Shown in pieces: positions 1 through 64,000 of a stretch of DNA of 64,000 nt. The translations under genes were made by a program, and so were the position numbers. The notes below the pieces were generated by a model. It was not told where the DNA came from, did no database searches, and saw only the letters and a list, made by a program, of their open reading frames with translations. Each line of letters starts with the position of its first letter. Within the stretch, counting starts at the first letter, position 1. Origin of the DNA: Candidatus Aenigmatarchaeota archaeon. GTDB taxonomy: Archaea; Aenigmatarchaeota; Aenigmatarchaeia; PWEA01. The stretch is taken from NCBI GenBank assembly GCA_046539325.1, contig JBKHHD010000003.1, positions 843 to 64,842 on the forward strand, written 5' to 3'.

Positions 1-2
1 AC

Positions 3-3000
3 GTGCTCGTGAACAGCAGCTGGACAACAAATGATGAGGAAGTGGGGCCCGACGATAACTACACGGTGGGGGAGAACGCCTCGGACAGCATCCAGGGCGG
101 GATAAACCTGACCGTGGAGAACGAAAGCGTCGGTGTGTATTCCGGTCTTTACAACGAAAGCAAAGGTCTCTGGAACTTCGAAAACGTGACGGAACTGGTG
201 AGCCTGGAGCCATGGAAAGCGAGGGTCAACATAACAGGGAACAGTTCCGAAAGGATACACGTGGATAGTAACGGAACAACCGTAAAAGGTCTCAACGTGA
301 CCAGGGACTTCCAGGAAACGGAGGAACCGTGGGTAAGGGCAATGGAGATAACCGCCGGGAACGTGTCCCTGATAAAGAACAAGCTAAGTGGTGAAGGACT
401 TAACGATACAACAGAGGGTCAGACGGGGATCCTGGTAAACTCTACGTCTGAAAGAAACACGACCAATGTCCACATCTCAGACAACGAAATCACAAACTTC
501 CGCGAAGGTATACTTGTAACGGACGGACCCGATCAGGACGCAGGGATGGTGGACAACCTAACAATCGCAGAAAATATTATAGAGGGCAACGAATACGGTA
601 CTGTCCTCGCGAACAACAACGACACAGAAGACCTACAGCCAACAAACCTCAGCCTGGAGAAAAACATTCTCAGGGGATCTGGAACAGGCCTGTACATATC
701 AGGCAACGAGAACTGGGGAAATAAGAACTACACATCATTCGACACCACGGAACTAAATCTATTCGAAAACCGCTTCGAGCAGCAGGGGACACATCTAAGG
801 GACAACCCCGGCGGGTTGGACCTCAAAAGCGTCGTAGATGATAACAGCTTCGACATCGGCGCGCTGGTCCCTGACGTTGGAGGGAGCGGCTACGAACAGG
901 CTATATCTACTAGCGTGGATAAAGCAACCAGTCTGGCCGCGGAGGGAAGTGAAGTGGAAGTTCTTCCAGGAAAGTACACGGAAGATGTGGTTATAGATAC
1001 CAACAACCTTAAATTAACTTCTCTTGAAGGAATGGAAAACACGACCGTAAACGCAAGCGCTAGCAAGGAAGATAGTCCCTACGCCATCGAAATCACGGCA
1101 GAGAACGTCACCCTGGACGGTTTCACCGTGGAGAACACCCTAGGAAGCGGGGACAACGTTGTATTTGTAGACCACGGTCCTCAAGGTAACACGACTCTCC
1201 TCGACAACAGGTTCGTGGCCGTGTCCGGATACGAAAGTGAATCAGGAAAGACAGAGTTCTCGGTCGAGACCAAAAGTAGGCTGGTGGCCGAGAACAACTC
1301 CTTCGTGGAGGAAGGTACTACGGACGCTACGCTAACCCACGGTATAGGGGGAACCGATGCGGACGCCGCAGATTCCGTGATCCGGAACAACTGGTTCGGT
1401 CCAGGTCTGGACGAAGTCAACGGAAGGTCGGAAGGCGACGGAGAACAGTCTATGACCACGGGAATCCAGATGGCAGGTGCAGACAACGTCACAGTCGAAG
1501 GAAACACGTTCGTGGACGTCTGGGGAAGCGCAGTTATCTTCAACGGTGACGTGGAAAACGCGACCGTCCTGGAAAACGATATATATTACGCAAACTCCGG
1601 TGTGGTCTTCCTTTCAGACGAATCCGACAGTAACAATATAACCGGCGAACTCCTGGTCAACAGAAACAACTTCTTCGACCTGGGTGCAGGAATGGATCCC
1701 GATGGATACGGCGTGTTCGTCGGTGAAAACTGGGGCACGGAGGGGAGCGACAACGTAAGCGAGGTCGATGGAAGGGAGAACTGGTGGGGTACATACAACA
1801 AAGAGGAGATAAACGTAAGTGAGGGCGTGGTCTACTGGCCATGGTTCAATGACACGTACCAAGAAGGAGAAGCTGTAGGTGGACTACCTGCCGTGGAGAC
1901 ACTGGACGAGGAGAACGTCACATATCATTCGGTGGATCTCCCTGGAAACCTGACGTCCATGGGTGTCTTCAACAGCACAAACCTGTCCCTGGACTGGAAA
2001 AATATCGGCGGAGACTGGAACAGAGTAGAAGTCGAAACTGGAAGAGAAGGGTTGGGGACCTATAATACATCCATAGAAGATCTTGACTCCAATACAAGCT
2101 ACAGGTTCAGGGCGGTTTCGGAGGTCGAGGAGAATGGTGACAACTACACCTACAAAGCGTCTACAAGGGAGTTCAAGACGGAGTCGTACGTGAAGACACT
2201 GGATCCTGAAAGAGACTACACGGAGACAACTCTACGAGGTAACCTAACGGATATGCCCGGCGGAAACGACTGGGCAAACGTCTCCTTTATGTACACGGAC
2301 GGAAGTGAGTGGAACGAAACGAACGTAACGAACGCGACATCTGCCGGAACCTTCACCGAGACGATAGACGTCGAGGTAGACAACGACTACAAATACTACG
2401 CAGTCGTGAGGTGGGAAGACAACGAAACGGTTGAAAACACAGGAGGTAATGTAAGCTTCGATATACCCGAGAGGCCGAATATAGATACAGTAGGCTCTAG
2501 CGACGTCAACTCAGACAGCGCGACCCTTGAGGCAGAGATAACGAACCTAGGTCTTGAGGATGAGCTCGACGAGGCGTTCATCCAGTACAGGAAGGATGGA
2601 AGCGATGACTGGGATGATGCGGATGAGACAGAGGGAATAGAGAACATCAACAGCGAAGAGAAGTTTGAGGATGAGGTCTCAGGACTCGATCCCAATACAA
2701 CGTACGAGTTCAGAGCCGTACTGTGGTGGGGTGATGACGGAGAGGACGGCGGAACGGAGGAGTTTACCACAGAAAAGACAGAGGAAGAGGAGGAGAACGA
2801 TACAGAGGAAGAACAACCAAGTATGAAGTTCGGGTCCGTGGACACGCTTCCTGAAGAAAATATAACTGATAGTTCCGCAGTACTGGTCGGGGACGTCGCC
2901 GTAATGCAAGCCATCGACAGCGTGGATGCATACTTCAGATACAGAGAAGCTGACGGCGGGTCGTGGTCGGAGACGTCCTGGGAAACCATAACAGATACAG

Positions 3001-3977
3001 GCGAGTTCGAGGCCGAGGCTGATGGATTGAGCCATGATACGGCCTACGAGTTCGAGGCGGTGATAGAGTGGAACGACGGCGATGAAGAAAGCATTGGCGA
3101 CATGAAGACATTCACTACTGAGAGGCTTGGTCCTGAAATAGTAGACCGATGGCCGAAGGACGGCGAGGAAGACCTCGGCAACGAAGTAAATTTGACCATG
3201 GAATTAAAGCATCCATACAACTACGAGATGAACGTCAGATTCTTAGACGAAGATACAGGAAACATGATAGATGAGATAAAGGGTGTGGGCAATGAGGAGG
3301 TAAACACTTCATGGTTCGGATTGAGTCACAACGAAACCTACAGGTGGGAAGTAGAGGTCCATGACGGTCACTCCTACACATCCTCTGATGTCTTCGAATT
3401 TCACACCACCACACAGCAAGAGGTGAGTCAGACAGAGGCGATGTTAAAAGACAATAAAGAAAAGGTCGAGAGTATGGAAGAGGACATCGAGAAAATCAAA
3501 GAGGAGATGGAAGACGGGGAGATCAGCGAAGACTACGAAAATACAAAGAAACTCTTGGTCGAAGCAGAGGAGGCGGTGGATGAGGGAGACTACGGAACTG
3601 CCATGAGCAAGCTAGAGGAGGCGGAAACGAAGAGAGCAGATCTGGAGAAAAGGATGGCAGAGGCGGAGGAAGAGATGGGTGGATCATGGATGTTTTGGGC
3701 CGCGGTCCTGGTAATCCTCGCTGGTTTGGGAATAGCGATCGTTTACTACTACAGAAACCCCAGGCGAAGGGGACAGAAAAACGTCGGAAGTTACACATAT
3801 AAAGGAAGCAAAGGGAGTGAGAGTTATCTCAACCGCCTTAAATCCCTGTTCACCTTTAGTGAAAGCGCTAGATACAGCTACAATACAGAGAGTAGAAGTG
3901 CAGTCAGACAAAAGCTCAAAAAACTGAAGAAGAAAGTGAAGAAAGGTAACAAGCAGAAGAAGTACGACGAGTTTTAA
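3..3977 (+). CDS. Large cell-surface glycoprotein, 5' truncated at the window edge. N-terminal right-handed beta-helix-like repeats, then ~100-aa Fn3/Ig-like repeats, a coiled-coil stalk, one C-terminal TM helix and a basic cytoplasmic tail
   Basis: Open frame of 1324 aa from the window start. Dozens of N-x-S/T sequons. Repeated GN..F/TVEGNTFVDVWGSAVIF beta-helix-like units. Repeats end in aromatic-x-(F/Y)-(R/E/K)-A-V motifs (YRFRAVSEVEE, YEFRAVLWWGDD, YEFEAVIEWNDGDE). Coiled-coil EEDIEKIKEEMEDGE...DEGDYGTAMSKLEEAE, TM MFWAAVLVILAGLGIAIVYYY, then tail RNPRRRGQKN...KKLKKKVKKGNKQKKY. Confidence 0.7.
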   Translation: MLVNSSWTTNDEEVGPDDNYTVGENASDSIQGGINLTVENESVGVYSGLYNESKGLWNFENVTELVSLEPWKARVNITGNSSERIHVDSNGTTVKGLNVTRDFQETEEPWVRAMEITAGNVSLIKNKLSGEGLNDTTEGQTGILVNSTSERNTTNVHISDNEITNFREGILVTDGPDQDAGMVDNLTIAENIIEGNEYGTVLANNNDTEDLQPTNLSLEKNILRGSGTGLYISGNENWGNKNYTSFDTTELNLFENRFEQQGTHLRDNPGGLDLKSVVDDNSFDIGALVPDVGGSGYEQAISTSVDKATSLAAEGSEVEVLPGKYTEDVVIDTNNLKLTSLEGMENTTVNASASKEDSPYAIEITAENVTLDGFTVENTLGSGDNVVFVDHGPQGNTTLLDNRFVAVSGYESESGKTEFSVETKSRLVAENNSFVEEGTTDATLTHGIGGTDADAADSVIRNNWFGPGLDEVNGRSEGDGEQSMTTGIQMAGADNVTVEGNTFVDVWGSAVIFNGDVENATVLENDIYYANSGVVFLSDESDSNNITGELLVNRNNFFDLGAGMDPDGYGVFVGENWGTEGSDNVSEVDGRENWWGTYNKEEINVSEGVVYWPWFNDTYQEGEAVGGLPAVETLDEENVTYHSVDLPGNLTSMGVFNSTNLSLDWKNIGGDWNRVEVETGREGLGTYNTSIEDLDSNTSYRFRAVSEVEENGDNYTYKASTREFKTESYVKTLDPERDYTETTLRGNLTDMPGGNDWANVSFMYTDGSEWNETNVTNATSAGTFTETIDVEVDNDYKYYAVVRWEDNETVENTGGNVSFDIPERPNIDTVGSSDVNSDSATLEAEITNLGLEDELDEAFIQYRKDGSDDWDDADETEGIENINSEEKFEDEVSGLDPNTTYEFRAVLWWGDDGEDGGTEEFTTEKTEEEEENDTEEEQPSMKFGSVDTLPEENITDSSAVLVGDVAVMQAIDSVDAYFRYREADGGSWSETSWETITDTGEFEAEADGLSHDTAYEFEAVIEWNDGDEESIGDMKTFTTERLGPEIVDRWPKDGEEDLGNEVNLTMELKHPYNYEMNVRFLDEDTGNMIDEIKGVGNEEVNTSWFGLSHNETYRWEVEVHDGHSYTSSDVFEFHTTTQQEVSQTEAMLKDNKEKVESMEEDIEKIKEEMEDGEISEDYENTKKLLVEAEEAVDEGDYGTAMSKLEEAETKRADLEKRMAEAEEEMGGSWMFWAAVLVILAGLGIAIVYYYRNPRRRGQKNVGSYTYKGSKGSESYLNRLKSLFTFSESARYSYNTESRSAVRQKLKKLKKKVKKGNKQKKYDEF

Positions 3978-4010
3978 TGAAATTCTAATCGAGACCGTAC
4001 CACAAACAGC

Positions 4011-4018
4011 TTTAAATA
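4011..4018 (+). promoter_or_regulatory. TATA-box-like TTTAAATA upstream of the surface-protein paralog 2 gene
   Basis: TTTAAATA lies 63 nt upstream of the ATG at 4081. A purine-rich AGAAGGA sits just before the ATG. Confidence 0.35.
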
Positions 4019-4080
4019 AAGTTCTCGGGTAATATTTCTTAGGATTAGTCCGAAAGCGCAAATAAAACCACAGAAGGATT

Positions 4081-5481
4081 ATGATATTTCAAAGGAAGGT
4101 CCTGCTTACAACCTTGGTGTTTTTTTGTTGTATAGTTCTTCTGCCAAACGTATCTGCCGAGTCTGAAGTCGAGGTAAGCACAGGCCGATTCGTTCCCATT
4201 GAAGATGAAGCAATTATATACGGCGAGGTCAATGGCACCGAACTTGAAAACAAGTCCATAGAAGTTTTCTTCCGTTGGGGCGAAGGATTTGAAAACGTGG
4301 AAAAAGAGACTTCAAAGAAATCGCTTCCAGAAGACAAAGAGTTTTTTGAAAGTTTGGAGAACCTAAAGCCTGATACTATCTACACCTATCAAGCGGTGGC
4401 ACAGTGGAACGGGAACGAAAGCTCCGGGTCTGTCGATCACTTCAGAACAGAAGACTTTGTAGACCACAAGGTAAACGCCGAGACACGTGACGCGGAGGAA
4501 ATCTCCTACACTGAAGCAACGCTTATCGGCGAGGTCAATAAAATGGATTTTGAGGAAGGTGAGTTCTTATTTAGGTGGGGAGAAAAAGGGAATCTCAGTC
4601 AAGAGACGAAAAGAGAGGACTTCTCGGAAACGGGGACATTTGAACACGGAATAAGCGACCTCCAAGCAAACACATCTTACCAGTTCCAGGCAGCCGTAGA
4701 TATCAACGGAAGCTATGAAACAGGTGAGAATAGAACATTCACTACCCTTACCCCTTACCCAGAGATTTCAGATCTCTCGCCCGAGGACGGCGCGAGCGAC
4801 ATGGCACCTACAGTCAATCTCAGCTTCGATCTATCACTTCCCTTAAAAGGAGAGGCCGAGGTCAAATTTTACGACGGTGAAGGATCCATTATAGCCGAAA
4901 GAAGCGAAGCTGAGGAAGGTAGAGTCTCTGCAGTATGGAAAGGCCTGAACTTCACCGAGGAGTATGAATGGAATGTGGAGGTAAAGTATAGAAACAGGAC
5001 CGTCAAATCCGAGAAACTCACCTTTGAGACCATGAATCAGACAAGGATTCAAAATATAGAGAACAGAATATACGAAGTTGAAGGGACAATATCTGAGACC
5101 GATGCCCTGCTTGAGAACGTCGACGGAGATACGGATACCTCGGCACTAGAAGCCGGTCTAAGTGACCTCAGAAGCCTGCATACTGAGGCCGAAAAAGCTG
5201 CTGATGAAGGCAACTACGGTTTGGCCGAAGAAAAGATAACTAATGCTGAGGAAGTGGAGGAAGAAGTCAGAAAAGAGGCAGAAAAACTCAAGGAACAGAC
5301 CAGAGAAATAAGCAATCTATGGATTGTACTGGTAATTATTATTGTTGCCACGGTTGCAATTGTTGCGTTATTTGTTTTCACGTTCCAAAAAGGAAGTGGC
5401 AGTAGTACAGGAAGTCCTTTCGAGGACATCGAAGAGCCGGATAGTATACTTGACGAAGACAATAAGGACGAGAAAAAGTAA
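4081..5481 (+). CDS. Surface protein paralog 2. Signal peptide, Fn3-like repeats, coiled-coil stalk, TM anchor, acidic tail
   Basis: N-terminal MIFQRKVLLTTLVFFCCIVLLPNVSAESE is signal-peptide-like. Repeats end in YTYQAVAQWNGNE and YQFQAAVDINGSYE. Coiled-coil carries DEGNYGLAEEKITNAEE. TM LWIVLVIIIVATVAIVALFVF. Confidence 0.7.
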   Translation: MIFQRKVLLTTLVFFCCIVLLPNVSAESEVEVSTGRFVPIEDEAIIYGEVNGTELENKSIEVFFRWGEGFENVEKETSKKSLPEDKEFFESLENLKPDTIYTYQAVAQWNGNESSGSVDHFRTEDFVDHKVNAETRDAEEISYTEATLIGEVNKMDFEEGEFLFRWGEKGNLSQETKREDFSETGTFEHGISDLQANTSYQFQAAVDINGSYETGENRTFTTLTPYPEISDLSPEDGASDMAPTVNLSFDLSLPLKGEAEVKFYDGEGSIIAERSEAEEGRVSAVWKGLNFTEEYEWNVEVKYRNRTVKSEKLTFETMNQTRIQNIENRIYEVEGTISETDALLENVDGDTDTSALEAGLSDLRSLHTEAEKAADEGNYGLAEEKITNAEEVEEEVRKEAEKLKEQTREISNLWIVLVIIIVATVAIVALFVFTFQKGSGSSTGSPFEDIEEPDSILDEDNKDEKK

Positions 5482-5547
5482 GAGACATCTGACCAAAGCT
5501 TAAATATTCACGGAAAATAAAGATAAGCAGTGGGTAGAGGATTCAAC

Positions 5548-8031
5548 ATGAAACGTAGTAAAAGCACTGTCGTGGTTGCAGCTACTGTATTCTTGGCCTT
5601 TCTTTTTCTTTCAGGATTTTCTGTTGCTGATACAACAGTTTATACAGAAGATGTAGAAAACGTCACGTATAATTCATCCATCTTTGTTGGTTCTTTGAGC
5701 CATGATGAAGATGAGGTAAACGTTTCCTTTCAATATAGTGATAACCCTGACAACGAAGATGAATGGGAGTATGAAACGGAATCCAAGACTTTGAGCGAGT
5801 CTACGGATAGATTCACTATTGGGGCCGAAGGTCTTTCAGTCAATACAACCTATGCATACAGGGCAATAGCTGAAGGTGAGAGTACTAGTTACGGTGAAAT
5901 TCAAGAGTTCACTACCTACGCAGAACCTACAGTCAAAGCGACGGAAGCCACCGAAATCACCCATGACAGTGCCGTTCTTCAGGGTAATCTAGTCGAAATA
6001 GGCATGGAAGAAGAAGTAGATCTATATTTCGCCTGGCAAGATGAGTTCCAGGACGACGAATGGAACACTACGGATAATTTCACCCTTCAGGAAGAAGGGG
6101 TCTTCACGAAGGAAATAGAAAATCTAGGAAGCGACAGGGAACATAATTTCAAGGCAGTGATGAATTGGGGAGAAGAAAACCATACGGTAGAAAACACAGG
6201 AGAAACCTTCCAAACAAAAACTCCAGTATATGTCGAGGCACGAGAGGTGGAGGAAGTAACAACCAACTCAGCTCTCCTCAAGGCTGAGGTTCTTGGTGAA
6301 GAAGACAAAGTACAAGAGGAAGAGATCAATGCTTCCTTCTTCGTCAAAAACGATGGAATGGAAAAGATAAAGGAAATTGAAGTCGGGGATACCGGAACTA
6401 TAGAAGCAGAGGCCAATAACCTTCAATCAGGTCACAGCTATATCTCTCGTATAGAAATTTCAGACTATGATTCATCCGATGAAATCGATTTTCTCACAGC
6501 TCCGAACGTGAGCATGAAAAATCTGGACGTGGATTCCGAAGAGGTATACGTGGACGAGGAGTTCGAGGCAAGTGTAGATGTGGAGAATCTAGGAGACGTG
6601 GAATACGAATACGAGGTCGTTTTCTCTGTGGATGGTGACGAGGAGAAAACGGTAGATGCAAATGTTTCAGGTGGGAACACCGAAAAAGTCACAGCCGGTC
6701 TTTCGGTTGGTTCCTCAGGTACCTATGACGTGGAAGCAGAAGTACTTGGTAAAACAAATGAAACAGGAATAGAGGTCTTTAACAAGCCGAATGTAGAAAC
6801 AAAAACCCCTGAAGAAGTTGGAGAAGACTACGCAATTCTCGAAGGTGAAGTAACTGAGATGGGTTTAGAGGACGATGTCAAGGTTTTCTTCCGTTTCGGC
6901 GATGAAGACGAAGACGAAGAATACTGGAGCGAGAGCGAGAAACAGGATATTGATGGAGAAGAGGGATTTGAACAGGAAGTTCAACTAAACGAAGAAATCG
7001 GATACGGGTACAAGGCTGTAGTCCAATGGAATGACGGTGACGACGAAAATACTGGTCAAACTCTCACCATGACACCCGATGCATGCGAATATAACAACTG
7101 GGAAAATGAGACATGTGGCGGATGGGAATGTGACGAAGATGAAGTATATCAGGTCAAAGAGGTCACCGATGGTAGCCCCAGCTACTGTGAAGATATCAAA
7201 GAAAGATGTTTTGAATCAGAGAACTATTGTGGTGTGCCAGATGTAAATATTACCCCCGAAAAGGAAATAGTAAATGTTAGTGGAGGTGAACATGAAAAGA
7301 ACAACGTGACGGTTTGGAATATAGGTACCGAGGATCTTAAAGACGTTGAAATGGAAATAGAAGGAAATATACCCGATAACTGGTTCGAAGTCACTGTATC
7401 TAGTTTGGATATAGAGCAAAAGGATGAGAAGGATTTCCAGGTAAACTTCACACCTAATTCTGGAGCACCTGTTGGTAAATATACGATAAATTACTCCGTG
7501 GACTATGGCTCAACAGAAAGGAAGGAAGGCAAGCTGTGGGTACATCCTGATGAAGAAGGGGAGAAAAAGATAAACACTAGGCACAAAAACCTCACGCAGG
7601 ACATTGAAACTATCGAAGGAACAATAAAAGATCTTTCAGAAAAAACCAATGTCAGTCACCTCGAAGAAGATCTCTCAAGACTCAAAGAGCTAACGGCTGA
7701 GGGCGATGAAGCAATAGAAGAAGGTAACTCCATGGCAGCAAAGGAAAAAATAGAGGAGTCGGAATTCCTACTGTCGGAGATAAAGGATAAAATCCAAACA
7801 ACGGAGAAAGAACTGTCCTTTCCCTGGGCATGGATAGGTGTCGGCATAGTTGTAATTATCGTAATCAGTGTTCTCATTTACTTGCTTCTTCCGCCTATTG
7901 AGGAGTACAAAAGATCAGGTTATCAAAGTCCTAGTGATGAGACAGTCCAGGACAAAATAAAGGAAAAATTCAAGGAACTCAAGGAAAGGATTTTCGGCGA
8001 GGAAGAAGAAGGATACACCTATCAGGACTGA
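5548..8031 (+). CDS. Surface protein paralog 3. Signal peptide, Fn3-like repeats, Cys-rich module, CARDB/DUF11-like domain, coiled-coil stalk, TM anchor
   Basis: The ORF track begins at a GTG at 5530. The ATG at 5548 (MKRSKSTVVVAATVFLAFLFLSGFSVA) has GAGG 9 nt upstream and yields a clean signal peptide. Repeats end in YAYRAIAEGES, HNFKAVMNWGEEN and YGYKAVVQWNDGDDE. Cys-rich CEYNNWENETCGGWECDEDE...YCEDIKERCFESENYCG. Coiled-coil carries EEGNSMAAKEKIEESE. TM WAWIGVGIVVIIVISVLIYLLL. Confidence 0.7.
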   Translation: MKRSKSTVVVAATVFLAFLFLSGFSVADTTVYTEDVENVTYNSSIFVGSLSHDEDEVNVSFQYSDNPDNEDEWEYETESKTLSESTDRFTIGAEGLSVNTTYAYRAIAEGESTSYGEIQEFTTYAEPTVKATEATEITHDSAVLQGNLVEIGMEEEVDLYFAWQDEFQDDEWNTTDNFTLQEEGVFTKEIENLGSDREHNFKAVMNWGEENHTVENTGETFQTKTPVYVEAREVEEVTTNSALLKAEVLGEEDKVQEEEINASFFVKNDGMEKIKEIEVGDTGTIEAEANNLQSGHSYISRIEISDYDSSDEIDFLTAPNVSMKNLDVDSEEVYVDEEFEASVDVENLGDVEYEYEVVFSVDGDEEKTVDANVSGGNTEKVTAGLSVGSSGTYDVEAEVLGKTNETGIEVFNKPNVETKTPEEVGEDYAILEGEVTEMGLEDDVKVFFRFGDEDEDEEYWSESEKQDIDGEEGFEQEVQLNEEIGYGYKAVVQWNDGDDENTGQTLTMTPDACEYNNWENETCGGWECDEDEVYQVKEVTDGSPSYCEDIKERCFESENYCGVPDVNITPEKEIVNVSGGEHEKNNVTVWNIGTEDLKDVEMEIEGNIPDNWFEVTVSSLDIEQKDEKDFQVNFTPNSGAPVGKYTINYSVDYGSTERKEGKLWVHPDEEGEKKINTRHKNLTQDIETIEGTIKDLSEKTNVSHLEEDLSRLKELTAEGDEAIEEGNSMAAKEKIEESEFLLSEIKDKIQTTEKELSFPWAWIGVGIVVIIVISVLIYLLLPPIEEYKRSGYQSPSDETVQDKIKEKFKELKERIFGEEEEGYTYQD

Positions 8032-8376
8032 CTATTTTATATCACACGAAAATCTGCTTTCTAGAATAGAAGCCCTCTTCGCTGCCTGGCATATTTCACA
8101 GAATCTCTCGTCGTATTGCTCCATATCTATTCTTTGTTTCGCGACGTCCTCTACGAGACCATCAACTTTCCTCGAAACATCCTCCGATTTCTCTATCTTC
8201 TTTACCTGTCTTCCTCTCAGTTCGTTCTGGTACTGTGAGACAGCGGGCTGTGTCATATCCAAACGTCTTGCAGTCTCCCTCTGAGTAAGACCGTGTTCTT
8301 CGACTAGATCCCTCGCAAGAATAGCTCTGACAGCAGGAAGGAGATCGTTGACAAAAACCTCACATACGAGTTTCAT
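8032..8376 (-). CDS. Small HTH transcription regulator with a C-terminal Cys cluster
   Basis: HTH-like GLTQRETARRLDMTQPAVSQY, with C-terminal CEICQ...C. Its stop directly abuts the stop of the convergent surface-protein gene. Confidence 0.5.
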   Translation of the reverse strand: MKLVCEVFVNDLLPAVRAILARDLVEEHGLTQRETARRLDMTQPAVSQYQNELRGRQVKKIEKSEDVSRKVDGLVEDVAKQRIDMEQYDERFCEICQAAKRASILESRFSCDIK

Positions 8377-8384
8377 TCGATCAC

Positions 8385-9626
8385 CTAAACCTCTCCTCTG
8401 AGTTTCATGGCTTTCAAAACTTTCTTGACTGCAAGGCTATATGCTGCGTCCCTCATACTTATACTCTTTTCCTTGTGAACATCGTAAACCTCCGAAAAGG
8501 CCTGGGTCATCTTCTTATCCAGCTTCTCTCTGAACTCCTCAAGGGTCCAGCTGTAGCCGTAACGGTTCTGGACCCACTCAAAGTAAGAACCGGTTACACC
8601 CCCAGCATTGCATAAAAAGTCCGGTATCTGAAACACATCCTTTTCAGCAAGGATTTCGTCAGCCCTTGGGGTAACTGGACCGTTTGCAGCCTCGGCAACT
8701 ATGTCAGCCTTTACATCGTCTGCGTTCTCTTCCGTTATCACGTTCTCTATAGCCGCAGGAGAGAGAACGTCCACGTCCAGGGCGAAAAGTTCTTCATTTG
8801 TTATGTCATCATAGGGCGCCTTTGCAACAGTTCCATGCTCTTCCATACTTTCCTTAAGCTTATCGTAATCAAGACCAGAACTGTCATAAACACCTCCACC
8901 GGCATCCGTTACAGCCACCACGTCCATACCAAGTTCCTGAGCAGAATTAACCAGGTGTTCACCAACGTTTCCGAAGCCCTGGACAGCCAGGCTCATACCC
9001 TCCAAATCCCTGTTCAGTTTATTGGCGGCCTCCCTTATCATGAAGGCCACACCTCTTCCCGTGGACTCGCTTCTTCCCTTGGAACCACCTATTTCCACAG
9101 GTTTCGAAGTTATAACTCCAGGCCTGTGTTTTCCGACAAGCTTTTCGTACTCGTCCATCATCCAGCCCATTATCTGAGAGTTGGTTCCGACATCAGGTGC
9201 AGGCACATCCTGTTCCGGTCCTATGTACTTGTAGATGCAGCGAATGTATTCCCTTGACAGTTTTTCCAGTTCACGGTCGCTCATGCTTCGTCCATCGCAG
9301 ACTATACCTCCCTTAGAACCGCCGTAGGGTAGATCAGCAACAGCCGTCTTCCAGGTCATCCATGCAGAAAGCGCCTTGACATCCGAAAGCTCCTCCTCGG
9401 GATGGAACCTTATGCCACCCTTCCCAGGACCTCTCGCATCGTTGTAAAGAACGCGCCAGCCTGTGAAGTTCTCGATAGAACCGTCGTCCATCCTTACAGG
9501 AATATTTACCTCTACTATCCTCTTCGGCTTCTTGAGGACCTCGAGCTCTTCATCACTCATATCTATATGTTTAGCGGCGTTTTCCAGCTGTTTTTTCGCG
9601 TTCTCAAAGGCATTTTCCTCTGACAT
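8385..9626 (-). CDS. gdhA: Glutamate dehydrogenase
   Basis: [11 protein letters not shown]...LPYGGSKGG catalytic Lys motif. NAD(P) Rossmann GFGNVG. 413 aa is typical length. Confidence 0.93.
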
Positions 9627-9698
9627 GATATCACACTCTTCTATTGCAGACTTTTACTTTTAAATATAACGTTGTTATAGAAGCATTTGAGAGAAAAA

Positions 9699-10238
9699 TC
9701 ACAGATACAGCTTCTTCGAATCAATTTCTTCAGACGCCTTATGCCATTCCCCTGTGAAATCAGGAGCAAGCTTCTCTCCGTAATTCTTCTCAAGCTCACT
9801 TTCACAGGAAGGTACTGGACTGTTTCTTGCAGCCTCGTAGATTCCCGTAGCTAAGTCCTCTAGCCCGTCCTTGTTCATATTATCCACATCCAGCTCCATA
9901 ACTTTCCCACCCTCTTTAAAAAGTACGTTATCTGCATCCTTAAACAATTTAACAAGATTACCGGGTTGACCTTTGAAAAACTCATTGATAAGCTCCCTCT
10001 CCTCGGGAACCCCACTAGGATCGTAAATTTCAGCTACAGTATCGCCATACTCTTCGAAGAGATTTAAATCTCCTTCTATTCTCAATGGCTCACCACTGAA
10101 CGCTACGAAGAAGGCTCCTCTGTCATTGTAACCAGCTTTACGGAGATTGTCTATATAATCCATCCATGTTCTAATCTCCTGACGGCTGGTTTTCTCTCCA
10201 CCTATATCCTTTCTACTCTTACTAAGATCTTCCTCCAT
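9699..10238 (-). CDS. Hypothetical acidic protein
   Basis: 179-aa ORF with ATG and proteome-typical acidic composition. No recognisable motif. Confidence 0.45.
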   Translation of the reverse strand: MEEDLSKSRKDIGGEKTSRQEIRTWMDYIDNLRKAGYNDRGAFFVAFSGEPLRIEGDLNLFEEYGDTVAEIYDPSGVPEERELINEFFKGQPGNLVKLFKDADNVLFKEGGKVMELDVDNMNKDGLEDLATGIYEAARNSPVPSCESELEKNYGEKLAPDFTGEWHKASEEIDSKKLYL

Positions 10239-10321
10239 GGGTAGATTTTTGGTGGTAAAAAAATATAAAACTGGAGGTCATGGACAAGCTTTAAATACAT
10301 ATAACAACGTTATAAAGTTGT

Positions 10322-11515
10322 ATGAAAATCCTAGACGTCGATAGAATATACGCCGACAATAACGCAAGCACACCCGTAGATCCCAAGGTAAAGGAAGCTA
10401 TAATTCCCTATCTCGACGAGGAGTTTGGCAATCCAAACTCTCTGCATAAAAGAGGAAGGGAAGCCAGGGAAGCTGTGGAGGAAGCCAGGGGTAAGGTGGC
10501 AAGTATGCTGAACTGTAGCAGTAAAGAGATAATATTTACGGGATCGGCCACAGAGTCCAACAATCATGTTATCAAGGGTACTGCATTTGCACGGAAGGAC
10601 GAAGGGAAACATATAATCACCAACAAGATAGAGCATAAATGTGTGCTGGAGGCATGCAGATGGCTGGAGGAGCACGGCTTTGAAGTAACTTATTTGGACG
10701 TGGATGAAGAAGGTTACGTGGACCCGGAGGAATTGCGAAAAGAGCTCAGAGACGATACGATCCTTGTTTCAGTAATGATGGCAAACAACGAGATAGGGAC
10801 CATACAGCCTATAGAGGAACTGGTTGAAGTTACGAAGGATAACTCGGATGCTTACTTCCACACGGACATGGCACAGTGCCCAGGTAAGATGAAAGTGGAC
10901 GTAGAGGAGCCAGGCGTTGACCTTGCGACGATAAACGCGCATAAGATGTACGGACCGAAAGGCGTGGGAGCGTTGTACAGGAAAAAGGGCGTGGATATAG
11001 ATCCGCTTCTACACGGAGGTGGACAGGAGGACGGCGAGAGGTCCAGCACGGAAAATGTTCCTTATATAGTTGGCTTTGGAAAGGCATGTGAGATAGCTGA
11101 AGAAAGTTGGACAGAGGATAAGAAAAGGCTTACGAAGATGCAAGAAAGACTTATAGAGGAAGTAAGACAAAGGATCGATGATGTAAAGTTGAACGGTCCT
11201 GAAAAACCAAGACTTCCAGGAAATGCAAACCTTTCGTTTATAGGTGTGGAGGGCGAGGCGCTGGTACTCCGACTGGACGAAAGAGGTATAGGCGTTGCGA
11301 CGGGCTCCGCATGCAGCTCCGAGGAACTAAAGGCATCGCATGTCTTGAAGGCTATAGGAAGAGGGCCCGAGATAGCACACTCTTCACTCCGGATTAGTTA
11401 CGGAAGATTTAACACTATGGAAGACGTAAATAAGACCGTCGAAGTTCTGGAGAAGGAAGTAGAAGACCTGAGGTCTATAACTGCCGTTGATTCAAAAGGC
11501 AAGATAGGTGATTAG
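10322..11515 (+). CDS. iscS: Cysteine desulfurase, NifS/IscS class
   Basis: PLP-Lys context ATINAHKMYGPKGVGALY. Active-site Cys loop GSACSSEE. Confidence 0.9.
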   Translation: MKILDVDRIYADNNASTPVDPKVKEAIIPYLDEEFGNPNSLHKRGREAREAVEEARGKVASMLNCSSKEIIFTGSATESNNHVIKGTAFARKDEGKHIITNKIEHKCVLEACRWLEEHGFEVTYLDVDEEGYVDPEELRKELRDDTILVSVMMANNEIGTIQPIEELVEVTKDNSDAYFHTDMAQCPGKMKVDVEEPGVDLATINAHKMYGPKGVGALYRKKGVDIDPLLHGGGQEDGERSSTENVPYIVGFGKACEIAEESWTEDKKRLTKMQERLIEEVRQRIDDVKLNGPEKPRLPGNANLSFIGVEGEALVLRLDERGIGVATGSACSSEELKASHVLKAIGRGPEIAHSSLRISYGRFNTMEDVNKTVEVLEKEVEDLRSITAVDSKGKIGD

Positions 11516-11995
11516 ATGTATACGGAAGAGGTAATGGAACATTTCAAGAACCCTAGAAACATGGGTGAAATGGAAGATCCCGACGTTACGGCTAGAGTCG
11601 GGAACCCAAGTTGCGGGGACATGATGGATATCTACATGAAAGTTGAAGAGAAGGATGGTGAAAGGTACATAGAAGATATAATGTTCAAGACCTTTGGTTG
11701 TGCTTCCGCTATCGCAACTTCTTCCGTTATCACGGAGATGGCAATGGATAAAACGCTGGATGAGGCTGAGCAGATAGAACCTGATGATGTTGCTGAGGCT
11801 CTCGGCGGACTTCCAAAGATAAAGATGCATTGCTCCAATCTCTCAGCGAACGGTCTCCATGAAGCGATATACCAGTACAAGAAGGACAAAGGCATGAATA
11901 TTTCTGAGGATCTGGAAAGGAAGCACGAGATAGCGCAGAAGACGCTTGAGAAGACGGAGGATATTAGGAAAGAGCACGGGCTGGACGAAGACTGA
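11516..11995 (+). CDS. iscU: Fe-S cluster assembly scaffold IscU/NifU
   Basis: Three conserved Cys motifs (GNPSCGD, FGCASA, HCSNL). The start codon directly follows the iscS stop. Confidence 0.9.
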   Translation: MYTEEVMEHFKNPRNMGEMEDPDVTARVGNPSCGDMMDIYMKVEEKDGERYIEDIMFKTFGCASAIATSSVITEMAMDKTLDEAEQIEPDDVAEALGGLPKIKMHCSNLSANGLHEAIYQYKKDKGMNISEDLERKHEIAQKTLEKTEDIRKEHGLDED

Positions 11996-12051
11996 GATGT
12001 AGTGCCTAAAATCTCCGAATATTTATTTTTGTAGGAATCAAACTACAGGAC

Positions 12052-12771
12052 ATGGGTAAGAACAGTGAGAAGACCGTGTGCCTTATATCCGGGGGCATCG
12101 ATTCTCCGGTGGCTGCGGCGATGATGGGACAGAAGATGGAGATCGTTCCTCTACATTTCGTACTACATCCATACTACTGCGAGGAAACCTTCTCCTTGAG
12201 TATACGAGCCATGAAAAGGCTTCAAAGGGTAGTTTCCTTTGAGGAAATAGTCTTGTTTCCCTGGGGAAACGTTCTCCAGAAAATCTTCACTGAGCTGGAA
12301 AGGATCGGAAAAAGAGAATACTCCTGCGTCCTCTGCAGAAGATCGATGTTTCTCGCAGGCTCGGAGATATGTGAAAAGGTAGGGGCTGATTCTCTGACCA
12401 CTGGAGAGTCCTTAGGACAAAAGGCAAGCCAGACCACAGAAAATCTGAGGACAACTTCCTGGAACATAGACGTTCCTATCCATAGACCCTTGATGGGAAT
12501 GGACAAGCAGGAAATAATAAGGAAAAGTAAGGAGATGGGACTGTACATGTCCACACATGCGGGATGCTGCAACGCGACGCCAGACAAGCCAAGAACAGAA
12601 AGCGATCCGGAGAAAGTTGAAGAACTCTTCAAGAAGCTAGAGCTTGGAAAGTTCATCCGTGAAAAAGCAGGGTCTGCAAAGGTGGTGACTACTCAAGACA
12701 AGGAATTCTACGAGATATTCCATGAGTACTTGAAAGATATACTCTCAGCTGAGCAACATGCTGAAAAATGA
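12052..12771 (+). CDS. thiI: ThiI-like PP-loop sulfurtransferase lacking the N-terminal THUMP domain
   Basis: SGGIDSPVAA PP-loop at residues 12-21. ThiI-like CVLCRRSMF...TGESLGQKASQT. Only 239 aa with no THUMP region. Confidence 0.65.
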   Translation: MGKNSEKTVCLISGGIDSPVAAAMMGQKMEIVPLHFVLHPYYCEETFSLSIRAMKRLQRVVSFEEIVLFPWGNVLQKIFTELERIGKREYSCVLCRRSMFLAGSEICEKVGADSLTTGESLGQKASQTTENLRTTSWNIDVPIHRPLMGMDKQEIIRKSKEMGLYMSTHAGCCNATPDKPRTESDPEKVEELFKKLELGKFIREKAGSAKVVTTQDKEFYEIFHEYLKDILSAEQHAEK

Positions 12772-12785
12772 AATGTCAGAAGTTT

Positions 12786-13517
12786 CTAATGAGCCGTCCA
12801 TCCTCCATCGACAGGTAGATTAACTCCTGTGATGTAGGAAGCTTCTTCCGATGCCAGGAACACAGCTACATCGGCTATCTCCTCTGGCTGCGCAACTCTC
12901 TTCATCGGCGTCATGTTCAACACATGCTGACGGAACTCCTCGTCCTTCATGGCCTCCTCTATCATCGGTGTCTCGACAAATCCTGGACAAATGCTGTTCA
13001 CTCTAATGTTGTACTGTGCCAGGTCATCCGCAACTGATCTCGTAAAGTTTACAACTCCTCCCTTTGCTGCATTGTAAGCGGTAGCCCCGATGTCACCTGT
13101 TAGCCCATATATTGAGCCCATATTTATGACGCAACCTTCCGTCTCTTTGAGGTAATCAACTGCTGCCTTAGTTCCGTGCATGACTCCGTCCAGGTCAACG
13201 CTAAGGATCTTTTTCCACTCGTCTATACTCATCTCCTCTATCGTCGACTGGGAACCTATCCCGGCGTTGTTCACTATTATATCCAACCTTCCGTAGTCTT
13301 TAGCAGTACTATCTACAAGTTCTTTGACACTCTTCCAGTCGGATACATCACACTTCTTAAACTTGCAGCCTACCTTCTCAGCAACTTTCTTACCTTTCTC
13401 TTTGTCTATATCAGCTATTACTACTTCAGCGCCTTCTTCTACATACCTTTCAGCTATAGCCTTTCCAATTCCAGAAGAACCTCCTGTTACGATCGCAACC
13501 TTACCGTCAAGTCTCAT
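12786..13517 (-). CDS. Short-chain dehydrogenase/reductase, FabG-like
   Basis: TGGSSGIGKAIA glycine-rich NAD(P) motif. Catalytic YNAAKGGV. NNAGI. Confidence 0.85.
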   Translation of the reverse strand: MRLDGKVAIVTGGSSGIGKAIAERYVEEGAEVVIADIDKEKGKKVAEKVGCKFKKCDVSDWKSVKELVDSTAKDYGRLDIIVNNAGIGSQSTIEEMSIDEWKKILSVDLDGVMHGTKAAVDYLKETEGCVINMGSIYGLTGDIGATAYNAAKGGVVNFTRSVADDLAQYNIRVNSICPGFVETPMIEEAMKDEEFRQHVLNMTPMKRVAQPEEIADVAVFLASEEASYITGVNLPVDGGWTAH

Positions 13518-13568
13518 TTTATCACGTTAGACTATAAGACGCCCGGGTTTATAAAATTCAATAAAGAA

Positions 13569-14132
13569 CTAGATGTTTTCCTCTACCTTCTTGAAGTCTT
13601 TTCTGAGGACGTCTTTGAGGTCAGGATTGTATAAAGCAGCAGCAGGGTGATACTGAGGAATTATCTTGAACTGTCCTTGGAGGTTGCTGACGCTAAACAT
13701 CTGCCCATGTATACTGCTTATACTTCCTCCCTCAAGATCGTACTTGTCGAGTATATAGGAACTGGCGAAGCTTCCCAGGGGAACGATAACTTCAGGGTCG
13801 ACGAGGTTGATATGTTTGTCCAGATAAGATGTACAATTCTCTATCTCCTCCTCTTCTGGATCCCTGTTATTAGGTGGCCTACAGAGAACTATGTTGGTTA
13901 TGTAGACCTCCTCCCTTTCAAGATTTATTTCCTCGAGAAGTCTATCCAGTAGATTCCCAGCTCTTCCCACGAAAGGTCTTCCTTGTTTATCCTCCTGGCG
14001 TCCTGGAGCTTCACCTACAAAAAGAATATCGGCCTCGGGAGTTCCGTCACCAATAACTATCTGTGTCCTGTTTTTATGAAGCTTGCATTTCTTACAGTCA
14101 CTTATATCTTCCTTCAACTCTTCGTAGCTCAT
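13569..14132 (-). CDS. udg: Uracil-DNA glycosylase, family 4
   Basis: [25 protein letters not shown]-terminal CKKCKLH cysteines. CRPPNNRDP. Confidence 0.8.
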
Positions 14133-14169
14133 AACCTTTACTTCTCAGAAACAACTAAAAAAGATTAAC

Positions 14170-15078
14170 CTAAGTCTTCTGTTTAGAGACGTAACTGTAA
14201 GTAGAGTATGCCGCTATAGCTCCTTCAGCAGAAGCAGTTACTATCTGTCTCAACTTGTTGCTGCCCGTCGTAACGTCGCCGGCAGCGAAAACACCGTCCA
14301 CACTCGTCGAAAGGTCTTCGTCAACCTCTATAAAACCGTCTTCGTCTCTGCTTATTTCCTTTTCTCCTACCTCCTTTATACTCCGATTCGGAACGGAACC
14401 GATTTCTACAAAGGCTCCGTCCACTTCTACCTCTTCACCGTTGTTGAAAACTATCTTCTTCAAGAACTCGTCACCTACGAACTTCTCTGGAGCTAAACCT
14501 GTCCTCATCTCTATCTTCTCGTTGTCCTTGCACTTCTGTACCATTATCTTCTCCGCACTTATCTCGTCCGTAGCTTCAAATACAGTAACTTTGTCGGCGT
14601 GCTCGGCGAGCTGCATGGCAGCCTTTAGTCCTGAGTCAGCTCCTCCTATGACCGCTACCTCCTTGTTTCTGTACAGCGGCGCGTCACAGGTCGCGCAGTA
14701 GCTCACACCTTTACCTATCAGTTCGTCTTCGCCGAGTATATTCAGTCTTCTCTTGTCGGCGCCCAAGGCAAGGATCACTGAGACTGCTTCGTATGTCTCG
14801 TCCTTGGTTGAAACCTTGAAGTTGCCGTTTCTCTTTATCTCCTGGACCTTCTTCTCAATAACATCAACTCCAAGATCCTCTATCTGCTCCTTCATTTTGT
14901 TCATTAACTCCTGTCCTTCTATCTCCTTGGTACCGGGCCAGTTTTCCACGATATAGGCTTCGCTGCACAGTCCTCCTAGTTCCTCGCCTACAACAACCAC
15001 GTCTAGATCGTACCTCTTCGCGTACAAGGCTGCAGTATAGCCCGCAGGCCCTGTACCTACCACCACTAAATCCTTCAT
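14170..15078 (-). CDS. trxB: Thioredoxin-disulfide reductase
   Basis: FAD GxGxxG VVGTGPAGYTAA. Redox-active CATCDAPLY. NADPH site AVIGGADSG. Confidence 0.85.
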   Translation of the reverse strand: MKDLVVVGTGPAGYTAALYAKRYDLDVVVVGEELGGLCSEAYIVENWPGTKEIEGQELMNKMKEQIEDLGVDVIEKKVQEIKRNGNFKVSTKDETYEAVSVILALGADKRRLNILGEDELIGKGVSYCATCDAPLYRNKEVAVIGGADSGLKAAMQLAEHADKVTVFEATDEISAEKIMVQKCKDNEKIEMRTGLAPEKFVGDEFLKKIVFNNGEEVEVDGAFVEIGSVPNRSIKEVGEKEISRDEDGFIEVDEDLSTSVDGVFAAGDVTTGSNKLRQIVTASAEGAIAAYSTYSYVSKQKT

Positions 15079-15090
15079 TTCAATCGCCTT

Positions 15091-15414
15091 TCAAATGTTT
15101 TTGTCTATCCATTCGTTTATGTCTCCCTTGTTCCTGTTTCCTACGAAGTTATCGACGACCTCGCCGTCCACGAACAGGTTGACGTTTGGAACGCTTCTCA
15201 CGCCGTACTCCTGTGGCTTTTCTTCTGCTTCATCTATGTTCACCTTTACAACGTCTATGTCGTCCCTTTCCTTGCCTATGTCCTCTATCGTCGGCTTCAG
15301 CTGCTGGCAGGGCATACACCACTCGGCCCAGAAGTCTACAACTACAGGTTTCTCCTTGGAAGCTTCAACAACCTTCTCGTCGAAGTCATCGTCCTTTGCT
15401 TTTTTCAAAGCCAT
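15091..15414 (-). CDS. trx: Thioredoxin
   Basis: WAEWCMPCQQL (CxxC) in a 107-aa protein, directly downstream of trxB. Confidence 0.85.
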   Translation of the reverse strand: MALKKAKDDDFDEKVVEASKEKPVVVDFWAEWCMPCQQLKPTIEDIGKERDDIDVVKVNIDEAEEKPQEYGVRSVPNVNLFVDGEVVDNFVGNRNKGDINEWIDKNI

Positions 15415-15418
15415 AATA

Positions 15419-15682
15419 TCACCTCATACAGTTTACACATGTTGGTCCTTTGTTTGTTTCAGGGATTTCGTAGTTCTCCTCCTCCCACTCCTCCACAAAC
15501 TCTTTCCAGTTTTCAAGATGCTCCTTGGAACAAAACTTCTTTCTATGCTTCCCTACGTATCCTGGCACCTTAACCTTTTCCACTACTCCGTTGTCCTCAA
15601 GGACGGAGTTGCAGAACTGACACCGTCCTTTTATTAGACCTCTCACGTAGTCAAACATATTATCACAATCCGCACGAACCAC
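15419..15682 (-). CDS. Small Cys-rich protein, putative metal-binding
   Basis: CDNMF...CQFCNS...CSKEH...CVNCMR in 87 aa. Confidence 0.4.
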   Translation of the reverse strand: MVRADCDNMFDYVRGLIKGRCQFCNSVLEDNGVVEKVKVPGYVGKHRKKFCSKEHLENWKEFVEEWEEENYEIPETNKGPTCVNCMR

Positions 15683-15851
15683 AGGAAGAGGTCGAACAGG
15701 AAGAACAACTGCTCCCTGCTACCATCTCATTTTTTTCGTAAAGCTTGGTCCAGCAGTCCCTGCAGACCATCACCTTGCCTTTATCTGTATGGTTCGCCTC
15801 TAATAGACTCCCTTCACTACCGCATAACTCACAGCTCATGATTATCAACAA
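15663..15851 (-). CDS. Small Cys-rich protein with a Cys/Ser low-complexity tail
   Basis: CELCGS...VCRDCW zinc-ribbon-like, followed by C-terminal SSCSSCSTSSCGSCGL. Confidence 0.4.
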   Translation of the reverse strand: MLIIMSCELCGSEGSLLEANHTDKGKVMVCRDCWTKLYEKNEMVAGSSCSSCSTSSCGSCGL

Positions 15852-15924
15852 AACTTATTCCAAGTAACTTATATAACTAACGAAAGTGTGAATTATAGTG
15901 AATTAAAAATTCACAACCGATAAT

Positions 15925-16263
15925 ATGATAGATTTCGCATGTAAGACCATTGAAGTACAAGAGCTCATTAGATGCTCCTTCCAGCTATCGAAGACTGACT
16001 ACAAAGTTCTCAGGAGGCTCATGGAAGAGGAAAAAAGGGCAAAGGAACTTGCAGGGGATCTAGATCTTGAAAGAAGCACAGTCCAGAAATCACTGACAAA
16101 GCTTATGGAAAGAGATCTAGTCTCCCGAAGGCAGTACAATATATCCACCGGCGGATACAGGTATGCGTACATAGCCAAGGATAAAGAAGAAATAAAGAAA
16201 GAGGTAAGGAGTTTGATAGACGACTGGAGCTCCTCCGCAAAGGAAGCCATAGAAGACTGGTAG
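15925..16263 (+). CDS. Winged-HTH transcription regulator, MarR/TrmB-like
   Basis: 112 aa. TDYKVLRRLMEEEKRAKELAGDLDLERSTVQKSLTKLMERDLVSRR is a helix-turn-helix plus wing pattern. Confidence 0.5.
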   Translation: MIDFACKTIEVQELIRCSFQLSKTDYKVLRRLMEEEKRAKELAGDLDLERSTVQKSLTKLMERDLVSRRQYNISTGGYRYAYIAKDKEEIKKEVRSLIDDWSSSAKEAIEDW

Positions 16264-16518
16264 TCAGTCGTGGTGTTCGAACATATCGTCCTGAACTGCG
16301 TCCTTTTTCTGTAACCACTCGATAAGCATCGCTACATGTTCCTTTTCCTCGTCACGGTTGTGCTCCAGTATCTCCTTTAACTCTGGATCGTTTGTGTTCT
16401 CTACTCTCTCTTGATACCAGTTCACAGCTTCCAGCTCCTCGATCAGGGACTGCCTTGCCCTTTCTAGGTCGAGAGTCTTAGTGGAAAGAGTTTCCTTTCC
16501 CTCATGTTCGCCTGTCAT
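16264..16518 (-). CDS. Ferritin-like small protein, EncFtn/rubrerythrin-like four-helix segment
   Basis: EELEAVNWYQERV...DEEKEHVAMLIEW carries paired E..E and ExxH ligand motifs. 84 aa. Confidence 0.45.
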   Translation of the reverse strand: MTGEHEGKETLSTKTLDLERARQSLIEELEAVNWYQERVENTNDPELKEILEHNRDEEKEHVAMLIEWLQKKDAVQDDMFEHHD

Positions 16519-16602
16519 ATTTAAATCACCCCATAAATAGTATCTTTTTCCTGATTAACATACCTTATGGTTGAAAATAAAAAGAAGGGATTGTAAGAGG
16601 TT

Positions 16603-17727
16603 TTAGCACGAGCCTGCAGGTGCCGTGTTTTCACTACTTGAACCCAAGGTTTCCGAGCAAGCGTCAGGCTCTGCTTCAAAGCCTGAGCAGATCGTCTTCT
16701 TGTAGGCGTCTGGATTTCCGTACTCGTAGACTGCTTCGCTTTCGACGCCGTTGATGAACAAAGTCGGAGAAGCTGAAACACCTCTCTCCTGCGTTATCTT
16801 TGCCTCCTCTTCGAGTAGTTCATCGCCTCTGTTTTCTACACAGCTTTCAATCTCCTCGACGCTAAGTCCTGCTTCTTGAGCGGCTTCCTGCCAGCACTGA
16901 CCTTCGCTTCCACAGTTATCGTTGACATAGGTCGCGAATTCAAACCATTTACCGACGCCATTGTCCTCAAGCACACAGAGCTCTCTCTCGTCCTGTTCTA
17001 CTTCCGCTTGTCCGTGAAGCGACTGGAATCCATCCTCACTGTTTCCTCTCACGATAAAATGAGGCTCCCAGTTCACCTTGTCACCAAGCAGCTCGTGGAC
17101 AGGCTCCATGGTGTTTTCGGCCTGGTTCCCGTAGGGACAGAAGCTCTGGACGAAGAGCTCTACAGTCGGCTTCTCCTCAGTTGGAATCTCCTCTCCTTGA
17201 CTATCTGTGTTTTCTCCAGTGTTTTCTTCAGTAGTTTGATCCATGTCAATTATGCCGTCGCTCATGATCAATTTTTCTCCATTCAAAGTTGCGTAAACAG
17301 GAATCTCTTGGTTCTGATAACCGGTTGTAACTTTGTAGAGCTCATCTTCTCTACTTACATTCACTAATTCTGCCTCGCCCTGCTGTATCATTTCTGAGTT
17401 GAGAAAACTGACCGCTTTTTCCCCAACTTCGTTGGCATCCAGAGATTCACTCCTGGTGAATTCACCTGTGATGCAGGATCCAAACAGACCGGAAAAGTAG
17501 ATATTGATGAGCAGGAGAACAGCAAGCAAAACAACGCCCCACTTCCAAGGACTTAGGAAAGGCAAAGAATCGCGGGAGAAGTTCTCTGACTCTGCTTTTC
17601 CATTTTCCTCAGTTTCACTACCTTCATCAGATTCTCCTTGGCTGTGCACCTGTGACTGATGAACATGCAGACCTTTCTTCGTGTCAAACGTCTTTCCACA
17701 ATCACTACACTCAAACTCTTCAGGCAT
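16603..17727 (-). CDS. Membrane-anchored DsbA-like thiol-disulfide oxidoreductase with an N-terminal cytoplasmic C2H2 zinc finger
   Basis: N-terminal FECSDCGKTFDTKKGLHVHQSQVH fits the classical C2H2 spacing. TM WKWGVVLLAVLLLINIYF. C-terminal FVQSFCPYG and DsbA cis-Pro loop SPTLFINGVESE. Confidence 0.6.
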   Translation of the reverse strand: MPEEFECSDCGKTFDTKKGLHVHQSQVHSQGESDEGSETEENGKAESENFSRDSLPFLSPWKWGVVLLAVLLLINIYFSGLFGSCITGEFTRSESLDANEVGEKAVSFLNSEMIQQGEAELVNVSREDELYKVTTGYQNQEIPVYATLNGEKLIMSDGIIDMDQTTEENTGENTDSQGEEIPTEEKPTVELFVQSFCPYGNQAENTMEPVHELLGDKVNWEPHFIVRGNSEDGFQSLHGQAEVEQDERELCVLEDNGVGKWFEFATYVNDNCGSEGQCWQEAAQEAGLSVEEIESCVENRGDELLEEEAKITQERGVSASPTLFINGVESEAVYEYGNPDAYKKTICSGFEAEPDACSETLGSSSENTAPAGSC

Positions 17728-17769
17728 AACTTACCTTCCATTGTTTGAAACTTATAAAGTTTAAGGAAA

Positions 17770-18411
17770 TTACCGCAGTTTCCGCTGGGAGCTCCTTTCG
17801 TCTGAAGTCCCATACTTGACAGCAATGAATGAAAGTATCGAAAGAACCAAGACAACAAAAAAAGTCGGGGTGACTGACATTTCCACGGGGGCAGAAACTG
17901 TCATACTGTCAATACTAGCCTCGCAACTTGAAGATCCGACAAGGTAGGGTACATCGAACTGTTCAACGCTAACGGATCCAGGTCCCATGGCTCCCTCAAC
18001 CACCGAATCGCTTAGAAAGTTGTTGAACAAAAAAGCACCTAACAAAAGCAAGAGTACAAAAACGACAGGAACCCAGAATCCTTTTCTGTAACCAAACTTC
18101 ACTGTCTGTTCTTCCCACCATTTCCCCTTTCCCAGCGATCCTGCAACCATAATTATTCCTCCAAGGACGAAAAGAACCTGAAAGGCAATCAAGAGATACT
18201 CCAGAAAAGGAAATGAAAGCACAACGTCCAATGCGACAAACTCGTAGTGGAAGGGTGAAAGCGAAAGGTTGATGGCCTCACCAATCTCGAAACGCCACCA
18301 CGGTCCAAGGAAAGGCAGGGCTACCATAACCAGTCCTGAGAACAGACCCGGCCAGTTCAACAGCTCCATGAAGCCACTGGTTTTCTCAGACATACTCATT
18401 ACCCACCTCAA
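17770..18411 (-). CDS. Polytopic membrane protein, unknown function
   Basis: Several hydrophobic spans (LFSGLVMVALPFLGPWW, LLIAFQVLFVLGGIIMVAGSL, FWVPVVFVLLLLLGAFLF, FFVVLVLSILSFIAV). Overlaps the upstream gene by 26 nt. Confidence 0.5.
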   Translation of the reverse strand: MRWVMSMSEKTSGFMELLNWPGLFSGLVMVALPFLGPWWRFEIGEAINLSLSPFHYEFVALDVVLSFPFLEYLLIAFQVLFVLGGIIMVAGSLGKGKWWEEQTVKFGYRKGFWVPVVFVLLLLLGAFLFNNFLSDSVVEGAMGPGSVSVEQFDVPYLVGSSSCEASIDSMTVSAPVEMSVTPTFFVVLVLSILSFIAVKYGTSDERSSQRKLR

Positions 18412-18907
18412 GATCTTCTGCAGTTACTTCCAAGTCCAATACCTCCATCTCTACGGAAACGTTCTCCACTTGTCGATCAAGGTTACCTCGACGCGCAAGT
18501 GTTTCAGGATCCTCTTTAAGAGAACCTCCGAGAACAAAGCTTGTACTTTCATCCTCTTTCAAAACTACTTTCTCCTCCACGAGACTGAGTTCACAGACCT
18601 TTCTTTCACCCATGTACATGTCTCCTGAGAGTTCCTCCAGGTAAACCTTCCTCTCGAAGGGTGAGGAAGCCTTCAGGGTAAGGTTCATCCCACCGCTTTG
18701 AGGATCGATCTCCCTATCCACCTCACGTATATCGCCCTCCTCCGTAAAGTTCGAAACGCGTTCCTGAAGCTCCTGGATGTTTTCCTCAGGTGGCATAACG
18801 GCTTCGCGCGGGTTCCAGCCGTTCGTCGAAAAAGCAAGTACAACAGGTACAAGTACGACTGAAAGGTTCAGGATAAACAGAGCAAATCCGAGCATTTTCT
18901 TGCTCAT
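18386..18907 (-). CDS. Signal-anchored secreted or membrane protein
   Basis: MSKKMLGFALFILNLSVVLVPVVLAFS signal/anchor, followed by an acidic ectodomain. Confidence 0.5.
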   Translation of the reverse strand: MSKKMLGFALFILNLSVVLVPVVLAFSTNGWNPREAVMPPEENIQELQERVSNFTEEGDIREVDREIDPQSGGMNLTLKASSPFERKVYLEELSGDMYMGERKVCELSLVEEKVVLKEDESTSFVLGGSLKEDPETLARRGNLDRQVENVSVEMEVLDLEVTAEDLEVGNEYV

Positions 18908-18982
18908 AACTCAACCTTTACTAGAGAAATTTATAAGAATAAAAAATGGGGAATTTTAAAGGTTCAACTTGAAAAACCGTCG

Positions 18983-19549
18983 CTACTCAGCTGTCTCGTT
19001 GATCGTGGTGTTCGTAGCCTGCTCCTCCTGCATCTGCTGCATGGCCTCCATTTCCTCCGCCCTCTTGTCCATGTTAAAGCCTTCAGGGAAGAGAACTTCA
19101 CCGTCTTTGGTCGCGTAGAGGGACTGTTCCTGTGTACCCGTCATTCCTTCGACCTCTATAACGACTTCGTAGAGACCATACTTCTCGTTCACTTCCTCAG
19201 CCTCTAGATCTTCCATACCTTCTTCTTGGATCAGATATTCGTTTACGAAGTCCATGACTTCATCCGCTGCTTCTTCCTTGGGTACGGTATCTCCTACTTG
19301 CTGTGTACCGAAACCTCCCTGTGCTGCGTATGCAAGTGTTACCACGAGAAGCACTGCAAGTATCCCTGATACAAGCTTCCATGGTCCAACTTCAAACTCC
19401 GTGGTCTTTCTCTTTTCTTCAACTCCTTCGTCTTTTTCCTTTTTTTCCTCGGAGCCATCGTGGACCTGTGCAGTATGTACCTTCAAGCCTCTTTCATTGT
19501 CGAACGTCTTTCCACACTCTTCACATTCAAATTCTTCTGACATGTCCAC
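18983..19549 (-). CDS. C2H2 zinc finger / TM helix / acidic ectodomain protein. Paralog of 16603..17727 without the DsbA domain
   Basis: FECEECGKTFDNERGLKVHTAQVH zinc finger. TM WKLVSGILAVLLVVTLAYAA. Ectodomain alignable to its paralog (LYEV..YATKDGEVL...MD versus LYKV..YATLNGEKL...MD). Confidence 0.6.
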   Translation of the reverse strand: MDMSEEFECEECGKTFDNERGLKVHTAQVHDGSEEKKEKDEGVEEKRKTTEFEVGPWKLVSGILAVLLVVTLAYAAQGGFGTQQVGDTVPKEEAADEVMDFVNEYLIQEEGMEDLEAEEVNEKYGLYEVVIEVEGMTGTQEQSLYATKDGEVLFPEGFNMDKRAEEMEAMQQMQEEQATNTTINETAE

Positions 19550-19639
19550 TAATTAAAAGGCGCACATTTATAAATGTTAGAACCTTCTCGTCTCCAAACT
19601 AATTTAAATCCGGCCTTCCAATGCAACTCTAGGTTCAAG

Positions 19640-20542
19640 ATGTACGATACGGTCATAATAGGAGCCGGGGTCGCAGGGATGACGTCTGCGATATACGCAA
19701 GCAGGAACAAGATGGACTTCGTAGTTCTCAGCAAGAACTTTGCCGGGCAGCTAAACATGGTCGGCGACGTAGAGAACCTTACCTTCTTCACCAAAACAGA
19801 CTGGAAGGAGCTCAGACAGAGACTGCAGAAACAGATAGACTACCATGATATAGATTTCGAAAGGGAGAAGGCAACCAAGGTCATAGATCGTGAAGAGGGA
19901 TTTGAAGTAGAAACGGAACAAAGCTCTTACAGAGGAAAAACCGTGATCATTGCTACGGGAGCCGAACCGAAAAAGCTTTCAGTTCCGGGTGCCGCCGAAC
20001 TGACGAACAAGGGTGTAGAGTACTCTGCGGTTTCAGATGCACCCAGGTTCGAAGGTGAAGACGTCGCAGTTATAGGAGGGGGGAACTCCGCGGCAGAGAC
20101 CGCACATCTTCTCTCCACACATGCCAGTAAGGTCTATATACTCAACATAAACGGCCGCATGGACTGCAAAGGAAAACTGAAAGACAAGATAAAAAACAAC
20201 GGCAACATAGAAACAATCTACAACGCAGAGACCACAGAGATAGTTGGTGAAGAAAAAGTACAGGGTCTCAAGTACAAAAAAGACGGCGAGGAGAAAATAC
20301 TCGATGTAAGAGGTGTATTTCCTGCTATAGGTATGCAGCCTCAGACGGATTTCCTCCGGGGGCTTCTCGACATGGATCCCGAAGGCCATATCATGGTAGA
20401 CAGACACTGCAGGACGTCAATAGATGGAATCTACGCCGCAGGCGACTGTACAAACATACAGAAATACCAGCTCTCGGTCGCAATTGGACATGGGGCAATA
20501 GCCCTGCTCAAAGCTGTGGAACATATTAGAGAGGAACACTGA
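19640..20542 (+). CDS. Thioredoxin-reductase-like flavoprotein lacking the redox-active CxxC
   Basis: MYDTVIIGAGVAGMTSA FAD motif and AVIGGGNSAAETA NAD motif. AVSDAPRF stands where trxB has CATCDAP. The ORF-track start at 19574 adds an implausible N-terminus. Confidence 0.75.
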   Translation: MYDTVIIGAGVAGMTSAIYASRNKMDFVVLSKNFAGQLNMVGDVENLTFFTKTDWKELRQRLQKQIDYHDIDFEREKATKVIDREEGFEVETEQSSYRGKTVIIATGAEPKKLSVPGAAELTNKGVEYSAVSDAPRFEGEDVAVIGGGNSAAETAHLLSTHASKVYILNINGRMDCKGKLKDKIKNNGNIETIYNAETTEIVGEEKVQGLKYKKDGEEKILDVRGVFPAIGMQPQTDFLRGLLDMDPEGHIMVDRHCRTSIDGIYAAGDCTNIQKYQLSVAIGHGAIALLKAVEHIREEH

Positions 20543-20575
20543 AGATACTTTTATCCTCATAAAGAGGTCATAGAT

Positions 20576-21346
20576 ATGATAGACTCGCACTGTCACCTGG
20601 AATCCAAGCAGTTTGACGGAGACAGAGAAGAGGTCATAGAAAAGGCTAAAGATAGAGTAAATGCCATTGTGGACTCTTGCGCAGAAATAAACGAGGCAAA
20701 AGATGTTATAGAACTTCACAGGAACCACAAAGAGTTTGTTTTTCCCAGCGTCGGCCTCCACCCTAAACGCGCCGTAAAGGCTTCGAAACAAGATCTGGAG
20801 GATTATAAAAGTCTTATAAGGAGAAGAAGAAATGAGATAGTCGCAGTGGGTGAAGTGGGCCTTGATCACGCACAGGTAAAACATCCAAAAAGGAGAAAAA
20901 AGGCCAAGGAAATCTTCGCAGACTTCGTAGAACTTTCGAACGACCTCGAACTTCCCGTGGTGGTCCATGCAAGGAACGCAGTGGACGAGGCACTGAGGAT
21001 ACTGAGGAAACATAAGGAAGGGGACGTGGTTTTCCATTGCTTCGCAGGAAACGTGAAACAGTTGAAGGAAGCTCTGGAAGAGGACTACTACATCTCCTTG
21101 GGTGGAATAATTTTTCGGAACGAAAAGAAATACGAGAGGTTAATAGACGTCCTTCCACATGATAACCTTCTCCTGGAGACAGATGCTCCTTACCTAGCAA
21201 GGAAGAAGTCTGATAGATCTGAACCGTGGTTCATATGGGATGTTGCAGAGAAGATAGCAGAAGTCAAGGGAAGGAACTTCCAGAAGGTATGGAAAACTGC
21301 AGGCGAAAACGCGAAGGAAGTCTTCAACCTACCTATAGATATTTAA
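20576..21346 (+). CDS. tatD: TatD-family metal-dependent hydrolase (DNase)
   Basis: MIDSHCHLE N-terminal His motif. Conserved EVGLDH and HCF. Confidence 0.85.
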   Translation: MIDSHCHLESKQFDGDREEVIEKAKDRVNAIVDSCAEINEAKDVIELHRNHKEFVFPSVGLHPKRAVKASKQDLEDYKSLIRRRRNEIVAVGEVGLDHAQVKHPKRRKKAKEIFADFVELSNDLELPVVVHARNAVDEALRILRKHKEGDVVFHCFAGNVKQLKEALEEDYYISLGGIIFRNEKKYERLIDVLPHDNLLLETDAPYLARKKSDRSEPWFIWDVAEKIAEVKGRNFQKVWKTAGENAKEVFNLPIDI

Positions 21347-21379
21347 CTTGAGAAGAATTATTGTAAATGAGATGTTTAT

Positions 21380-21871
21380 ATGGTTTTAAATAAAGTTAGA
21401 GGCGGTTCTTCTAAAAAGAATGATAATAGGGTTGGATTGTTTGTCGACGGCCCGAACATACTGAGGAAGCAGTTTGAGGTAAATCTCGATGAGCTGAGGG
21501 AAAAGGTTTCGGAGTACGGGAGAATAACCAACGCCAAAGTTTTTCTCAACCAGTTTGCCTCTGAAAAGCTGATAGAAGCGGTTGCTTCACAGGGCTTCGA
21601 GCCGATCATTTCGCTGGGCGGTGAACAGGAAGAAGAAGGTAGAAGCGATATAGATGTTGCAATGGCAGTTAATGCTGTAGAGGCCCTGGAGCACGGGCTC
21701 GACGTCATGGTTCTAGTGACAAGGGACGCTGATTTTCTTCCGGTGATACAAAAAGCGAAGAAGGAAGGTGTCCGCGTAATAGTGATGGGCATGGATCCAG
21801 GATTTTCAACAGCATTGAAAAACGCTGCCGACGAAGTCATGGATCTTGAAAAGTTCAAGAAAAAGAACTAG
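21380..21871 (+). CDS. NYN/LabA-like domain protein
   Basis: VGLFVDGPNI...DVMVLVTRDADFLPVIQKAKKEGVRVIVMG is a PIN-like acidic-residue pattern. Confidence 0.6.
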   Translation: MVLNKVRGGSSKKNDNRVGLFVDGPNILRKQFEVNLDELREKVSEYGRITNAKVFLNQFASEKLIEAVASQGFEPIISLGGEQEEEGRSDIDVAMAVNAVEALEHGLDVMVLVTRDADFLPVIQKAKKEGVRVIVMGMDPGFSTALKNAADEVMDLEKFKKKN

Positions 21872-21872
21872 C

Positions 21873-23075
21873 CTACTCTATCTTAAATCTCAGGAAGGCA
21901 GCCACTCCGCCCATTTGGTAGAGCTGCTCTCCTTCACTAGTGTCTGTAGACACTAGCTCAACAGTAGCGCCAGTGTTCTCCGCCTTTTCCTTTATAACAT
22001 CGAAGATAGATTCTTCCTCAATCTCAAGATCTTCGCCACATTCCGGGCATTTCTTCTTCTCAAAACTATCGGCTATCTCTTCCTCTTTGTAGCCACATTC
22101 ACAGGAAGCCTTTGTTCTCTTCTGATCGAGGTCCTCGGAAATCACGGCCTTTTCCACGGCACCCATCTTCAAAGCACGGAATACCTGTTCTATTCCATAA
22201 GCAACCTTACCATCCTCGCGAAGTCTGTCAAAAACATCCTGGACAAGCTCCTTCTCCTCCCTCAGTTCTGTCTCCTTCAGCTCTTCTCTGCTCTTCTTCA
22301 AAAGTTCCTCAAAGCCTTGCTCCCCTGTATAGCTTGTGCTTTTCATGGAAACAATTTTATCCTCAAATGAGCTCGGTAAGTAGCCACCGTCAATAAACTT
22401 CTCCTTGATTGGTCCAGGTCCACCAACTATGAAACCTTTAAGTTCGTCCTCCTTGAAGACCTGCTTCGCTGCTTCGCCTACATCTTTTAGATAGTCCTCA
22501 AGCAGACCTTCCCTTACCCTCTCGAAACGAGCTGCACTCTGTCCACCGGGCTTAGACTTTCCCGGAACAAGGCTGGATATATGCTGCTTCGGAACCACTC
22601 TTTTGCCTTTCAGAACGCCGAGGTCAGCGTCATTGGTATCTATAACTATCATGCCGTACTCCGCGCCCTCCTCCAGCATATCCTTTAAAGGTTCAACCTT
22701 GAACTCCTTGCCGCAGCGATATAGCTTTATCTCCACGGGTTCAAAGGGTTCTATATCCCAGATCTGTATATCTGTCTTTCCCTCCTGCTGAGAAACGTTT
22801 CCACAGAAAACTGCCAGACCGTTGTCAGGTGTCCTTTTGAATTCCTTCAAATGGTCAATCATCTTTGAAAGGGCAGACTTTACATTCTTCCTAGTTCTCT
22901 TTGACTTTATATTACCCGCCTCTGCCTCCTCCTCCCTGAGCTGATTCACTATCTCCTTCAACTCGTAGTCATACGGACAGTATATGGTTATAAGCTCCGT
23001 ACCTCTACCTCTAATGGATTCCAGCTTCTCGACCAGTTCCTTCAGTTTTCTCTTACTGTCAGCCTTTATGACCAT
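21873..23075 (-). CDS. prf1: Peptide chain release factor aRF1
   Basis: GGQ motif KSKPGGQSAARF. eRF1-like three-domain length. C-terminal CxxC...CxxC insertion. Confidence 0.85.
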   Translation of the reverse strand: MVIKADSKRKLKELVEKLESIRGRGTELITIYCPYDYELKEIVNQLREEEAEAGNIKSKRTRKNVKSALSKMIDHLKEFKRTPDNGLAVFCGNVSQQEGKTDIQIWDIEPFEPVEIKLYRCGKEFKVEPLKDMLEEGAEYGMIVIDTNDADLGVLKGKRVVPKQHISSLVPGKSKPGGQSAARFERVREGLLEDYLKDVGEAAKQVFKEDELKGFIVGGPGPIKEKFIDGGYLPSSFEDKIVSMKSTSYTGEQGFEELLKKSREELKETELREEKELVQDVFDRLREDGKVAYGIEQVFRALKMGAVEKAVISEDLDQKRTKASCECGYKEEEIADSFEKKKCPECGEDLEIEEESIFDVIKEKAENTGATVELVSTDTSEGEQLYQMGGVAAFLRFKIE

Positions 23076-23115
23076 AGCGACACCTGTAACTATTAAGAAG
23101 TTAAGCTTAAAAGAA

Positions 23116-25554
23116 CTAAGCCGTTTCGATTTCCTTTATACGGAGCGACTGGTTCTGAACCTCCATTCCTTCATCACAAGGCTCTTCAAATCTAAGCTCC
23201 TCTATATTTATAGTACCTCTGATGACCTCCGACATACTTTCTATTCTTTTCTGGTCATCGCTGTCTGCACATATCTTTACCAAGGAAACTTCCTCGTTGA
23301 GAGGAATTCCCTCATCAGACTTCCACCTTCTTATCTCCTCAATTATATCCTTAGCAATCTCACCCCTTTCCTTCGATTCATCGCTTACAAGCTTTTCATC
23401 GATCACGGGCCAAGAGGTTTCGTTTATACTCCTCACGCCCTCCATCTCCCTGAAAATATTCTGGTATATTTCCTCAGTTATGTGTGGAACAATAGGCATG
23501 AAAACCTTCAGCGAAGCTAGTAGTCCTTGGTAAAGCGTATGAAGTGCTGCCTGCTTGCTTTCCTCTCCATAGTCCTCGGGGTTATAAAGCCTGTGCTTCA
23601 CCATCTCAAGATAGTTGTCACAGAAAACTTCAAGGAAGAAGCTCTCAGTCTTCCTCTTGACCTTGCTGGTTTCGTATTTACGGTAGTGTTCCTTGCAGTC
23701 CTCAAGAACTTCGTTTAGCCTCGTAAGCAACCATCTATCTATATCTTCCAGCTCCAGCTCCCTGTTCTCGAAGTCGTCTAGATGCATCTCCACGAACCGT
23801 GAGGCATTCCACAACTTCGTAAGTATTTTTTCACCTCTCTTCACTTCCTTTTCCTCGTATATTATGTCCTCACCCGTCCCCGTGCTAGCGGCCCAGTACC
23901 GGAGACAGTCAGCTCCTTGATCATTCATTATAGCTTCAGGGCTGACCCCGGTTCCCTTACTCTTGCTCATCCCAACACCTTCCTCCGCGTAAACGTAGCC
24001 GGAGATAACTATATCCTCCCAGGGAATTGAATCATTGTGAAGGTAGGACTTTAGTATGGTGTAGAAGGCCCATGTCCTTATTATATCGTGCGACTGCGGC
24101 CTCATAGACATTGGAAATACTTCATCGAAAAGCTCTTCATCCAACCACCTACCAACGATCTGTGGAGTCATAGAAGAAGTCATCCAGGTGTCCATTACAT
24201 CCCCGTCGCCCTCAAGATCATCCGAACCGCAGTTATCACAGCTCTTATCAGGCTTTTCTTCCCTTGGATCAACGGGCAGGCCTTCTTCGTCAGGAACGAC
24301 AACATTTCCACAGTCCTGACAGTACCAGACTGGCACTGGAACACCGTAGTACCTCTGTCTGGAGATGCACCAGTCCCACTTGAGGTTCTCTACCCAGTCC
24401 TCGTACCTATTTTTGTAGTATTGGGGATACCAGTTTATCTTCCCACCGAGCTCAAGAAGCTCGTTCCTGTACTTAAGTGTCTCGACAAACCACTGCTCCG
24501 TGGTTATGAACTCAACAGGTGTTTCGCAGCGCCAGCAAACGCCAACAGTCTGCTGTATATCCTCCTGATCAAATATTATACCCTCGTTCTTCAGGTCCTG
24601 AATTATTCTTTTCTTCGCTTCTTCTGCCTTAAGACCTTCGTACTTTCCTGCTCTTTTGTTCATCCTGCCCTCTCCGTCTATCGAGATTTTCAAGGGAAGA
24701 TTGTACTGCTTCCACATCTCTACATCAGAGCTATCACCGAAGGTACAGACCATAACTATCCCGGATCCGAACTCCGGATCTACCTCCTCGCTCTCCTTTA
24801 TAGGAACCTCGTACTCAAACAAGGGAACTTTCGCCTTTTTACCAACAAGCTCTCCATACCTTTCGTCGTCAGGATGTACAAATACAGCAACGCAAGAAGG
24901 GAGTAACTCTGGTCTCGTAGTAGCTATCTCTATCTTCTCTCCGTCCTCTAGCTCAAAATACAGGTAGTTTAGCTTTGTATGTCTGTCCTTGTCCTCCACG
25001 GTCGCCTGTGCAAGGCTTGTCTGATGGTAAGGACACCAGAGTATAGGCTCCTCTTTCCTGTAGATATCATCCTGCTTATACAGGTCCAGGAACGATCTCT
25101 GCGAAGTCTTTACTACACGGTCCTCTATAGTCCTGTAAAGTGTCGACCAGTCCCAGGACATTCCAAGTCTTTTGAAGAGTTCGGTCATGCCTTCCTCAAT
25201 CTCTAATGCAGCATTTCTACACTCCTTTCTGAACTCTTCAACTCCTACGTCCTCCACTGTCTTACCTTTCTCCTCTTCAACGTACTTCTCCGTAGGAAGA
25301 CCGTTGTCGTCGTAGCCAGCCGGAAAGAACACGCTGTAGCCCAGAAGGCGCATAGCCCTCGCAATTATCTCAAACTCAGTGTAGTTGTTAGCGTGTCCCA
25401 GGTGAAGCTCTCCAGAGGCTGTAGGCGGTGGAGTATCTATAGAAAAGTTTTCGTTTTCGCTGTTCCTTTCAAACTTGAAAATCTCCCACTCCTGCCATTT
25501 ATCCTGCCACCTTTCTTCGATCTCCTGTGGATCGTAGTTCTTGTCCATTGCCAT
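23116..25554 (-). CDS. valS: Valyl-tRNA synthetase
   Basis: HIGH-type HLGHA. ATTRPELLPSCVAVFVHPDDERY. CWRCETPVE. WCISRQRYYG. DVMDTWMTSS. KMSKS-type GMSKSKGTG. Ile and Leu enzymes were considered and these motifs fit Val best. Confidence 0.8.
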   Translation of the reverse strand: MAMDKNYDPQEIEERWQDKWQEWEIFKFERNSENENFSIDTPPPTASGELHLGHANNYTEFEIIARAMRLLGYSVFFPAGYDDNGLPTEKYVEEEKGKTVEDVGVEEFRKECRNAALEIEEGMTELFKRLGMSWDWSTLYRTIEDRVVKTSQRSFLDLYKQDDIYRKEEPILWCPYHQTSLAQATVEDKDRHTKLNYLYFELEDGEKIEIATTRPELLPSCVAVFVHPDDERYGELVGKKAKVPLFEYEVPIKESEEVDPEFGSGIVMVCTFGDSSDVEMWKQYNLPLKISIDGEGRMNKRAGKYEGLKAEEAKKRIIQDLKNEGIIFDQEDIQQTVGVCWRCETPVEFITTEQWFVETLKYRNELLELGGKINWYPQYYKNRYEDWVENLKWDWCISRQRYYGVPVPVWYCQDCGNVVVPDEEGLPVDPREEKPDKSCDNCGSDDLEGDGDVMDTWMTSSMTPQIVGRWLDEELFDEVFPMSMRPQSHDIIRTWAFYTILKSYLHNDSIPWEDIVISGYVYAEEGVGMSKSKGTGVSPEAIMNDQGADCLRYWAASTGTGEDIIYEEKEVKRGEKILTKLWNASRFVEMHLDDFENRELELEDIDRWLLTRLNEVLEDCKEHYRKYETSKVKRKTESFFLEVFCDNYLEMVKHRLYNPEDYGEESKQAALHTLYQGLLASLKVFMPIVPHITEEIYQNIFREMEGVRSINETSWPVIDEKLVSDESKERGEIAKDIIEEIRRWKSDEGIPLNEEVSLVKICADSDDQKRIESMSEVIRGTINIEELRFEEPCDEGMEVQNQSLRIKEIETA

Positions 25555-25647
25555 TCTACCACTAAAACATAAGATTAATTGGAACGTATATTTTTAAATC
25601 TCATAGGTGGAAGAGAAAAGAAAAAATAAGGGGGTTCCCTGGCAATC

Positions 25648-26322
25648 TCATCCTCTCTTCTCTTTGAACTCTTCGGCGTACTCCTCGGCCATGTCGTGAA
25701 CTACGTCCTTGAGACCAAGTCCCATTGCTACAGCTATACCGAGGCCTAAAGCACCTGCAAGGATGAAGATTACTCCCTGAAGGATCACAGCCGGCTGACC
25801 TAAAGCTACTCCGAAGAAGATGTCCAGTCCAAGTACTATACCGAAGAACATCGCTAGGTAGAAAACTACCTTCCCAGAGAGGTCAGCGTACGAAGTACCT
25901 TCTTCGTCATCCTCGATAAGGCCTTCCTTGAAGTAGATTCCTATCATGTAAGCCACGAGGATCACAATTCCAGCACCAACTATACCACCGATTCCAGGAA
26001 GTATATTGGCAAACAAGAAGTCACTGATCACTTCGACCTGAAGAACATTGACAGCCTCTGAGATGAATACAATGTAGATTATCCATCTTGCCACTGTGTC
26101 AAACAGTGAACTGGCCTTAAAGTTCAGGTGTCCCTTTTCCTTAATGTACTTGTCAACATCTGCTCTGACTAAGATCTCTCTTATAACTTTTCCAACTACT
26201 CTGCCAATAATCCAACCTATCACGAGAACAATCAAGAAGCCTACGAAGTTTCCTATGTTTCCCGTGAAAGATTGCCAGAGATTTTGGAGAACGGCCTGTG
26301 TGTCTCCAATAGCTGCTTCCAT
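25648..26322 (-). CDS. Membrane protein with repeated conserved-TM-helix units (MscS-related TM_helix-like repeats)
   Basis: Three similar Gly-rich TM units (NFVGFLIVLVIGWIIGRVVGKVI, GIGGIVGAGIVILVAYMIGIYFKEGL, ILAGALGLGIAVAMGLGLKD). Confidence 0.45.
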   Translation of the reverse strand: MEAAIGDTQAVLQNLWQSFTGNIGNFVGFLIVLVIGWIIGRVVGKVIREILVRADVDKYIKEKGHLNFKASSLFDTVARWIIYIVFISEAVNVLQVEVISDFLFANILPGIGGIVGAGIVILVAYMIGIYFKEGLIEDDEEGTSYADLSGKVVFYLAMFFGIVLGLDIFFGVALGQPAVILQGVIFILAGALGLGIAVAMGLGLKDVVHDMAEEYAEEFKEKRG

Positions 26323-26382
26323 GTTTAGGTTATTACAACTTATCCTTTATAAAGCTTCCACAGAGGATAGCTATTAAGAAAT

Positions 26383-26850
26383 TTACTTGTAGCCTCTGAT
26401 ATTTATCTCGTCGCTCTCCCAGCCACAGTGTCTGCAGTTAAGCCTGATGTGGTAGTTCGTGTGGTCACCAGCGAACTCAGTCCAGAGATGCTCAACGCCT
26501 TTTGAAGAAGTTCTACCGCAACAAGGACAGTCAAATTCAATTAGCCAGTTATTCGTGAACTCCTTAAGGTGTATTTTACCTTCTTCACTTTCTTCAGTTA
26601 TATGCCAGCCATCAGGACCATGCACTGTCCTAGCTTTCTGGGCTCTTCTCGAGCTACTTCTGTCTCCTTCAGACTTCCTCCTGACCTTGATTTTTCCTAT
26701 ATCCGAAGTTCTTTTATCCTTAGTTCTAGCTCCACCGGCCCTTTGAGAACTGCAAAGGGTACTTTCAATTCTACTAAGCCTTCTCTCTATCCTATCTAGG
26801 CGTGTTTCTCTTCCCCTCAAAACATCCATCAGATATTTAAACGGCATCAT
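26383..26850 (-). CDS. Basic, Arg/Lys-rich protein with a C-terminal zinc ribbon. Putative nucleic-acid binding
   Basis: N-terminal coiled basic stretch RLDRIERRLSRIESTL...RTKDKRTSDIGKIKVRRKS...SSSRRAQKAR. CPCCGRT...CRHCGWE. Confidence 0.5.
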   Translation of the reverse strand: MMPFKYLMDVLRGRETRLDRIERRLSRIESTLCSSQRAGGARTKDKRTSDIGKIKVRRKSEGDRSSSRRAQKARTVHGPDGWHITEESEEGKIHLKEFTNNWLIEFDCPCCGRTSSKGVEHLWTEFAGDHTNYHIRLNCRHCGWESDEINIRGYK

Positions 26851-26902
26851 AGTTTACTTTATGGGCAAAGGATAAATATCTTTTCCCGGTTTAGCCCTTT
26901 CA

Positions 26903-26994
26903 GGGCCGGTAGTGTAGCCTGGACTATCATTCCAGCCCGGGGAAGTCACTCCGGAACGCTGGCAACCCGTGTTCAAATCACGGCCGGCCCACCA
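26903..26994 (+). tRNA. tRNA-Pro (anticodon GGG) with a ~14-nt intron at 37/38. CCA encoded
   Basis: Acceptor GGGCCGG/CCGGCCC. T-arm CCGTG-TTCAAAT-CACGG. Anticodon stem CCAGC/GCTGG. Loop CCGGGG[intron AAGTCACTCCGGAA]C. Body nearly identical to tRNA-Pro(TGG) at 41709. Confidence 0.6.
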
Positions 26995-27008
26995 TTTAAA
27001 TTCTCTCC

Positions 27009-27410
27009 ATGTTCAATACTGTACTAGATACCATGGAAATTAGGATCGAGATCAACGGCGAAGGGTTCGAAGGAAAAATAAATGAGAACATGAACCCGGA
27101 AACCGTAGAAGCAATAACCGAAGAGCTTCCTCTTGAAGGCGAAGCTCAGAAATGGGGCGACGAGTTCTTCTTTGAGATCCCCGTGAACGTCGAAGAGGAA
27201 AATCCGAAGAGATACGTGACTAAGGGTGAAATAGGTTACTGGCCTGCGGGAAACGCCTTCTGTATATTCTACGGGAAGACGCCAGGAAGCCTGAGCGAGG
27301 AAAGAATAAAGCCTGCCTCGCCTGTCAACGTGATAGGAGAAATAGAAAATCCTGAAGAACTGAAGAAGTTCGACGAAGGCGTGGAGATAAGAGTCTCCGA
27401 AACAGAGTAA
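27009..27410 (+). CDS. Hypothetical protein, possibly cyclophilin-like fold
   Basis: 133 aa. GEIGYWPAGNAFCIFYG motif. No secure family assignment. Confidence 0.45.
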   Translation: MFNTVLDTMEIRIEINGEGFEGKINENMNPETVEAITEELPLEGEAQKWGDEFFFEIPVNVEEENPKRYVTKGEIGYWPAGNAFCIFYGKTPGSLSEERIKPASPVNVIGEIENPEELKKFDEGVEIRVSETE

Positions 27411-27452
27411 TTGGACGGGTCTCAGCCTACTGCCATCTCCAATAAAAAAATA

Positions 27453-27971
27453 TTAAAGTAGTTCCAAGGCCAGGTCTTTTCCTCCATGTCTATTCTTACT
27501 TGCATCAATGAATTTTTCTGTCTCCTCGGGCCCAAAGGCAACTGTGTGGACTTTCTTGATAACATCTTCGGCGAAACTCAACCAGGAATCTTTGCTTTCA
27601 TATTCCCCTACCTCATATAGCTCCTTCAAATCTATGTTGATGGGCCAGCCTTCCTCTATGAGATTCTCAATCATCTTTTTGCCACGGCAGTCGTAGGGCT
27701 CGCAGATCTTTGGTCTCGCGATGCTGTATCCCTGACAACGCTGCTCATCATCAAGAAGAATACAGTTACCATCTCCATCAGATTTGAGGTAGTTTTCTTC
27801 CCCCGTCCCTTCATCAAAAAAGATTTCCTCGTATTCCTTGTTGAGGCCTTCCAGCAGCTTCTCTGCTTCTTTCCTCTTAAGAGAAAAACCTTCAACGCAA
27901 CAGTATCCACATCCAGGGATGCACGTATAGATCGGTTCGTCGTTCTCTTCCATAGACTTACCTTCAACCAA
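27453..27971 (-). CDS. YkgJ/UPF0153-type CxxCxxCC Fe/Zn-chelating domain protein
   Basis: CIPGCGYCC followed by distal Cys (CILLDDEQRCQGY...CEPYDC). Confidence 0.55.
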   Translation of the reverse strand: MVEGKSMEENDEPIYTCIPGCGYCCVEGFSLKRKEAEKLLEGLNKEYEEIFFDEGTGEENYLKSDGDGNCILLDDEQRCQGYSIARPKICEPYDCRGKKMIENLIEEGWPINIDLKELYEVGEYESKDSWLSFAEDVIKKVHTVAFGPEETEKFIDASKNRHGGKDLALELL

Positions 27972-28300
27972 AGACTTAAATTTCTTTTTGGAGCCACATT
28001 CAAAGTAACTTTTCTAGGGGCTGACGAGATTACTGATAAACCCAAAGGACATTGGGAAAAACAGCAATTCACCTCGCTTAAAGTATCCTTCAGATCAACT
28101 TTGTGATGACCCCAACCTTTTAACTTACAGGCACCTATCAATGTTTACAGGGCCTGTGGTCTAACGGCAATACGGAACCGTGTTCTGATTTACGGTTCCT
28201 ACCGGAATGACATCGCCCTCGCAAGGAAACCCTTTAGAAAAGTGTTTCCATTTCCAAATAAAAACGAGAGAGGCGAAGACTCCGGGTTCAAAGGAAGGAA

Positions 28301-28849
28301 GTGAAACTTCCATCGCTTCCTTCGGAAACTCCCGGCAGGTCCATTTGTGGTACATTGGATGAAAAAGATGTACTTGAAACGGTGAAGCAGTTCGAGAAGA
28401 AGCTTCCAAAGTTCGAAGACGGAAGGATCGACTACCACGGCTCGGACACGGCGCCGGTACTAACTGTATTTGTGAAGCGCGGTGACAGGATCCTGCTTAT
28501 GAAGAGGAGCGACGAGGTGAGAACGTACAAAGGAAGGTGGAACACCGTCGCAGGCTACCTGGACGAGGTCCGACCGCTCCGCGAAAAGGTTCTGGAAGAA
28601 CTTGGGGAGGAAGTATCGATAACGGAGGAGAACATATCTTCGATCCGGTTCGGCGAACCTCTCAGGTTTACGGATGCGGACATAGACAAGACCTGGATAT
28701 CCCATCCTGTACTGGTAACCGTAAAGGAAGGGACGGAAGTAAAAACGGACTGGGAGCATACGGAGTACAGGTGGATAAAACCCGAAGAGCTGCAAGACTA
28801 CGACACCGTTCCGAAGCTCGAAGAAGGTCTGGAAAGAGTTCTCTCCTGA
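28301..28849 (+). CDS. NUDIX hydrolase
   Basis: Nudix box GRWNTVAGYLDEVRPLREKVLEELGEE. The start is uncertain because a strong hairpin spans 28272-28345. Confidence 0.7.
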   Translation: MKLPSLPSETPGRSICGTLDEKDVLETVKQFEKKLPKFEDGRIDYHGSDTAPVLTVFVKRGDRILLMKRSDEVRTYKGRWNTVAGYLDEVRPLREKVLEELGEEVSITEENISSIRFGEPLRFTDADIDKTWISHPVLVTVKEGTEVKTDWEHTEYRWIKPEELQDYDTVPKLEEGLERVLS

Positions 28850-28898
28850 ATCTAGATTTATAAAAGTTTTTACAAAAGATGACTATAGGGTGTGAAAA

Positions 28899-30368
28899 TT
28901 GGAGGAAGATATCCCAGAAAGCACTGATCCCATCGCTGCCTTGAGTCCCGTAGATGGGAGGTACGAAAGATACGCCAGAGAACTCACCGATTACCTCTCC
29001 GAGGCCGGGATACAGAAGAAAAGAACTGAGGTAGAAATAGAATACCTCAAAAAGCTTGCAGGACAAGAAGATTTTCCTCTTGAAATTTCTGAGGAGGAGG
29101 CTGAAGAGCTCGACAATATCTACGAAGATTTCACAAAGGAGGACGCAGAACTGATAAAACAGATAGAGACTCAGGGTTGGGAGGAAAGAAATATAAAGGC
29201 GACCAAACACGATGTCAAGGCCGTTGAATACTTCATAAGAGGTAAAGCCGATGAGAAAAACCTCGAAAAGATAAATCCATACGTCCATATGGCCTTGACT
29301 TCCGAAGACGTAACTAACTCGGCTTACGCCCTAGCGATCAAAGAAGCTACAGAAGACGTAATTCTTCCAAAAATCAAAGACCTTGGCAGGGACCTGGCCG
29401 AAGCCACAGAGGAGTACAAGGATCTCGTTATGCCAGGCCATACACATGGACAGAAAGCAGTGCCCACAACACTCGGCAAGGAGTTCGGGGTTTATTTAGG
29501 TAGACTCGGAAAAGCAGTTTCGGACCTGGAGAGGTCTAAGGAAAGGATAGAGGGAAAGCTTGGTGGAGCAACAGGAACCATGGCGGCCCACGACCTCTTG
29601 TCAAAGATATATGATTCGGACATCGACTGGATGGATTTCTCAGAGGACTTCGTCGAGTCCATGGATCTCGAACACGTCTCACCGACAACGCAGATAAAAC
29701 CGAGGGACGATATCGAAAGACTGTTCCAGAGTATAGTCAGGGCAAACAATGCGATAATAGATCTCAACAGAGACTGCTGGATGTATATCTCCCGGGACTA
29801 TCTGAGAGAAAAGACAAAGGAAGGTGAGGTAGGTTCCTCGACGATGCCGCAGAAGGTAAATCCTATAGACTTTGAAAACTCTGAAGGAAACCTATCCAAG
29901 GCCAACTTCGACCTGGAGTTCCTCGGCAACTACCTCACAAAATCAAGGATGCAGCGGGATCTCTCGGACTCCACCGTTCTGAGAAACATCGGACCTGCCT
30001 TTGGCCACGCTGCGATAGGCTACGAGAAAACTATGAAAGGATTGAACAAAATCACAGCCAACATAGAAGAAATGCAAAGGGACGTACGAGAAAGTCCTGA
30101 GATGCTGGGCGAAGCGCTTCAAATTGCCCTGAGAGCTGAGGAGGAAAATGATGCCTACGAATGGGTCAAAGACGAGATGAGAGGAGAAAGTCTCGAACTC
30201 TCGGACATAAGTAATATCGTCAATGGACTTGAAGAAAAGAGAGATATCAGCGAAGAGACTATAGAAATTCTCAAAGAAATGGAACCGTCTGACTACACAG
30301 GACTGGCCGAAGAATCAGCAGAAAAGGCCCTGGAAGAGAACAAGGAGATATTTGAATACAACCTCTGA
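28899..30368 (+). CDS. purB: Adenylosuccinate lyase
   Basis: HTHGQKAVPTTLGKEF. Signature GSSTMPQKVNPIDFENSEG. Confidence 0.9.
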   Translation: MEEDIPESTDPIAALSPVDGRYERYARELTDYLSEAGIQKKRTEVEIEYLKKLAGQEDFPLEISEEEAEELDNIYEDFTKEDAELIKQIETQGWEERNIKATKHDVKAVEYFIRGKADEKNLEKINPYVHMALTSEDVTNSAYALAIKEATEDVILPKIKDLGRDLAEATEEYKDLVMPGHTHGQKAVPTTLGKEFGVYLGRLGKAVSDLERSKERIEGKLGGATGTMAAHDLLSKIYDSDIDWMDFSEDFVESMDLEHVSPTTQIKPRDDIERLFQSIVRANNAIIDLNRDCWMYISRDYLREKTKEGEVGSSTMPQKVNPIDFENSEGNLSKANFDLEFLGNYLTKSRMQRDLSDSTVLRNIGPAFGHAAIGYEKTMKGLNKITANIEEMQRDVRESPEMLGEALQIALRAEEENDAYEWVKDEMRGESLELSDISNIVNGLEEKRDISEETIEILKEMEPSDYTGLAEESAEKALEENKEIFEYNL

Positions 30369-30429
30369 GCACAAAAACTTTCCTAACCAAAGTATTTTTA
30401 TCGCTCTCTGGAAATGTTAAAGGGTTAAG

Positions 30430-30963
30430 ATGCTAATATTTTTGACCTCCAACGAAGACAAGTTCAGAGAAGTAGAGAATATCCTGGATAGGGAGCTGGA
30501 ACGCAGGGACGTGGAACTGGAGGAGATACAGGCAGTAGAGATAGAGGAAGTTATAAAACACAAGCTAAGACAGGCTTACGAGCTTCTCAATGAGCCTGTT
30601 CTGGTCGAGGACACAGGCCTTTTCATCCATGCCTGGAATCGGCTCCCGGGCGCACTTACCAAGTTCTTCCTAAAGAAACTCAGCAGCGAGAAAATCTGCG
30701 GGATGGTAGACGAGAACAGAAAAGCTTCAGCAGAGACCTACGTCGGGTACAAAGACGGAGAAGACACAAGGATATTCAAAGGAACGGTCAAAGGAAGGAT
30801 AACCGAGGAGCCAAGGGGTGAAGGCTTTGGCTGGGACCCGATCTTCCAACCTGAAGGCTACGAAAGAACGTTCGGTGAAATGCCGCAGGAGGAGAAGAAC
30901 CAGATCTCGATGAGGAAGAAGGCTTTAGAAAAGTTGAATCAATATCTCTCTCCAAGAGGTTAA
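30430..30963 (+). CDS. Non-canonical purine NTP pyrophosphatase (Ham1/RdgB/ITPase)
   Basis: LTSNEDKFREV, FGWDPIFQPEGYERTFGEM, KNQISMRKKA. Confidence 0.85.
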   Translation: MLIFLTSNEDKFREVENILDRELERRDVELEEIQAVEIEEVIKHKLRQAYELLNEPVLVEDTGLFIHAWNRLPGALTKFFLKKLSSEKICGMVDENRKASAETYVGYKDGEDTRIFKGTVKGRITEEPRGEGFGWDPIFQPEGYERTFGEMPQEEKNQISMRKKALEKLNQYLSPRG

Positions 30964-31003
30964 CTTCAATTAATTTAAAGATTAGGATAAATATAATCCT
31001 ATT

Positions 31004-31297
31004 ATGACAGAATACAAACTAAGGTTAGCTGTCTCCCTGGAAATACTGGAGAGGATTACTCCGTATAGAGATAGGGGTTTCTCAGGAAACATTCAAACAA
31101 AGGAAGAGTTTATGAAGAACTGCAGGATACCCGACCAAAGTGTTATTATAGACAATTTTAGGAGGCAAGCCGCTGCTTCCGACAGTGAAAAAAAGAGTAA
31201 AAACTACCGAGAAATGATTGAGCAAGTCCAGGAAATAGACAACGAAGATTGGGTTGATGTAGTTTACTCTATAGCCAATGGTGACTACGAGCTATAA
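31004..31297 (+). CDS. Hypothetical small protein
   Basis: 97-aa ORF with ATG. No recognisable motif. Confidence 0.35.
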   Translation: MTEYKLRLAVSLEILERITPYRDRGFSGNIQTKEEFMKNCRIPDQSVIIDNFRRQAAASDSEKKSKNYREMIEQVQEIDNEDWVDVVYSIANGDYEL

Positions 31298-31341
31298 GAA
31301 GGGCAAAGCCTGATTTATGACATAGTATTTCTTATTTAAAA

Positions 31342-31349
31342 TTTAAATA
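31342..31349 (+). promoter_or_regulatory. TATA box for tRNA-Ile
   Basis: TTTAAATA lies 27 nt upstream of the tRNA 5' end at 31377. A second A/T box TTATTTAAAA sits just upstream. Confidence 0.45.
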
Positions 31350-31376
31350 ACACAGAACATTAGAATTGTTAGGCAT

Positions 31377-31500
31377 GGGACGGTGGCTTAGCCTGGTTAG
31401 ACGCCGGAAAGGAAATTTCCGTTTTTTGCCGCTTCCGGTGGGCAAAAGCGCCACGCTGATAACGTGGAAGTCGCCGGTTCGAATCCGGCCCGTCCCACCA
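31377..31500 (+). tRNA. tRNA-Ile (anticodon GAT) with a ~47-nt non-canonical intron in the D-loop. CCA encoded
   Basis: Acceptor GGGACGG/CCGTCCC. D-stem GCTT...AAGC restored only after removing ~31401-31447. Anticodon arm CCACG-CTGATAA-CGTGG. T-arm GCCGG-TTCGAAT-CCGGC. Confidence 0.65.
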
Positions 31501-31544
31501 TCCAAGCTTTTATAGAGTCGGGAGAAATGGAATAACAAACACAG

Positions 31545-31674
31545 GCCGGCGTGGCCTAGTGGTTAAGGCGCTGCGCTCATAAACAATAATTTATGAGCTT
31601 TGATCCGCTGACGCGGAGATGAAAAATTTTGCGGTGCAACGCAGAGAGCGAGGGTTCGACCCCCTCCGCCGGCA
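31545..31674 (+). tRNA. tRNA with CAT anticodon (elongator Met or Ile2) with a 57-nt intron at 37/38. No encoded CCA
   Basis: Acceptor GCCGGCG/CGCCGGC. D-arm GCCT-AGTGGTTA-AGGC. Anticodon stem CTGCG/CGCAG. Loop CTCATA[intron]A, where intron TTATGAG pairs with loop CTCATAA. T-arm GAGGG-TTCGACC-CCCTC. TATA TTTTATAG 29 nt upstream. Confidence 0.65.
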
Positions 31675-31709
31675 TCCCTTTTCAATCTTAGTCCGTTGAT
31701 TTCTTCGTT

Positions 31710-32576
31710 CTAAAGTAAAAAGCCTGTGGTATACTCGGCGTTTCCGACGGAACTTCCAAGGTCGTCCAGAGTCAGTTTCCTGTCTTTTTTTCTGTCAACG
31801 AGCTCGAGCTGTGAGATCTTCGCCGGATACTCCCTGTACGTCAGTTTGTTGGGTATAAGTCCCGCAAGCTTCTTGCGGAACTTCCACGAGGCCTTTGAGT
31901 AGGGCTCAACTGTGAAGTTCAACTCCTTCTGTCCATTTTCTCCTTCCGCAGATATATGGAAAGATGGGAGATCTCCTTCTTCGTCCATATTTATTGAAAA
32001 CTCACTGAAACTATGTGTCTCGTCACCGTCGTAAAAGGCCAGCTCTTCCTTGAGAGTTTTCCCGAACAACCAGGACTTGTGGTAGTCGATGAATGCACCG
32101 TTCTCGAAGTGGAATATACCCCAGTACCAGCTCGGTGTTGGAGCTTTTATGTTCACCCGCTGGAAGTAGGCACTGCCCTCGGCAACCTCTCCGTCTACCT
32201 CGCTTTCGGGGCTGAGATATGTGGCCCTCAAAACCGACTGGCTCATACCAAAGGGATACTCTTTTGAGAGCTTCGAGCTGTTGGCAAAGCTATAGTTCTT
32301 CCTCGGCGTAGCCGTAAAACGAAATCCGTCTCCAATGGTTACTTCACAGCTTTCTTCATCAACTTGGAAAACTGTGGGCGTTTTGCCCTCCGTCTTCAGT
32401 GAAGAGGAATCCATCTTCATCTCCGACTTCTCCACAATGAAGTTATGGTGCATCTCTTCGCCATCAAAATACCAGGAAGCGACCACACCCTTTGAATCCT
32501 CGTCCTCTCCAAACTCAAACGTCCTACCGTTGCAGGTTATAGGTTTTTTGTCCTTCCGGGACCAGAGAACTGCCAT
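31710..32576 (-). CDS. Hypothetical protein
   Basis: 288-aa ORF of acidic, beta-rich composition next to the tRNA pair. No recognisable motif. Confidence 0.45.
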   Translation of the reverse strand: MAVLWSRKDKKPITCNGRTFEFGEDEDSKGVVASWYFDGEEMHHNFIVEKSEMKMDSSSLKTEGKTPTVFQVDEESCEVTIGDGFRFTATPRKNYSFANSSKLSKEYPFGMSQSVLRATYLSPESEVDGEVAEGSAYFQRVNIKAPTPSWYWGIFHFENGAFIDYHKSWLFGKTLKEELAFYDGDETHSFSEFSINMDEEGDLPSFHISAEGENGQKELNFTVEPYSKASWKFRKKLAGLIPNKLTYREYPAKISQLELVDRKKDRKLTLDDLGSSVGNAEYTTGFLL

Positions 32577-32834
32577 CTACCTTGGCTTCTCCACTTCAGA
32601 AGGATCGTCTATAAAGAAGAGCCAAAACAGCCAGAACCAGCCATTACTTCGAAGTTCGCTTCCAGCATCTTTGAAAACCTCCTCTTCCAGTTCAACCGAC
32701 AGTTCTTTGCCCAGGAACTTCAATTTATCACGACATTACAAGCGTAAGGGACATTTTAAACTTTACTGTAAACTATTGGAATACAGTTCCGAACGATTGC
32801 TTAAAAGTTAAAAACTCTCGGCTCGTATCTTATA

Positions 32835-33365
32835 ATGGTGTTGAAAATGAACGTTTCTGAGGCAATCCTTACAAGAAGATCCGTACGATCCTACAAGGAA
32901 AAGGAGATTCCCGAGGAGCAGCTACAGAAGGTTATAGAGTCTGGAAGAATGGCACCTTCCGCCCGGAACAAACAGGACTGGAAATTCATCCTGGTTGAGG
33001 ACGAAGATAAGAGAGAAGAGCTATGTGAAGCCGCCAGTGGCCAGAAGTTTGTCAAGGAAGCTCCCACGGTCATCGTGGGCGTAGCGACGGACCCCGAAGA
33101 CGTTATGCAATGTAGAGTTCGAACGGGAACAGTGGACGTAACGATAGCAATGGACCACATCACTCTGAAGGCAGCGGAGGAAGGACTTGGAACCTGTTGG
33201 ATTGGAGCTTTTGACCAGGAAGAGGTTAAAGAGATTCTGAACATACCTGAAGGCTGCAAGGTAATTGCCCTGATGCCCATAGGCTATCCGGATGAAGAGC
33301 TTGAAGTCATGTACAAGGAAAGGAAGAATCCAGAGGACATAACCTGCAGAGACACATACTACTGA
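32835..33365 (+). CDS. Nitroreductase-family flavoprotein
   Basis: LTRRSVRSY, APSARNKQDWKFILVED, ~175 aa. Confidence 0.8.
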   Translation: MVLKMNVSEAILTRRSVRSYKEKEIPEEQLQKVIESGRMAPSARNKQDWKFILVEDEDKREELCEAASGQKFVKEAPTVIVGVATDPEDVMQCRVRTGTVDVTIAMDHITLKAAEEGLGTCWIGAFDQEEVKEILNIPEGCKVIALMPIGYPDEELEVMYKERKNPEDITCRDTYY

Positions 33366-33372
33366 ACTACCT

Positions 33373-34086
33373 TCAAACGGAAGAACAGGCCTCGCAGTTT
33401 TCTCTCTTATTTACTTGGATATATCGAATCTCGTTTTCCTTGAGGTTTGTCTTCAGAAGCCTTTGGTTTGCAGTCCCCTCACTAGTCAAGTACTTTACGA
33501 CCTCTGAAGCCTGAAAAGAAGCTATGAAGGAAACCGCGAAGTTCGAGACGCCTTCTTCACTACAGCTCTTCAGGACATTTGACGAAGGCTTTTCAGGATA
33601 AAGGCAACGAAAACATGGGCCCTGATCAGGCAGAAAAGTCATTGATCTTCCCTCGTAACCAACTACGGAACCGTGTACAAGAGGTATACCCCTTTCCATG
33701 CAAAATCTATTCAACAGATACCTTGTTTCCATGTTGTCTAAACAGTCCACGACCACACCAACATCCTTCAGATATTCTTCTGTATCCGAACTGAAGTTTT
33801 CCGAGAACGCTCTAACTTCTGCTGAGCAGGACTCCTCGATCAGTTCCTTCATAACAACTGCCTTGTTTCTGCCTGTATCTTTCCTCCTGTAAAGCGTCCG
33901 ATGGATGTTGGACTCCTCAACTACGTCGCCGTCGACAAGACGAAGATCAATGCCGGATCTGGCCAGGAGGTTCGCAACGTTCGATCCAAGTCCGCCACAC
34001 CCAACCACTAGGGACAACGAATCCTCGAGCTTCTGCTGGTTCTCTTTCCCAAAGAGCTTGACCTGACGGTCATAAATCTCGGACAT
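33373..34086 (-). CDS. E1-like adenylyltransferase, ThiF/MoeB/UbaA family
   Basis: VVGCGGLGSNVANLLARSGI Rossmann motif. CxxC CFRCLYP. Confidence 0.8.
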   Translation of the reverse strand: MSEIYDRQVKLFGKENQQKLEDSLSLVVGCGGLGSNVANLLARSGIDLRLVDGDVVEESNIHRTLYRRKDTGRNKAVVMKELIEESCSAEVRAFSENFSSDTEEYLKDVGVVVDCLDNMETRYLLNRFCMERGIPLVHGSVVGYEGRSMTFLPDQGPCFRCLYPEKPSSNVLKSCSEEGVSNFAVSFIASFQASEVVKYLTSEGTANQRLLKTNLKENEIRYIQVNKRENCEACSSV

Positions 34087-34133
34087 AAGAAAGTCCTATA
34101 ATTTCGAAGATTGAAATAAGTTGAGCAAGGATT

Positions 34134-34562
34134 CTATGGAAGTTCACAGTTTACTTCGTCTGCAATTTCGCCTGGTGAAACCACGCCTGTATTGTAGTGC
34201 TGCCCGTTTATGTGTATCTCAGGTACAGCCGTTCTCTTCATTTCGTTGCTACATCTCTGCTGCTCCTGAGAACACTCGACAAAAATCTGGCCTATAAGGT
34301 CAAAACCACCTAAGCTCTCAGCTAGCTGCGTGCAGGCCGAACATGTGTGCGTTCCGTATATCGTGACGCCGCCCTCGTCCAGGCAGTCTATGAAGTCTCT
34401 GGCCTCTTCCTCTGAGACCTGGTTGCCTGCTATCATGTAACCGGTGTCTGTGTCCTCGCCCATTTCATCAGTTAGGTAGAAGCCAGTGATTATGAGAATA
34501 ACCACAAGAACTGAAACTCCAAGGATAGTCTTACCGGTTATCGTTATATCATTATCTGACAT
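34134..34562 (-). CDS. Membrane-anchored extracytoplasmic thioredoxin/glutaredoxin-like protein
   Basis: Signal-anchor MSDNDITITGKTILGVSVLVVILIITGF. CxxC YGTHTCSACTQ. Glutaredoxin-like VPEIHINGQHY. The ORF-track start at 34658 would overlap the 5' end of the divergent gene, so the ATG at 34562 is preferred. Confidence 0.6.
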   Translation of the reverse strand: MSDNDITITGKTILGVSVLVVILIITGFYLTDEMGEDTDTGYMIAGNQVSEEEARDFIDCLDEGGVTIYGTHTCSACTQLAESLGGFDLIGQIFVECSQEQQRCSNEMKRTAVPEIHINGQHYNTGVVSPGEIADEVNCELP

Positions 34563-34656
34563 ACCATGTTTATTTTGAGAAAAATATTTAAGCTTTTTTT
34601 TGTCGCTGCCGAACAAAATAAAAAGGAATATAAGTACTAAGCTCCAACTATCATGC

Positions 34657-35157
34657 ATGAAAAAAACTCCGCTGATACTCTTCGGAGCAGGCGTAATACT
34701 TGCAGCTTTGCTTATGACAGTTTCATTCGAAACTAAAGGATTGGATCACGAAAAAACTATTAACAGAGCGCAAGAATACTCTGAAAGACAGGAGGTATGC
34801 ACAGACCAACACAAGCAGTTGGTCTCGCCTGACGGAGAAGTAGAATACGAAGCTCCTGACGGCTGTGAAATATCCTTCCTAGAAGAAAGGGGTTGGAGGC
34901 CACCCGGCGAGAAAGCTCCTGAACAAAGGATAGTCACAACCTGCCTGGATGACGAAGAGTGTGGATGGGTTAGTACAAACTGCTGCTCGGAAAACATGGG
35001 AGCCAGCTGGGAGTGTGTGAACAAAGAAGAGACTGTGCTTGACTGTCCTGAAAAATCTGTATGTCCAGCAGTCATGAATCCAAAACCAGTGGAAGATTGT
35101 GTATGTGTGGATGGTTCCTGTGAAGCCACAGACGGAAACGAAGGAGTTATCAAATAG
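34657..35157 (+). CDS. Secreted Cys-rich protein (13 Cys)
   Basis: Signal/anchor MKKTPLILFGAGVILAALLMTV, then an acidic Cys-rich domain (CTDQH...CEIS...CLDDEECGW...NCCSEN...CVNK...DCPEKSVCPAV...DCVCVDGSCEA). Confidence 0.55.
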   Translation: MKKTPLILFGAGVILAALLMTVSFETKGLDHEKTINRAQEYSERQEVCTDQHKQLVSPDGEVEYEAPDGCEISFLEERGWRPPGEKAPEQRIVTTCLDDEECGWVSTNCCSENMGASWECVNKEETVLDCPEKSVCPAVMNPKPVEDCVCVDGSCEATDGNEGVIK

Positions 35158-35175
35158 TTATTTGGCTAAATTCAG

Positions 35176-36201
35176 CTAATCAACAAGTGAGGTTATGTCC
35201 TTACAAACTACAGCTACGTTTTTTACTTCGTCTGTATCAGTATTTTTTACTGGACTCAGGGTTCTGAGAAAGTGTCTTTCAGGCTCTTGCCAAGAATGCC
35301 TGTGCTTAACGGTTTCACCTGTTTCAAAAACCTTTTGTACCTTCTCCTTGAACTCCTCAACTTCGTCTTTCCCATGAAATTCTTCAAATTTACTGCCGAT
35401 AATATTATTTTCATCAGCACCTAGTCTTTGGGTCATCTCATCATTGACAAGAATATACCTACAGTCTTCATCCACCATATAGATAGAGTCGTCGGATGCA
35501 TTTATAAGGGAGGCTAATCTTTCTTTCGTTTTCTTTATCTCCTTTGTCCTCTCTTTCACAAGATCCCCCAGCCTTTGCCTATACATCTCACATTCTCTTT
35601 CAGCCTCTTTTCTTTCGGTTATATCCTTAAATATTAGAGTAAACCCTGTCATACCGTTCTGGAAAGTCGTTGGAATCATATCCACCTCCATATGACACTG
35701 TTTAGAATCATCCTCGAAGGAAATTTCTACGGTTCTTTCCTCGTCCCCAACCAAAGCCGACTGTAGTTCAGGTATAATACTTTCACCAGGGAAGCTAGGC
35801 ATAGAATCATCTCCGGCTTCGTCCGTCCTGAAAGGAGGTATATCAATTTCCTTAACCTTCTTTCCGATTACTTCTTCATCCAGATCAAAGCTCTCAAAGA
35901 ACTTGCTGTTGGCCTGCACAAGCTCCATAGAAGTGTTGAGAACAGCTATGCAGTCATCACTGTAGTTAAGAACAGCACTCAAAGGAACCCTTTCCGAAAG
36001 GCTGTAAACCTTTGCAGGTCCAATTTTTTCCCTTTCGGCTTCCCCTGAAATTGTAAGAATCTCCAGATACTTCGCCACAGAGTTTCTGTTGAGATCTACT
36101 TCCTCTGAAATATCCTGTATCGTCATTCCTCGTGGATTTTCCTCAAGTACCTGCTTCACTTCGTTCAGATTTTTATTCTTCTGTGGTGTTTTAGAATTCA
36201 T
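35176..36201 (-). CDS. Transcription regulator with an N-terminal HTH and tandem PAS domains
   Basis: N-terminal GMTIQDISEEVDLNRNSVAKYLEILTISGEAE is a winged-HTH pattern. Two PAS-like segments follow (DDCIAVLNTSMELVQANSKFFESF and DDSIYMVDEDCRYILVNDEMTQRLG). Confidence 0.6.
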   Translation of the reverse strand: MNSKTPQKNKNLNEVKQVLEENPRGMTIQDISEEVDLNRNSVAKYLEILTISGEAEREKIGPAKVYSLSERVPLSAVLNYSDDCIAVLNTSMELVQANSKFFESFDLDEEVIGKKVKEIDIPPFRTDEAGDDSMPSFPGESIIPELQSALVGDEERTVEISFEDDSKQCHMEVDMIPTTFQNGMTGFTLIFKDITERKEAERECEMYRQRLGDLVKERTKEIKKTKERLASLINASDDSIYMVDEDCRYILVNDEMTQRLGADENNIIGSKFEEFHGKDEVEEFKEKVQKVFETGETVKHRHSWQEPERHFLRTLSPVKNTDTDEVKNVAVVCKDITSLVD

Positions 36202-36414
36202 TATAGCTAGCCTACTTTCCCACTTTTTTATGCTTTACGGTTTTGCATATCACTACTGATTTGCAAAAACACAAACTTTAAGTAATTGAAGATGTAATAC
36301 TAAACTCCCTCGCAAACCAGATTCGGTTTGCATGGGTGGGGGTAAAAAGCAAACACCTAGTCCTCAGTGCCCTAACTACACAACCTAAAACCTAGGAAAA
36401 AACAAATCGGTCAG

Positions 36415-36618
36415 ATGGAGGTGTGCCGAATTAAGTACGCACTTAAGGATCTTCAAAACCTCTCAGAAAAGCTTTCAGAAGACCTCAGAATTGACAATAA
36501 AGGGGTCAACGAAATTCTAAGCATTATGATTTTCTTCAGAGAAGGAAACATTGACCTTGAAACCGCAATAAAGGACCTCGATTCAATTTACGAAACCGAA
36601 CTCATCTTCAGGGGGTGA
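36415..36618 (+). CDS. Hypothetical small protein
   Basis: 67-aa ORF with ATG. No motif, no obvious RBS. Confidence 0.3.
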   Translation: MEVCRIKYALKDLQNLSEKLSEDLRIDNKGVNEILSIMIFFREGNIDLETAIKDLDSIYETELIFRG

Positions 36619-36622
36619 AAAT

Positions 36623-36760
36623 TTGATAAAGGATGATTCCTGTCCAAGATGTTCAAGGAAAGTTACTTCAAATGCTCTCGAGTGCCCGACCTGCGGACTG
36701 AAGTTAAGGATCATAGAAGAAGAAACAAGACTAAACGAAGGACGGATACAAAACTGGTAG
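36623..36760 (+). CDS. Small zinc-ribbon protein (45 aa). Not in the ORF track. TTG start
   Basis: Translation LIKDDSCPRCSRKVTSNALECPTCGLKLRIIEEETRLNEGRIQNW has two CxxC pairs. GGGGGTGA lies 5-12 nt upstream. A hairpin plus T6 follows downstream. Confidence 0.4.
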   Translation: MIKDDSCPRCSRKVTSNALECPTCGLKLRIIEEETRLNEGRIQNW

Positions 36761-36790
36761 ATTGTATGGCCTGAAGTCCTGACCTAGGTT

Positions 36791-36816
36791 GGTGTCTTCG
36801 GGCCGACACCTTTTTT
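36791..36816 (+). terminator. Hairpin followed by a T6 run
   Basis: GGTGTC-TTCGGGCC-GACACC, then TTTTTT. Confidence 0.4.
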
Positions 36817-36898
36817 GATATCTGTAACTATTTACTCTGGTTTAACAAATTGTTAAATTAATTTTAAGTTACTACAACGAAAGACTTATTTTGATACA

Positions 36899-37321
36899 AT
36901 GTCATTTGAAGTAGAAACCCACAAAGTTTTGTTCTCGACATCAGAAAAGGACGAAGTAAAAAATCTCACCAAAGAGATACAGAAGAAAGTAAAGGAGTCC
37001 GATGTAAATGACGGAATTTGTCTTTTGTTTGCTCCACATGCCACAGGAGTTCTAATTCTGAATGAAGACGAAGGAGGAATCAAGGACGACTACCTGAAAG
37101 GCCTATATGAACTAGCTCCCGAAGACAACAACTGGAATCATGATCGAATAGACAACAACGCCCATTCACATGTCAAGAGCGCTATCGTCGGGACAGACAG
37201 AGTTGTTCCGATTACAGAAGGAAGCCTTGACCTCGGTACCTGGCAGGACGTCTTTTTTGTAGAAACGGACGGTCCGAGAAGTGAAAGAAGAATTATACTG
37301 AAGTTGATGGGAAAGGCCTAA
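36899..37321 (+). CDS. yjbQ: YjbQ/UPF0047-family protein (secondary thiamine-phosphate synthase-like)
   Basis: CLLFAPHATGVLILNEDE, NAHSHVKSAIVG, GSLDLGTWQDVFFVETDGPRSERRI. Confidence 0.85.
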   Translation: MSFEVETHKVLFSTSEKDEVKNLTKEIQKKVKESDVNDGICLLFAPHATGVLILNEDEGGIKDDYLKGLYELAPEDNNWNHDRIDNNAHSHVKSAIVGTDRVVPITEGSLDLGTWQDVFFVETDGPRSERRIILKLMGKA

Positions 37322-37327
37322 ACCAAT

Positions 37328-37762
37328 TCAGAGCTCTGATTTCTCGGAACGCTTCGGAGAATCTACAGGAGCAACTTCAACTTCATCGGCTTCAGCCATA
37401 CTTCCCTCTAGCTCCGTTCCTGTCAGATTAAGTGTTCGGGCATGTCCGGAAGTAAGGGAACTGTTCTCAAGTTCCAACGACTCGACGACATCACCATGGA
37501 CTGTAACTACAAAGCCATCGATATCGCTTCGGCCCGAATTTCTAACTGCAAGGGTATCGTTTTCTTTATCGGTGCTTATTATTTCGATATCAGTAAAAAT
37601 AGTTCCAACCGGATCTTCATTCTCTATCTCTCCACCCCAGTCCTCGGCGATATCCATAAAGAAAGTAGAAGCTATCGCTGCCACAGCTATGACGAATGCA
37701 ATGAGTATTACAGCAGCTATAAGCGGAGAGATTCCCTTGGTCTCTTTACAGCTAACAATCAT
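37328..37762 (-). CDS. Archaeal type IV pilin-like protein (class III signal peptide)
   Basis: KGISPLIAAVILIAFVIAVAAIA matches the [K/R]G followed by (I/V)SP(L/V)IA prepilin motif. Confidence 0.7.
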   Translation of the reverse strand: MIVSCKETKGISPLIAAVILIAFVIAVAAIASTFFMDIAEDWGGEIENEDPVGTIFTDIEIISTDKENDTLAVRNSGRSDIDGFVVTVHGDVVESLELENSSLTSGHARTLNLTGTELEGSMAEADEVEVAPVDSPKRSEKSEL

Positions 37763-37935
37763 CGTTCAATACATCGGTTTCAATATAAAAAAGGTTTAAG
37801 CCCTCAAATAACCAAAACCTATTTAAGTGTTGGGACTCCTACTACCAGAGAGAAAAAAAGAAGGTTAACAAGGGAGGGTATAAAAGATACTTTTTCTTGT
37901 CTTCACTCGATAACGAATTTAGGAGGTAATTTACA

Positions 37936-39063
37936 ATGGAAGACTTTAGAGATTTCAATCTATCAAACCAGATTTTAAAATCTATACAGGACAAGGATTT
38001 CGACAGTCCTACACAAATACAAGAAAAGGCTATTCCGCCGATAATGGAAGGTAAAGATGTTATAGCTGGCTCCGCAACGGGGTCAGGGAAAACCCTTGCT
38101 TTCGCTGCCGGACTAGTGGAGAACGTGGATCCAAAGGAAGACGTAATACAGGGTCTTGTTCTCGCACCTACAAGAGAGCTAGCGAAACAGGTTAGCGACA
38201 TGGTAGACGACTTCTCCAGACATCATGAATACGATATAGCGACTATACACGGAGGAGTTGCATACGATCCACAGTATAGAGCCCTAAGCAAAGCTGAGAT
38301 AGTGGTGGCTACGCCAGGAAGACTCCTTGACCTTATAGGTAAGGGAAGGGTAGACCTTTCGAACGTGAACACGTTCGTTCTGGACGAAGCTGACAGGATG
38401 CTGGACATGGGGTTCATAGACGACGTTGAGGAGATAATGCAGGAAACACCAGAGGAAAAGCAGACTATCTTTACTTCCGCTACCATCAAAGGCGAGATTT
38501 TGAAGCTAGCAGACAGGTACATGGATGATCCAGTGAAAACTTTCGCGGAAAGGAAGGTAGATCCAGAAAAACTTGAACAGGTCTACTACGATATTCCTGG
38601 CCATCTCAAGCTATCGCTTTTGGTTCATCTGTTAGACGAAGAGGAAACAGACCTTTCGATGGTCTTCTGTAATACAAGGAGAACTGTTGAGTTTGTGGAG
38701 AGGAACTTGAAGAAACAAGGGATAAAAGCACAGGCGATCCACGGCGGCTTCTCACAAAACCAGAGGGATAAAGCTATGGAGAAGTTCGAAGAAGGGGGCA
38801 TCGATGTTCTAGTGTGCACGGACGTAGCCGCAAGAGGGTTGGACATAGACAACATTTCACACATCTACAACTTCGACATACCAAACGACAGTAAGCAGTA
38901 TATGCATAGAATTGGAAGGACGGCAAGAGCTGGCGAGGAAGGTAAAGCAATAAATCTTCTCGAGAAAGACCAGCACAAGGACTTTCGAAGAGTGTTGAAG
39001 GACAACAGCGTTAACGTAAACAAGGCAGAAACACCTTACGTCGAAAAGGTAAATGTTGAGTAG
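37936..39063 (+). CDS. DEAD-box ATP-dependent RNA helicase
   Basis: Q-motif region. AGSATGSGKTLAF, PTRELA, DEADRMLDMGF, SAT, HRIGRTARAG. Confidence 0.9.
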   Translation: MEDFRDFNLSNQILKSIQDKDFDSPTQIQEKAIPPIMEGKDVIAGSATGSGKTLAFAAGLVENVDPKEDVIQGLVLAPTRELAKQVSDMVDDFSRHHEYDIATIHGGVAYDPQYRALSKAEIVVATPGRLLDLIGKGRVDLSNVNTFVLDEADRMLDMGFIDDVEEIMQETPEEKQTIFTSATIKGEILKLADRYMDDPVKTFAERKVDPEKLEQVYYDIPGHLKLSLLVHLLDEEETDLSMVFCNTRRTVEFVERNLKKQGIKAQAIHGGFSQNQRDKAMEKFEEGGIDVLVCTDVAARGLDIDNISHIYNFDIPNDSKQYMHRIGRTARAGEEGKAINLLEKDQHKDFRRVLKDNSVNVNKAETPYVEKVNVE

Positions 39064-39071
39064 CTGATCAA

Positions 39072-40178
39072 TTAGTCCAGAAATTCCTTCAACTTTTCCA
39101 AACTTCTCATCTTTTCCTTTTTTCCTATATCCGCTTTCTCCAAAGCCTGTCTGAGGAACTCTATGGACTTATCGTACTCTTCTCTATCCACAGGCCTCGG
39201 GTAGCCGTCCTTGCCGCCGTGGGCATAGCTATACTTCGCGGGATCATCCCAGTCGTTCTCTGAGCCGTGTACCAGCTGCGCTATCAAGGCCAGGGCTCTG
39301 AGCGACTTCTTTCCTATGCCTTCCGTTTCAACCAGCTCCTCGTAACCTTTCGGCTGCTTCTGGTAGGCCTTTTCCAAGTTATCCAAAGTCCTCTCGGTCA
39401 CCTCAGAAATCTCTACTTCGTGGTGCGCAGGCATATCCAGTTTTCTCCTGCTCGCATCGGCGTAGTTGAACACAGACCTCTGATTTTTTGGCTTTAGATA
39501 TCTCTCAAGGTGTCCTGGACCGTCGTTGACCAGATCCACGGAAACCTTTCTCGTCTCGTCGGAGAGGCCAGAGGTAAGGTTGAGGACCCTATCCTCTCTC
39601 TGCTGAGCTGAAATTCCCTCGTGTGGTTCCTCGACAAACTTTTCCACGTTGTCGGAAAGCCAGTGGTAGCGGCGCGCATACTTGTTCCCAGGGTTCATAC
39701 CCTGCTGTATCACTGTCCACTGTCCACTTTCGGCGAAGAGGAGGACATGGTGGTAGAGGTTGTGTGAGTCCTGTACACAGTTTGAATCGACCTTTGCTGA
39801 AAGCTTACTCGTATCGGCGAGCTTCTCCAGGGTAGAAAGGTTGCATATATCCGAACTAAGAATTTCTTCAGGTGCCTTTCTGGATGTCTTTCCCTTTCCA
39901 CCGACCGCCTTAACACCGTGCTCCTCCTCGTCCAGAGCTTCCTTCAGAGCGCCTGTAAGCGTTGTAGTCAGACCTGAAGAATGCCAGTCGAATCCAACCA
40001 CACATCCCAAGGATTGGAACCAGTAGGGATCCGAAAGTCTACGGAGAAGTTCTTCCTGCGAGTACTCGTGTATTATGACCTCCGAGATCGCACCCGTTAG
40101 CTTCTCCATTCTTTTGAATAGCCAGCGAGGGGCCTTCCCGCCGTGCAGTGGAAGGTCCGCAGACCCAGTTTTCTCCAT
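39072..40178 (-). CDS. Conserved archaeal hypothetical protein (DUF763-like)
   Basis: LPLHGGKAPRWLFKRMEKLTGAI N-terminal motif. The internal ATG at 40178 follows GGAGGT. The ORF-track start is at 40211. Confidence 0.45.
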   Translation of the reverse strand: MEKTGSADLPLHGGKAPRWLFKRMEKLTGAISEVIIHEYSQEELLRRLSDPYWFQSLGCVVGFDWHSSGLTTTLTGALKEALDEEEHGVKAVGGKGKTSRKAPEEILSSDICNLSTLEKLADTSKLSAKVDSNCVQDSHNLYHHVLLFAESGQWTVIQQGMNPGNKYARRYHWLSDNVEKFVEEPHEGISAQQREDRVLNLTSGLSDETRKVSVDLVNDGPGHLERYLKPKNQRSVFNYADASRRKLDMPAHHEVEISEVTERTLDNLEKAYQKQPKGYEELVETEGIGKKSLRALALIAQLVHGSENDWDDPAKYSYAHGGKDGYPRPVDREEYDKSIEFLRQALEKADIGKKEKMRSLEKLKEFLD

Positions 40179-40332
40179 AATTACCTCCACGTTTAAGTTT
40201 ACCTTTAACAAATATTAGCTTGGTGGTTACCTGAACACAAAGGAATGTAAGAGGCAGATTGTACACTTCTCAGGAGCTCTCCTCGCAGCCGTTGCATTTT
40301 TCCTCAGTAAAGAGGTAACTGGAATCCTTGCT

Positions 40333-40839
40333 TTGTCCATAGCGACCTTTCTACTTTTTCTTTCATGGTGGATAAGGAACAAAGACAGAATAAGAGAAAA
40401 GCTCCCCCGAAGGCTTGAAGACTGGGAAAAAATAGAGGACGAAACCTACAGGTTCATAAACTCCTTTGAAAGGGATCAAGATCTCGAGGAAAGGCCTTAT
40501 ACCGGAGCTATAATTTTCATGATCGCAGTTGGATTCACATTTCTAGTCTTTCCTGAGACGGCTGCAATACTTGCTGTCCTTATACTCTCAATAAGCGACT
40601 CTGCTTCTACACTTGTAGGAATACACCTTGGCGAGTCAAATCTCCCGCACAACAGAGATAAGAGCTTTGAGGGCTCCTCTGCATTCTTTCTGACCGCTAC
40701 TGTAATGGCGTTTTTGTTTACGTCGCCACTTAACTCCGTTCTGATAGCTCTAGGAGGCGCCTTTGCAGAGTCTCTGCCTCACATCGACGACAATTTTTCC
40801 GTACCGATAACTGTAGCAGTTCTATTCATTCTTTTGTAG
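40333..40839 (+). CDS. Polyprenol/dolichol kinase-like (CTP-transferase-1 family) membrane protein. Start uncertain
   Basis: SISDSASTLVGIHLG resembles the conserved kinase loop. Multi-TM. The frame opens at 40219 with hydrophobic residues, but the only start candidate is the TTG at 40333. Confidence 0.45.
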   Translation: MSIATFLLFLSWWIRNKDRIREKLPRRLEDWEKIEDETYRFINSFERDQDLEERPYTGAIIFMIAVGFTFLVFPETAAILAVLILSISDSASTLVGIHLGESNLPHNRDKSFEGSSAFFLTATVMAFLFTSPLNSVLIALGGAFAESLPHIDDNFSVPITVAVLFILL

Positions 40840-40860
40840 AAGTATTTTTTTTCTAAACTA

Positions 40861-41652
40861 CTACAAGATATCTTCAAGAACAGCTTCTATCTTCTCGAAG
40901 TCTTGTAAGGTACACTGGTAAACTCTCTTATCAGGAAGGCTTCCCTCCAAATCCTTTATTTCTTCTTCGTCCAAGTCCAGGAAGTGCGCCGAATCCTCAA
41001 GTGAGTTCTTGACCAGCTTTCTCTTGTGGTGGAACGCGGCCTTAACTATCTTCCAGAAGTCAGTGCTCTTTTCCTCCACATCCTTCTTCCTCAGTCTGAC
41101 AACGGCGGAGTCAGTAACAGGTTCTGGATAGAACTTGTCGGAAGGTATGACCTTGACTAGTTCCGTGTCGCAGCGGTAGTTGACCTTCAACGACATACGC
41201 GAGTTATTCATAGTTCCGGGCTCGCCTGTAAGCCTTTCAGCGAACTCCTTCTGATAGATAAGAACTGCAAGGTCCCAGTCCAGGTTTAGAAGTTTGAAGG
41301 TCAGAGGCGTGGAGACGGAGTAGGGAAGGTTTGAAACAATCTTGTTGAACTCGAGATTCTTTAGATGTGTCGCCATGACGTCCCTCTGTAGTACAGTTAT
41401 ATTCTCTATTTCAAGATGCCTAAGAACCGCAGCCAGCTTACCGTCCTTCTCTATAGCTGTAACTGGACAGTTTTGGGCTATATACCTGGTAAGGTTGCCG
41501 ATGCCGGCGCCTATCTCCAGAACTCTGTCCTCGTCCTTCAGATTTGCAAGTTCTACAACTTCCTTCTGCGTCTCTTCGTCCTCTATAAATATCTGATCCT
41601 GATGTTCCTTGGGCTTGAGGTTATACCTTCTGAGAACTTTTTTGACGTTCAT
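40861..41652 (-). CDS. ksgA: 16S rRNA (adenine1518/1519-N6)-dimethyltransferase KsgA/Dim1
   Basis: SAM motif VLEIGAGIGNLT. VVSNLPYSVSTPL. Confidence 0.9.
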   Translation of the reverse strand: MNVKKVLRRYNLKPKEHQDQIFIEDEETQKEVVELANLKDEDRVLEIGAGIGNLTRYIAQNCPVTAIEKDGKLAAVLRHLEIENITVLQRDVMATHLKNLEFNKIVSNLPYSVSTPLTFKLLNLDWDLAVLIYQKEFAERLTGEPGTMNNSRMSLKVNYRCDTELVKVIPSDKFYPEPVTDSAVVRLRKKDVEEKSTDFWKIVKAAFHHKRKLVKNSLEDSAHFLDLDEEEIKDLEGSLPDKRVYQCTLQDFEKIEAVLEDIL

Positions 41653-41708
41653 AGTGACGCACCTTAAATATATTTATAACTTCCAAATTAAAATAGTTTG
41701 ACTTATTG

Positions 41709-41785
41709 GGCTGGTGGTGTAGCCTGGACTAGCATCGGGGCTTTGGGAGCCTCAGACCCGAGTTCAAATCTCGGCCGGCCCACCA
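41709..41785 (+). tRNA. tRNA-Pro (anticodon TGG). CCA encoded
   Basis: Acceptor GGGCTGG/CCGGCCC. D-arm GTGT-AGCCTGGACTA-GCAT. Anticodon arm GGGGC-TTTGGGA-GCCTC. T-arm CCGAG-TTCAAAT-CTCGG. Confidence 0.9.
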
Positions 41786-41837
41786 TTACTCTTCTAAAAC
41801 TTGCCTGCAGCGCATCGATCTCATACAGGCGAAACCT

Positions 41838-41847
41838 TTAAATAACC
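41838..41847 (+). promoter_or_regulatory. TATA box for ppdK (leaderless spacing)
   Basis: CTTTAAATAA lies 28 nt upstream of the ATG at 41875. Confidence 0.45.
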
Positions 41848-41874
41848 GTAGATATATTACCAACGCTGGTATCC

Positions 41875-44496
41875 ATGACACAATATGTATACTCTTTTGA
41901 CGAAGGCGGTGCTGACATGAAAAACCTCTTAGGTGGAAAAGGTTCTAATCTAGCTGAAATGACAACCATAGGCCTCAACGTGCCTCCAGGCTTTACGGTG
42001 ACTACGGAAGCCTGTGTGAAGTATCTGGACGAAGGAGAGCTTACCAGAGAGATGGAGGAGCAGATGAAGGAGTACATGGAAGAGCTCGAAGAGGAAATGA
42101 GACAGGAGTTCGGCGATCCCGAAGATCCGCTTCTTGTTTCCGTAAGGTCAGGTGCTGCCGTCTCTATGCCTGGTATGATGGATACCATTCTGAATCTTGG
42201 ATTGAACGACAAAACCGTTAAAGGACTTATAGAAAAAACGGACGAGAGGTTTGCCTACGACAGCTACAGGCGCTTCGTGAACATGTTTGGTGAGGTTGTG
42301 AGAGGAATACCTCACAGGAAGTTTGAGGAGAAGATGGACGAAGTTAAGGAGAAGAGAGGCGCAGACAAGGACGTAGACCTGGACGCGGAAGGAATGAAGG
42401 AAGTAGTAGAAAAGTACAAAGAACTTGTCGGCGATATACCTTCAGACCCATGGGAGCAGCTTCTTGAAGCTACAAAGGCCGTATTTGCTTCCTGGGACAA
42501 CGATAGGGCCGTAAGATGGAGAAATATTCAAGGTCTCCCACACGATATGGGAACCGCAGTCAACGTCCAGACTATGGTCTACGGAAACACAGGCAAGAAC
42601 TCAGGAAGCGGTGTTGCATTTACAAGAAATCCATCAACAGGAGAAAACGAGATCTACGGTGAGTTCCTGAGAAACGCGCAGGGAGAGGACGTCGTAGCTG
42701 GAATTCGAACACCTCTGGACATTTCTGAGTTAAAAGACCTCTGGCCGGAAGTTTACGAGGAACTGGAAGAAGTCTGCAGAATTCTCGAGGACAAGTACAA
42801 GGACATGCAGGACCTCGAGTTCACGATCGAAGACAAGGAGCTATACATCCTTCAAACAAGGACAGGTAAAAGAACACCTAACGCCGCAGTGAAGATAGCT
42901 CACGACATGTGTGAAGAAGGAATAATCAGCAAGGAAGTTGCCTTGCTGAGAGTAGAAGGCGATCAGGTGGAAAAAATATTACATAAAAGGATAGATCCCG
43001 AAGCAGACCTTGACGAGATGACCCAGGGCATCAACGCCTCACCGGGAGCGGCTTCAGGTAGGGTCGTATTCGACACGGACGAAGCAGAAAGAAGGGGCAA
43101 CGACGGTGAGGACGTTGTTCTCGTCAGGCCTGAGACGACACCTGAAGACATTCACGGGCTTGCAGCTGCACAGGGAGTTCTCACGAGCAGAGGTGGGATG
43201 ACAAGCCATGCAGCCGTTGTCGCAAGAGGAATGGGCAAACCCTGTGTCGCAGGTGCAGAAAAGATAGACATAAGCCTTGAAGACGAGTACTTTGAGGTCA
43301 ACGGAAAGAGAATAGAAAAGGACGATACAATCACTATAGACGGAACAACAGGCGATGTTATCGAAGGCGAAGCTCCACTGATAGAACCGGAGTTCACCGA
43401 GGAGTTCAAAAAACTGCTCAAATGGGCCGACGATATAAGAAAGATGGGTGTCAGAGCAAATGCAGACACACCCGAGGACACGAAGCAAGCTGTGGAGTTC
43501 GGAGCAGAAGGTGTAGGCCTCTGCAGAACGGAGCACATGTTCTTCGAGCCCGAAAGGCTTGAGGTCATGCAGGAGCTGATAATTTCTGATGACAAAGATG
43601 AAAGAAAGAAAGCTCTGGACAAACTCATGCCAATGCAGAAGGAGGACTTCAAGGGACTGTTCAAAGCCATAGGTGGCAGACCGCTGATAATCAGACTTCT
43701 CGATCCACCGCTCCACGAGTTCGCTCCTACGGAAGAGGAAAGACAGAAAGAGCTCGCGGAAAAGCTCGACATGACCAAGGAAGAGATAGCAACTAAGGTC
43801 GAAAGACTGGACGAGGAAAATCCGATGCTTGGCCATAGAGGTTGCAGGCTCGGAATAACCTTCCCCGAGATCTACAGAATGCAGGTTCGCGCGATTCTCG
43901 AGGCAGCTTCTGAAGTCAAGAACGAAGGTCAAAAGGTCAAACCCAAGATAATGGTTCCGCTTGTAGGAAACGTAAAAGAGCTGGAGAACGTCAAGGAAGA
44001 AGTAGTCGAGGAAGTAGAGGAAGAGGTCTTCGGAGACAAGGAAGAAGTAGACTACGAAGTAGGAACTATGATAGAGATTCCGAGGGCAGCCGTTACCGCT
44101 GACGAAATAGCAGAGGAAGCGGAGTTCTTCTCCTTCGGAACAAACGACCTTACACAGATGGGCCTTGGCTTCAGCAGAGACGACGCAGGAACCTTCATAC
44201 CGAACTACATCGACAAGGGAATTCTCGACGAGGATCCGTTCCAGGTGCTTGATCAAGATGGCATCGGACAGCTAGTCGAGATGGCTACAGAGAAGGGAAG
44301 AAATACTAAGAAAGACCTTTCCGTGGGAATCTGTGGTGAGCACGGTGGAGAGCCTTCATCTGTCAAGTTCTGTTACAAGGCAGGATTGGACTACGTGAGC
44401 TGCTCTCCCTACAGGGTACCGGTGGCGAGGATAGCAGCAGCACAGGTAGTGATAGATGAAGAAATGGAAGTAGACGAAGGTGTCGAAGGGTATTAA
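41875..44496 (+). CDS. ppdK: Pyruvate, phosphate dikinase
   Basis: N-terminal LLGGKGSNLAEM. Phospho-His GGMTSHAAVVARGMGKPCV. C-terminal NDLTQMGLGFSRDD and GICGEHGG. 873 aa. Confidence 0.9.
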   Translation: MTQYVYSFDEGGADMKNLLGGKGSNLAEMTTIGLNVPPGFTVTTEACVKYLDEGELTREMEEQMKEYMEELEEEMRQEFGDPEDPLLVSVRSGAAVSMPGMMDTILNLGLNDKTVKGLIEKTDERFAYDSYRRFVNMFGEVVRGIPHRKFEEKMDEVKEKRGADKDVDLDAEGMKEVVEKYKELVGDIPSDPWEQLLEATKAVFASWDNDRAVRWRNIQGLPHDMGTAVNVQTMVYGNTGKNSGSGVAFTRNPSTGENEIYGEFLRNAQGEDVVAGIRTPLDISELKDLWPEVYEELEEVCRILEDKYKDMQDLEFTIEDKELYILQTRTGKRTPNAAVKIAHDMCEEGIISKEVALLRVEGDQVEKILHKRIDPEADLDEMTQGINASPGAASGRVVFDTDEAERRGNDGEDVVLVRPETTPEDIHGLAAAQGVLTSRGGMTSHAAVVARGMGKPCVAGAEKIDISLEDEYFEVNGKRIEKDDTITIDGTTGDVIEGEAPLIEPEFTEEFKKLLKWADDIRKMGVRANADTPEDTKQAVEFGAEGVGLCRTEHMFFEPERLEVMQELIISDDKDERKKALDKLMPMQKEDFKGLFKAIGGRPLIIRLLDPPLHEFAPTEEERQKELAEKLDMTKEEIATKVERLDEENPMLGHRGCRLGITFPEIYRMQVRAILEAASEVKNEGQKVKPKIMVPLVGNVKELENVKEEVVEEVEEEVFGDKEEVDYEVGTMIEIPRAAVTADEIAEEAEFFSFGTNDLTQMGLGFSRDDAGTFIPNYIDKGILDEDPFQVLDQDGIGQLVEMATEKGRNTKKDLSVGICGEHGGEPSSVKFCYKAGLDYVSCSPYRVPVARIAAAQVVIDEEMEVDEGVEGY

Positions 44497-44570
44497 ACTC
44501 CCTATCCTCTTTATTTTTATTCTCCTCCTCCTTTATTCTTAAATAGTTTCAGTCGTAAGTATTGAGGACA

Positions 44571-47240
44571 ATGAAGGCCAAGATTTTGGTTCCTGCAATA
44601 CTGGTTTTGTTCTTCCTATTACCGGAAGTCGCCGAGGTATGGGTCGACTACATATGGTTTGAATCCATTGGATATCTCTCAGTATTCACTAAGATTCTTA
44701 CGACAAGGCTCGCTCTAGCAGCCGCCGGCTTGGTTTTTACCTCGCTATTCATATGGCTAAACCTCAAGGCTGCAGGCAAAAATATAGATATAGAAGAGCT
44801 TCGCCTTAAGGCCAGGTTAAGAGGTTTTGAAGTCTTTGGAGTCTCATCAATCCTCGTAGGAATTATCGCAGGTGTTGTATGTTCAGGGTCTTACATGACA
44901 GTTCTGAAGTTCCTCAACTCCACGGACTTTGGACAAACCGAAGCAGTCTTTGGGAAAGATATATCATTTTACTTCTTCGAACTTCCCTTCTGGAACCTGA
45001 CAGTGGGATACTTCCTTGGAATAATAGCTGTAACGATAGCGATCGTTGCCGCTTTCTACTACCTCACAATACAGAAGAAAATGGAAGCTGAAGAGAGCTT
45101 CGATGATATTCTCGAGGCAGCAAAGAGACACCTGTATCCGTTAGGTGGTACATTCTTCCTCCTGCTGGGTATAAGAATATACTTGGCCAGATACTCCATA
45201 CTTTTCTCGGATATCGGAGCAGTCTTCGGTGCAGGCTACATGGACATCAACCTCCTCCTTCCTTTGATAATCGTAACCTCTGTTGTCTGCGCAGCCGTAG
45301 GAGTAACGCTCTTCGCAAACCTCAAGCTCGACAAAGCAAAGTATCCAGCCTACGGAGTAGTGGTCCTCATAGCTCTCCTGATCCTCGGAGGAGTTGGATC
45401 CGCACTTGTTCAGTCCTACTACGTTGAGCCAAACGAGTTCAACCTCGAAAGGGAGTATCTCGAAAGGAACATAGAACATACAAGGTCAGCCTATGGGCTA
45501 CATGATATGGAGCATATTGACTTCGATGCGACCTACAACCTCACGGCTGATGACCTCGAGGAAAAGGATCAAACGATGGACAACATAAGGCTGTGGGACT
45601 ACCGAGTTCTCAAGGACACTTACTCAAGTACACAGGAGCTGAGAACTTACTACGAGTTCCAGGATGTCGACGTGGACAGGTACAGGCTAAACGGCGACAG
45701 GAAGCAGGTCATGCTCTCTGTAAGGGAGCTGAACGCCGACAAGCTATCTGAAGGTGCCCAGTCCTGGGTCAACCGACACCTCGTATACACACACGGCACG
45801 GGCGGAGTCATGTCGCCTGTGAGAGATGTAAAGAACGGGCATCCGGAACTGTGGCTCAAAGACATACCAACACAGGTTACAGATGAAGCGCCTTCACCTG
45901 AAGACATAGACCTGGAGAATCCTGACATATACTTCGGTGAAGGCACGGACAACTTCGCGGTAGTTGACACAGCCGTGGAGGAGTTCGACTATCCGACTGG
46001 CGAGGAAAACGCCTTCACCACGTACGAAGGCACCGCAGGCATAGACATGAGCTTTATAGACAGGCTTGCCTTCGCCGTAAACCTAGGAGACTTCCGTTTT
46101 CTGGTCTCCGACGCACTCGAGCCCCAGTCAAAGATCCTGATAAGGAGAAACATAGACAGGAGGATTAGAGAAGTCGCTCCCTTCCTACAGTACGACCGTG
46201 ATCCATATCCTGTCGTACACAAAGGCAGAATTTTCTGGATCTACGATTCCTATACGACTTCGGACAGGTATCCGTACTCCGAACCCGTAAACGGTATAAA
46301 CTACATACGTAACTCGGTGAAGGCCACGATAGATAGCTACAACGGTGAGGTCAACTACTACGTAGTCGAGGACGATCCCCTTGCAAAGACGTACAGCAAG
46401 ATATTTCCCGATCTGTTCAAACAAAAGGAGGAGATGGACGAGAACCTGAAGGAACATATAAGGTATCCCGAGGGCCTCTTTAGTATCCAAGCTGAGATAC
46501 TAACGACGTACCATATGACCAATCCACGTGTATTCTACAACCGAGAGGACCAGTGGCAGATTCCGAAAGAGAGTTATAGGGGAAGGCAACAGGAAATGGA
46601 ACCGTACTACGTAACCCTAGAGCTTCCTGAAAGAAACGAGACGCAGTTCACGCTGATGCTTCCGTTCACACCGGAAAACAGACCCAACATGGTCGCTTGG
46701 CTAGGGGCGAAGAGCGATGAACCCAACTACGGCGAAACACTTCTTTACCGTTTCTCCAAGGAGGAGCTCATCTACGGTCCAAGTCAGATAGAGTCAAGAA
46801 TAGATCAGAACTCTGAGATCTCCGAGAGACTCACGCTTTGGGACCAGAGAGGAAGTGAAGTGATAAGAGGAAATCTTCTAGTGATTCCTATCAAAGACTC
46901 TGTGCTGTATATAGAGCCTGTATTCCTTGAGGGTGACGAGGAAGCCATACCTGAGCTAAGGAGGGTTATAGTGGCCTACGAGGACCAGATAAGTATGCAG
47001 CCTACACTTGAACAGGCTCTGGTGGACATATTTGGAGAGTTCGAGGATATAGAGGTCCCGGAGGAAGTTCCAGAAGACATGGATGAAGCTCCGGAAGAAC
47101 CTGTTATAGACACAGAACTCCTTGAAGAAGCTAGGCAACACTACCAAGAAGCTCAGCGCTATCTAAGAGAAGGAAACCTCTCTGGTTATCAGGAACAGAT
47201 AGAGAAGTTAGGAGAGATTCTAGAAAAAATGGAACAGTGA
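44571..47240 (+). CDS. UPF0182-family (COG1615-like) membrane protein with a large extracytoplasmic domain
   Basis: ~7 N-terminal TM helices, then a ~600-aa soluble domain. The ATG at 44571 sits 25 nt downstream of TTAAATAG. The ORF-track TTG at 44562 is less likely. Confidence 0.55.
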   Translation: MKAKILVPAILVLFFLLPEVAEVWVDYIWFESIGYLSVFTKILTTRLALAAAGLVFTSLFIWLNLKAAGKNIDIEELRLKARLRGFEVFGVSSILVGIIAGVVCSGSYMTVLKFLNSTDFGQTEAVFGKDISFYFFELPFWNLTVGYFLGIIAVTIAIVAAFYYLTIQKKMEAEESFDDILEAAKRHLYPLGGTFFLLLGIRIYLARYSILFSDIGAVFGAGYMDINLLLPLIIVTSVVCAAVGVTLFANLKLDKAKYPAYGVVVLIALLILGGVGSALVQSYYVEPNEFNLEREYLERNIEHTRSAYGLHDMEHIDFDATYNLTADDLEEKDQTMDNIRLWDYRVLKDTYSSTQELRTYYEFQDVDVDRYRLNGDRKQVMLSVRELNADKLSEGAQSWVNRHLVYTHGTGGVMSPVRDVKNGHPELWLKDIPTQVTDEAPSPEDIDLENPDIYFGEGTDNFAVVDTAVEEFDYPTGEENAFTTYEGTAGIDMSFIDRLAFAVNLGDFRFLVSDALEPQSKILIRRNIDRRIREVAPFLQYDRDPYPVVHKGRIFWIYDSYTTSDRYPYSEPVNGINYIRNSVKATIDSYNGEVNYYVVEDDPLAKTYSKIFPDLFKQKEEMDENLKEHIRYPEGLFSIQAEILTTYHMTNPRVFYNREDQWQIPKESYRGRQQEMEPYYVTLELPERNETQFTLMLPFTPENRPNMVAWLGAKSDEPNYGETLLYRFSKEELIYGPSQIESRIDQNSEISERLTLWDQRGSEVIRGNLLVIPIKDSVLYIEPVFLEGDEEAIPELRRVIVAYEDQISMQPTLEQALVDIFGEFEDIEVPEEVPEDMDEAPEEPVIDTELLEEARQHYQEAQRYLREGNLSGYQEQIEKLGEILEKMEQ

Positions 47241-47365
47241 AAGTTTATAAGTATAAAAATAAAAGTTAACGCTTAGTGATTTAGATGGTAGGTGGATACG
47301 TTCCACTACACGAATAAAAGCTTCATAAACTTCTCCAGTCTAAAATATAACAAAGAGGTGTCTAA

Positions 47366-48802
47366 ATGTCAGAAGAACTTGGAATAACTACTCCGAAGGA
47401 AGAAGACATGGGCGAGTGGTACAGGGAAGTTATAACCAAATCAGGTATGGCTGACTACACTTCCGTTAGCGGATGCATAGTCTTCAAGCCACTTTCCTAC
47501 AGAATCTGGGACAAGATTCGTGAAGAGGTTGACAGAAGATTTGAGGATATCGGCATAGAAAACGCTTATTTTCCCCTTTTTATCCCCGAAAAACTCTTGG
47601 AGAAGGAAGCCGAGCACTTTGAAGGCTTTAGTCCAGAGGTCGCATGGGTAACCAGAGCTGGAAGTTCAGAGCTGGACGAAAATCTGGCTGTAAGGCCGAC
47701 CTCTGAAGCGATTATGTACGATTCATATAAGGACTGGATAAGGTCGTGGAGAGATCTGCCTTTGCGCTTGAATCAGTGGAACAACGTCGTAAGGTGGGAA
47801 TTTAAACATGCAACGCCTTTCCTCCGGACACGTGAGTTTCTATGGAACGAAGGGCACAACGTTTACAGAACGGAGGAGCAAGCTCTCGAGGATCGCGACA
47901 AGGTGCTGGACGCATATCAGGAGGTATGTGAAGAATACATGGCTATACCATGCATAAGAGGGAGGAAGAGCAACAGAGAGAAGTTCGACGGTGCAATAGA
48001 CACCTACTCACTGGAACACCTACTTCCTGATGGACAGGCTATACAGGGACCTGACTACCACTACGACGGTACAAACTTCTCAGAAGCCTTTGATATAACC
48101 TATACGGACGAAGAAGGTGAAAAGAAGTACGTACACCAGACAACCTACGCTATAACCACACGAGAACTGGGCGTAATGGTCCTAATACACTCCGATGACC
48201 GTGGCCTTGTTATACCTCCAAGGTTGGCGGCTACGAAAACAGTTATAGTACCTATATACCACGACGAAGAGGAGAAAAAAGAGGTGCTTGAAATGACCGA
48301 GGAGATAGAAGACAAAATGGAGGACTGCAAGGTGGACGACAGGGACCACAAGACTCCTGGCTGGAAGTTCAACGAGTGGGAGGTTAAGGGTATACCTTTG
48401 AGGATAGAGATCGGGAGCAACGAGGTCGAGGAAGGCAAGGTTACTATAGTTAGACGGGATACAGGAGAAAAGGTAAGCGCAAATATCGAAGATATCGAAG
48501 AAACTGTCGAGGAGGAGCTGGGGGAGATGCAAGAAAGGCTTTACAAGAAAGCTAAGGATTACATGGAGGAAAATATAAGAGAAACGGAAAGCTACGGGGA
48601 GTTGAAGGAAATAATCGAAGAGAAGGGAGGGTTTGTAAAGGCTCCCTGGTGTGGTGAGGAACTATGTGAGGAAATAGTCAAAGACGAAACCACGGCGAAG
48701 ATAACAAATATACCGTTCAGGTACGACAAACCCAAAGGAAAGAAGTGTGTGCGCTGTGATGAGGAAGCGGAACACTGGGTGCATTTTGCAAAATCAAGGT
48801 GA
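47366..48802 (+). CDS. proS: Prolyl-tRNA synthetase, archaeal/eukaryotic type
   Basis: N-terminal MGEWYREVITKSGMADY...GCIVFKP. Class II motifs. C-terminal zinc-binding WCGEELCEE...KCVRCDEEA. GAGGTG RBS 7 nt upstream. Confidence 0.9.
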   Translation: MSEELGITTPKEEDMGEWYREVITKSGMADYTSVSGCIVFKPLSYRIWDKIREEVDRRFEDIGIENAYFPLFIPEKLLEKEAEHFEGFSPEVAWVTRAGSSELDENLAVRPTSEAIMYDSYKDWIRSWRDLPLRLNQWNNVVRWEFKHATPFLRTREFLWNEGHNVYRTEEQALEDRDKVLDAYQEVCEEYMAIPCIRGRKSNREKFDGAIDTYSLEHLLPDGQAIQGPDYHYDGTNFSEAFDITYTDEEGEKKYVHQTTYAITTRELGVMVLIHSDDRGLVIPPRLAATKTVIVPIYHDEEEKKEVLEMTEEIEDKMEDCKVDDRDHKTPGWKFNEWEVKGIPLRIEIGSNEVEEGKVTIVRRDTGEKVSANIEDIEETVEEELGEMQERLYKKAKDYMEENIRETESYGELKEIIEEKGGFVKAPWCGEELCEEIVKDETTAKITNIPFRYDKPKGKKCVRCDEEAEHWVHFAKSR

Positions 48803-48846
48803 AGGAAAAACTTTAAATACTTTTATTATAAAAGGAAGTATGATTC

Positions 48847-48867
48847 TTGAGAATTGTATTCTCAAGT
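48847..48867. repeat. Perfect 9-bp-arm palindrome between proS and psmB. A second GAAAAC/GTTTTC inverted repeat follows at ~48871-48888
   Basis: CTTGAGAAT-TGT-ATTCTCAAG, then GAAAACGTTGGGTTTTC. Confidence 0.4.
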
Positions 48868-48918
48868 TTGAAAACGTTGGGTTTTCAAATCTTCTGAGTT
48901 ATCTCAGGGGGTTCTAAC

Positions 48919-49569
48919 ATGCAAGGTATGAAACAAAACGGCGAAGAGGAAGTTAAGACAGGCACAACGACCGTTGGTGTGAAGTACAAGGATGGCTTAG
49001 TCTTAGCTACTGAAAAAAGAGCTTCTATGGGTTATCAGGTTTCCAGTAAAAACGCCAAGAAAGTTTACGAAGTCGACGGTGGAATAGGAATAACCACTGC
49101 CGGTTCAGTTGGCGATATACAGACAGTCGTCCGCTACATGAAGGCGGAGACGAACCTCTTCAAGTACCGTAAGGATAGAAAGATGTCACCAAGGTCTGTA
49201 GCAAGCCTTATGGCAAACATACTCCAGGGCTCGAAGATGGTCCCGTACATGGGTCTTTTCATACTAGGTGGCTACAACCACGAAGAAGACCAGCCGGAGG
49301 TTTACCAGCTTGATCCTGCCGGTGGAGTTTTAGGCGGTGATCCATACTACGCTACTGGCTCAGGATCACAGGTTGCTTACGGCCTCTTAGAAGACCTCTA
49401 CGAAGAGGGAATGGACAAGGACACAGCTGTCAGTATTTCCCTGAGGTCGATAAAGAGTGCTTCGAACAGAGATATAGCTTCAGGCAACGGATTTTCAGTC
49501 ATGGTAATAGACAAGGAAGGGTGTGAAGTTCTGAATGACGAAGAAGTAGACGAGTACCTCAAAGAATGA
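48919..49569 (+). CDS. psmB: Proteasome subunit beta
   Basis: The propeptide ends ...KTGTTTVGVKYKDGLVLATEKRASMG, so Thr1 of the mature enzyme follows it. Confidence 0.9.
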   Translation: MQGMKQNGEEEVKTGTTTVGVKYKDGLVLATEKRASMGYQVSSKNAKKVYEVDGGIGITTAGSVGDIQTVVRYMKAETNLFKYRKDRKMSPRSVASLMANILQGSKMVPYMGLFILGGYNHEEDQPEVYQLDPAGGVLGGDPYYATGSGSQVAYGLLEDLYEEGMDKDTAVSISLRSIKSASNRDIASGNGFSVMVIDKEGCEVLNDEEVDEYLKE

Positions 49570-49600
49570 TCGACTTTGTTTGACTTTAGAATTTCTGTAG

Positions 49601-51490
49601 GTGTTTTATGTGGAAATTATAGATAAAGTAAAAGACGGGCTTCCAAGCGATGCGATGATTTCGGAGGTCTGCTTCGAAGGAAGTGACATAGTCCTCTACA
49701 CGAAGAACAAGGAGATGTTCAAGAGCAACGGAGATTTCATAAAAAAGCTCGTCAGTAAACTGAAGAAGAGGATAGAGCTCAGACCAGACCCTTCTATAAG
49801 AAAAAATATAGAGAGCGCGAAGGAGACTATAGAGGAGAAGGTTCCCGAAGAAGCAGGCATAGAAGAGATAACCTTCCAGCCTGGCTTCGGAAAGGTAATA
49901 ATAGAGGCACATAAGCCTGGTCTAGTTATAGGTAAAGGTGGAAGCACCCTTGAAGAAATAAAGAAGGAAACTGTATGGAAGCCGCAGGTTAAGATCGCGC
50001 CAGCAATTTCTTCGGACGTAGTGGACACTGTAAGAAAGGTTCTTTATCAAGAGTCGGAATGGCGCAAGGACTTCTTAAACGACATAGGTGAAAGGATACA
50101 TTCAAAGGAAGTGGAGGAAGTGGAATGGGCAAGGATAACAGGACTGGGCGGTTGCAGGGAAGTGGGAAGAAGCTCTTTCGTGCTCCAGACCCCTGACTCG
50201 AGAATACTAATAGACTGTGGGATAAAGCCTGGAAACAAACACGAGTATCCGTACCTTCAGGTTCCTGAAGGCGATATAAGTTCTCTTGACGCCGTAGTGG
50301 TTTCACATCCACATCTCGATCATATAGGTTTTGTCCCCTACCTCTACGAGTACGGCTACGAAGGACCGCTTTACCTGACAGCCGCAACTAGAGATCTCAT
50401 GGTCCTCCTATGCTTGGATTACCTGGACGTTGCGAAAAGGGAAGGAAACGAAGTCCCGTACTCATCGAAGTCCGTGGAAAAGGCGGTTAAACATTCAATA
50501 GCTCTTGACTATGGACAGGTAAGTGATATAACTCCTGACGTAGGTCTAACCTTACAGAACGCTGGACATATATTAGGTTCTGCTCTGGCACACTTCCACA
50601 TAGGTGAAGGGGACCACAACCTAGTTTACAGTGGTGACCTGAACTTCGGCGAATCAAAGCTCTTCGACAAGGCTTCAACAGACTTTCAGAGAGTAGAAAC
50701 GCTTATCACCGAGTCGACCTACGGTGAAAACGATGCGATACAACCCTCAAGAAAGGACGCGGAGAAGCATCTACTTGAATATGTAAATAAAACTATAGAG
50801 CGCGGCGGTAAGGTACTTATACCTTCCTTTGCTGTAGGAAGAGCTCAGGAGATAATGTGTATACTCGACGAAGAAGCAAGGAAAAACGGTCTGGACGTAC
50901 CAGTCTATCTTGAAGGAATGATGTGGGACGCCACTGCTATACACACCACGTATCCAGAAGATCTAAACGATAAGCTTCAGCACCAAATATTCCACAAGGA
51001 CCACAATCCACTAACCTCTGACATATTCCACAGAGTAGCTTCGAATGAAGAAAGGGAGGAAGTAATAAACTCTCCTGATCCTGCGATAGTTCTTTCCACG
51101 TCAGGTATGCTTACAGGTGGACCAGTAATGGAGTACCTCAAAGAGTTTGCACCGGAAGAAGACAATATGCTAATATTTGTAGGTTACCAGGCAGAAGGAA
51201 CTATGGGAAGAAGAATACAGAAGGGCTGGGACGAGATACCTGTACAAAGAGAGGGTAAGAGAAAGGTTGTGGAACTGAATCTGGAAGTAGGAACTGTGGA
51301 TGGTCTTTCCGGGCATTCGGACAGAAACCAGACTATAAACTTCATAAATGCTCTCAATAGTAAGCCTAACAAAATCCTCACGGTTCATGGTGATGAAAAC
51401 AGCTGCATACAGATGGCTAGAACACTCCACAATATATTCAACAGGGAAACGATACCTCCAAAGAACCTTGAGACTATAAGGCTGAAGTAG
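49601..51490 (+). CDS. aCPSF1/FttA. KH domains plus a metallo-beta-lactamase/beta-CASP ribonuclease
   Basis: N-terminal KH-like region. VVVSHPHLDHIGFVPYL (HxHxDH). beta-CASP motifs. ~630 aa. GTG start at 49601 or 49610. Confidence 0.85.
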   Translation: MFYVEIIDKVKDGLPSDAMISEVCFEGSDIVLYTKNKEMFKSNGDFIKKLVSKLKKRIELRPDPSIRKNIESAKETIEEKVPEEAGIEEITFQPGFGKVIIEAHKPGLVIGKGGSTLEEIKKETVWKPQVKIAPAISSDVVDTVRKVLYQESEWRKDFLNDIGERIHSKEVEEVEWARITGLGGCREVGRSSFVLQTPDSRILIDCGIKPGNKHEYPYLQVPEGDISSLDAVVVSHPHLDHIGFVPYLYEYGYEGPLYLTAATRDLMVLLCLDYLDVAKREGNEVPYSSKSVEKAVKHSIALDYGQVSDITPDVGLTLQNAGHILGSALAHFHIGEGDHNLVYSGDLNFGESKLFDKASTDFQRVETLITESTYGENDAIQPSRKDAEKHLLEYVNKTIERGGKVLIPSFAVGRAQEIMCILDEEARKNGLDVPVYLEGMMWDATAIHTTYPEDLNDKLQHQIFHKDHNPLTSDIFHRVASNEEREEVINSPDPAIVLSTSGMLTGGPVMEYLKEFAPEEDNMLIFVGYQAEGTMGRRIQKGWDEIPVQREGKRKVVELNLEVGTVDGLSGHSDRNQTINFINALNSKPNKILTVHGDENSCIQMARTLHNIFNRETIPPKNLETIRLK

Positions 51491-51535
51491 CAGGAAGTTC
51501 TTCTATTTTTTAATCTCAAAAACAATATATTTCCT

Positions 51536-52360
51536 ATGGCTGATTGTAGCTACTGTGGAAAGGAAGCAGATATACCATTTAAATGTAAGTTCTGTAGTGA
51601 CACCTTTTGCTCAGAACATAGGCTGCCTGAAAACCATGAATGTGTGGGGCTTGACAAGTACAAGGAAAAGGCGCGGAGTGATGAGAAAGTAGTTTACGAA
51701 CCCTTCCAGGCGACATGGGAAAAGAAGTCCTCAGGACTTTCCTCTACCTTTCTAAAAAGCATCACCCAAAGCTACTCGATGCTAATAATCTCCATATGCT
51801 TCGTAGTTTTCCTTTTGCAAGCTGCGATACCAGGGTTTACGGAGTATCTATGGCTTTCGCCACAGCTAGGCGAAATTCTCAGTAGACCCTGGACATTTAT
51901 AACTTCAATATTTCTACATGGCAACGGGTGGCATCTTTTCGTAAATATGCTCGTCCTCTTTTTCTTTGGAGGTGAGCTTGAGAGAAGGGTAGGAAGCAGG
52001 AAGTTTTTGGAGATATTTTTAGTAACTGGAATTGCAGGAAATCTAGGCTTCACACTGTTCTCCTACGCCACTGGAGAATTCATCCCAGCAGTCGGAGCCT
52101 CGGGAGCGATATTCGGTGTTTTCGCGACTCTTGCTATAATAGCGCCGGAAATAAGAGTACTGATATGGTTCGTATTTCCCCTTAAGATACGTCAAGCGCT
52201 TGTAATATTTGCCCTATGGGACTTATTCCTACTTCCAAGAGGTGGACCTATAGCAAATTCAGCTCATTTAGCAGGACTGGCCATAGGACTAATCTATGGT
52301 TATAGATTAAAAAATAAACAAACTGGCACAGCATTTAAGAAAATAACGAGGAGGTTGTAA
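51536..52360 (+). CDS. Rhomboid-family intramembrane serine protease with an N-terminal AN1-type zinc finger
   Basis: CSYCGKEADIPFKCKFCSDTFCSEHRLPENHEC. Rhomboid GASGAIFGV and AHLAGLAIG. Confidence 0.8.
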   Translation: MADCSYCGKEADIPFKCKFCSDTFCSEHRLPENHECVGLDKYKEKARSDEKVVYEPFQATWEKKSSGLSSTFLKSITQSYSMLIISICFVVFLLQAAIPGFTEYLWLSPQLGEILSRPWTFITSIFLHGNGWHLFVNMLVLFFFGGELERRVGSRKFLEIFLVTGIAGNLGFTLFSYATGEFIPAVGASGAIFGVFATLAIIAPEIRVLIWFVFPLKIRQALVIFALWDLFLLPRGGPIANSAHLAGLAIGLIYGYRLKNKQTGTAFKKITRRL

Positions 52361-52370
52361 GGGAGCTTTT

Positions 52371-52733
52371 TTACTCTTCTTCTCCACGAACTACTTCAGC
52401 GTAAGAGGGAGCCACAACAATGTAGTTCTCGTCGACTCCTGCAATATCTCCGTCTACAGCAGTACAAGTCTTCCTTATCCTTTCGATAGCTCTCTTCAGA
52501 TCTGACATGTCCTTGTCCTTGATCTTTCTTATCTTGACGAAGACTATCCTTCCTTCCCTGACTGATTTCTGTACATCCTCCGCATCCTTGTACTCCTCAA
52601 GCTCTATTACTTCTATAGGGACAGCCCTTACCTCTCCTTCGCTGACTTCCTCTGAAAGCTCGAGAAGGTCTCTATCCTCAATTTCTTCTTCCTTCTTTCC
52701 TAAAATGTCTTTCAAAGCCAAATTTCTCACCAT
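52371..52733 (-). CDS. sepF: SepF-like (DUF552) cell-division protein
   Basis: AVPIEVIELEEYKDAEDVQKSVREGRIVFVKI...DLKRAIERIRKTCTAVDGDIAGVDENYIVVAP matches the SepF core pattern. Confidence 0.55.
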   Translation of the reverse strand: MVRNLALKDILGKKEEEIEDRDLLELSEEVSEGEVRAVPIEVIELEEYKDAEDVQKSVREGRIVFVKIRKIKDKDMSDLKRAIERIRKTCTAVDGDIAGVDENYIVVAPSYAEVVRGEEE

Positions 52734-52772
52734 TTTAATTTTTTAAATCAACTTATATAAAACTTCACAGAT

Positions 52773-53054
52773 TTACTCTCTACTAGCCGATTCTAACATC
52801 GAAACTATATTCCAGACCTGTGTTCTGGTGTACATCGGAATGTTCGCGTCGTTCGCAACATCGTCCAGCTTGGAAGTACATGAGTTTATCCTAACGGAAA
52901 GCTCTTCATCGTCGTCCTTCAAAATTTCTATACATTCCTTACACTCTTGCTGAATATTTCTAGGTACGGAGCTGTCTTCAGAAACTTGCTCCAACATATC
53001 TACTGCAGGCTCTAAACTTTCTTCCATTTTAACCACCAACATCTGTCTGGACAT
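52773..53054 (-). CDS. UPF0147-family small archaeal protein
   Basis: SVPRNIQQECKECIEIL...DANIPMYTRTQVWNIVSMLE. Confidence 0.5.
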   Translation of the reverse strand: MSRQMLVVKMEESLEPAVDMLEQVSEDSSVPRNIQQECKECIEILKDDDEELSVRINSCTSKLDDVANDANIPMYTRTQVWNIVSMLESASRE

Positions 53055-53108
53055 ATAGGACCTTGGACTATCAATTTATGAAAATTTAAATATAAAAAGC
53101 TTTTCGTG

Positions 53109-54059
53109 TCACAGCTCCTTTGCTTTGGCGTCAAAAACCTCTTCAAATCTTTCCAAAAAGGCTTCCTTGACCTCACGCAAATCCGTGTTAGTTCCGTTTC
53201 CTGATGCAGCTGCATCGTGTCCTCCGGCAGACCCTTGTAGTTCCTCTTCCAATTCGGAAAAAACGTCTTCGCCCAGGTGAACTTTATCTGTAAGACCTCT
53301 TCTGCACCTCCCACTGACCCTCATCTCCTCACCTCTTTTCGAAAATACGACAGAAACGTCTGATCCTAGTTTCAAAAAGGAACGTGCAGAAGCAGCCTCA
53401 AAGGACCCAACCTCCGAAAAGGAGACAAGCTTTCCACCAATGTCGTAGTTATCCAATCTTGAAGCGGCCTTCAGCCTTGCTATCCTCTCAGAACGATCAA
53501 CGGGCGTGCTTAAGGTCGAGAGTATGTCTGAGTAACTTTTCCCAGATTTTGGAAGGAGTTCGGAAATATAACGGAACTGTTTCTCGTCAGCAAACCTGAG
53601 GTGTGAAGTATCCGCAACCATACCACAGATCATCGCCTCCGAAGCCTTCTTGTTCGGCTCATCCTCGAAAAGCTCGTAAACTAGCTCAGCAGTAGACCTC
53701 GCCTTTGAATCAGTATATTTAAAATCAGCGAATTCGTAAAGATCGCCTGGACTATGGTGGTCAATAAGCATTATTGTACCTTCAAAGCTTCTGATGTCTG
53801 CTGAACCAAGCTGATCCGTAGAGGGACAGTCAACTATCAACAAAGTTTTGAAATTCTCAAGGTCAGGATTCTTCAAAAACTCATAACCTCCAGCCAGCTC
53901 CTTCGCACCTTTTGATACAGTATCCGGAACACCTAAGGCAACATCACCTACCAAAAACTCGTAAAGTGCTATACCAGAAGCCACTGCGTCAATATCTGCA
54001 TTATGGTGAGCTAAAATTAAGATATCTTCAGAACCTTTCAACTTTTCTTCAAACTTCAT
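53109..54059 (-). CDS. DHH-family phosphoesterase (nanoRNase / RecJ-like core)
   Basis: DHH ILILAHHNADIDAVASG. GGGH GSAGGHDAAASG. The ATG at 54059 follows GGGTGG. The ORF track starts at the TTG at 54071. Confidence 0.75.
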   Translation of the reverse strand: MKFEEKLKGSEDILILAHHNADIDAVASGIALYEFLVGDVALGVPDTVSKGAKELAGGYEFLKNPDLENFKTLLIVDCPSTDQLGSADIRSFEGTIMLIDHHSPGDLYEFADFKYTDSKARSTAELVYELFEDEPNKKASEAMICGMVADTSHLRFADEKQFRYISELLPKSGKSYSDILSTLSTPVDRSERIARLKAASRLDNYDIGGKLVSFSEVGSFEAASARSFLKLGSDVSVVFSKRGEEMRVSGRCRRGLTDKVHLGEDVFSELEEELQGSAGGHDAAASGNGTNTDLREVKEAFLERFEEVFDAKAKEL

Positions 54060-54101
54060 GAAACCACCCAATTTATAGAAAAATAGATACTAGGGGGATT
54101 T

Positions 54102-54476
54102 TTATCCTGCTTCTTCTGGACTTCCTCCAGTCATAAGACCTCTTAGTTCCTTCTGCTTCTCCTGAGCCTCCTTCTCTATGTCCTTCTCCTTCTTCTCAAG
54201 AGACTCTATCTTGACTTCCAGTGACTCCTGTTTCTCTTCAAGTTCCTCTAGGAAGTCCTCTCTGTCGGTCTTTATCACAGCTGGTCCGGCTACCTTGAAA
54301 ACCTCTTCCTCGTCACTCGCTTCCTTTAGAGCCTGGACTGCTTGATCGATCTGTGACTTCTGAGCCTTCATCTCTGTCTTTTGCTGCTCCATTTGCTGAA
54401 GCTGCTGTTGCTGCTGCTGTAGCTCACCGATCATCTGCTGTGCCTCTGGTGGCATATTCTGTGGATTTTGTGGCAT
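54102..54476 (-). CDS. pfdB: Prefoldin subunit beta
   Basis: ~120-aa coiled-coil / beta-hairpin / coiled-coil. VFKVAGPAVIKTDREDFLEELEEK. Confidence 0.75.
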   Translation of the reverse strand: MPQNPQNMPPEAQQMIGELQQQQQQLQQMEQQKTEMKAQKSQIDQAVQALKEASDEEEVFKVAGPAVIKTDREDFLEELEEKQESLEVKIESLEKKEKDIEKEAQEKQKELRGLMTGGSPEEAG

Positions 54477-54703
54477 TAGTTTTCACCTCCTATCATTGAT
54501 TTTTGTGCTGTCTTTACAAGTCTTAGTATAGTGTTTACACCTGCCCTGAGATTTGAAATGTTTCCAACATCCACACAAACCCCTAGACAGCTATCATTAA
54601 CTTCCATGCTGACATCAAGCGAACTTGATTCATCGTCCTCGACTTCAATAGCTTTCTTAACAAGCTCAGGCGACTTTATATCAAGTTCAAGTTCAGCTCT
54701 CAT
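54476..54703 (-). CDS. pcc1: KEOPS subunit Pcc1-like
   Basis: 75 aa. ...NISNLRAGVNTILRLVKTA C-terminal helix pattern. Conserved superoperon position. Confidence 0.6.
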   Translation of the reverse strand: MRAELELDIKSPELVKKAIEVEDDESSSLDVSMEVNDSCLGVCVDVGNISNLRAGVNTILRLVKTAQKSMIGGEN

Positions 54704-54704
54704 T

Positions 54705-54842
54705 CTATCTGGCTTTGATCTCCTTTACACCAGCAGCCCTCTTCTTCTTTAAAATTCTATACCCGCAGAAAGGGCATCTAATTCTTCTCCTCAAGTCGTC
54801 CTTCTCTATATCCTCTTCACATTTCAAACATTTGTATGTCAT
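54705..54842 (-). CDS. rpoP: DNA-directed RNA polymerase subunit P (Rpb12/RpoP). Not in the ORF track
   Basis: MTYKCLKCEEDIEKDDLRRRIRCPFCGYRILKKKRAAGVKEIKAR with CxxC...CxxCGYRI. Its ATG overlaps the rpl37ae stop as TAATG. Confidence 0.7.
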   Translation of the reverse strand: MTYKCLKCEEDIEKDDLRRRIRCPFCGYRILKKKRAAGVKEIKAR

Positions 54843-55099
54843 TATTCTTCACCTGATTTCTCCAGAACCTTTTCGACCATACTTTTGCCCTTTGTCTTAG
54901 GTCTCCATGCACCGCCTGCTATCTTGTTACCGCACTTCTTGCATTTCCATATACCCTTGGCCTCTCTTTTCAAGGCTTCCGATCCACACTCAGGACACTC
55001 GTGTTTATCCTTTTGATCCTTCTCTATCTCAGATACCTTGCTCCTTATCCTCTTACCGTACCTTGCTCCGTATCTCTTTCCACTGTCGTTATCGGCCAT
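54842..55099 (-). CDS. rpl37ae: 50S ribosomal protein L37Ae (eL43)
   Basis: MADNDSGKRYGARYGKRIR...HECPECGSEALKREAKGIWKCKKCGNKIAGGAW. The ORF-track start at 55252 would overlap rrp42. Confidence 0.85.
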   Translation of the reverse strand: MADNDSGKRYGARYGKRIRSKVSEIEKDQKDKHECPECGSEALKREAKGIWKCKKCGNKIAGGAWRPKTKGKSMVEKVLEKSGEE

Positions 55100-55106
55100 A
55101 CTACCA

Positions 55107-55877
55107 CTAGATAAGCTTTCTAAGGTCTGAAGACTTTTCCTTTGCCAGCTCGAAAATCTCAAGCAGCTCTTCCTTCTGGAAGCCTCCATTGCCTCTCTTC
55201 TGAAGCGAGCAAAGTTCTTCTTTGGTCCAAGTAACTGTAACCATACCGTCAACCACCTTTTCCTCGACTAGGCCTGGGTCAACAATGTAGTTGTCATCTA
55301 CCTTGCCTATAGTACAGGCAATCGGAGTTTTAAGAACTTCAAAGTCCTCCTCCTCATCACGAAGCACTTCACCGTCATCGTAACCTGGCATCTTGGCTTC
55401 CTTAAGAGCCTTTATAGCTCCAAGAGCAGAGGCATCCATTAGGTTTCCATTGTGGTCAAGGACATGTATGTCAACCATGACCTTCCAGACCTTCTCGCCT
55501 TCCTCGATACATAGCTCTTCAAGAGGAATTGCTTCACATTCCCTCAAACCTCTGTCTATAACTCTTGCGAGCTCGGTCGCGTCTTTTCCTGGCGGTCCTG
55601 ACTCAAAGTCAGGCGAAGCCATAGGCCCAAGCTCTGCGTTAACCATCAACATTCCTTCATCAGGAGTGTCTGGGAACGGCTCACCTAAGCCAAACTTGAC
55701 GCCAACTATAACCTTCGTGTCTCCAAGAACAACTTTTGCACTTCCTTCGGCTTTTTTGGCTACTCCTGTCTCTATTTCTATGTCTCTGAACTCTTCCAGA
55801 TCTCTATCATCGGTCCTTTCACCGCTTTTTATACTGTCTAAAGCAGCCTCTTCTTCAATTTCAGTTATCTCCATCAT
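55107..55877 (-). CDS. rrp42: Exosome complex component Rrp42
   Basis: Inactive RNase PH-like subunit. RTDDRDLEEFRDIEIETGV...GSAKVVLGDTKVIVGVK. 4-nt overlap with rrp41. Confidence 0.85.
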   Translation of the reverse strand: MMEITEIEEEAALDSIKSGERTDDRDLEEFRDIEIETGVAKKAEGSAKVVLGDTKVIVGVKFGLGEPFPDTPDEGMLMVNAELGPMASPDFESGPPGKDATELARVIDRGLRECEAIPLEELCIEEGEKVWKVMVDIHVLDHNGNLMDASALGAIKALKEAKMPGYDDGEVLRDEEEDFEVLKTPIACTIGKVDDNYIVDPGLVEEKVVDGMVTVTWTKEELCSLQKRGNGGFQKEELLEIFELAKEKSSDLRKLI

Positions 55878-56590
55878 TTTTTATCCCCAAATGTTTCCAT
55901 TAAAGCTTCTCTTTGTTTTTCAGCAACTTTTTTACAACCACCTATTGCTAGGTCAAGCATCTCGTCCATCTCATCTACGTTAGTCATTCCGTCCATCTGC
56001 AATAGAGTTATCTCGCCTGTATCCGTGTTCATCGCTATCGGCAGATCAACCTGCCCGTCCTTGTCTTCCTCGCCTTTCAGATCAAGTACAGGCGTGTCCT
56101 CAATCTTGCCTGATGCACAGGCAGAAATCAGGCCCTTCATGGGTATTCCTGCATCGGCAAGGGCTATAGCTCCTGCATTCAGAGCAACACATCTCGTTCC
56201 TGCATCAGCAGAAATGACCTCCATGTAGACATCGATAGTAGCTGTCGGGAACTCCTCCAAAAATACTATGGAAGAAAGTGCTCCTTCAGCAACCTTTCCA
56301 ATTTCTTTACCCCTTCTCGAAGGACCTGGCCTTTTCCTGTCGTCTACAGAAAAAGGAGCCAGATTGTATCTACATTGAATAATTCCTCTTTGTGGCTTTT
56401 GCTTGTGTTTTGGATGCAGCTCCCTTGGACCAAAGACGGAAGCAATTACTTCTGTGCCTCCCATTCGGAAGTATCCTGAGCCGTCGGCTCTTTTTAAAAT
56501 TCCTGCCTCGGCTTCCATGTCCCTGAGCTCATCCTTAGCTCTACCGTCGATCCTTTTACCATCTTTCAAAAGCTCTTTATTTTCGCTCAT
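55874..56590 (-). CDS. rrp41: Exosome complex exonuclease Rrp41
   Basis: RNase PH core RADGSGYFRMGGTEVIASVFGPRE. Phosphate-binding GPSRRGKE. DAGTRCVALNAG. Confidence 0.9.
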   Translation of the reverse strand: MSENKELLKDGKRIDGRAKDELRDMEAEAGILKRADGSGYFRMGGTEVIASVFGPRELHPKHKQKPQRGIIQCRYNLAPFSVDDRKRPGPSRRGKEIGKVAEGALSSIVFLEEFPTATIDVYMEVISADAGTRCVALNAGAIALADAGIPMKGLISACASGKIEDTPVLDLKGEEDKDGQVDLPIAMNTDTGEITLLQMDGMTNVDEMDEMLDLAIGGCKKVAEKQREALMETFGDKK

Positions 56591-56594
56591 ATTA

Positions 56595-57269
56595 TCACCT
56601 TTTTTTCAGTATTTTTTCTACTTTGTCCGTTAGACCTCTTTCATGGCCTCTTTTATCCACCGTTCTAACTGCCTCAGCAGCAAGATCTTCGTCGCCGCCG
56701 TTGACCCAAACAATTCCGTTCTGGCCGATGATTATTCTTGAGTCAGTTTTGTCCTTTATCATCTCCACCATCGATCCACCTTTGCCTATAAGCCTTGGAA
56801 CCTTGCTTGGACTTATCCTTATAAGCCTTCCTCCTGTAAGCTTCTTGCATATTCTGTCCTGCATCGAAAGCTTGACGTCCTTCTCGCTGGTTACCTTTAT
56901 AACTTCCGTGTAGATCATGTCACCGATATCGTAGACATCGGAAAGCTCCGTTTCATCAAGGTCTATGAACTCGTCGGAACCTTCTGCCAGAGACAGATAA
57001 CCGTCGTATGGCGAATCAAGCTCAACCCACCAGTGGCTTGGTCCAATACCTGTAATCCTTCCAATTACATTGTCACCTTCCTGTGGGATGTAACCTCCAC
57101 TCAGAGGTATTACTCTCATCCTATTTTTCTTTGTCCTTGCAACTCCGAGGACCTTAGATTTTACCTTTTCGTTTTCTTTGTAAGTACCTCTTCCCGAAAG
57201 CACATCACCTTCAGCTATTACGTCTCCGGGAAGTACGTTCGATTTATCTTCAACTAGTTTTTGTCCCAT
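56595..57269 (-). CDS. rrp4: Exosome RNA-binding subunit Rrp4 (S1 + KH)
   Basis: N-terminal VLPGDVIAEGD, S1 region, KH GKGGSMVEMIKDKT. Confidence 0.85.
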   Translation of the reverse strand: MGQKLVEDKSNVLPGDVIAEGDVLSGRGTYKENEKVKSKVLGVARTKKNRMRVIPLSGGYIPQEGDNVIGRITGIGPSHWWVELDSPYDGYLSLAEGSDEFIDLDETELSDVYDIGDMIYTEVIKVTSEKDVKLSMQDRICKKLTGGRLIRISPSKVPRLIGKGGSMVEMIKDKTDSRIIIGQNGIVWVNGGDEDLAAEAVRTVDKRGHERGLTDKVEKILKKR

Positions 57270-57282
57270 TTAATTCACCTCA

Positions 57283-57981
57283 TCAATCATCTATTATTTT
57301 AGTTTCAACTTCACCTTTTGTTACTGAATTCGCCTTCTTATAAAACTTGTCCTGTAAACCTGCAGGCATTTTTACTACAGCCCTCCACGAACCGTCGTTC
57401 CCCCAGTCCTCTTTTTCTATCTCCCCTATATCTCTCAGTTTTCCAGAGGCCTCGCCAGCATGGTCAGCTGGAACGCGAATCGCTATCTTGACCTCCTCCA
57501 CGGATATAGGCAGTATAGCCTTTATTTCGTCCAGCGCCTCCTTAACCTGCTCCTCAACACTCCTCATCTCATCGACGTGTATCCCTGCTTCGTCCATCGC
57601 GTTCTTTATCCTCTTTGGAGGATGTGGCTTACCCGTCTGTGGATTAACTGCGCGCCGGGCTATGGTCGACGCGATTTCCTTCCTCATCTCCTCCCGCATC
57701 TCTCTTCTCTGTTCAGTTGTAATCTGAACTTCCCCATTCCTTATAATCTCGTAAACTATCTCCTTTATATCGTTGGTTCCGAATACCTTGTTGAGCTCGT
57801 CGTCACCGACCCTCTTGCCCTTTTCCGCGTCTTCAAAAACTTCGTCCGCGGCTATCAGATCGTCTAGATCCACATTCTCGCCGTCCTTGACTTCAAGCGC
57901 GTTGTCAGGATCGACGAGCACCTCAAAATGCTCTCCATGTGAGTCAAGACGAGCTATCACCGCATCGTCAACAGATATCAT
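57283..57981 (-). CDS. sbds: Ribosome maturation protein SBDS homolog
   Basis: N-terminal FYSH-like ARLDSHGEHFEVLVDPDNALEVKDG...DEVFEDAEKGKRVGDDELNKVFGT. Conserved superoperon position. Confidence 0.85.
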   Translation of the reverse strand: MISVDDAVIARLDSHGEHFEVLVDPDNALEVKDGENVDLDDLIAADEVFEDAEKGKRVGDDELNKVFGTNDIKEIVYEIIRNGEVQITTEQRREMREEMRKEIASTIARRAVNPQTGKPHPPKRIKNAMDEAGIHVDEMRSVEEQVKEALDEIKAILPISVEEVKIAIRVPADHAGEASGKLRDIGEIEKEDWGNDGSWRAVVKMPAGLQDKFYKKANSVTKGEVETKIIDD

Positions 57982-57985
57982 CGGA

Positions 57986-58693
57986 TCACAGGAGCCCTTC
58001 GCACTCCTCCTGATCTGAGTATCGGAAACCGTCTTCCTCTGTAACTACTGCCATCTTGACAGTGTTCTTGTTCATGTTGGTCTTACCCTCTGAAAGTACT
58101 TCAACAGCAAGCTCCTTCGCTTCATCCTCTGAAAGCCCTTCTTCCCACTTTTCCTCAAGAAGCTCTTCGCCGCCTTGTCTTCCTTTGCCAATGACCTGTG
58201 CGTTCCATCCGTAGATGTCGCCACCCACGTCTGTTTCGAAGATCATAGGCTCGCCTTTGTAGACGCCACCAACCAAGAAAGAAACTCCCATCGGCCTCAG
58301 ACCTCCGTACTGTGTATGCTGCTGCTTGAAGTCGCCTATCTCTTCAGCCAAAGATCTCACATCTATCTTCTCCTGATATGAAATTCTGTACACCTGTGCC
58401 TGTTGCCTTGCGTTGTTCACAAGAACTCTTGTGTCGCCGACCAAACCAGCTGATACAGCACCTACATGCTCGTCCAACTGGTGTACCTTCCTGCTACCTC
58501 TATCATCGGAAAGCTTGTCACAAGGCCTTAGACCAGCTAGCACAACGCCGTCTTCGAACTTCAAGGCTGTGCATGTAGCGGCTCTCTTTATGGCTTCTCT
58601 TGCGTACTCTACCTGAAAAAGACGTCCGTCAGGTGAGAAGGTAACGATAGCTCTATCGTAACCCATTTTCCCTTGTTTTTGCATCATTCCCAT
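57986..58693 (-). CDS. psmA: Proteasome subunit alpha
   Basis: YDRAIVTFSPDGRLFQVEYA N-terminal signature. Confidence 0.9.
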   Translation of the reverse strand: MGMMQKQGKMGYDRAIVTFSPDGRLFQVEYAREAIKRAATCTALKFEDGVVLAGLRPCDKLSDDRGSRKVHQLDEHVGAVSAGLVGDTRVLVNNARQQAQVYRISYQEKIDVRSLAEEIGDFKQQHTQYGGLRPMGVSFLVGGVYKGEPMIFETDVGGDIYGWNAQVIGKGRQGGEELLEEKWEEGLSEDEAKELAVEVLSEGKTNMNKNTVKMAVVTEEDGFRYSDQEECEGLL

Positions 58694-58828
58694 GATTGTT
58701 CACCAATTTACCTATTATTGAAATGGCTAGAATTGCCACATCTCTCTTTTTTCCAAATACTTATTACACCCAACCTTTAAAAGTTTTTACACGATAAGAA
58801 ACCGATCCCAAACAGCTATAACTAAATA

Positions 58829-59533
58829 CTAGCTCTTCTTTTTCTGGTAAAAATCACAGATTTTGCTGAGCAAGCACTCGCCACACAAGGGTTTTCTTGC
58901 TTTACAGATCTCCCTACCGTGTTTTATCAGATTTATGTGAAACTCCTGCTTCCTTTCTCCTGGAATCTTCTCCTCAAGAATTTCGTGTGCCTTTTCCCTT
59001 GTACTTTTCTCAGGAATCAGTCCAAGGCGCTTAGTAACGCGAAAAACATGTGTATCAACCGGAAACGCTTCCTTTCCGAAGGTAAAGTTTAGGATAACAG
59101 CAGCGCTCTTTGGACCTATGCCAGGAAGCTCTCTCAACCACTGCTTCGCCTCCTCTACATCCATTTCATCCAGAAAGTCGAGAGTGAGCTCTCCGCGCTC
59201 CTCCTTTATCCTTTCAAGGCACTCTTTCATCCTCTTCCCTTTTGTGTTATGAAGGCCAGCCACGGAGATAACCTCTGAAACCTCTTCGACCTCTGCTTCC
59301 ATTATATCTTCAGGGTCATTGAACTTCTCAGTAAGCTTCCTGTAAGCTCTGTCTCTGTTCACGTCGTTGGTGTTCTGCGACAGAATTACCTGTATCAAAG
59401 ACTGTATAGGATCTCCTCTACCTGAAACTTGCGGAACGCCGTATTCCTCTCTCAAAAGGTTCATTACTTTGTTAAGCTTCGCCATGTTACCAAAGTTCCA
59501 TTCTACAAATTTAAACTTCAACCCAGTTGCCAA
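58829..59533 (-). CDS. nth: Endonuclease III-like HhH-GPD DNA glycosylase with a 4Fe-4S cluster
   Basis: HhH LPGIGPKSAAVIL. Asp-loop FPVDTHVFRV. CKARKPLCGECLLSKIC. Confidence 0.85.
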   Translation of the reverse strand: MATGLKFKFVEWNFGNMAKLNKVMNLLREEYGVPQVSGRGDPIQSLIQVILSQNTNDVNRDRAYRKLTEKFNDPEDIMEAEVEEVSEVISVAGLHNTKGKRMKECLERIKEERGELTLDFLDEMDVEEAKQWLRELPGIGPKSAAVILNFTFGKEAFPVDTHVFRVTKRLGLIPEKSTREKAHEILEEKIPGERKQEFHINLIKHGREICKARKPLCGECLLSKICDFYQKKKS

Positions 59534-59576
59534 GTAAACTTTTTAACTCCAGATAAAAAGAAGTCTAATGTCGAAG

Positions 59577-59661
59577 GCGGGGGTACCCAAGTGGCCGAAG
59601 GGGCAGCGTTGAGGGCGCTGTGCACGTAGGTGCTTCGTCGGTTCGAATCCGGCCCCCCGCA
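59577..59661 (+). tRNA. tRNA-Leu (anticodon GAG). No encoded CCA
   Basis: Acceptor GCGGGGG/CCCCCGC. 3-bp D-stem CCC/GGG. Anticodon arm CAGCG-TTGAGGG-CGCTG. Long variable arm GCAC-GTAG-GTGC. T-arm GTCGG-TTCGAAT-CCGGC. Confidence 0.85.
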
Positions 59662-59705
59662 TCAGTAACCTCTTCTAAAACTGTAAAATAAAAGAGAATG
59701 AAGAA

Positions 59706-59849
59706 TGGTCCCCCGACCGTGATTTGAACACGGGGCCTGTCGGTATCGGCAGAGGCGCTAATCCAAGGCACCAAATCAAAATACCGAAGAGTTATCATCT
59801 CCGGTGCCCGTCTACAGCCGACCGCTCTGCCAGCCTGAGCTATCGGGGG
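59706..59849 (-). tRNA. tRNA-Tyr (anticodon GTA) with a ~67-nt intron at 37/38. CCA encoded
   Basis: Minus-strand read. Acceptor CCCCCGA/TCGGGGG, so a C1:G72 pair. D-arm GCTC-AGGCTGGCA-GAGC. Anticodon stem GTCGG/CCGAC. Loop CTGTAG[intron]A. T-arm CCGTG-TTCAAAT-CACGG. Confidence 0.75.
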
Positions 59850-59929
59850 ACTGGACTTAGTTTTGTGGAATACCTTTATTTAACTTTTGGTGCCGGAAGG
59901 CTTTTATTCCTCTGTGGGAAAATAAAGGC

Positions 59930-60364
59930 ATGGAGAAAAGGTTTGAGATCATAGAGGATGAGGCAACTGCAGATATAGCCTACAGAGCTTATGGAGAGAC
60001 TCTGGAAGAGATGTACGAGAGCGCGGCCCTCGGTCTCTTCGACATAATAACCGACATCGAGGACGTAAATACACTACAAACAGACCTGATAACAGTTTCA
60101 GCCGAGGACCGAGAAGCTCTGTTGCTGGACTTCCTAAATGAGCTCCTGTACAGATGGGACGTGGACAAGGTCCTGTTTTCGAAATTCTCCTGTGATCTTC
60201 AAACAAAGGACGGGAGTTTGGAACTCTCCGCGAACTGCGAAGGGGAGAAGTTCGACGCCGAAAGACATGAAAACAGAGTCGAGGTCAAGGCAGTCACCTA
60301 CTTCGGGATGGAGATCCAAGAAGAAGAGGGAGTTTGGACCGGAAAGATAACCATCGACGTCTGA
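59930..60364 (+). CDS. Archease (RtcB activator)
   Basis: FEIIEDEATADIAYRAYGETLEE...VKAVTYFGMEIQEEEGVWTGKITIDV. Confidence 0.85.
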   Translation: MEKRFEIIEDEATADIAYRAYGETLEEMYESAALGLFDIITDIEDVNTLQTDLITVSAEDREALLLDFLNELLYRWDVDKVLFSKFSCDLQTKDGSLELSANCEGEKFDAERHENRVEVKAVTYFGMEIQEEEGVWTGKITIDV

Positions 60365-60417
60365 CTGTCGGAAGAATTTAAATATCCCCATTCAACTAAT
60401 AGTACGGGGTGGCTTAA

Positions 60418-60900
60418 TTGAAGACCTACATGACTATCTACTTTAACTCGGACGGAAAGAGACCTTCTGATGTAGTCAAAAAGCTCGAGGACCTTGGTTT
60501 CGAGCTCAACAGAGGAGACTACGATTTCATATATGACTGGGATGAAGAGACCTCTCTGGACCACATAATGAGCCTCGGTGACAACATAAAGGAACTTCTG
60601 AAAGGAGACAAGGTTCTCTTCGAAATAAAGACAAGTGAAGGCGAAGAGGAGGAAGAAGAGGGGGAGATGAGGACCTATATGAAGCTTGTCTTCAGCGCCG
60701 AAGAAGGAAAATCTCCTACCGATACAGACGACATCATTGCTGACCTTGTCGATATAGGCTTCGAGCCCATAAAGGGAAGTTACGATTACGTTTACAGATG
60801 GCCAGAATCCGTAGACGTCGACGCAATACTTGAAGTAGCTGACAGGGTTTACGATTCTCTCAGGGGCTGCGGCGTGTACTTCAAGCTGAAGACCGTGTAG
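60418..60900 (+). CDS. Uncharacterised acidic protein made of two tandem ~75-aa repeats. TTG start
   Basis: Repeat 1 MKTYMTIYFNSDGKRPSDVVKKLEDLGFELNRGDYDFIYDWDEE. Repeat 2 MRTYMKLVFSAEEGKSPTDTDDIIADLVDIGFEPIKGSYDYVYRWPES. GGGGTGG RBS upstream of the TTG. Lies between archease and rtcB. Confidence 0.55.
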   Translation: MKTYMTIYFNSDGKRPSDVVKKLEDLGFELNRGDYDFIYDWDEETSLDHIMSLGDNIKELLKGDKVLFEIKTSEGEEEEEEGEMRTYMKLVFSAEEGKSPTDTDDIIADLVDIGFEPIKGSYDYVYRWPESVDVDAILEVADRVYDSLRGCGVYFKLKTV

Positions 60901-60916
60901 TTCTGAAGGTGAAAGT

Positions 60917-62350
60917 ATGGTAGATCTAAATAAGATAAACAAAAACACATGGGAAATTCCCAAGGAAGATGGAATGAACGTCCCTGGAAGAGTATACGCT
61001 TCCGAGGAACTTCTTCAGCAGATAAAGGAGGATAAAACTCTCGAGCAGATAAAGAACGTTGCCCATCTTCCTGGTATTTACAATTACTCTATAGCAATGC
61101 CTGACGCCCATCAGGGCTACGGATTCCCTATAGGAGGTGTAGCGGCCTTGGACGTGGGAGAAGGCGGAATAAGTCCTGGGGGTGTCGGCTACGATATCAA
61201 CTGCGGCATTCGCCTGGTAAAAACTCCGCTGAAGGTTGATGATGTAAGAAATAGGCTCAAGGAACTCATAAACGTACTTTTCCAAAGAGTTCCTTCGGGC
61301 GTCGGAAAGAGTTCTACAATTTCTCTTGACAAGAACGACCTCGAAGACGTTATAGAAAACGGTGCAAAATGGGCCGTTGAAAACGGATACGGCATTAAAG
61401 AAGACCTGAAAAATCTGGAAGAGAACGGGAGGATGAAAGAAGCTGATGCCTCCGAGGTCTCGGATAAGGCTATGAACCGTGGAAAGGAACAGGTAGGATG
61501 TCTTGGCGCAGGAAACCATTTTCTTGAGGTGGAGAAGGTAGGAAATATAGATAATGAAAAAGTTGCGAAGGAGTTTGGCATGGAAGAAGATCAGGTGTGT
61601 GTCATGATCCACACCGGTTCAAGAGGTTTCGGCCACCAGGTCTGCACAGATTATCTTCGCGAAACCGAAAAGAAGTACAAGAACGTAGTTCGTAATCTCC
61701 CCGACAAAGAGCTTGTATACGCTCCAGGGGGTTCAAGGATGGCGGAGAGGTACTTCAAGGCGATGAGCTGTGCCGTGAACTTCGCCTTCGCAAACAGACA
61801 GGTAATAATGCATCAGGTAAGGAAAGCCTTCCAGGAAGTCTTCGAACTGGATTACGAGGATCTGGAGCTTGTGTACGGCGTCTGCCACAACGTCGCCAAA
61901 AAGGAAGAGCATGAAGTAAACGGAGAAAGTAAAGAAGTATACGTACATAGAAAGGGCGCGACCCGTGCCTTCCCACCAGGTCACAAAAAGGTGCCGGAAA
62001 ACTACAGGAACGTAGGACAACCCGTTCTCATCCCCGGGAATATGGGTGAAGGAAGCTATCTGCTCCGAGGAACTGAAAAATCTATGGACCTGTCCTTTGG
62101 AACTGCACCACACGGCTCAGGAAGGATCATGTCCCGAACAAAGGCAAAGGGAGAGTTCTGGGGCGAAACCGTGGCCAAAGATCTGAAGAAGAAAAAGGAC
62201 ATACTAGTCAAGGCGGCATCAATGCCTGTCGTCGCCGAGGAAGCTCCAGGAGCATACAAGAACCTCAAGGAGGTCGTAGAAGCTTCACATGATTTAGGCG
62301 TGGCAGAGAAGGTTTTGAAACTGGATCCTATGGGTGTCATAAAGGGCTGA
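60917..62350 (+). CDS. rtcB: RNA-splicing ligase RtcB
   Basis: GGVGYDINCGIRLV, GAGNHFLEV, HTGSRGFGHQV, NVGQPVLIPGNMG, APHGSGR. Confidence 0.93.
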   Translation: MVDLNKINKNTWEIPKEDGMNVPGRVYASEELLQQIKEDKTLEQIKNVAHLPGIYNYSIAMPDAHQGYGFPIGGVAALDVGEGGISPGGVGYDINCGIRLVKTPLKVDDVRNRLKELINVLFQRVPSGVGKSSTISLDKNDLEDVIENGAKWAVENGYGIKEDLKNLEENGRMKEADASEVSDKAMNRGKEQVGCLGAGNHFLEVEKVGNIDNEKVAKEFGMEEDQVCVMIHTGSRGFGHQVCTDYLRETEKKYKNVVRNLPDKELVYAPGGSRMAERYFKAMSCAVNFAFANRQVIMHQVRKAFQEVFELDYEDLELVYGVCHNVAKKEEHEVNGESKEVYVHRKGATRAFPPGHKKVPENYRNVGQPVLIPGNMGEGSYLLRGTEKSMDLSFGTAPHGSGRIMSRTKAKGEFWGETVAKDLKKKKDILVKAASMPVVAEEAPGAYKNLKEVVEASHDLGVAEKVLKLDPMGVIKG

Positions 62351-62406
62351 ACACAAAAGGTTTTAAAGTTCTAACCTACTAATCTTTATAATAGTTTCAG
62401 ATAAAT

Positions 62407-63081
62407 ATGAGCATAGAAAGAATCGAGACAGGTATTTCTGGCCTCGATGAACTTCTGAAGGGTGGGATACCAGAGAAAAATATCGTTCTAGTCAGTGGTG
62501 AATCAGGAGCCGGTAAAACTACTTTCTGTTCACAGTTTTTATGGAAAGGTCTTCAAGAAGGAGAAAACTGTATGTTCATATCCTTTGAAGAACCACCCTC
62601 ACAGATAAAGGAGGAGGCAAAGCTATTTGGCTGGGATTTCGAAAGTTATAGTAATCAAATTACTCTCAAAAGCAAGGACCCATTTGACGAAGGAAGTGAA
62701 GACCTCTTCTGGTTCAGAGACGAGCTGCAGAGAAAGGAAATTGACAGGCTCGCAATAGACTCCACATCCATACTTTCTCTATACCACGAAGACCCCTACG
62801 AGGTAAGAAAAGCCATATACGAAATAATCAAGGTTATAAAGGAAACAGGTACTACAGCTGTCCTGACTGCCGAATCACCGACCGGTGAAAAAAGTCTTAC
62901 AAGGCACGATGTAGTTCAATACGCTGTAGACGGCGTTATAGCCCTTTATTTCGAAGGAATAGGTGAGAAAGGTTATAGATCCCTTCAGGTCAGAAAGATG
63001 AGAAAGAGCGATATTTCAACCGAGACAGTCTCTTTTGAAATAACAGACCAAGGCATCGAACTCGGACAGTCAATAGTCTGA
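62407..63081 (+). CDS. KaiC-like single-domain RecA-superfamily ATPase
   Basis: Walker A GESGAGKTTF. KaiC-like FISFEEPPSQI. Confidence 0.8.
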   Translation: MSIERIETGISGLDELLKGGIPEKNIVLVSGESGAGKTTFCSQFLWKGLQEGENCMFISFEEPPSQIKEEAKLFGWDFESYSNQITLKSKDPFDEGSEDLFWFRDELQRKEIDRLAIDSTSILSLYHEDPYEVRKAIYEIIKVIKETGTTAVLTAESPTGEKSLTRHDVVQYAVDGVIALYFEGIGEKGYRSLQVRKMRKSDISTETVSFEITDQGIELGQSIV

Positions 63082-63089
63082 AGTTAAAC

Positions 63090-63866
63090 CTACCTATCCT
63101 CTGTGATTAATAGCCCTTCATTTGTTATTTCTATAGGAAATATCTCTATAGCGTGATCGGTTCTGCGCATCTTCCTTATTTCAAGTGTTCTGTTGTACCT
63201 GTCAGAAATAGGTGTAAACTCCAGCTTTATCACGCTATCTACGAGGTACTCGACTATTCCCCCACCGGTCAACCCCTCGGAAGTTTCCGGTATAGTACCG
63301 ACCAGAAGTGCAGTAACTTCCATTTCTTTGAGCTTCTTTATGAGCGATGATATAACAACCCTGGCCATATACTCGTCCTTTACGAACATCTCTATGAGAG
63401 AGACGGAATCTATAACAACTCTCTGAGCATCTACCTCCTTTATATTTTTCTCGAGATTTTCCATGAAGTCGGAGATATAGCCCCGAACAAGTCTGTTGAG
63501 GTTGTCTATATCGACTGTCGGAAAAACAGGTTTTACGGAATCTATGCGCAAAAGGCCTTGATCTCCTGAGTAATCCATGAGATTCCAATCGAACATCTCC
63601 TTTACGTCTTCAACTACATCTTCTTCGTTCTCCTCGGTAGTAATATAAACTCCAGCCTCGCCGTTCTGGATGCCAGCATATATAAAGGAAGCTGAGAAGG
63701 CCGTCTTACCTGTTCCTGTCTTTCCTGTAACAAGGTTTACTGATCCCTCAAAAAAACCTCCTCCAACCTTTTCGTCAAGATTTTCAACGCCAGTATCTAG
63801 TCTCTTCATCTTACCTTGATAATTAAGTTCCCTTACTTTTATCTCTTTCCTTAGAACAAGGCTCAA
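63090..63866 (-). CDS. KaiC-like single-domain RecA-superfamily ATPase (paralog)
   Basis: Walker A GKTGTGKTAF. YITTEENEED. Convergent with 62407..63081. Confidence 0.8.
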   Translation of the reverse strand: MSLVLRKEIKVRELNYQGKMKRLDTGVENLDEKVGGGFFEGSVNLVTGKTGTGKTAFSASFIYAGIQNGEAGVYITTEENEEDVVEDVKEMFDWNLMDYSGDQGLLRIDSVKPVFPTVDIDNLNRLVRGYISDFMENLEKNIKEVDAQRVVIDSVSLIEMFVKDEYMARVVISSLIKKLKEMEVTALLVGTIPETSEGLTGGGIVEYLVDSVIKLEFTPISDRYNRTLEIRKMRRTDHAIEIFPIEITNEGLLITEDR

Positions 63867-63927
63867 AATATTGCTTTAGGACCGTAATACTTTTTAAAGG
63901 TGGCATGTCAATTGTTGAATTGATACC

Positions 63928-64000
63928 ATGTTCGGAAAGAAGAAAGGACAGGCCGCAATGGAGTACCTGATGACCTACGGCTGGGCTATCCTAGCTGTAG
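63928..64000 (+). CDS. Archaeal pilin-like protein, 3' truncated at the window end
   Basis: MFGKKKGQAAMEYLMTYGWAILAV is a class III signal peptide pattern. Confidence 0.4.
   Translation, partial: MFGKKKGQAAMEYLMTYGWAILAV

Follow-up and report, generated by a model that had tools for sequence, protein, structure and literature searches.

A probable protein-spliced intron in the D-stem of an Aenigmatarchaeota tRNA-Ile(GAU) gene

The tRNA-Ile(GAU) gene that lies within the 64,000-nucleotide stretch of Aenigmatarchaeota DNA analysed here (the window) is interrupted, which raises the question of where the extra sequence begins and ends, and whether the gene gives rise to a spliced, functional tRNA. 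The window is archaeal, encoding aCPSF1 and archaeal-type ProRS and ValRS, and its closest syntenic contigs are Aenigmatarchaeota metagenome-assembled genomes (MAGs) and metagenome contigs from soda-lake sediment. All parts of a cloverleaf can be read from the window sequence in the order GGGACGG UG GCUU AGCCUGGUUAG[46 nt]AGC G CCACG CUGAUAA CGUGG AAGUC GCCGG UUCGAAU CCGGC CCGUCCC A CCA. The acceptor stem (GGGACGG/CCGUCCC, 7 bp, followed by discriminator A), the anticodon arm (CCACG-CUGAUAA-CGUGG, 5 bp) and the T arm (GCCGG-UUCGAAU-CCGGC, 5 bp) are perfect and the anticodon is GAU, as described in an earlier reading made from the sequence alone (the sequence-only reading). The 5′ exon contains the acceptor 5′ strand, U8 G9, the D-stem 5′ strand GCUU, the D-loop AGCCUGGUUA and G22; the 3′ exon contains A23 G24 C25, G26, the anticodon arm with GAU, the variable loop, the T arm, the acceptor 3′ strand and the discriminator A. 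The acceptor 5′ strand is separated from the T-stem by 96 nt; the window's tRNA-Pro(UGG), which is uninterrupted, has 50 nt here, and tRNA-Ile thus carries 46 nt of extra sequence. The TATA-box-like element upstream of the gene is a putative archaeal promoter, and a AAAATTTAAATA block occurs at an equal distance upstream of the intron-bearing orthologues in contigs L041, L044 and L056. ARAGORN, one of the checks that had been proposed, did not call tRNA-Ile(GAU) with or without its intron option. The Rfam tRNA model matched no more than part of the gene (31431-31489, model positions 10-63, 32.3 bits), in an intron-free fold that takes a second GCUU inside the insert as the D-stem strand. This fold was rejected, as no acceptor strand adjoins it, and so the canonical intronless structure that had been named as the alternative to an interrupted gene amounts to a partial match from which the acceptor stem is absent.

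The exact boundaries of the insert were provided by orthologous genes. A pattern derived from the tRNA's 3′ half was scanned over one genome per species, yielding 31 loci; adenylosuccinate lyase, used as a query for syntenic loci in genome contigs, found no relative. Aenigmatarchaeota MAG contigs L008 and L018 contain an uninterrupted tRNA-Ile(GAU) whose 75 nt equal the window flanks exactly, and which scores 71.3 bits over the full length of the Rfam tRNA model. The exons are 75/75 identical in the intronless genes of L008/L052-54 and L018/L039/L046, where Ham1 (61-69% amino-acid identity) lies immediately upstream, and 74/75 identical in those of L035/L038/L049/L051, where tRNA-Ala takes the place of Ham1. 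Genes for a nitroreductase and ThiF are also found near tRNA-Ile in L018 and L052. Because the exons of the intronless relatives are otherwise identical, the insert comprises the 46 nt at 31401-31446 (Table 1); its removal leaves a sequence that is the same as the L008/L018 tRNA (71.3 bits) and restores the standard cloverleaf. An A is repeated at both junctions, such that removal of 31402-31447 gives an equal product, and the geometry of the bulge-helix-bulge (BHB) motif described below favours 31401-31446. The mature D-arm is GCUU-AGCCUGGUUA-GAGC, with a U13·G22 wobble pair and a 3′ strand composed of G22 from the 5′ exon followed by A23 G24 C25, and the intron is therefore located in the 3′ strand of the D-stem and not strictly in the D-loop. 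The proposal of a D-loop intron of ∼47 nt in tRNA-Ile(GAT) was thus correct with respect to an interruption at a non-canonical site, but the intronless orthologues set its length at 46 nt and its position at 22/23, within the D-stem 3′ strand. They also replace the AAGC that had been suggested as the D-stem partner with GAGC. The boundaries drawn in the sequence-only reading (local positions 24-69, GACGCC...GGGCAA) are displaced by 1 nt at each junction, and permit only one of the four central pairs of the splicing motif, compared with three of four at the corrected sites.

Table 1. Features of the tRNA-Ile(GAU) locus, other genes of the window and related inserts. Positions refer to the window unless a contig handle (L number) is given; a slash within a bulge marks the predicted cut.
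Feature	Position	Strand	Remarks
TATA-box-like element TTTAAATA	31342-31349	+	28-35 nt 5′ of tRNA start; read from sequence
tRNA-Ile(GAU) gene	31377-31500	+	
5′ exon, tRNA positions 1-22	31377-31400	+	identical to first 24 nt of intronless L008, L018
Intron ACGCCGGAAAGGAAAUUUCCGUUUUUUGCCGCUUCCGGUGGGCAAA, 46 nt, between tRNA positions 22 and 23	31401-31446	+	absent from intronless orthologues
3′ exon, tRNA positions 23-73	31447-31497	+	identical to intronless orthologues
Genome-encoded CCA	31498-31500	+	read from sequence
Central helix H, 5′ strand, G18 G19 U20 U20a	31395-31398	+	pairs with 31441-31444
5′ bulge A21 G22 / A (intron nt 1)	31399-31401	+	predicted cut 31400/31401
Inner helix h′, 5′ strand CGCCGGAA	31402-31409	+	8 contiguous pairs with 31433-31440
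Terminator-like hairpin CGGAAAGGAAAUUUCCG then U6, inside intron	31405-31427	+	terminator scan
Inner helix h′, 3′ strand UUCCGGUG	31433-31440	+	pairs with 31402-31409
Central helix H, 3′ strand, GGCA	31441-31444	+	3/4 pairs; A31444 opposite G18 is a mismatch
3′ bulge A A / A23	31445-31447	+	predicted cut 31446/31447
tRNA-Pro(GGG)	26903-26994	+	
tRNA-Pro(GGG) intron at 37/38, 14 nt, strict hBHBh′	26943-26956	+	ARAGORN places it at 41/42
tRNA-Ala(CGC), G3·U70 pair, three introns	28150-28343	+	missed by ARAGORN and Rfam
tRNA-Ala D-loop intron, 38 nt	∼28168-28205	+	boundary ambiguous by 3 nt
tRNA-Ala 37/38 intron, 47 nt	28224-28270	+	strict 4/4 central helix
tRNA-Ala 59/60 T-loop intron, 37 nt	28293-28329	+	11-bp inner helix
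tRNA-Met(CAU)	31545-31674	+	
tRNA-Met intron at 37/38, 57 nt	31582-31638	+	central helix 2/4
tRNA-Tyr(GUA)	59706-59849	-	
tRNA-Tyr intron, 67 nt	59745-59811	-	3/4 central pairs
Archease gene (RtcB activator)	59930-60364	+	PF01951 on identical gene in L064, same organism
RtcB tRNA-splicing ligase gene	60917-62350	+	Pfam PF01139, 566 bits, full length
L055 tRNA-Ile insert			20 nt
L057/58/59 tRNA-Ile insert			20 nt
L044 tRNA-Ile insert			41 nt
L056 tRNA-Ile insert			44 nt
Window tRNA-Ile insert			46 nt
L041 tRNA-Ile insert			53 nt
Recurrent intron family, L044	1492-1532		
Recurrent intron family, L008	2029-2105		
Recurrent intron family, L041	1557-1609		
Recurrent intron family, L035	13628-13663		
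Recurrent intron family, L052 tRNA-Pro(GGG)			

Short inserts such as this could in principle be an artefact of assembly, given that the source is a metagenome-assembled genome, or could represent a group I/II intron or the trace of a split or permuted tRNA. However, the identical 46 nt recur in L001, which is an independent Logan assembly of this organism, and data from JGI, ENA, NCBI and Logan contain related inserts. The organism is present in metagenome runs SRR19844286/87. With its 46 nt the insert falls far below the hundreds of nucleotides of a self-splicing group I/II intron, and no Rfam family besides tRNA matches at E≤1, while the exons are contiguous, collinear and both on the + strand, contrary to a split or permuted gene. 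These explanations are effectively refuted.

The intron flanks were examined with the standard BHB geometry, where a run of 4 helix nt on each strand leads into a 3-nt bulge and the cut falls behind the second nt of the bulge. Within the window this geometry recovers a strict motif at 37/38 of tRNA-Pro(GGG), with helix CCGG/CCGG and bulges GG/A and AA/C, as well as a strict BHB for the canonical intron of tRNA-Ala; in the tRNA-Ala T-loop intron it gives three of four central pairs and an 11-bp inner helix. In tRNA-Ile the central helix has three of four pairs, two of which are G·U, and one G·A mismatch. The inner helix is continuous, and at least 8 such pairs arose with a probability of 0.0006 in 200,000 shuffles of the window intron. 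The outer helix is reduced to a single U·G pair. Strict hBHBh′ motifs consist of two 3-nt bulges, a 4-bp centre and both outer and inner helices, a combination that the window copy lacks, whereas it displays the relaxed form in which an AG/A bulge is flanked by the central helix on one side and an 8-bp inner helix on the other. The motif is thus classed as relaxed HBh′, in view of the G·A mismatch and the near absence of the outer helix. From the inner helix and the 5′ bulge, the second site is expected at the symmetric position, and this coincides exactly with the 3′ junction required by the orthologues. Neither an exhaustive scan nor a search by eye revealed a strict BHB at a junction of the window copy compatible with a tRNA, and the HBh′ motif was recognized only once the orthologues had fixed the boundaries. 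The manual BHB folding that had been recommended as a check thus returned, at the corrected boundaries, a relaxed motif with the pairing described above. Of the two hairpins originally noted, CCGGAA/UUCCGG is real and forms part of the 8-bp helix 31402-31409/31433-31440, while GGAAA/UUUCC belongs to a competing fold outside the best-supported splicing structure. Folding energy does not support the motif, since the unconstrained minimum-energy fold of the region differs from the BHB, and the D-arm with its intron is not more stable than shuffled sequences (z=−0.55). The terminator-like sites in the intron region, among them the hairpin listed in Table 1, are not more numerous than in shuffles. 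The T6 run (window 31422-31427) is in the apical region of the intron, and the L056 intron, which is unrelated, also has a T6 in its loop.

A variant of this model, in which the same intron is cut in a register shifted by 1 nt at each site (after 31401 and before 31446, with 44 nt removed), would yield a 77-nt tRNA with a GCUU/AAGC D-stem and a 12-nt D-loop, AGCCUGGUUAGA. In the window it retains three of four central pairs and an inner helix of 7 bp; it reaches 4/4 pairs in L044 and would provide a Watson-Crick U13-A22 pair. Against this, the shift breaks the closing pair of the inner helix (C26-G64, local numbering), and leaves no outer pair. In the scan for alternative registers, which covered the window, L044 and L041, it passes the thresholds for L044 and fails them for L041. 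Its product would also differ in both length and sequence from the tRNA of the intronless relatives, and the shifted register is regarded as improbable.

The motif at 31401-31446 is conserved over six unrelated intron bodies. Further orthologues came from scanning metagenomes with the 5′ exon and from looking up the contigs of Ham1 homologues. With these, six different inserts are seen at exactly position 22/23 of tRNA-Ile in separate metagenome datasets (Table 1). Their bodies are mutually unalignable, with the exception of the two 20-nt introns and of L041/L044, which have a common 3′ end and hairpin layout. The bulges AG/A and AA/A are present in all six variants. GGUU forms 4/4 pairs with GGCC or GACC in five variants, compared with 3/4 for the GGCA of the window, whose central helix is the weakest among these variants. 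An inner helix is likewise found in every variant, although its pairs change on both strands between them (C-G, A-U, G-C). The 20-nt introns are minimal, comprising one bulge nt, a 4-bp hairpin, a 4-nt helix strand and two bulge nt. At the boundaries set by the orthologues, the observed central and inner helices arose together in shuffled introns with a probability of 1.4×10−4 for the window intron, 8×10−4 for L044 and 6.5×10−3 for L041 (200,000 shuffles each). Together with the intronless alleles, the six variants form a compact comparative dataset for one site, which shows what the cognate endonuclease would be expected to need: conservation is limited to the bulges and the 4-bp helix, and all else is free.

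The same loci bear on whether the gene is functional. Across the variants the exons show no difference or a single base change in the T-loop, while identity between the adjacent Ham1 proteins is no more than 62-72%; the constancy of the exons against the divergence of the neighbouring proteins argues for selection on the tRNA-Ile gene. The CCA terminus is encoded in 6/6 intron-bearing variants and in 0/3 intronless alleles, which read CCCAUC... at this point. The alternative of a pseudogene, or of a gene that a small insertion has inactivated, with a functional tRNA-Ile(GAU) elsewhere in the genome, would explain why standard tRNA finders fail on the locus, and is also in keeping with the imperfect motif of the window copy and the T6 run inside the insert. 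It is, however, difficult to reconcile with exons that are 100% identical to functional-looking orthologues despite diverged flanking proteins, with six lineages that keep an insert at the same nucleotide and with the same bulge and helix geometry, or with the conservation of the promoter-like element. The insert also has no second copy in the window and hence is not a repeated mobile element. In addition, DPANN genomes are small and usually contain single copies of tRNA genes. A pseudogene is thus very unlikely; indeed the intron variants, the constant exons, the CCA pattern and the L001 copy argue strongly against both a pseudogene and an artefact. A neighbour-joining tree of Ham1 is star-like and cannot separate one gain of the intron from several losses. 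A 97-amino acid open reading frame (ORF; 31004-31297, + strand) separates Ham1 from tRNA-Ile in the window as well as in L044 and L056, but is absent from L008, L018, L055 and L057, where Ham1 directly precedes the tRNA. The ORF belongs to no Pfam family and its sole database match is itself. As it is missing from some intron-bearing loci (L055 and L057), it is not linked to the intron.

The locus is thus very probably a functional tRNA-Ile(GAU) gene with a 46-nt BHB intron at G22/A23 that is cut by the splicing endonuclease EndA and ligated by RtcB. Transcription would start from the conserved TATA-like element at 31342-31349. The D-arm would be unable to form in the precursor, with G18 G19 U20 U20a paired instead to the GGCA at the 3′ end of the intron, and the intron flanks would adopt the 8-bp helix. 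This would place the 5′ site in the bulge A21 G22/A and present the 3′ site, A A/A23, four base pairs away on the opposite strand. EndA, presumably encoded outside the window, would cut at 31400/31401 and 31446/31447, and the exons would then be joined by RtcB with archease. The D-stem GCUU/GAGC is predicted to form after ligation, the product being a 75-nt tRNA plus the encoded CCA, the same as the tRNA of the intronless relatives. We infer transcription and the function of the product, and cleavage and ligation are modelled on the established archaeal pathway (PMC4090602, PMC3239211, PMC5829648).

Genes for the ligation step are present in the window. The RtcB gene product matches its Pfam family over the full length, its matches to the NCBIfam RtcB families are all below the curated cut-offs, and an archease gene lies in the same cluster. 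We infer that this RtcB joins the exons, with archease as its partner. The cluster (59930-62350, + strand), which contains archease, a 160-amino acid ORF and RtcB, is directly downstream of tRNA-Leu(GAG) (59577-59661) and tRNA-Tyr. The 160-amino acid ORF (60418-60900) consists of two ∼70-amino acid repeats with a poly-Glu linker; it has no Pfam match on record and is not EndA-like. The statement in the sequence-only reading that the window has no endonuclease gene agrees with our searches, as a motif regular expression and phmmer run against all ORFs identified no EndA in the window or in the loci of relatives examined. The phmmer query was a Methanocaldococcus jannaschii EndA sequence that matches the whole chain of PDB 1a79 with 371 bits, and the EndA of an unrelated contig, L013, was detected as a positive control. 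EndA was not found in the 10 kb past the window end either, and a large protein database contained no EndA match attributable to the Aenigmatarchaeota lineage of the window. The interrupted tRNA-Ile nevertheless implies that the lineage would possess a splicing endonuclease of broad specificity.

Interruption of tRNA genes is not confined to tRNA-Ile. The window contains seven tRNA genes, five of which are interrupted by a total of seven introns; only tRNA-Pro(UGG) and tRNA-Leu(GAG) are uninterrupted. The boundaries of the three tRNA-Ala introns were fixed through L044, which is without the D-loop intron, and L008, which has the canonical intron only. The D-loop intron of tRNA-Ala forms at most two of four central pairs in any register that gives an L044-like mature sequence. 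In tRNA-Met the core of the intron is kept in seven orthologues as UAUGAGC-N-UUGAUYC, a hairpin and then GRAGAUGA, and looks like half of a C/D-box (C′/D′) guide. An antisense element, AUGAGC, pairs with GCUCAU of the anticodon loop, and the fifth-nucleotide rule points to C34, which suggests that the intron may guide 2′-O-methylation of this wobble base. The intron of tRNA-Tyr, like that of tRNA-Met, contains GAGAUGA and UUUGAU, here within a GCACC/GGUGC stem, and these motifs may represent a K-turn or C/D-like element. The mature anticodon loop of tRNA-Pro(GGG) would be CCGGGGC, with C33 in place of the near-universal U; C33 is kept in the orthologues of L035/L038/L051 and L052.

These genes have a practical consequence. 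An essential tRNA gene is called by neither ARAGORN nor Rfam and the neighbouring three-intron tRNA-Ala is missed entirely. Because tRNA-Ile and tRNA-Ala escape the finders, automated annotation of the lineage gives an incomplete tRNA set.

Comparison of the relatives suggests that introns move between tRNA genes and between positions. One intron family, GAAACUUUU-loop-AAAAGUUUCAUCAAAA, recurs at different tRNA positions in different relatives, namely tRNA-Ile 22/23, tRNA-Ala 37/38 and 59/60, and the D-loop of tRNA-Pro(GGG) (Table 1). The L044 tRNA-Ile intron and the L008 tRNA-Ala 37/38 intron have identical stretches of 22 nt and 14 nt, a 36-nt stretch of the L041 tRNA-Ile intron shows 89% identity with the tRNA-Ala 59/60 intron of L035, and the D-loop intron of tRNA-Pro(GGG) in L052 has the same motif as the L044/L041 family. 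The window intron matches only itself and L001, with no other copy in the window or in the loci of relatives examined, and none in viral contigs. As it has no detectable relative, transposition is proposed for the lineage and not for the window copy. That tRNA introns are actively mobile in this Aenigmatarchaeota clade is a tentative proposal, which we consider possible but on balance doubtful. If this recurrence, and the presence of six unrelated bodies next to intronless alleles at the one 22/23 site of tRNA-Ile, reflect recent insertion or replacement, and not fast drift, the relatives would provide natural before-and-after snapshots of the intron sites of the lineage, and the mechanism by which archaeal BHB introns transpose could become testable outside hyperthermophiles.

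With respect to known systems, non-canonical BHB introns have been described in Crenarchaeota and Nanoarchaeota (Marck & Grosjean 2003; Sugahara et al. 2008; reviewed in PMC4090602), and the view in the sequence-only reading that such positions are documented in archaea is borne out for this site, as 22/23 is among those catalogued (PMC4090602). The HBh′ and hBH variants of the motif have been reported for non-canonical introns (PMC4090602; HBh′ also in PMC3239211). The tRNA-Ile intron resembles those of Crenarchaeota and Nanoarchaeota in being of the protein-spliced type, in lying outside 37/38 at a listed position and in its HBh′/hBH type of site. It differs in its host, an uncultured DPANN archaeon (Aenigmatarchaeota) associated with halo- or alkaliphiles, and not a hyperthermophilic crenarchaeon; a literature search found no paper on tRNA introns in Aenigmatarchaeota. 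Similarities are also evident with the introns at 20b/21 of Methanopyrus kandleri pre-tRNA-Glu(UUC) and in the D-loop of Aeropyrum pernix pre-tRNA-Thr, where an HBh′ motif in the D-region blocks formation of the D-arm and tertiary folding until it is spliced. Such D-loop HBh′ introns are cut in vitro by broad-specificity endonucleases, which are needed for efficient cleavage (PMC5829648, PMC3241643). In contrast to these examples, the window intron is displaced by two nucleotides in the 3′ direction and falls within the D-stem strand.

Elevated disruption of tRNA genes has been reported for DPANN lineages (PMC5829648, PMC3239211). The window has in common with ARMAN-2 (Micrarchaeota, DPANN; PMC3239211) many interrupted tRNAs, relaxed motifs and several introns per gene, whereas the non-canonical introns reported from ARMAN-2 are in the T-loop (53/54 and 59/60) and not at 22/23. 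The EndA of ARMAN-2 is of the epsilon2 type (PMC3239211), while other DPANN have alpha4 EndAs with an L3 loop (PMC5829648). The near-identical introns at different positions of different tRNAs in the relatives are reminiscent of intron transposition in Thermoproteales (Fujishima et al. 2010, as summarized in PMC4090602), although, unlike that system, the tRNA-Ile intron of the window itself has no detectable relative. Current understanding is not overturned by the tRNA-Ile intron. Both the kind of D-arm intron and its position are already documented, and it is a well-supported but ordinary example, which extends the known 22/23 introns and relaxed HBh′ motifs to Aenigmatarchaeota of soda-lake and hypersaline samples.

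Follow-up and report, generated by a model that had tools for sequence, protein, structure and literature searches.

The archaeal exosome superoperon, in which exosome genes lie together with proteasome, SBDS and L37AE genes, is described in several papers (PMC3095777, PMC2695463, PMC2588523), which cite Koonin et al., 2001. The superoperon (Koonin, Wolf & Aravind, 2001, Genome Res 11:240) has a co-directional core that runs psmA-SBDS-Rrp4-Rrp41-Rrp42-L37Ae-RpoP-...-PfdB, and a second predicted operon that holds psmB and the gene for the beta-CASP/KH nuclease aCPSF1. Other features are variable, among them the RNase P subunits Pop5 and Rpp30 upstream and a Brix gene between rpoP and pfdB. The Methanobacterium-type map (locus L046) has L15e, PF01877, Rpp30 and Pop5 upstream, has Brix, and places DUF3194 after PfdB. 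A variant that lacks Brix, found in Thermoplasmata, ANME-2/Methanosarcinales and others (for example L020, L025, L038, L042, L044, L066, L073), usually keeps Pop5 upstream of psmA, with or without Rpp30 and L15e.

The locus considered here lies in a stretch of 64,000 nucleotides, called the window below. The source is a MAG of Candidatus Aenigmatarchaeota, within DPANN, and contigs assembled from soda-lake sediment match it. The minus strand of the window carries the same core, as a row that begins with psmA and ends with a phosphoesterase gene:

58694..58828, minus strand: intergenic region upstream of psmA, 135 nt (read from the sequence)
57986..58693, minus strand: psmA, proteasome alpha subunit, 235 aa (Pfam PF00227, 2.6e-46, and PF10584)
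57283..57981, minus strand: SBDS, ribosome assembly factor, 232 aa (Pfam SBDS_N, SBDS_domain_II, SBDS_C)
56595..57269, minus strand: rrp4, exosome cap subunit with S1 and KH domains, 224 aa (Pfam ECR1_N_2, RRP4_S1, KH_6)
55874..56590, minus strand: rrp41, catalytic RNase PH-like exosome subunit, 238 aa (NCBIfam TIGR02065)
55107..55877, minus strand: rrp42, non-catalytic RNase PH-like exosome subunit, 256 aa (NCBIfam NF003282, 300.8 bits, above 280)
54842..55099, minus strand: rpl37ae (eL43), 85 aa, start ATG 55099 (NF003058, PF01780)
54705..54842, minus strand: rpoP (Rpo12/Rpb12 homologue), zinc ribbon of 45 aa, CxxC...CxxCGYRI (PDB, Pfam, NCBIfam, custom HMM)
54476..54703, minus strand: pcc1, KEOPS subunit, 75 aa (Pfam PF09341, 3.7e-08; NCBIfam NF011470, 43.2 bits, above 27)
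54102..54476, minus strand: pfdB, prefoldin beta subunit, 124 aa (Pfam PF01920, 2.1e-19; NCBIfam TIGR02338, 74.1 bits, above 73)
53109..54059, minus strand: NrnA-like DHH/DHHA1 phosphoesterase, 316 aa (Pfam DHH, 2.3e-16; DHHA1, 1.7e-07)

A preliminary description of this DNA, made from the letters and a list of open reading frames (ORFs), had given these ten identities, their order, strand and coordinates. All were borne out by the ORF list and the sequence with recomputed junctions, by Pfam and NCBIfam, and for RpoP by the PDB as well. NCBIfam models place psmA (NF003075, 255 bits against a cutoff of 219), SBDS (TIGR00291, 285.8 against 126.55) and rrp4 (NF003181, 236.6 against 200) above their thresholds. 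The score of rrp41 against TIGR02065 (303.7 bits, E 6.6e-91) is slightly below the equivalog cutoff of 318.7. However, in an alignment with 20 diverse Rrp41 proteins, the protein retains all 53 of 53 invariant columns. These include R92, R93, T132, R133, D176 and D182, which we take, from established knowledge of Rrp41, to be functional (phosphate-binding or catalytic) residues.

From psmA to pfdB, nine co-directional genes are tightly packed, with junctions of -4 to +13 nt. Gaps of 4 nt (psmA/SBDS), 13 nt (SBDS/rrp4), 7 nt (rrp42/rpl37ae) and 1 nt (rpoP/pcc1) stand beside a 4-nt ATGA overlap (rrp41/rrp42) and two 1-nt TAATG overlaps (rpl37ae/rpoP and pcc1/pfdB); the overlaps and gaps first reported (ATGA, TAATG, 1 nt) were correct when the junctions were recomputed. 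Shine-Dalgarno sequences precede rrp4 (GAGGTGA), rrp41 (AGGTGA), rpoP (AGGTGA) and pfdB (GGAGGTGA). Only between pfdB and the phosphoesterase gene does the gap widen, to 42 nt.

Such spacing suggests that the genes most likely form one polycistronic unit, with a promoter upstream of psmA, and that translation is likely coupled at the ATGA and TAATG junctions. Within the 135-nt region, the letters TTTTAAA at 58782-58776 are a candidate for an archaeal TATA-like element. The exosome core (the Rrp4 cap and the Rrp41/Rrp42 ring) would then be co-expressed with the 20S proteasome alpha subunit and the ribosome maturation factor SBDS. The same unit would also co-express ribosomal protein eL43, the RNA polymerase subunit Rpo12, the KEOPS subunit Pcc1 and prefoldin beta.

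The gene order was compared across 80 species-level archaeal loci, with subsets of 53, 54 or 68 loci for some of the counts, and it fits the known superoperon. Rrp4, Rrp41 and Rrp42 are contiguous in 79 of the 80, and here they are contiguous and co-directional. As in the superoperon, psmA and SBDS lie directly upstream of the exosome genes, and L37Ae and RpoP directly downstream of rrp42. In the sample, the tail L37ae-RpoP-Pcc1-PfdB-DHH outnumbers every other pattern (12/54), and the Brix-less variant described above has an identical tail. The second predicted operon (psmB and aCPSF1) is also present, at 48919-51490 on the opposite strand, some 1.6 kb past the gene that ends the row. Upstream of psmA, the window has endonuclease III (nth) in place of the Pop5 usual in the Brix-less variant. 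Within a clade of Aenigmatarchaeota, conservation extends over about 12 kb, from nth across the operon as far as ProRS. The cluster is a standard case of conserved archaeal gene order. It is very probably the canonical archaeal exosome/proteasome superoperon, in which rpoP and the 85-aa L37Ae are genuine genes that are publicly annotated already.

The 45-aa RpoP protein (MTYKCLKCEEDIEKDDLRRRIRCPFCGYRILKKKRAAGVKEIKAR) has two CxxC pairs and the motif CPxCG[YS]R[IV]. One might suppose that the ORF arose by chance or encodes some generic zinc ribbon, and that the true RNA polymerase subunit P is encoded elsewhere. Three observations could be read that way. The Pfam score (PF03604) is 24.0 bits, exactly at the cutoff of 24; every NCBIfam RpoP model scores the protein under its curated cutoff (NF001606, for example, gives 54.8 bits against an equivalog cutoff of 72); and the search for a competitor covered 64 kb of the genome. 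Against this, a PDB search (1.5e-07 and 2.5e-07) aligns the protein over its full length with the Rpo12 subunits of archaeal RNA polymerases of known structure, and both the CPxCGYRI motif and the basic tail belong to the match. With the structures (PDB 36rp_P, 4qiw_P, 2pmz_P) and with eukaryotic Rpb12/RPABC4 it shares the zinc ribbon CxxC...CPxCG[YS][RK]I, and with the Rpo12 of solved polymerases a basic C-terminal tail ending KA(R). At 45 aa it is similar in length to the 48-49 aa Rpo12 proteins, if two to four residues shorter. Identity is about 40-45%, estimated by eye from the alignments, and the protein is a predicted subunit of the polymerase.

Further, this ORF scores 66.6 bits with an HMM made from the RpoPs of 71 syntenic loci, and nothing else in the 64-kb window exceeds 13 bits; the better-scoring RpoP whose discovery was to have told against the gene was not found there. 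Codon changes in rpoP are mostly synonymous (12 synonymous and 0 non-synonymous relative to L001, 22 and 5 relative to L007), a pattern that indicates purifying selection. RpoP adjoins L37ae in 61 of 68 loci, and the NCBI annotation calls the 45-aa protein RpoP. A chance ORF or generic zinc ribbon is effectively refuted by the Rpo12 alignment, the HMM, the codon changes, the synteny and the NCBI name; its probability is close to nil. The Rpo12 alignment, the purifying selection, the Shine-Dalgarno sequence and the lack of any second strong match in the window all speak for a genuine rpoP gene. Both RpoP and Rrp41 fall under NCBIfam equivalog cutoffs, yet the E-values (5.9e-15 for RpoP with NF001606) are decisive.

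For L37Ae, the question is where the protein begins. The ORF track starts it at TTG 55252, which gives a 136-aa protein and would carry the N-terminal extension 146 nt into rrp42. The 51 additional codons are indeed open upstream of the methionine, both here and in L003, a contig identical to the window. In five relatives (L001, L002, L004, L005, L006), however, the frame upstream of that methionine closes after 15 codons and contains no start codon. The start of the family profiles falls within a few residues of Met52 of the longer ORF: PF01780 (99.9 bits, above 21.9) covers residues 59-132 of this 136-aa ORF with its positions 9-82, and NF003058 (103.7 bits, above 87) matches protein residues 7-82 to profile positions 11-86. 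The C4 zinc ribbon, CPECG...CKKCG, is readable in the sequence. All gene callers, the NCBI annotation included, choose the 85-aa form. A 136-aa L37Ae is thus exceedingly improbable, and the preliminary description was right that the track over-extends the gene by 51 codons and that translation starts at ATG 55099. The two profile searches that it had proposed, for RNA_pol_Rpb12 and Ribosomal_L37ae, are those reported above as PF03604 and PF01780.

It was less fortunate in presenting an unannotated rpoP and a corrected L37Ae start as discoveries. GenBank holds the exact 45-aa sequence as MFP4116738.1, "DNA-directed RNA polymerase subunit P" [Candidatus Aenigmatarchaeota archaeon], and the exact 85-aa sequence as MFP4116739.1, "50S ribosomal protein L37ae", both on a 94,023-bp contig; within MFP4116737-41, Pcc1, RpoP, L37ae and Rrp41 are named for these exact sequences. 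Gene callers find the 45-aa and the 85-aa gene on six related contigs as well, of which one is identical to the window and the rest share about 83-86% identity with it; in three more distant relatives they report a 44/45-aa gene and an 80-85-aa L37ae. It is true that rpoP is missing from the ORF track. This, however, is because such lists apply a length cut-off; the gene is listed at min_aa=30. Since GenBank and the related contigs hold the same two genes, both corrections reflect a mechanical ORF track rather than the state of annotation, and they matter little as discoveries. More generally, mechanical ORF tracks, with their length cut-offs and longest-ORF starts, create false "annotation gaps". 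Conversely, the cluster is useful as a positive control, where a reading from sequence alone recovers both a gene of 45 aa and the right start codon.

What the cluster lacks also calls for an explanation. It has none of the five upstream and Brix genes of the Methanobacterium-type map, and its end gene is a DHH phosphoesterase rather than DUF3194. HMMs from related loci (that for Brix seeded from L046, with a PDB 1W94 match of 2.2e-15) found no homologue of Brix, Pop5, Rpp30 or L15e anywhere in the window's 64 kb with a threshold as loose as E<=10, and none of the four lies in the operons of the Aenigmatarchaeota relatives examined (L001-L008, L087-L089). The preliminary description took the missing Brix gene as consistent with a reduced genome. 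The absence stands, for operon and window alike; the reduction reading does not follow from it. Brix is absent between L37ae and PfdB in 30 of 53 comparable complete loci, including Thermoplasmata, ANME-2/Methanosarcinales and other Methanomicrobia, lineages without known genome reduction. Absence from the operon is therefore no guide to genome size. One might still hold that the Brix and RNase P protein genes were lost from the genome through DPANN reduction, rather than relocated, since the source organism belongs to the DPANN kingdom Nanobdellati and its relatives' operons lack the same genes. However, Pop5 is also absent upstream of psmA at some loci of other lineages (among them L043, L053, L058, L072 and the Thermococcus locus L075), and the search covered only 64 kb of the genome. 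Genome-wide loss is thus rather unlikely.

The last gene in the row raises a different issue. Gene callers start it at ATG 54059 (316 aa), the ORF list at TTG 54071; the ATG is most likely the true start. Motifs I-IV and the DHHA1 GGGH motif can be read in it (HHNADID, LIVDC, IDHH, VADTS, AGGHDAAAS). The best solved relatives in a PDB search are bacterial NrnA/Rv2837c (6.5e-13, residues 13-238). With these nanoRNase-pAp phosphatases (NrnA and Rv2837c, or CnpB), and with the archaeal pApase PyapApase (PMC8268124), the protein shares the two-domain DHH-DHHA1 architecture, a length of about 320 aa, the GGH motif and motifs I-IV for metal binding; the match is a distant one. No NCBIfam equivalog was found for its family, and it scores 15 bits against a cutoff of 350 with the NrnA model NF053633. 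With that score and so distant a PDB match, it is not filed as NrnA proper; "NrnA-like DHH/DHHA1 protein" is the appropriate label.

Does this gene belong to the cluster? It might simply be an unrelated neighbour with its own promoter, and not a functional member. The 42-nt spacer is T-rich and TATA-like (TATTTTTCTATAAAT), so that it could contain a terminator or an internal promoter. Methanobacteria have DUF3194 after PfdB, and many loci have no DHH gene there. Further, a single archaeal homologue of NrnA was found to have been characterised, and it is a phosphatase specific for pAp and tied to sulfate assimilation (PMC8268124). Conversely, a DHH homologue follows pfdB, in the same orientation, in 28 of the 80 species loci, across at least five major lineages (Hadarchaeota, Thermoplasmata, Methanosarcinales/ANME-2, Hydrothermarchaeota, Thermococci and Aenigmatarchaeota are represented). 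The gaps, taken to the first in-frame Met, are mostly -14 to +90 nt. The position is also kept in all Aenigmatarchaeota relatives whose contigs reach past pfdB. An unrelated neighbour is a serious possibility, if short of an even one, and the phosphoesterase is probably the terminal gene of the cluster.

As a terminal member, the gene is widespread and apparently undiscussed; no paper linking an NrnA-like DHH phosphoesterase to the exosome superoperon was found in the literature searched. PyapApase lies in a sulfate-assimilation cluster and does not cleave nanoRNA (PMC8268124). A speculative proposal, which we hold only tentatively, is that the NrnA-like protein may be a conserved tenth member of the superoperon and could supply the missing nanoRNase of archaea, degrading the short oligonucleotides that remain after exosome action. 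The DHH gene that recurs beside pfdB is, in any case, a cheap and testable lead towards an archaeal nanoRNase.

The minus-strand cluster is an archaeal exosome superoperon, an arrangement reportedly predicted by Koonin, Wolf and Aravind in 2001. Here, ten co-directional genes run from 58693 down to 53109, as read from the ORF list, the sequence, and recomputed junctions.

58693-57986, minus strand, psmA, the first gene of the row
57981-57283, minus strand, SBDS, 4-nt gap after psmA
57269-56595, minus strand, rrp4, 13-nt gap after SBDS
56590-55874, minus strand, rrp41, 4-nt gap after rrp4
55877-55107, minus strand, rrp42, 4-nt ATGA overlap with rrp41
55099-54842, minus strand, rpl37ae, 7-nt gap after rrp42
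54842-54705, minus strand, rpoP, TAATG, 1-nt overlap with rpl37ae
54703-54476, minus strand, pcc1, 1-nt gap after rpoP
54476-54102, minus strand, pfdB, TAATG, 1-nt overlap with pcc1
54059-53109, minus strand, DHH/DHHA1, 42-nt gap after pfdB

All of these gene identities are confirmed by Pfam and NCBIfam, and seven of the nine named products (psmA, SBDS, Rrp4, Rrp42, L37ae, Pcc1 and PfdB) exceed the curated NCBIfam cutoffs. Rrp41 falls just below its own (303.7 bits against 318.7, E 6.6e-91); it nevertheless keeps each of the 53 columns that do not vary among 20 diverse, aligned Rrp41 sequences. Because the profiles back the identities and the invariant columns of Rrp41 are kept, the genes, order and overlaps given in the preliminary description are accurate, and the recomputed coordinates and junctions agree.

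That description also held that the ORF for L37Ae was over-extended by 51 codons into rrp42. This is correct. The mechanically derived ORF begins at a TTG at 55252, 51 codons upstream of the ATG at 55099, and shares 146 nt with rrp42. The family profiles start only a few residues from Met52 of the long ORF: Pfam positions 9-82 match its residues 59-132, and NCBIfam positions 11-86 match residues 7-82 of the 85-aa protein. Upstream of the Met, the frame stays open for just 15 codons in five related contigs, with no start codon within. The 85-aa form is chosen by all gene callers.

The 45-aa RpoP requires more care. When the suggested profile search was run, the ORF scored 24.0 bits with Pfam, exactly at the threshold of 24, and 54.8 bits (E 5.9e-15) with NCBIfam, below the equivalog cutoff of 72. 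Four independent tests were therefore made. Over its full length the protein matches Rpo12 from archaeal RNA polymerases of known structure (36rp_P, 1.5e-07; 4qiw_P, 2.5e-07; 2pmz_P, 3.5e-05); the two CxxC pairs, the CPxCGYRI motif and the basic tail all fall within the alignment. An HMM trained on 71 syntenic RpoPs gives it 66.6 bits, against at most 13 for the runners-up in the 64-kb window, L37Ae itself and an ORF at 36572-36757. Against a relative at about 85% nucleotide identity (L001), 12 of 12 changed codons are synonymous; against another (L007), the changes are 22 synonymous and 5 non-synonymous. A Shine-Dalgarno AGGTGA lies 6 nt upstream. The 36572-36757 ORF, a generic double zinc ribbon, was rejected as an alternative RpoP, and no second RpoP was found among the six-frame ORFs of the window (HMMs from 80 related loci, filters off, E<=10). 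The possibility that a better RpoP lies elsewhere while this ORF is not conserved is not borne out within the data available.

None of this makes the two small genes new. By exact-sequence look-up, both proteins are already in GenBank, as MFP4116738.1 ("DNA-directed RNA polymerase subunit P", 45 aa) and MFP4116739.1 ("50S ribosomal protein L37ae", 85 aa), on a 94,023-bp contig of a Candidatus Aenigmatarchaeota archaeon MAG, between MFP4116737.1 (Pcc1) and MFP4116741.1 (Rrp41). Both genes are called on six other contigs (from NCBI GCA_003555465.1 and GCA_022257635.1, JGI soda-lake sediment metagenomes, and Logan assemblies), and also in relatives at 68%, 63% and 56% Rrp41 identity. Therefore, the "missing" rpoP and the "over-extended" L37Ae are properties of the mechanical ORF track, which applies a length cut-off and, after every stop, opens an ORF at the earliest codon that could serve as a start. 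The gene calls stand; the claims that rpoP was unannotated and that the L37Ae start was newly corrected do not. This is a known system in an ordinary configuration.

The same look-up did not find the 124-aa PfdB (54102-54476, minus strand) in the protein collection. That probably reflects a quirk of the database and not an alternative start, since an identical gene is called (2859-3233) on L003, a Logan contig that matches the window at 100% DNA identity across 8.6 kb.

The row is tightly packed and has stop/start overlaps, and Shine-Dalgarno motifs (GAGGTGA, AGGTGA, GGAGGTGA) precede most genes. Intergenic regions were read by eye; the 135 nt upstream of psmA hold a candidate TATA box, TTTTAAA, at 58782-58776. 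From these features, one would expect a single polycistronic transcript with its promoter in that region; at the ATGA and TAATG junctions translation is probably coupled, which would balance subunit synthesis. The DHH gene may or may not share the transcript; the 42-nt spacer between it and pfdB is T-rich and TATA-like.

No structured RNA was found inside the operon; Rfam, run on the whole window and on 52-60 kb, gave tRNAs only. Two of its plus-strand matches are missed by ARAGORN: a 130-nt match at 31545-31674, probably an intron-containing tRNA, and a partial one at 31431-31489. Conversely, tRNA-Leu(GAG) at 59577-59661 (plus strand) is found by ARAGORN, and by Rfam only under permissive filters (48.3 bits). 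Nearby, a 160-aa acidic ORF (60418-60900, plus strand) separates archease (59930-60364) from RtcB, the tRNA ligase (60917-62350). It has no Pfam or NCBIfam match and seems to be built of two halves in tandem, each about 75 aa, with a glutamate-rich linker between them.

Synteny was examined across 80 species-level archaeal loci. The fullest arrangement, of the Methanobacterium type (L046), reads L15e-PF01877-Rpp30-Pop5-psmA-SBDS-Rrp4-Rrp41-Rrp42-L37ae-RpoP-Brix-Pcc1-PfdB-DUF3194, its order verified by Pfam and its Brix by PDB 1W94. Rrp4-Rrp41-Rrp42 is contiguous in 79 of 80 loci, RpoP adjoins L37ae in 61 of 68, and the tail seen in the window, L37ae-RpoP-Pcc1-PfdB-DHH, is the single commonest pattern (12/54).

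The absence of Brix had been read as consistent with a reduced genome. The absence itself holds: HMMs from the 80 loci (filters off, E<=10) find no homologue of Brix, Pop5, Rpp30, L15e or PF01877 among the six-frame ORFs of the 64-kb window, and the operons of the Aenigmatarchaeota relatives examined contain none of Brix, Pop5, Rpp30 or L15e. The inference is unsupported. Of 53 complete L37ae-to-PfdB intervals, 30 lack Brix, among them those of Thermoplasmata, ANME-2/Methanosarcinales and other Methanomicrobia; operons without it are thus common, which taken alone does not point to genome reduction. A literature search on Brix in DPANN returned only irrelevant matches. Most of the other sampled archaea carry Pop5 and Rpp30 directly upstream of psmA; no RNase P RNA was detected within the 64-kb window. 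Further, the presence of the KEOPS subunit varies even inside the phylum, since the gene calls for two more distantly related Aenigmatarchaeota, L088 (8754-9341) and L089 (8790-9338), show no pcc1 separating rpoP from pfdB.

In passages that summarize Koonin 2001 (PMC3095777, PMC2695463, PMC2588523), genes for proteasome subunits, SBDS, L37AE and a subunit of RNA polymerase accompany those for the exosome, and a further conserved pair places a proteasome subunit gene beside a beta-CASP/KH nuclease. That pair is also present here, on the strand opposite to the row.

48919-49569, opposite strand, psmB, half of the second conserved pair
49601-51490, opposite strand, aCPSF1/FttA, its other half

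The row and this pair, the two pieces of the superoperon, lie about 1.6 kb apart. The block 47366-59533 (nth-psmA...pfdB-DHH-UPF0147-SepF, then on the opposite strand rhomboid/AN1-aCPSF1(FttA)-psmB-ProRS) is kept whole in Aenigmatarchaeota relatives (L087, L088) down to 63% Rrp41 identity.

Rrp4 (pI 6.2) and the two basic zinc ribbons aside, the proteins of 52371-58693 (minus strand) are strongly acidic (pI 4.3-5.0, 17-27% D+E). Several contigs matching the window come from soda-lake sediment metagenomes. Together, acidity and origin suggest that this DPANN archaeon follows a salt-in strategy.

This leaves the DHH gene. Its 316-aa product has motifs I-IV and the GGH motif intact, has no NCBIfam equivalog match, and shows just distant kinship to bacterial NrnA/Rv2837c (6.5e-13). 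The RecJ, GAN and HAN families were also considered. The RecJ3/4 proteins studied with aRNase J are larger, carry S1 and OB domains besides DHH, and come from archaea without an exosome (PMC10470531). PyapApase, the characterized archaeal NrnA homologue (PMC8268124), is a different paralogue, because it is pAp-specific and sits in a sulfate-assimilation cluster. A homologous DHH gene directly follows pfdB in 28 of the 80 loci, from at least five major lineages, with gaps mostly of -14 to +90 nt (L019, L020, L025, L033, L035, L038, L042, L044, L051, L056, L059, L060, L062, L066, L071, L073, L076, L080-L083, and others), and in all Aenigmatarchaeota relatives whose contigs reach past pfdB. In the literature searched, no link of the DHH/NrnA family to the archaeal exosome, the exosome cluster or prefoldin was found. 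This protein could plausibly serve as the nanoRNase that would finish the products of the exosome.

What the first reader, a model, noticed from the sequence alone, without database searches (positions are those of the whole stretch)
59930..62350. Archease / tandem-repeat unknown protein / RtcB: a candidate third component of the tRNA ligation module
Archease and RtcB are functional partners and often adjacent. Here a 160-aa acidic protein built from two ~75-aa repeats (M[KR]TYM..[IL][YV]F....G[KR].P.D...[IL]..L.D[LI]GFE....G.YD[FY][IV]Y.W...) is inserted between them, with 50-60-nt gaps on each side and its own GGTGG RBS. Gene-neighbourhood logic makes it a candidate RNA-repair or splicing accessory factor. 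I do not recognise the repeat.
Basis: inference. Interest (0 to 1): 0.55.

Follow-up and report, generated by a model that had tools for sequence, protein, structure and literature searches.

The report
Unknown tandem-repeat gene inside archease–rtcB operon
A real, conserved 160-residue protein of an unnamed archaeal small-protein family sits between the tRNA-ligase gene rtcB and its activator archease, but only in one narrow group of Aenigmatarchaeota, so it is at most a local add-on to the tRNA-splicing machinery.

Summary
Archease (59930-60364), a 160-aa acidic ORF "X" (60418-60900, TTG start) and RtcB (60917-62350) lie in a row. X is two ~75-aa repeats (38% identical, E 6e-20). One detail is wrong: the X-rtcB gap is 16 nt, not 50-60.

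Each repeat belongs to a large unnamed archaeal family of ~74-aa single-domain proteins (154 cluster representatives). Of 91 loci encoding those relatives, none carries rtcB or archease nearby.

The archease-X-rtcB trio is found only in one Aenigmatarchaeota sub-clade (8 loci). Sister-clade loci (L097, L098) and outgroups have archease directly next to rtcB, so X looks like a derived insertion.

An intron-containing tRNA-Tyr gene lies divergently upstream of archease in all nine Aenigmatarchaeota loci that include the archease upstream region.

Verdict: X is a new lineage-specific variant of the known archease-rtcB operon. A role in ligation is possible (about 0.3) but unproven, and X is not a general third component.

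The parts
59577..59661 (+). tRNA-Leu(GAG), no intron. Flank of the locus; also present upstream in L004.
   Evidence: ARAGORN; Rfam tRNA 48.3 bits.
59706..59849 (-). tRNA-Tyr(GTA) gene with a 67-nt intron at the canonical position and an encoded CCA. It is transcribed divergently from archease and is a substrate of the splicing pathway.
   Evidence: Read by hand. Found by aragorn with introns allowed. Missed by default ARAGORN and Rfam. Conserved at this position in all 9 Aenigmatarchaeota loci, with introns of 66-109 nt.
59850..59929 (.). Shared divergent promoter region of about 80 nt. It holds a conserved CCTTTATTTAaCTTTtGG box (TATA-like for the tRNA on the minus strand) and a CTTTTATT box about 30 nt before the archease ATG.
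   Evidence: Conserved in all loci aligned by eye. Promoter function is inferred, not shown.
59930..60364 (+). Archease, the RtcB activator; 144 aa, pI 4.10.
   Evidence: PF01951 E 5e-41; NCBIfam PRK00407 E 1.5e-38. A 100% match is named archease [Candidatus Aenigmatarchaeota archaeon].
60377..60384 (+). TATA-like box TTTAAATA (context AAGAATTTAAATAT), about 35 nt before the X start. It is a candidate internal promoter for X(-rtcB).
   Evidence: The motif is conserved in the archease-X spacer of the window, L001, L003, L004, L005, L099 and L100. It also lies in the archease-rtcB spacer of X-less L097. Inference from sequence only.
60418..60900 (+). X: a 160-aa acidic tandem-repeat protein with a TTG start and a GGGGTGG RBS at 60406-60412. 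Predicted as two ferredoxin-like βαββαβ domains.
   Evidence: ORF. Nine homologues at 59-100% identity, 53 invariant columns. pN 0.12-0.23 against pS 0.70-0.88. AF2 pLDDT 86.7, pTM 0.83.
60418..60642 (+). Repeat 1 of X (residues 1-75). It is the half most like the single-domain ~74-aa family.
   Evidence: Most single-domain proteins match profile positions 1-72, with E down to 1.8e-19.
60643..60666 (+). Acidic linker (GEEEEEEG), variable in sequence among orthologues but always acidic. It ends in an invariant Glu-Met that looks like a fossil start codon of the second unit.
   Evidence: Alignment A1: E83 and M84 are invariant. Adjacent unfused paralogue pairs occur in L006/L007, L041 and L089.
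60667..60897 (+). Repeat 2 of X (residues 84-160), the more divergent half, with an invariant Cys151.
60917..62350 (+). RtcB 3'-phosphate RNA ligase, 477 aa, no intein. Its RBS (GGTGA) lies in the 16-nt spacer after X.
   Evidence: PF01139 E 8.8e-170. Orthologues are 76-85% identical.
62407..63866 (.). Convergent pair of single-domain KaiC-like ATPases (62407-63081 +, 63090-63866 -). They form the downstream flank and are not part of the module.
   Evidence: PF06745 E 1.7e-61 and 4.3e-58. Present downstream in L001, L002, L003, L099 and X-less L097, but absent in L005 and L100.

Best explanation
X is a genuine protein-coding gene. It is a fused tandem, an intramolecular pseudo-dimer, of an unnamed archaea-wide family of ~74-aa ferredoxin-like (βαββαβ) small proteins.

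It entered a pre-existing tRNA-splicing locus (intron-containing tRNA-Tyr divergent from archease-rtcB) once, in the ancestor of one Aenigmatarchaeota sub-clade. It landed just downstream of the TATA-like box that precedes rtcB in X-less relatives.

It has stayed there because it is useful in itself and because it lies between two genes that selection keeps together.

I think the family works as a small dimeric binding module of the ACT/RAM kind. It would bind a small ligand or a partner protein through the conserved Gly-containing β1-α1 loop and the G-x-Y-D-x-x-Y-x-W hairpin. It is not a dedicated subunit of the RNA ligase. In this clade its expression is coupled to rtcB, but ligation does not depend on it.

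Shown: gene reality, repeat, fold class, family membership, clade-restricted insertion, and lack of RtcB linkage elsewhere.

Inferred: dimer or pseudo-dimer behaviour, ligand or partner binding, promoter use, and independence from ligation.
For: - Purifying selection comparable to archease, with pN 0.12-0.23 against saturated pS.
- Repeat halves align at E 6e-20.
- The profile search of 1.84 billion representatives gave 154 hits. Nearly all are 70-80-aa single-domain proteins, and only one full-length tandem cluster appears. A further 349 members are all named 'hypothetical protein', from Thermoplasmata and Euryarchaeota MAGs.
- AF2 model with two βαββαβ domains, pTM 0.83.
- Structural matches are only to ferredoxin-like folds: Cas2, ACT, YkoF/MTH1187, RAM.
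- The trio is present in 8 loci of one clade. It is absent from sister-clade L097 and L098 and from outgroups L095 and L096, where archease abuts rtcB.
- No rtcB or archease lies in the flanks of 91 loci encoding relatives. Those contexts are heterogeneous and the gene is often alone between opposite-strand genes.
- In 5 of the 7 loci where the X-rtcB spacer could be read, it is 51-78 nt, and several of these carry a TATA-like box of their own. X and rtcB therefore need not share a transcript.
- Unfused adjacent paralogue pairs (L006, L041, L089) and the invariant Met at the repeat-2 start support an origin by gene fusion.
- Links to regulatory modules are tight pairing with a stand-alone Lrp/AsnC RAM-domain protein (17-18-nt gap, 5 loci) and rare fusions to weak wHTH or Zn-ribbon modules.
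Against: - Position inside a functionally coupled gene pair, kept across saturated synonymous divergence and reshuffled flanks, is what a functional partner would also show.
- In the window and L099 the X-rtcB spacer is only 16-22 nt, which points to one transcript.
- Relatives in other lineages lie just upstream of other RNA-maturation genes: KsgA/Dim1, Trm1 and a 23S rRNA gene. That hints at an RNA-biogenesis theme.
- No ligand, partner or oligomeric state was tested.
- The ACT/RAM analogy rests on fold class and loop conservation only.
Confidence: 0.5

Rival explanations
1. Lineage-specific accessory of the tRNA ligation step. X binds RtcB and/or archease in this Aenigmatarchaeota sub-clade and tunes ligase activation, stability or substrate choice. 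It would be made from the same transcript as rtcB, next to one of the pathway's substrates (intron-containing tRNA-Tyr).
For: - The trio is invariant in all 8 loci of the clade despite saturated pS and changed flanks.
- The spacer to rtcB is 16-22 nt in the window and L099.
- X sits behind the TATA-like box that precedes rtcB in X-less L097.
- X is as acidic as archease, pI 4.27 against 4.10.
- The locus is dedicated to splicing, with the tRNA-Tyr intron gene conserved upstream.
- Three of the five tRNA genes in the window carry introns.
- Other RtcB systems have lineage-specific helpers, namely metazoan DDX1, CGI-99, FAM98B, ASHWIN and PYROXD1. This comes from abstracts of the papers listed.
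Against: - X is absent from the same locus in the sister clade and outgroups, so ligation there works without it.
- No member of the wider family is linked to rtcB or archease in 91 loci.
- A gene that lands between two co-selected genes is retained there passively.
- Longer spacers with TATA-like boxes in L001, L003 and L100 suggest separate transcription.
- No interaction evidence of any kind.
Confidence: 0.3
2. Cas2/VapD/GhoS-like small endoribonuclease. X would cut RNA to give ends that RtcB reseals, forming a cleavage-ligation pair.
Against: - There is no sequence similarity to Cas2 or VapD.
- From my own knowledge, not tested here, Cas2 carries a catalytic Asp at the end of β1. The matching position in this family is not a conserved acidic residue.
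- Across the single-domain alignment, Asp of the GxYD motif is the only invariant residue; Thr, Phe, Gly, Trp and Leu are nearly invariant (>=90%), and this set looks structural.
- Strongly acidic proteins (pI 4.2-4.7 in all tandem members) are poor RNA binders.
Confidence: 0.07
3. Metal (Mn2+) buffer or chaperone for RtcB. The acidic surface and poly-Glu linker would deliver or sequester the Mn(II) that RtcB needs, in parallel to the acidic metal-binding tip of archease.
For: pI is 4.27. The linker is always acidic although its sequence varies. RtcB is Mn(II)-dependent, and archease acts through conserved carboxylates.
Against: No conserved carboxylate cluster was identified. The linker is not conserved in sequence. 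Single-domain relatives are less acidic, with median pI 5.5 and 15 of 58 above 7, and they are not linked to RtcB.
Confidence: 0.05
4. Not a functional gene, but a chance ORF or decaying insertion between archease and rtcB.
For: Non-ATG start (TTG). An antisense ORF of 221 aa overlaps it. No annotation exists anywhere.
Against: pN is far below pS in the + frame. There are 53 invariant residues across 10 sequences, both repeats are conserved, an RBS is present, and the AF2 model is confident.
Confidence: 0.01

Closest known systems
Archease-rtcB 'tRNA splicing operon' (Desai et al. 2014, PMC3973293)
   Same: Archease lies directly upstream of rtcB on the same strand, and both are clear family members. 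X-less relatives (L097, L098, L096, L095) show the classical two-gene form.
   Different: Here a third, unknown gene is inserted between the two. A TATA-like box after archease suggests that archease and X(-rtcB) are separate transcription units. An intron-containing tRNA-Tyr gene is a conserved divergent neighbour. The paper mentions only a tRNA m5C methyltransferase as an occasional extra operon member.
Stand-alone and tandem ACT / RAM (Lrp-AsnC ligand-binding) domain proteins, such as the GcvR-like tandem ACT protein 1u8s, the SerB2 ACT1-ACT2 pair and the stand-alone RAM protein 2e1a
   Same: βαββαβ ferredoxin-like units of about 75 residues that work as dimers or tandem pseudo-dimers. A conserved Gly lies in the β1-α1 loop. 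These are the top Foldseek hits over both domains. One sub-lineage pairs the X relative with a stand-alone RAM protein 17-18 nt downstream.
   Different: No sequence match to the ACT or AsnC_trans_reg models. TM-scores are only 0.31-0.36 with rmsd 13-14 Å over both domains, so the domain packing differs. No ligand is known.
Cas2 / VapD / GhoS ferredoxin-fold endoribonucleases
   Different: Only 17% identity and no profile match. I found no conserved acidic residue where, from my own knowledge, Cas2 has its catalytic Asp. No CRISPR or toxin-antitoxin context. X is strongly acidic.
YkoF / MTH1187 (DUF77) tandem ferredoxin-like ligand-binding proteins
Non-catalytic partners of metazoan RTCB (DDX1, CGI-99, FAM98B, ASHWIN, PYROXD1)
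   Same: They set a precedent for lineage-specific proteins added to the RtcB-archease core (abstracts of the papers listed).
   Different: No homology or fold similarity to X. Those partners were found by co-purification, whereas X is linked by gene position only.

Membership tests
Archease (PF01951), gene 59930-60364 | Significant match to the family model over its full length | tested here: met
   E 5e-41, model positions 2-136 of 136. NCBIfam equivalog PRK00407 scores 132.1 bits against a cutoff of 126.
RtcB (PF01139), gene 60917-62350 | Significant match to the family model over its full length | tested here: met
   E 8.8e-170, model positions 1-426 of 426.
Archease-rtcB operon (Desai 2014) | Archease and rtcB directly adjacent, on the same strand, in one transcription unit | tested here: inconclusive
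   The strand and order are right, but X (483 nt) separates the two genes and a conserved TATA-like box follows archease. No transcript data are available.
tRNA ligation module, as a 'third component' | Co-occurrence and linkage with rtcB/archease beyond one narrow clade | tested here: not met
   Absent in sister-clade L097 and L098 and in outgroups L095 and L096. None of 91 loci encoding relatives has rtcB or archease in its flanks.
tRNA ligation module, as a 'third component' | Physical or functional interaction with RtcB or archease | not testable with these tools
   This needs co-purification, ligation assays or multimer modelling with interface scores.
ACT / RAM ligand-binding domains | βαββαβ fold | tested here: met
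   AF2 secondary-structure order is β1-α1-β2-β3-α2-β4, twice. ACT and RAM proteins are among the hits.
ACT / RAM ligand-binding domains | Sequence-profile membership (PF01842, PF13291, PF01037 and related models) | tested here: not met
   No such Pfam hit at E <= 1 for X, for 10 relatives or for the 58 members of A2.
ACT / RAM ligand-binding domains | Binding of a small-molecule effector at a dimer interface | not testable with these tools
Cas2 / VapD endoribonucleases | Sequence-profile membership and a conserved catalytic acidic residue after β1 (the residue is recalled from my own knowledge) | tested here: not met
   No Pfam or PDB sequence hit. The single invariant and five nearly invariant columns of A2 (D37; T4, F29, G34, W42, L62) do not include an acidic residue at the end of β1.
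Cas2 / VapD endoribonucleases | CRISPR-cas or toxin-antitoxin gene context | tested here: not met
   No cas or antitoxin genes lie near X or its relatives.
Unnamed ~74-aa archaeal family (defined here by alignments A2 and A3) | Motif KTYL-x3-F-x-S-x-G-x2-P-S...L-G-F...G-x-Y-D-x-x-Y-x-W...L-K-G-x2-V-x-F-x-L-E-T, in a βαββαβ unit | tested here: met
   Both repeats of X match. Single-domain members hit the X profile at E down to 1.8e-19. All 94 loci then held were found by tblastn with either repeat.

The most novel reading that the evidence does not exclude
The unnamed ~74-aa ferredoxin-like family would be a new class of small dimeric cofactors or regulators of RNA-maturation enzymes. Different archaeal lineages would have wired it independently to RtcB-archease (here, as a fused pseudo-dimer), KsgA/Dim1, Trm1 and a 23S rRNA gene. 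In this Aenigmatarchaeota clade X would be a true third subunit or sensor that gates tRNA ligation. The divergent intron-containing tRNA-Tyr gene would make the locus a self-contained substrate-plus-enzyme splicing module.
Probability: 0.15. Interest if true: 0.7.

Novelty: new variant of a known kind. Interest (0 to 1): 0.4.

Why it matters
RtcB and archease form the universal archaeal/metazoan tRNA exon-ligation core. Metazoa have added several poorly understood subunits, while no extra archaeal partner is known. If X really is a clade-specific partner, it would be the first such partner and a simple system for studying how the ligase is regulated.

Independently of that, the work defines a sizeable archaeal small-protein family with no Pfam, NCBIfam or PDB sequence match: 154 clusters at 50% identity and more than 560 metagenome loci.

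It also shows a conserved head-to-head pairing of an intron-containing tRNA-Tyr gene with the genes that finish its splicing.

The practical value is modest. The evidence says X is dispensable for ligation in close relatives, so it should not be annotated as a ligation component from position alone.

Tried and rejected
- **Known families:** Pfam and NCBIfam scans of X, of 10 relatives and of all 58 members of A2 gave only scattered sub-threshold noise.
- **PDB by sequence:** profiles A1 and A2 gave nothing meaningful.
- **Fold searches:** Foldseek against PDB and BFVD gave no hit at E <= 1e-3. The afdb50 library was unavailable.
- **Metagenome scan:** It was redone with the closer subset A3.
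- **wHTH neighbour:** I suspected that the Thermoplasmata neighbour (120-136 aa) is a winged-helix protein, which would give a Rosetta-stone link with the fusions P0151 and P0157. Pfam did not confirm it, so it stays a lead.
- **C/D-box reading of the tRNA-Tyr intron:** the intron has ATGATGA-like boxes, but I found no clear D box. The conserved 3' part looks, by eye, as if it pairs with the anticodon stem at the splice site, so I did not pursue this.
- **RNA-biogenesis theme:** it appears in about 4 of roughly 25-30 context types (RtcB, KsgA, Trm1, 23S rRNA). The count is post hoc and the other contexts are metabolic or unknown. I treat it as suggestive only.
- **Repeat orthology:** the test of whether repeats 1 and 2 match the a and b paralogues of unfused pairs was weak. 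Repeat 1 leans to 'a' (88 against 76 bits) and repeat 2 is undecided.
- **Literature:** searches found nothing on this protein or on RtcB in Aenigmatarchaeota.
- **Complex modelling:** I did not attempt a fused-chain AF2 model of a complex. The tool returns no interface scores and the paired alignment would be only about 7 sequences deep.
Full report
**1. What is in the sequence**

The region holds three same-strand genes.
- Archease, 59930-60364, PF01951 E 5e-41.
- A 160-aa ORF "X", 60418-60900, with a TTG start.
- RtcB, 60917-62350, PF01139 E 8.8e-170.

X is two repeats. Residues 1-75 and 84-160 align at 38% identity, E 6e-20, joined by an acidic linker. X is acidic: pI 4.27, against 4.10 for archease and 6.24 for RtcB.

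A GGGGTGG Shine-Dalgarno motif lies 5 nt before the TTG. The archease-X spacer is 53 nt, but the X-rtcB spacer is only 16 nt.

Orthologues begin MKTY with ATG or TTG. This supports the long start over the public 156-aa gene call (P0001).

**2. X is a real gene**

- Nine homologues of 156-168 aa share 59-100% identity, with 53 invariant columns spread over both repeats.
- Against six orthologues, nonsynonymous differences are 0.12-0.23 per site, while synonymous sites are saturated at 0.70-0.88.
- That constraint is similar to archease (pN 0.21-0.26).
- AlphaFold2 with this shallow alignment gives a confident model, pLDDT 86.7 and pTM 0.83.
- The overlapping 221-aa antisense ORF is therefore spurious.

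**3. What X is**

X matches nothing described. The best Pfam hit is E 0.0039 and below the family cutoff. There is no NCBIfam hit and no PDB sequence hit with the family profile.

The model is two βαββαβ (ferredoxin-like) units.
- Foldseek against PDB gives nothing at E <= 1e-3. The weak top hits are tandem ACT proteins, YkoF and designed ferredoxin folds, with TM 0.31-0.36.
- The fold class is thus clear, and no specific family can be assigned.

A profile search of 1.84 billion cluster representatives gave 154 hits.
- Only one is a full-length tandem like X.
- Almost all the others are 70-80-aa single-domain proteins that match one repeat, usually repeat 1, at E down to 1.8e-19.
- A second search with their alignment found 349 more. 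All are named "hypothetical protein" and have no Pfam domain. Where a source names the organism, they come from Thermoplasmata and Euryarchaeota MAGs.
- The shared motif is KTYL...F-x-S-x-G-x-x-P-S...L-G-F...G-x-Y-D-x-x-Y-x-W...L-K-G...F-K-L-E-T.

X is therefore a fused tandem of an unnamed archaeal small-protein family. Three observations make fusion of two neighbouring genes the likely origin, though the evidence is modest:
- unfused adjacent paralogue pairs exist (L006/L007, L041, L089);
- Glu-Met is invariant at the start of repeat 2;
- the two L006 genes overlap by one base.

**4. How far the trio is conserved**

The window is from a Candidatus Aenigmatarchaeota MAG.

Archease-X-rtcB is present in the window, L001, L003, L005, L099 and L100. 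L004 carries archease-X at a contig end, and L002 carries X-rtcB at a contig start.

The flanks differ among these loci.
- Upstream: endonuclease III and tRNA-Leu in the window, a HAD hydrolase in L099, and a predicted oxidoreductase with only faint or weak Pfam hits (FAD/NAD-binding and GGR_cat families) in L100.
- Downstream: a KaiC pair in most loci, other genes in L005 and L100.

Two close relatives lack X.
- L097 and L098 have RtcB 76-83% and archease 59-60% identical to the window's. L097 also has the same KaiC pair downstream.
- In both, archease and rtcB are 50-51 nt apart, and tblastn finds no trace of X (best E 0.025).
- By identity, L097 and L098 group together, just outside the X-bearing loci.

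The more distant L095 and L096 (RtcB about 50% identical) also have archease next to rtcB without X. The simplest reading is one insertion of X into an older archease-rtcB pair in the ancestor of a narrow sub-clade.

All tandem X genes found in the 5.8-billion-protein collection lie on contigs that also carry an archease. I inferred this by matching contig lengths, and verified it directly for eight loci.

**5. Anatomy of the locus**

With introns allowed, ARAGORN finds a tRNA-Tyr(GTA) gene with a 67-nt intron at 59706-59849 on the minus strand. It lies head-to-head with archease.
- Default ARAGORN and Rfam missed it.
- The same gene, with introns of 66-109 nt, holds this position in all nine Aenigmatarchaeota loci that include the archease upstream region, among them the X-less L097 and L098. 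It is absent from L095 and L096.
- The 80-nt divergent spacer carries two conserved AT-rich boxes.

After archease there is a conserved AAGAATTTAA(A/G)TAT box about 35 nt before the X start. X-less L097 has the same TTTAAATA box before rtcB. I read this as an internal archaeal promoter, which is an inference without transcript data. On that reading X was inserted between the rtcB promoter and rtcB.

The X-rtcB spacer is 16 nt in the window and 22 nt in L099, which suggests co-transcription. It is 51-78 nt elsewhere, and several of those spacers have their own AATTATAAA-like box. Operon structure may therefore vary within the clade.

**6. What the wider family says**

I inspected 91 loci encoding relatives:
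- 9 from exact-protein look-ups of single-domain members;
- 2 copies of one contig carrying an independent, divergent tandem (P0028).

None has rtcB or archease within up to 6 kb. Contexts are heterogeneous, and the gene often stands alone between opposite-strand genes. Recurrent same-strand downstream neighbours in single lineages are:
- KsgA/Dim1 rRNA dimethylase, 64-89 nt away, 6 loci;
- a stand-alone Lrp/AsnC RAM-domain protein, 17-18 nt away, 5 loci;
- a metallo-β-lactamase-fold protein;
- Trm1 after a paralogue pair in L006;
- a lone 23S rRNA gene about 245 nt downstream, checked in three loci of a class of 18.

Other neighbours, judged from their sequences only and not scanned against Pfam, look like fumarase subunits, a peptidase, a nitroreductase, thioredoxin reductase and aldehyde:ferredoxin oxidoreductase. 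The P0028 tandem sits next to a transposase-like ORF.

Four RNA-maturation contexts among roughly 25-30 context types is suggestive. The count is post hoc and I do not rely on it.

**7. Mechanism**

Best-supported reading (0.5): X is a pseudo-dimeric member of a general small binding-module family, working like ACT/RAM-type domains. Conserved elements that could form a binding site are the Gly-containing β1-α1 loop and the aromatic G-x-Y-D-x-x-Y-x-W hairpin. Its place in the rtcB locus would be a clade-specific insertion kept by linkage and by its own utility. It would be co-expressed with rtcB but not required for ligation.

Main rival (0.3): in this clade X has been recruited as a true accessory of RtcB/archease. 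Position, the short spacer, the shared promoter box and the dedicated splicing locus all fit. Absence from sister and outgroup loci, and from rtcB neighbourhoods elsewhere, argues against anything more than a local role.

Minor rivals:
- A Cas2-like RNase paired with a ligase (0.07). It rests only on a generic fold match, without a conserved acidic residue at the end of β1, and X is very acidic.
- A Mn2+ buffer (0.05).
- A non-gene (0.01, refuted).

**8. Comparison with what is known**

The archease-rtcB operon is well described. A tRNA m5C methyltransferase is the only extra member mentioned (PMC3973293). I found no paper on X, on this family, or on RtcB in Aenigmatarchaeota.

[quoted passage not shown] It is not related to any of them. 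It shares the fold class of ACT, RAM, Cas2 and YkoF but fails the sequence-membership test for each.

**9. Verdict**

- Novelty: a new variant of a known kind. It is the archease-rtcB locus with a clade-specific inserted gene from an undescribed family, plus a conserved divergent intron-containing tRNA-Tyr gene.
- Interest: 0.4. The candidate is testable and the new family definition is useful, but X is restricted to a narrow clade and has no evidence of interaction.

Noticed in passing
window 59706-59849 (-); L001, L003, L004, L005, L099, L100, L097, L098 upstream of archease: tRNA-Tyr(GTA) gene with a long intron (67 nt here, 66-109 nt in relatives), head-to-head with archease in all nine Aenigmatarchaeota loci, X-bearing or not. 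A substrate of the splicing pathway is thus conserved next to the ligase genes. Default ARAGORN and Rfam miss it. It is not present in outgroups L095 and L096.
   Followed up: partly
window 31545-31674 (+) and 26903-26994 (+): Two further intron-containing tRNA genes appear when introns are allowed: tRNA-Met(CAT) with a 57-nt intron and tRNA-Pro(GGG) with a 14-nt intron. Three of the five tRNA genes in the window are split.
   Followed up: no
L001 5552-8404, L097 5483-8335, L098 2123-4975 versus window 60917-62350: RtcB intein polymorphism. An intein of about 470 aa interrupts RtcB after residue ~95 in L001 (X-bearing), L097 and L098 (X-less). It is absent in the window, L002, L003, L005, L099 and L100.
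   Followed up: partly
L019 6001-6219 / 6469-9540; L035 6001-6219 / 6462-9527; L022 5463-5681 / 5931-8999: In one lineage (18 metagenome loci share the context) the single-domain relative of X lies about 245 nt upstream of a lone 23S rRNA gene on the same strand. I confirmed this with Rfam in three loci.
   Followed up: partly
L055, L065, L066, L071, L075, L084; L070, L072, L077, L083, L092; L006 5001-6570: Other lineage-specific same-strand downstream partners of the single-domain relatives. These are KsgA/Dim1 rRNA dimethylase (gap mostly 64-89 nt), a 79-aa stand-alone Lrp/AsnC RAM-domain protein (gap 17-18 nt), and Trm1 after an unfused paralogue pair.
   Followed up: partly
proteins P0084, P0088, P0151, P0157 (no loci): Rare fusions of the X-type domain. 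Two carry C-terminal zinc ribbons and two carry C-terminal regions with weak winged-helix (TrmB/TFIIE-like) matches. All matches are below the Pfam cutoffs.
   Followed up: partly
window 62407-63081 (+) and 63090-63866 (-): Convergent pair of single-domain KaiC-like ATPases immediately downstream of rtcB. The pair is conserved in L001, L002, L003, L099 and X-less L097, but not in L005 or L100.
   Followed up: no
window 60418-60429: The public gene call for X (P0001, 156 aa) starts at the internal ATG (MTIYF...). The repeat structure and the orthologues show the true start is the TTG four codons upstream (MKTYM...).
   Followed up: yes
window 60643-60669: The GA-rich codons of the acidic linker (GAAGAGGAGGAAGAAGAGGGGGAG) form a Shine-Dalgarno-like stretch just before the invariant Met84 codon. 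Separate internal initiation of repeat 2 is conceivable but untested.
   Followed up: no
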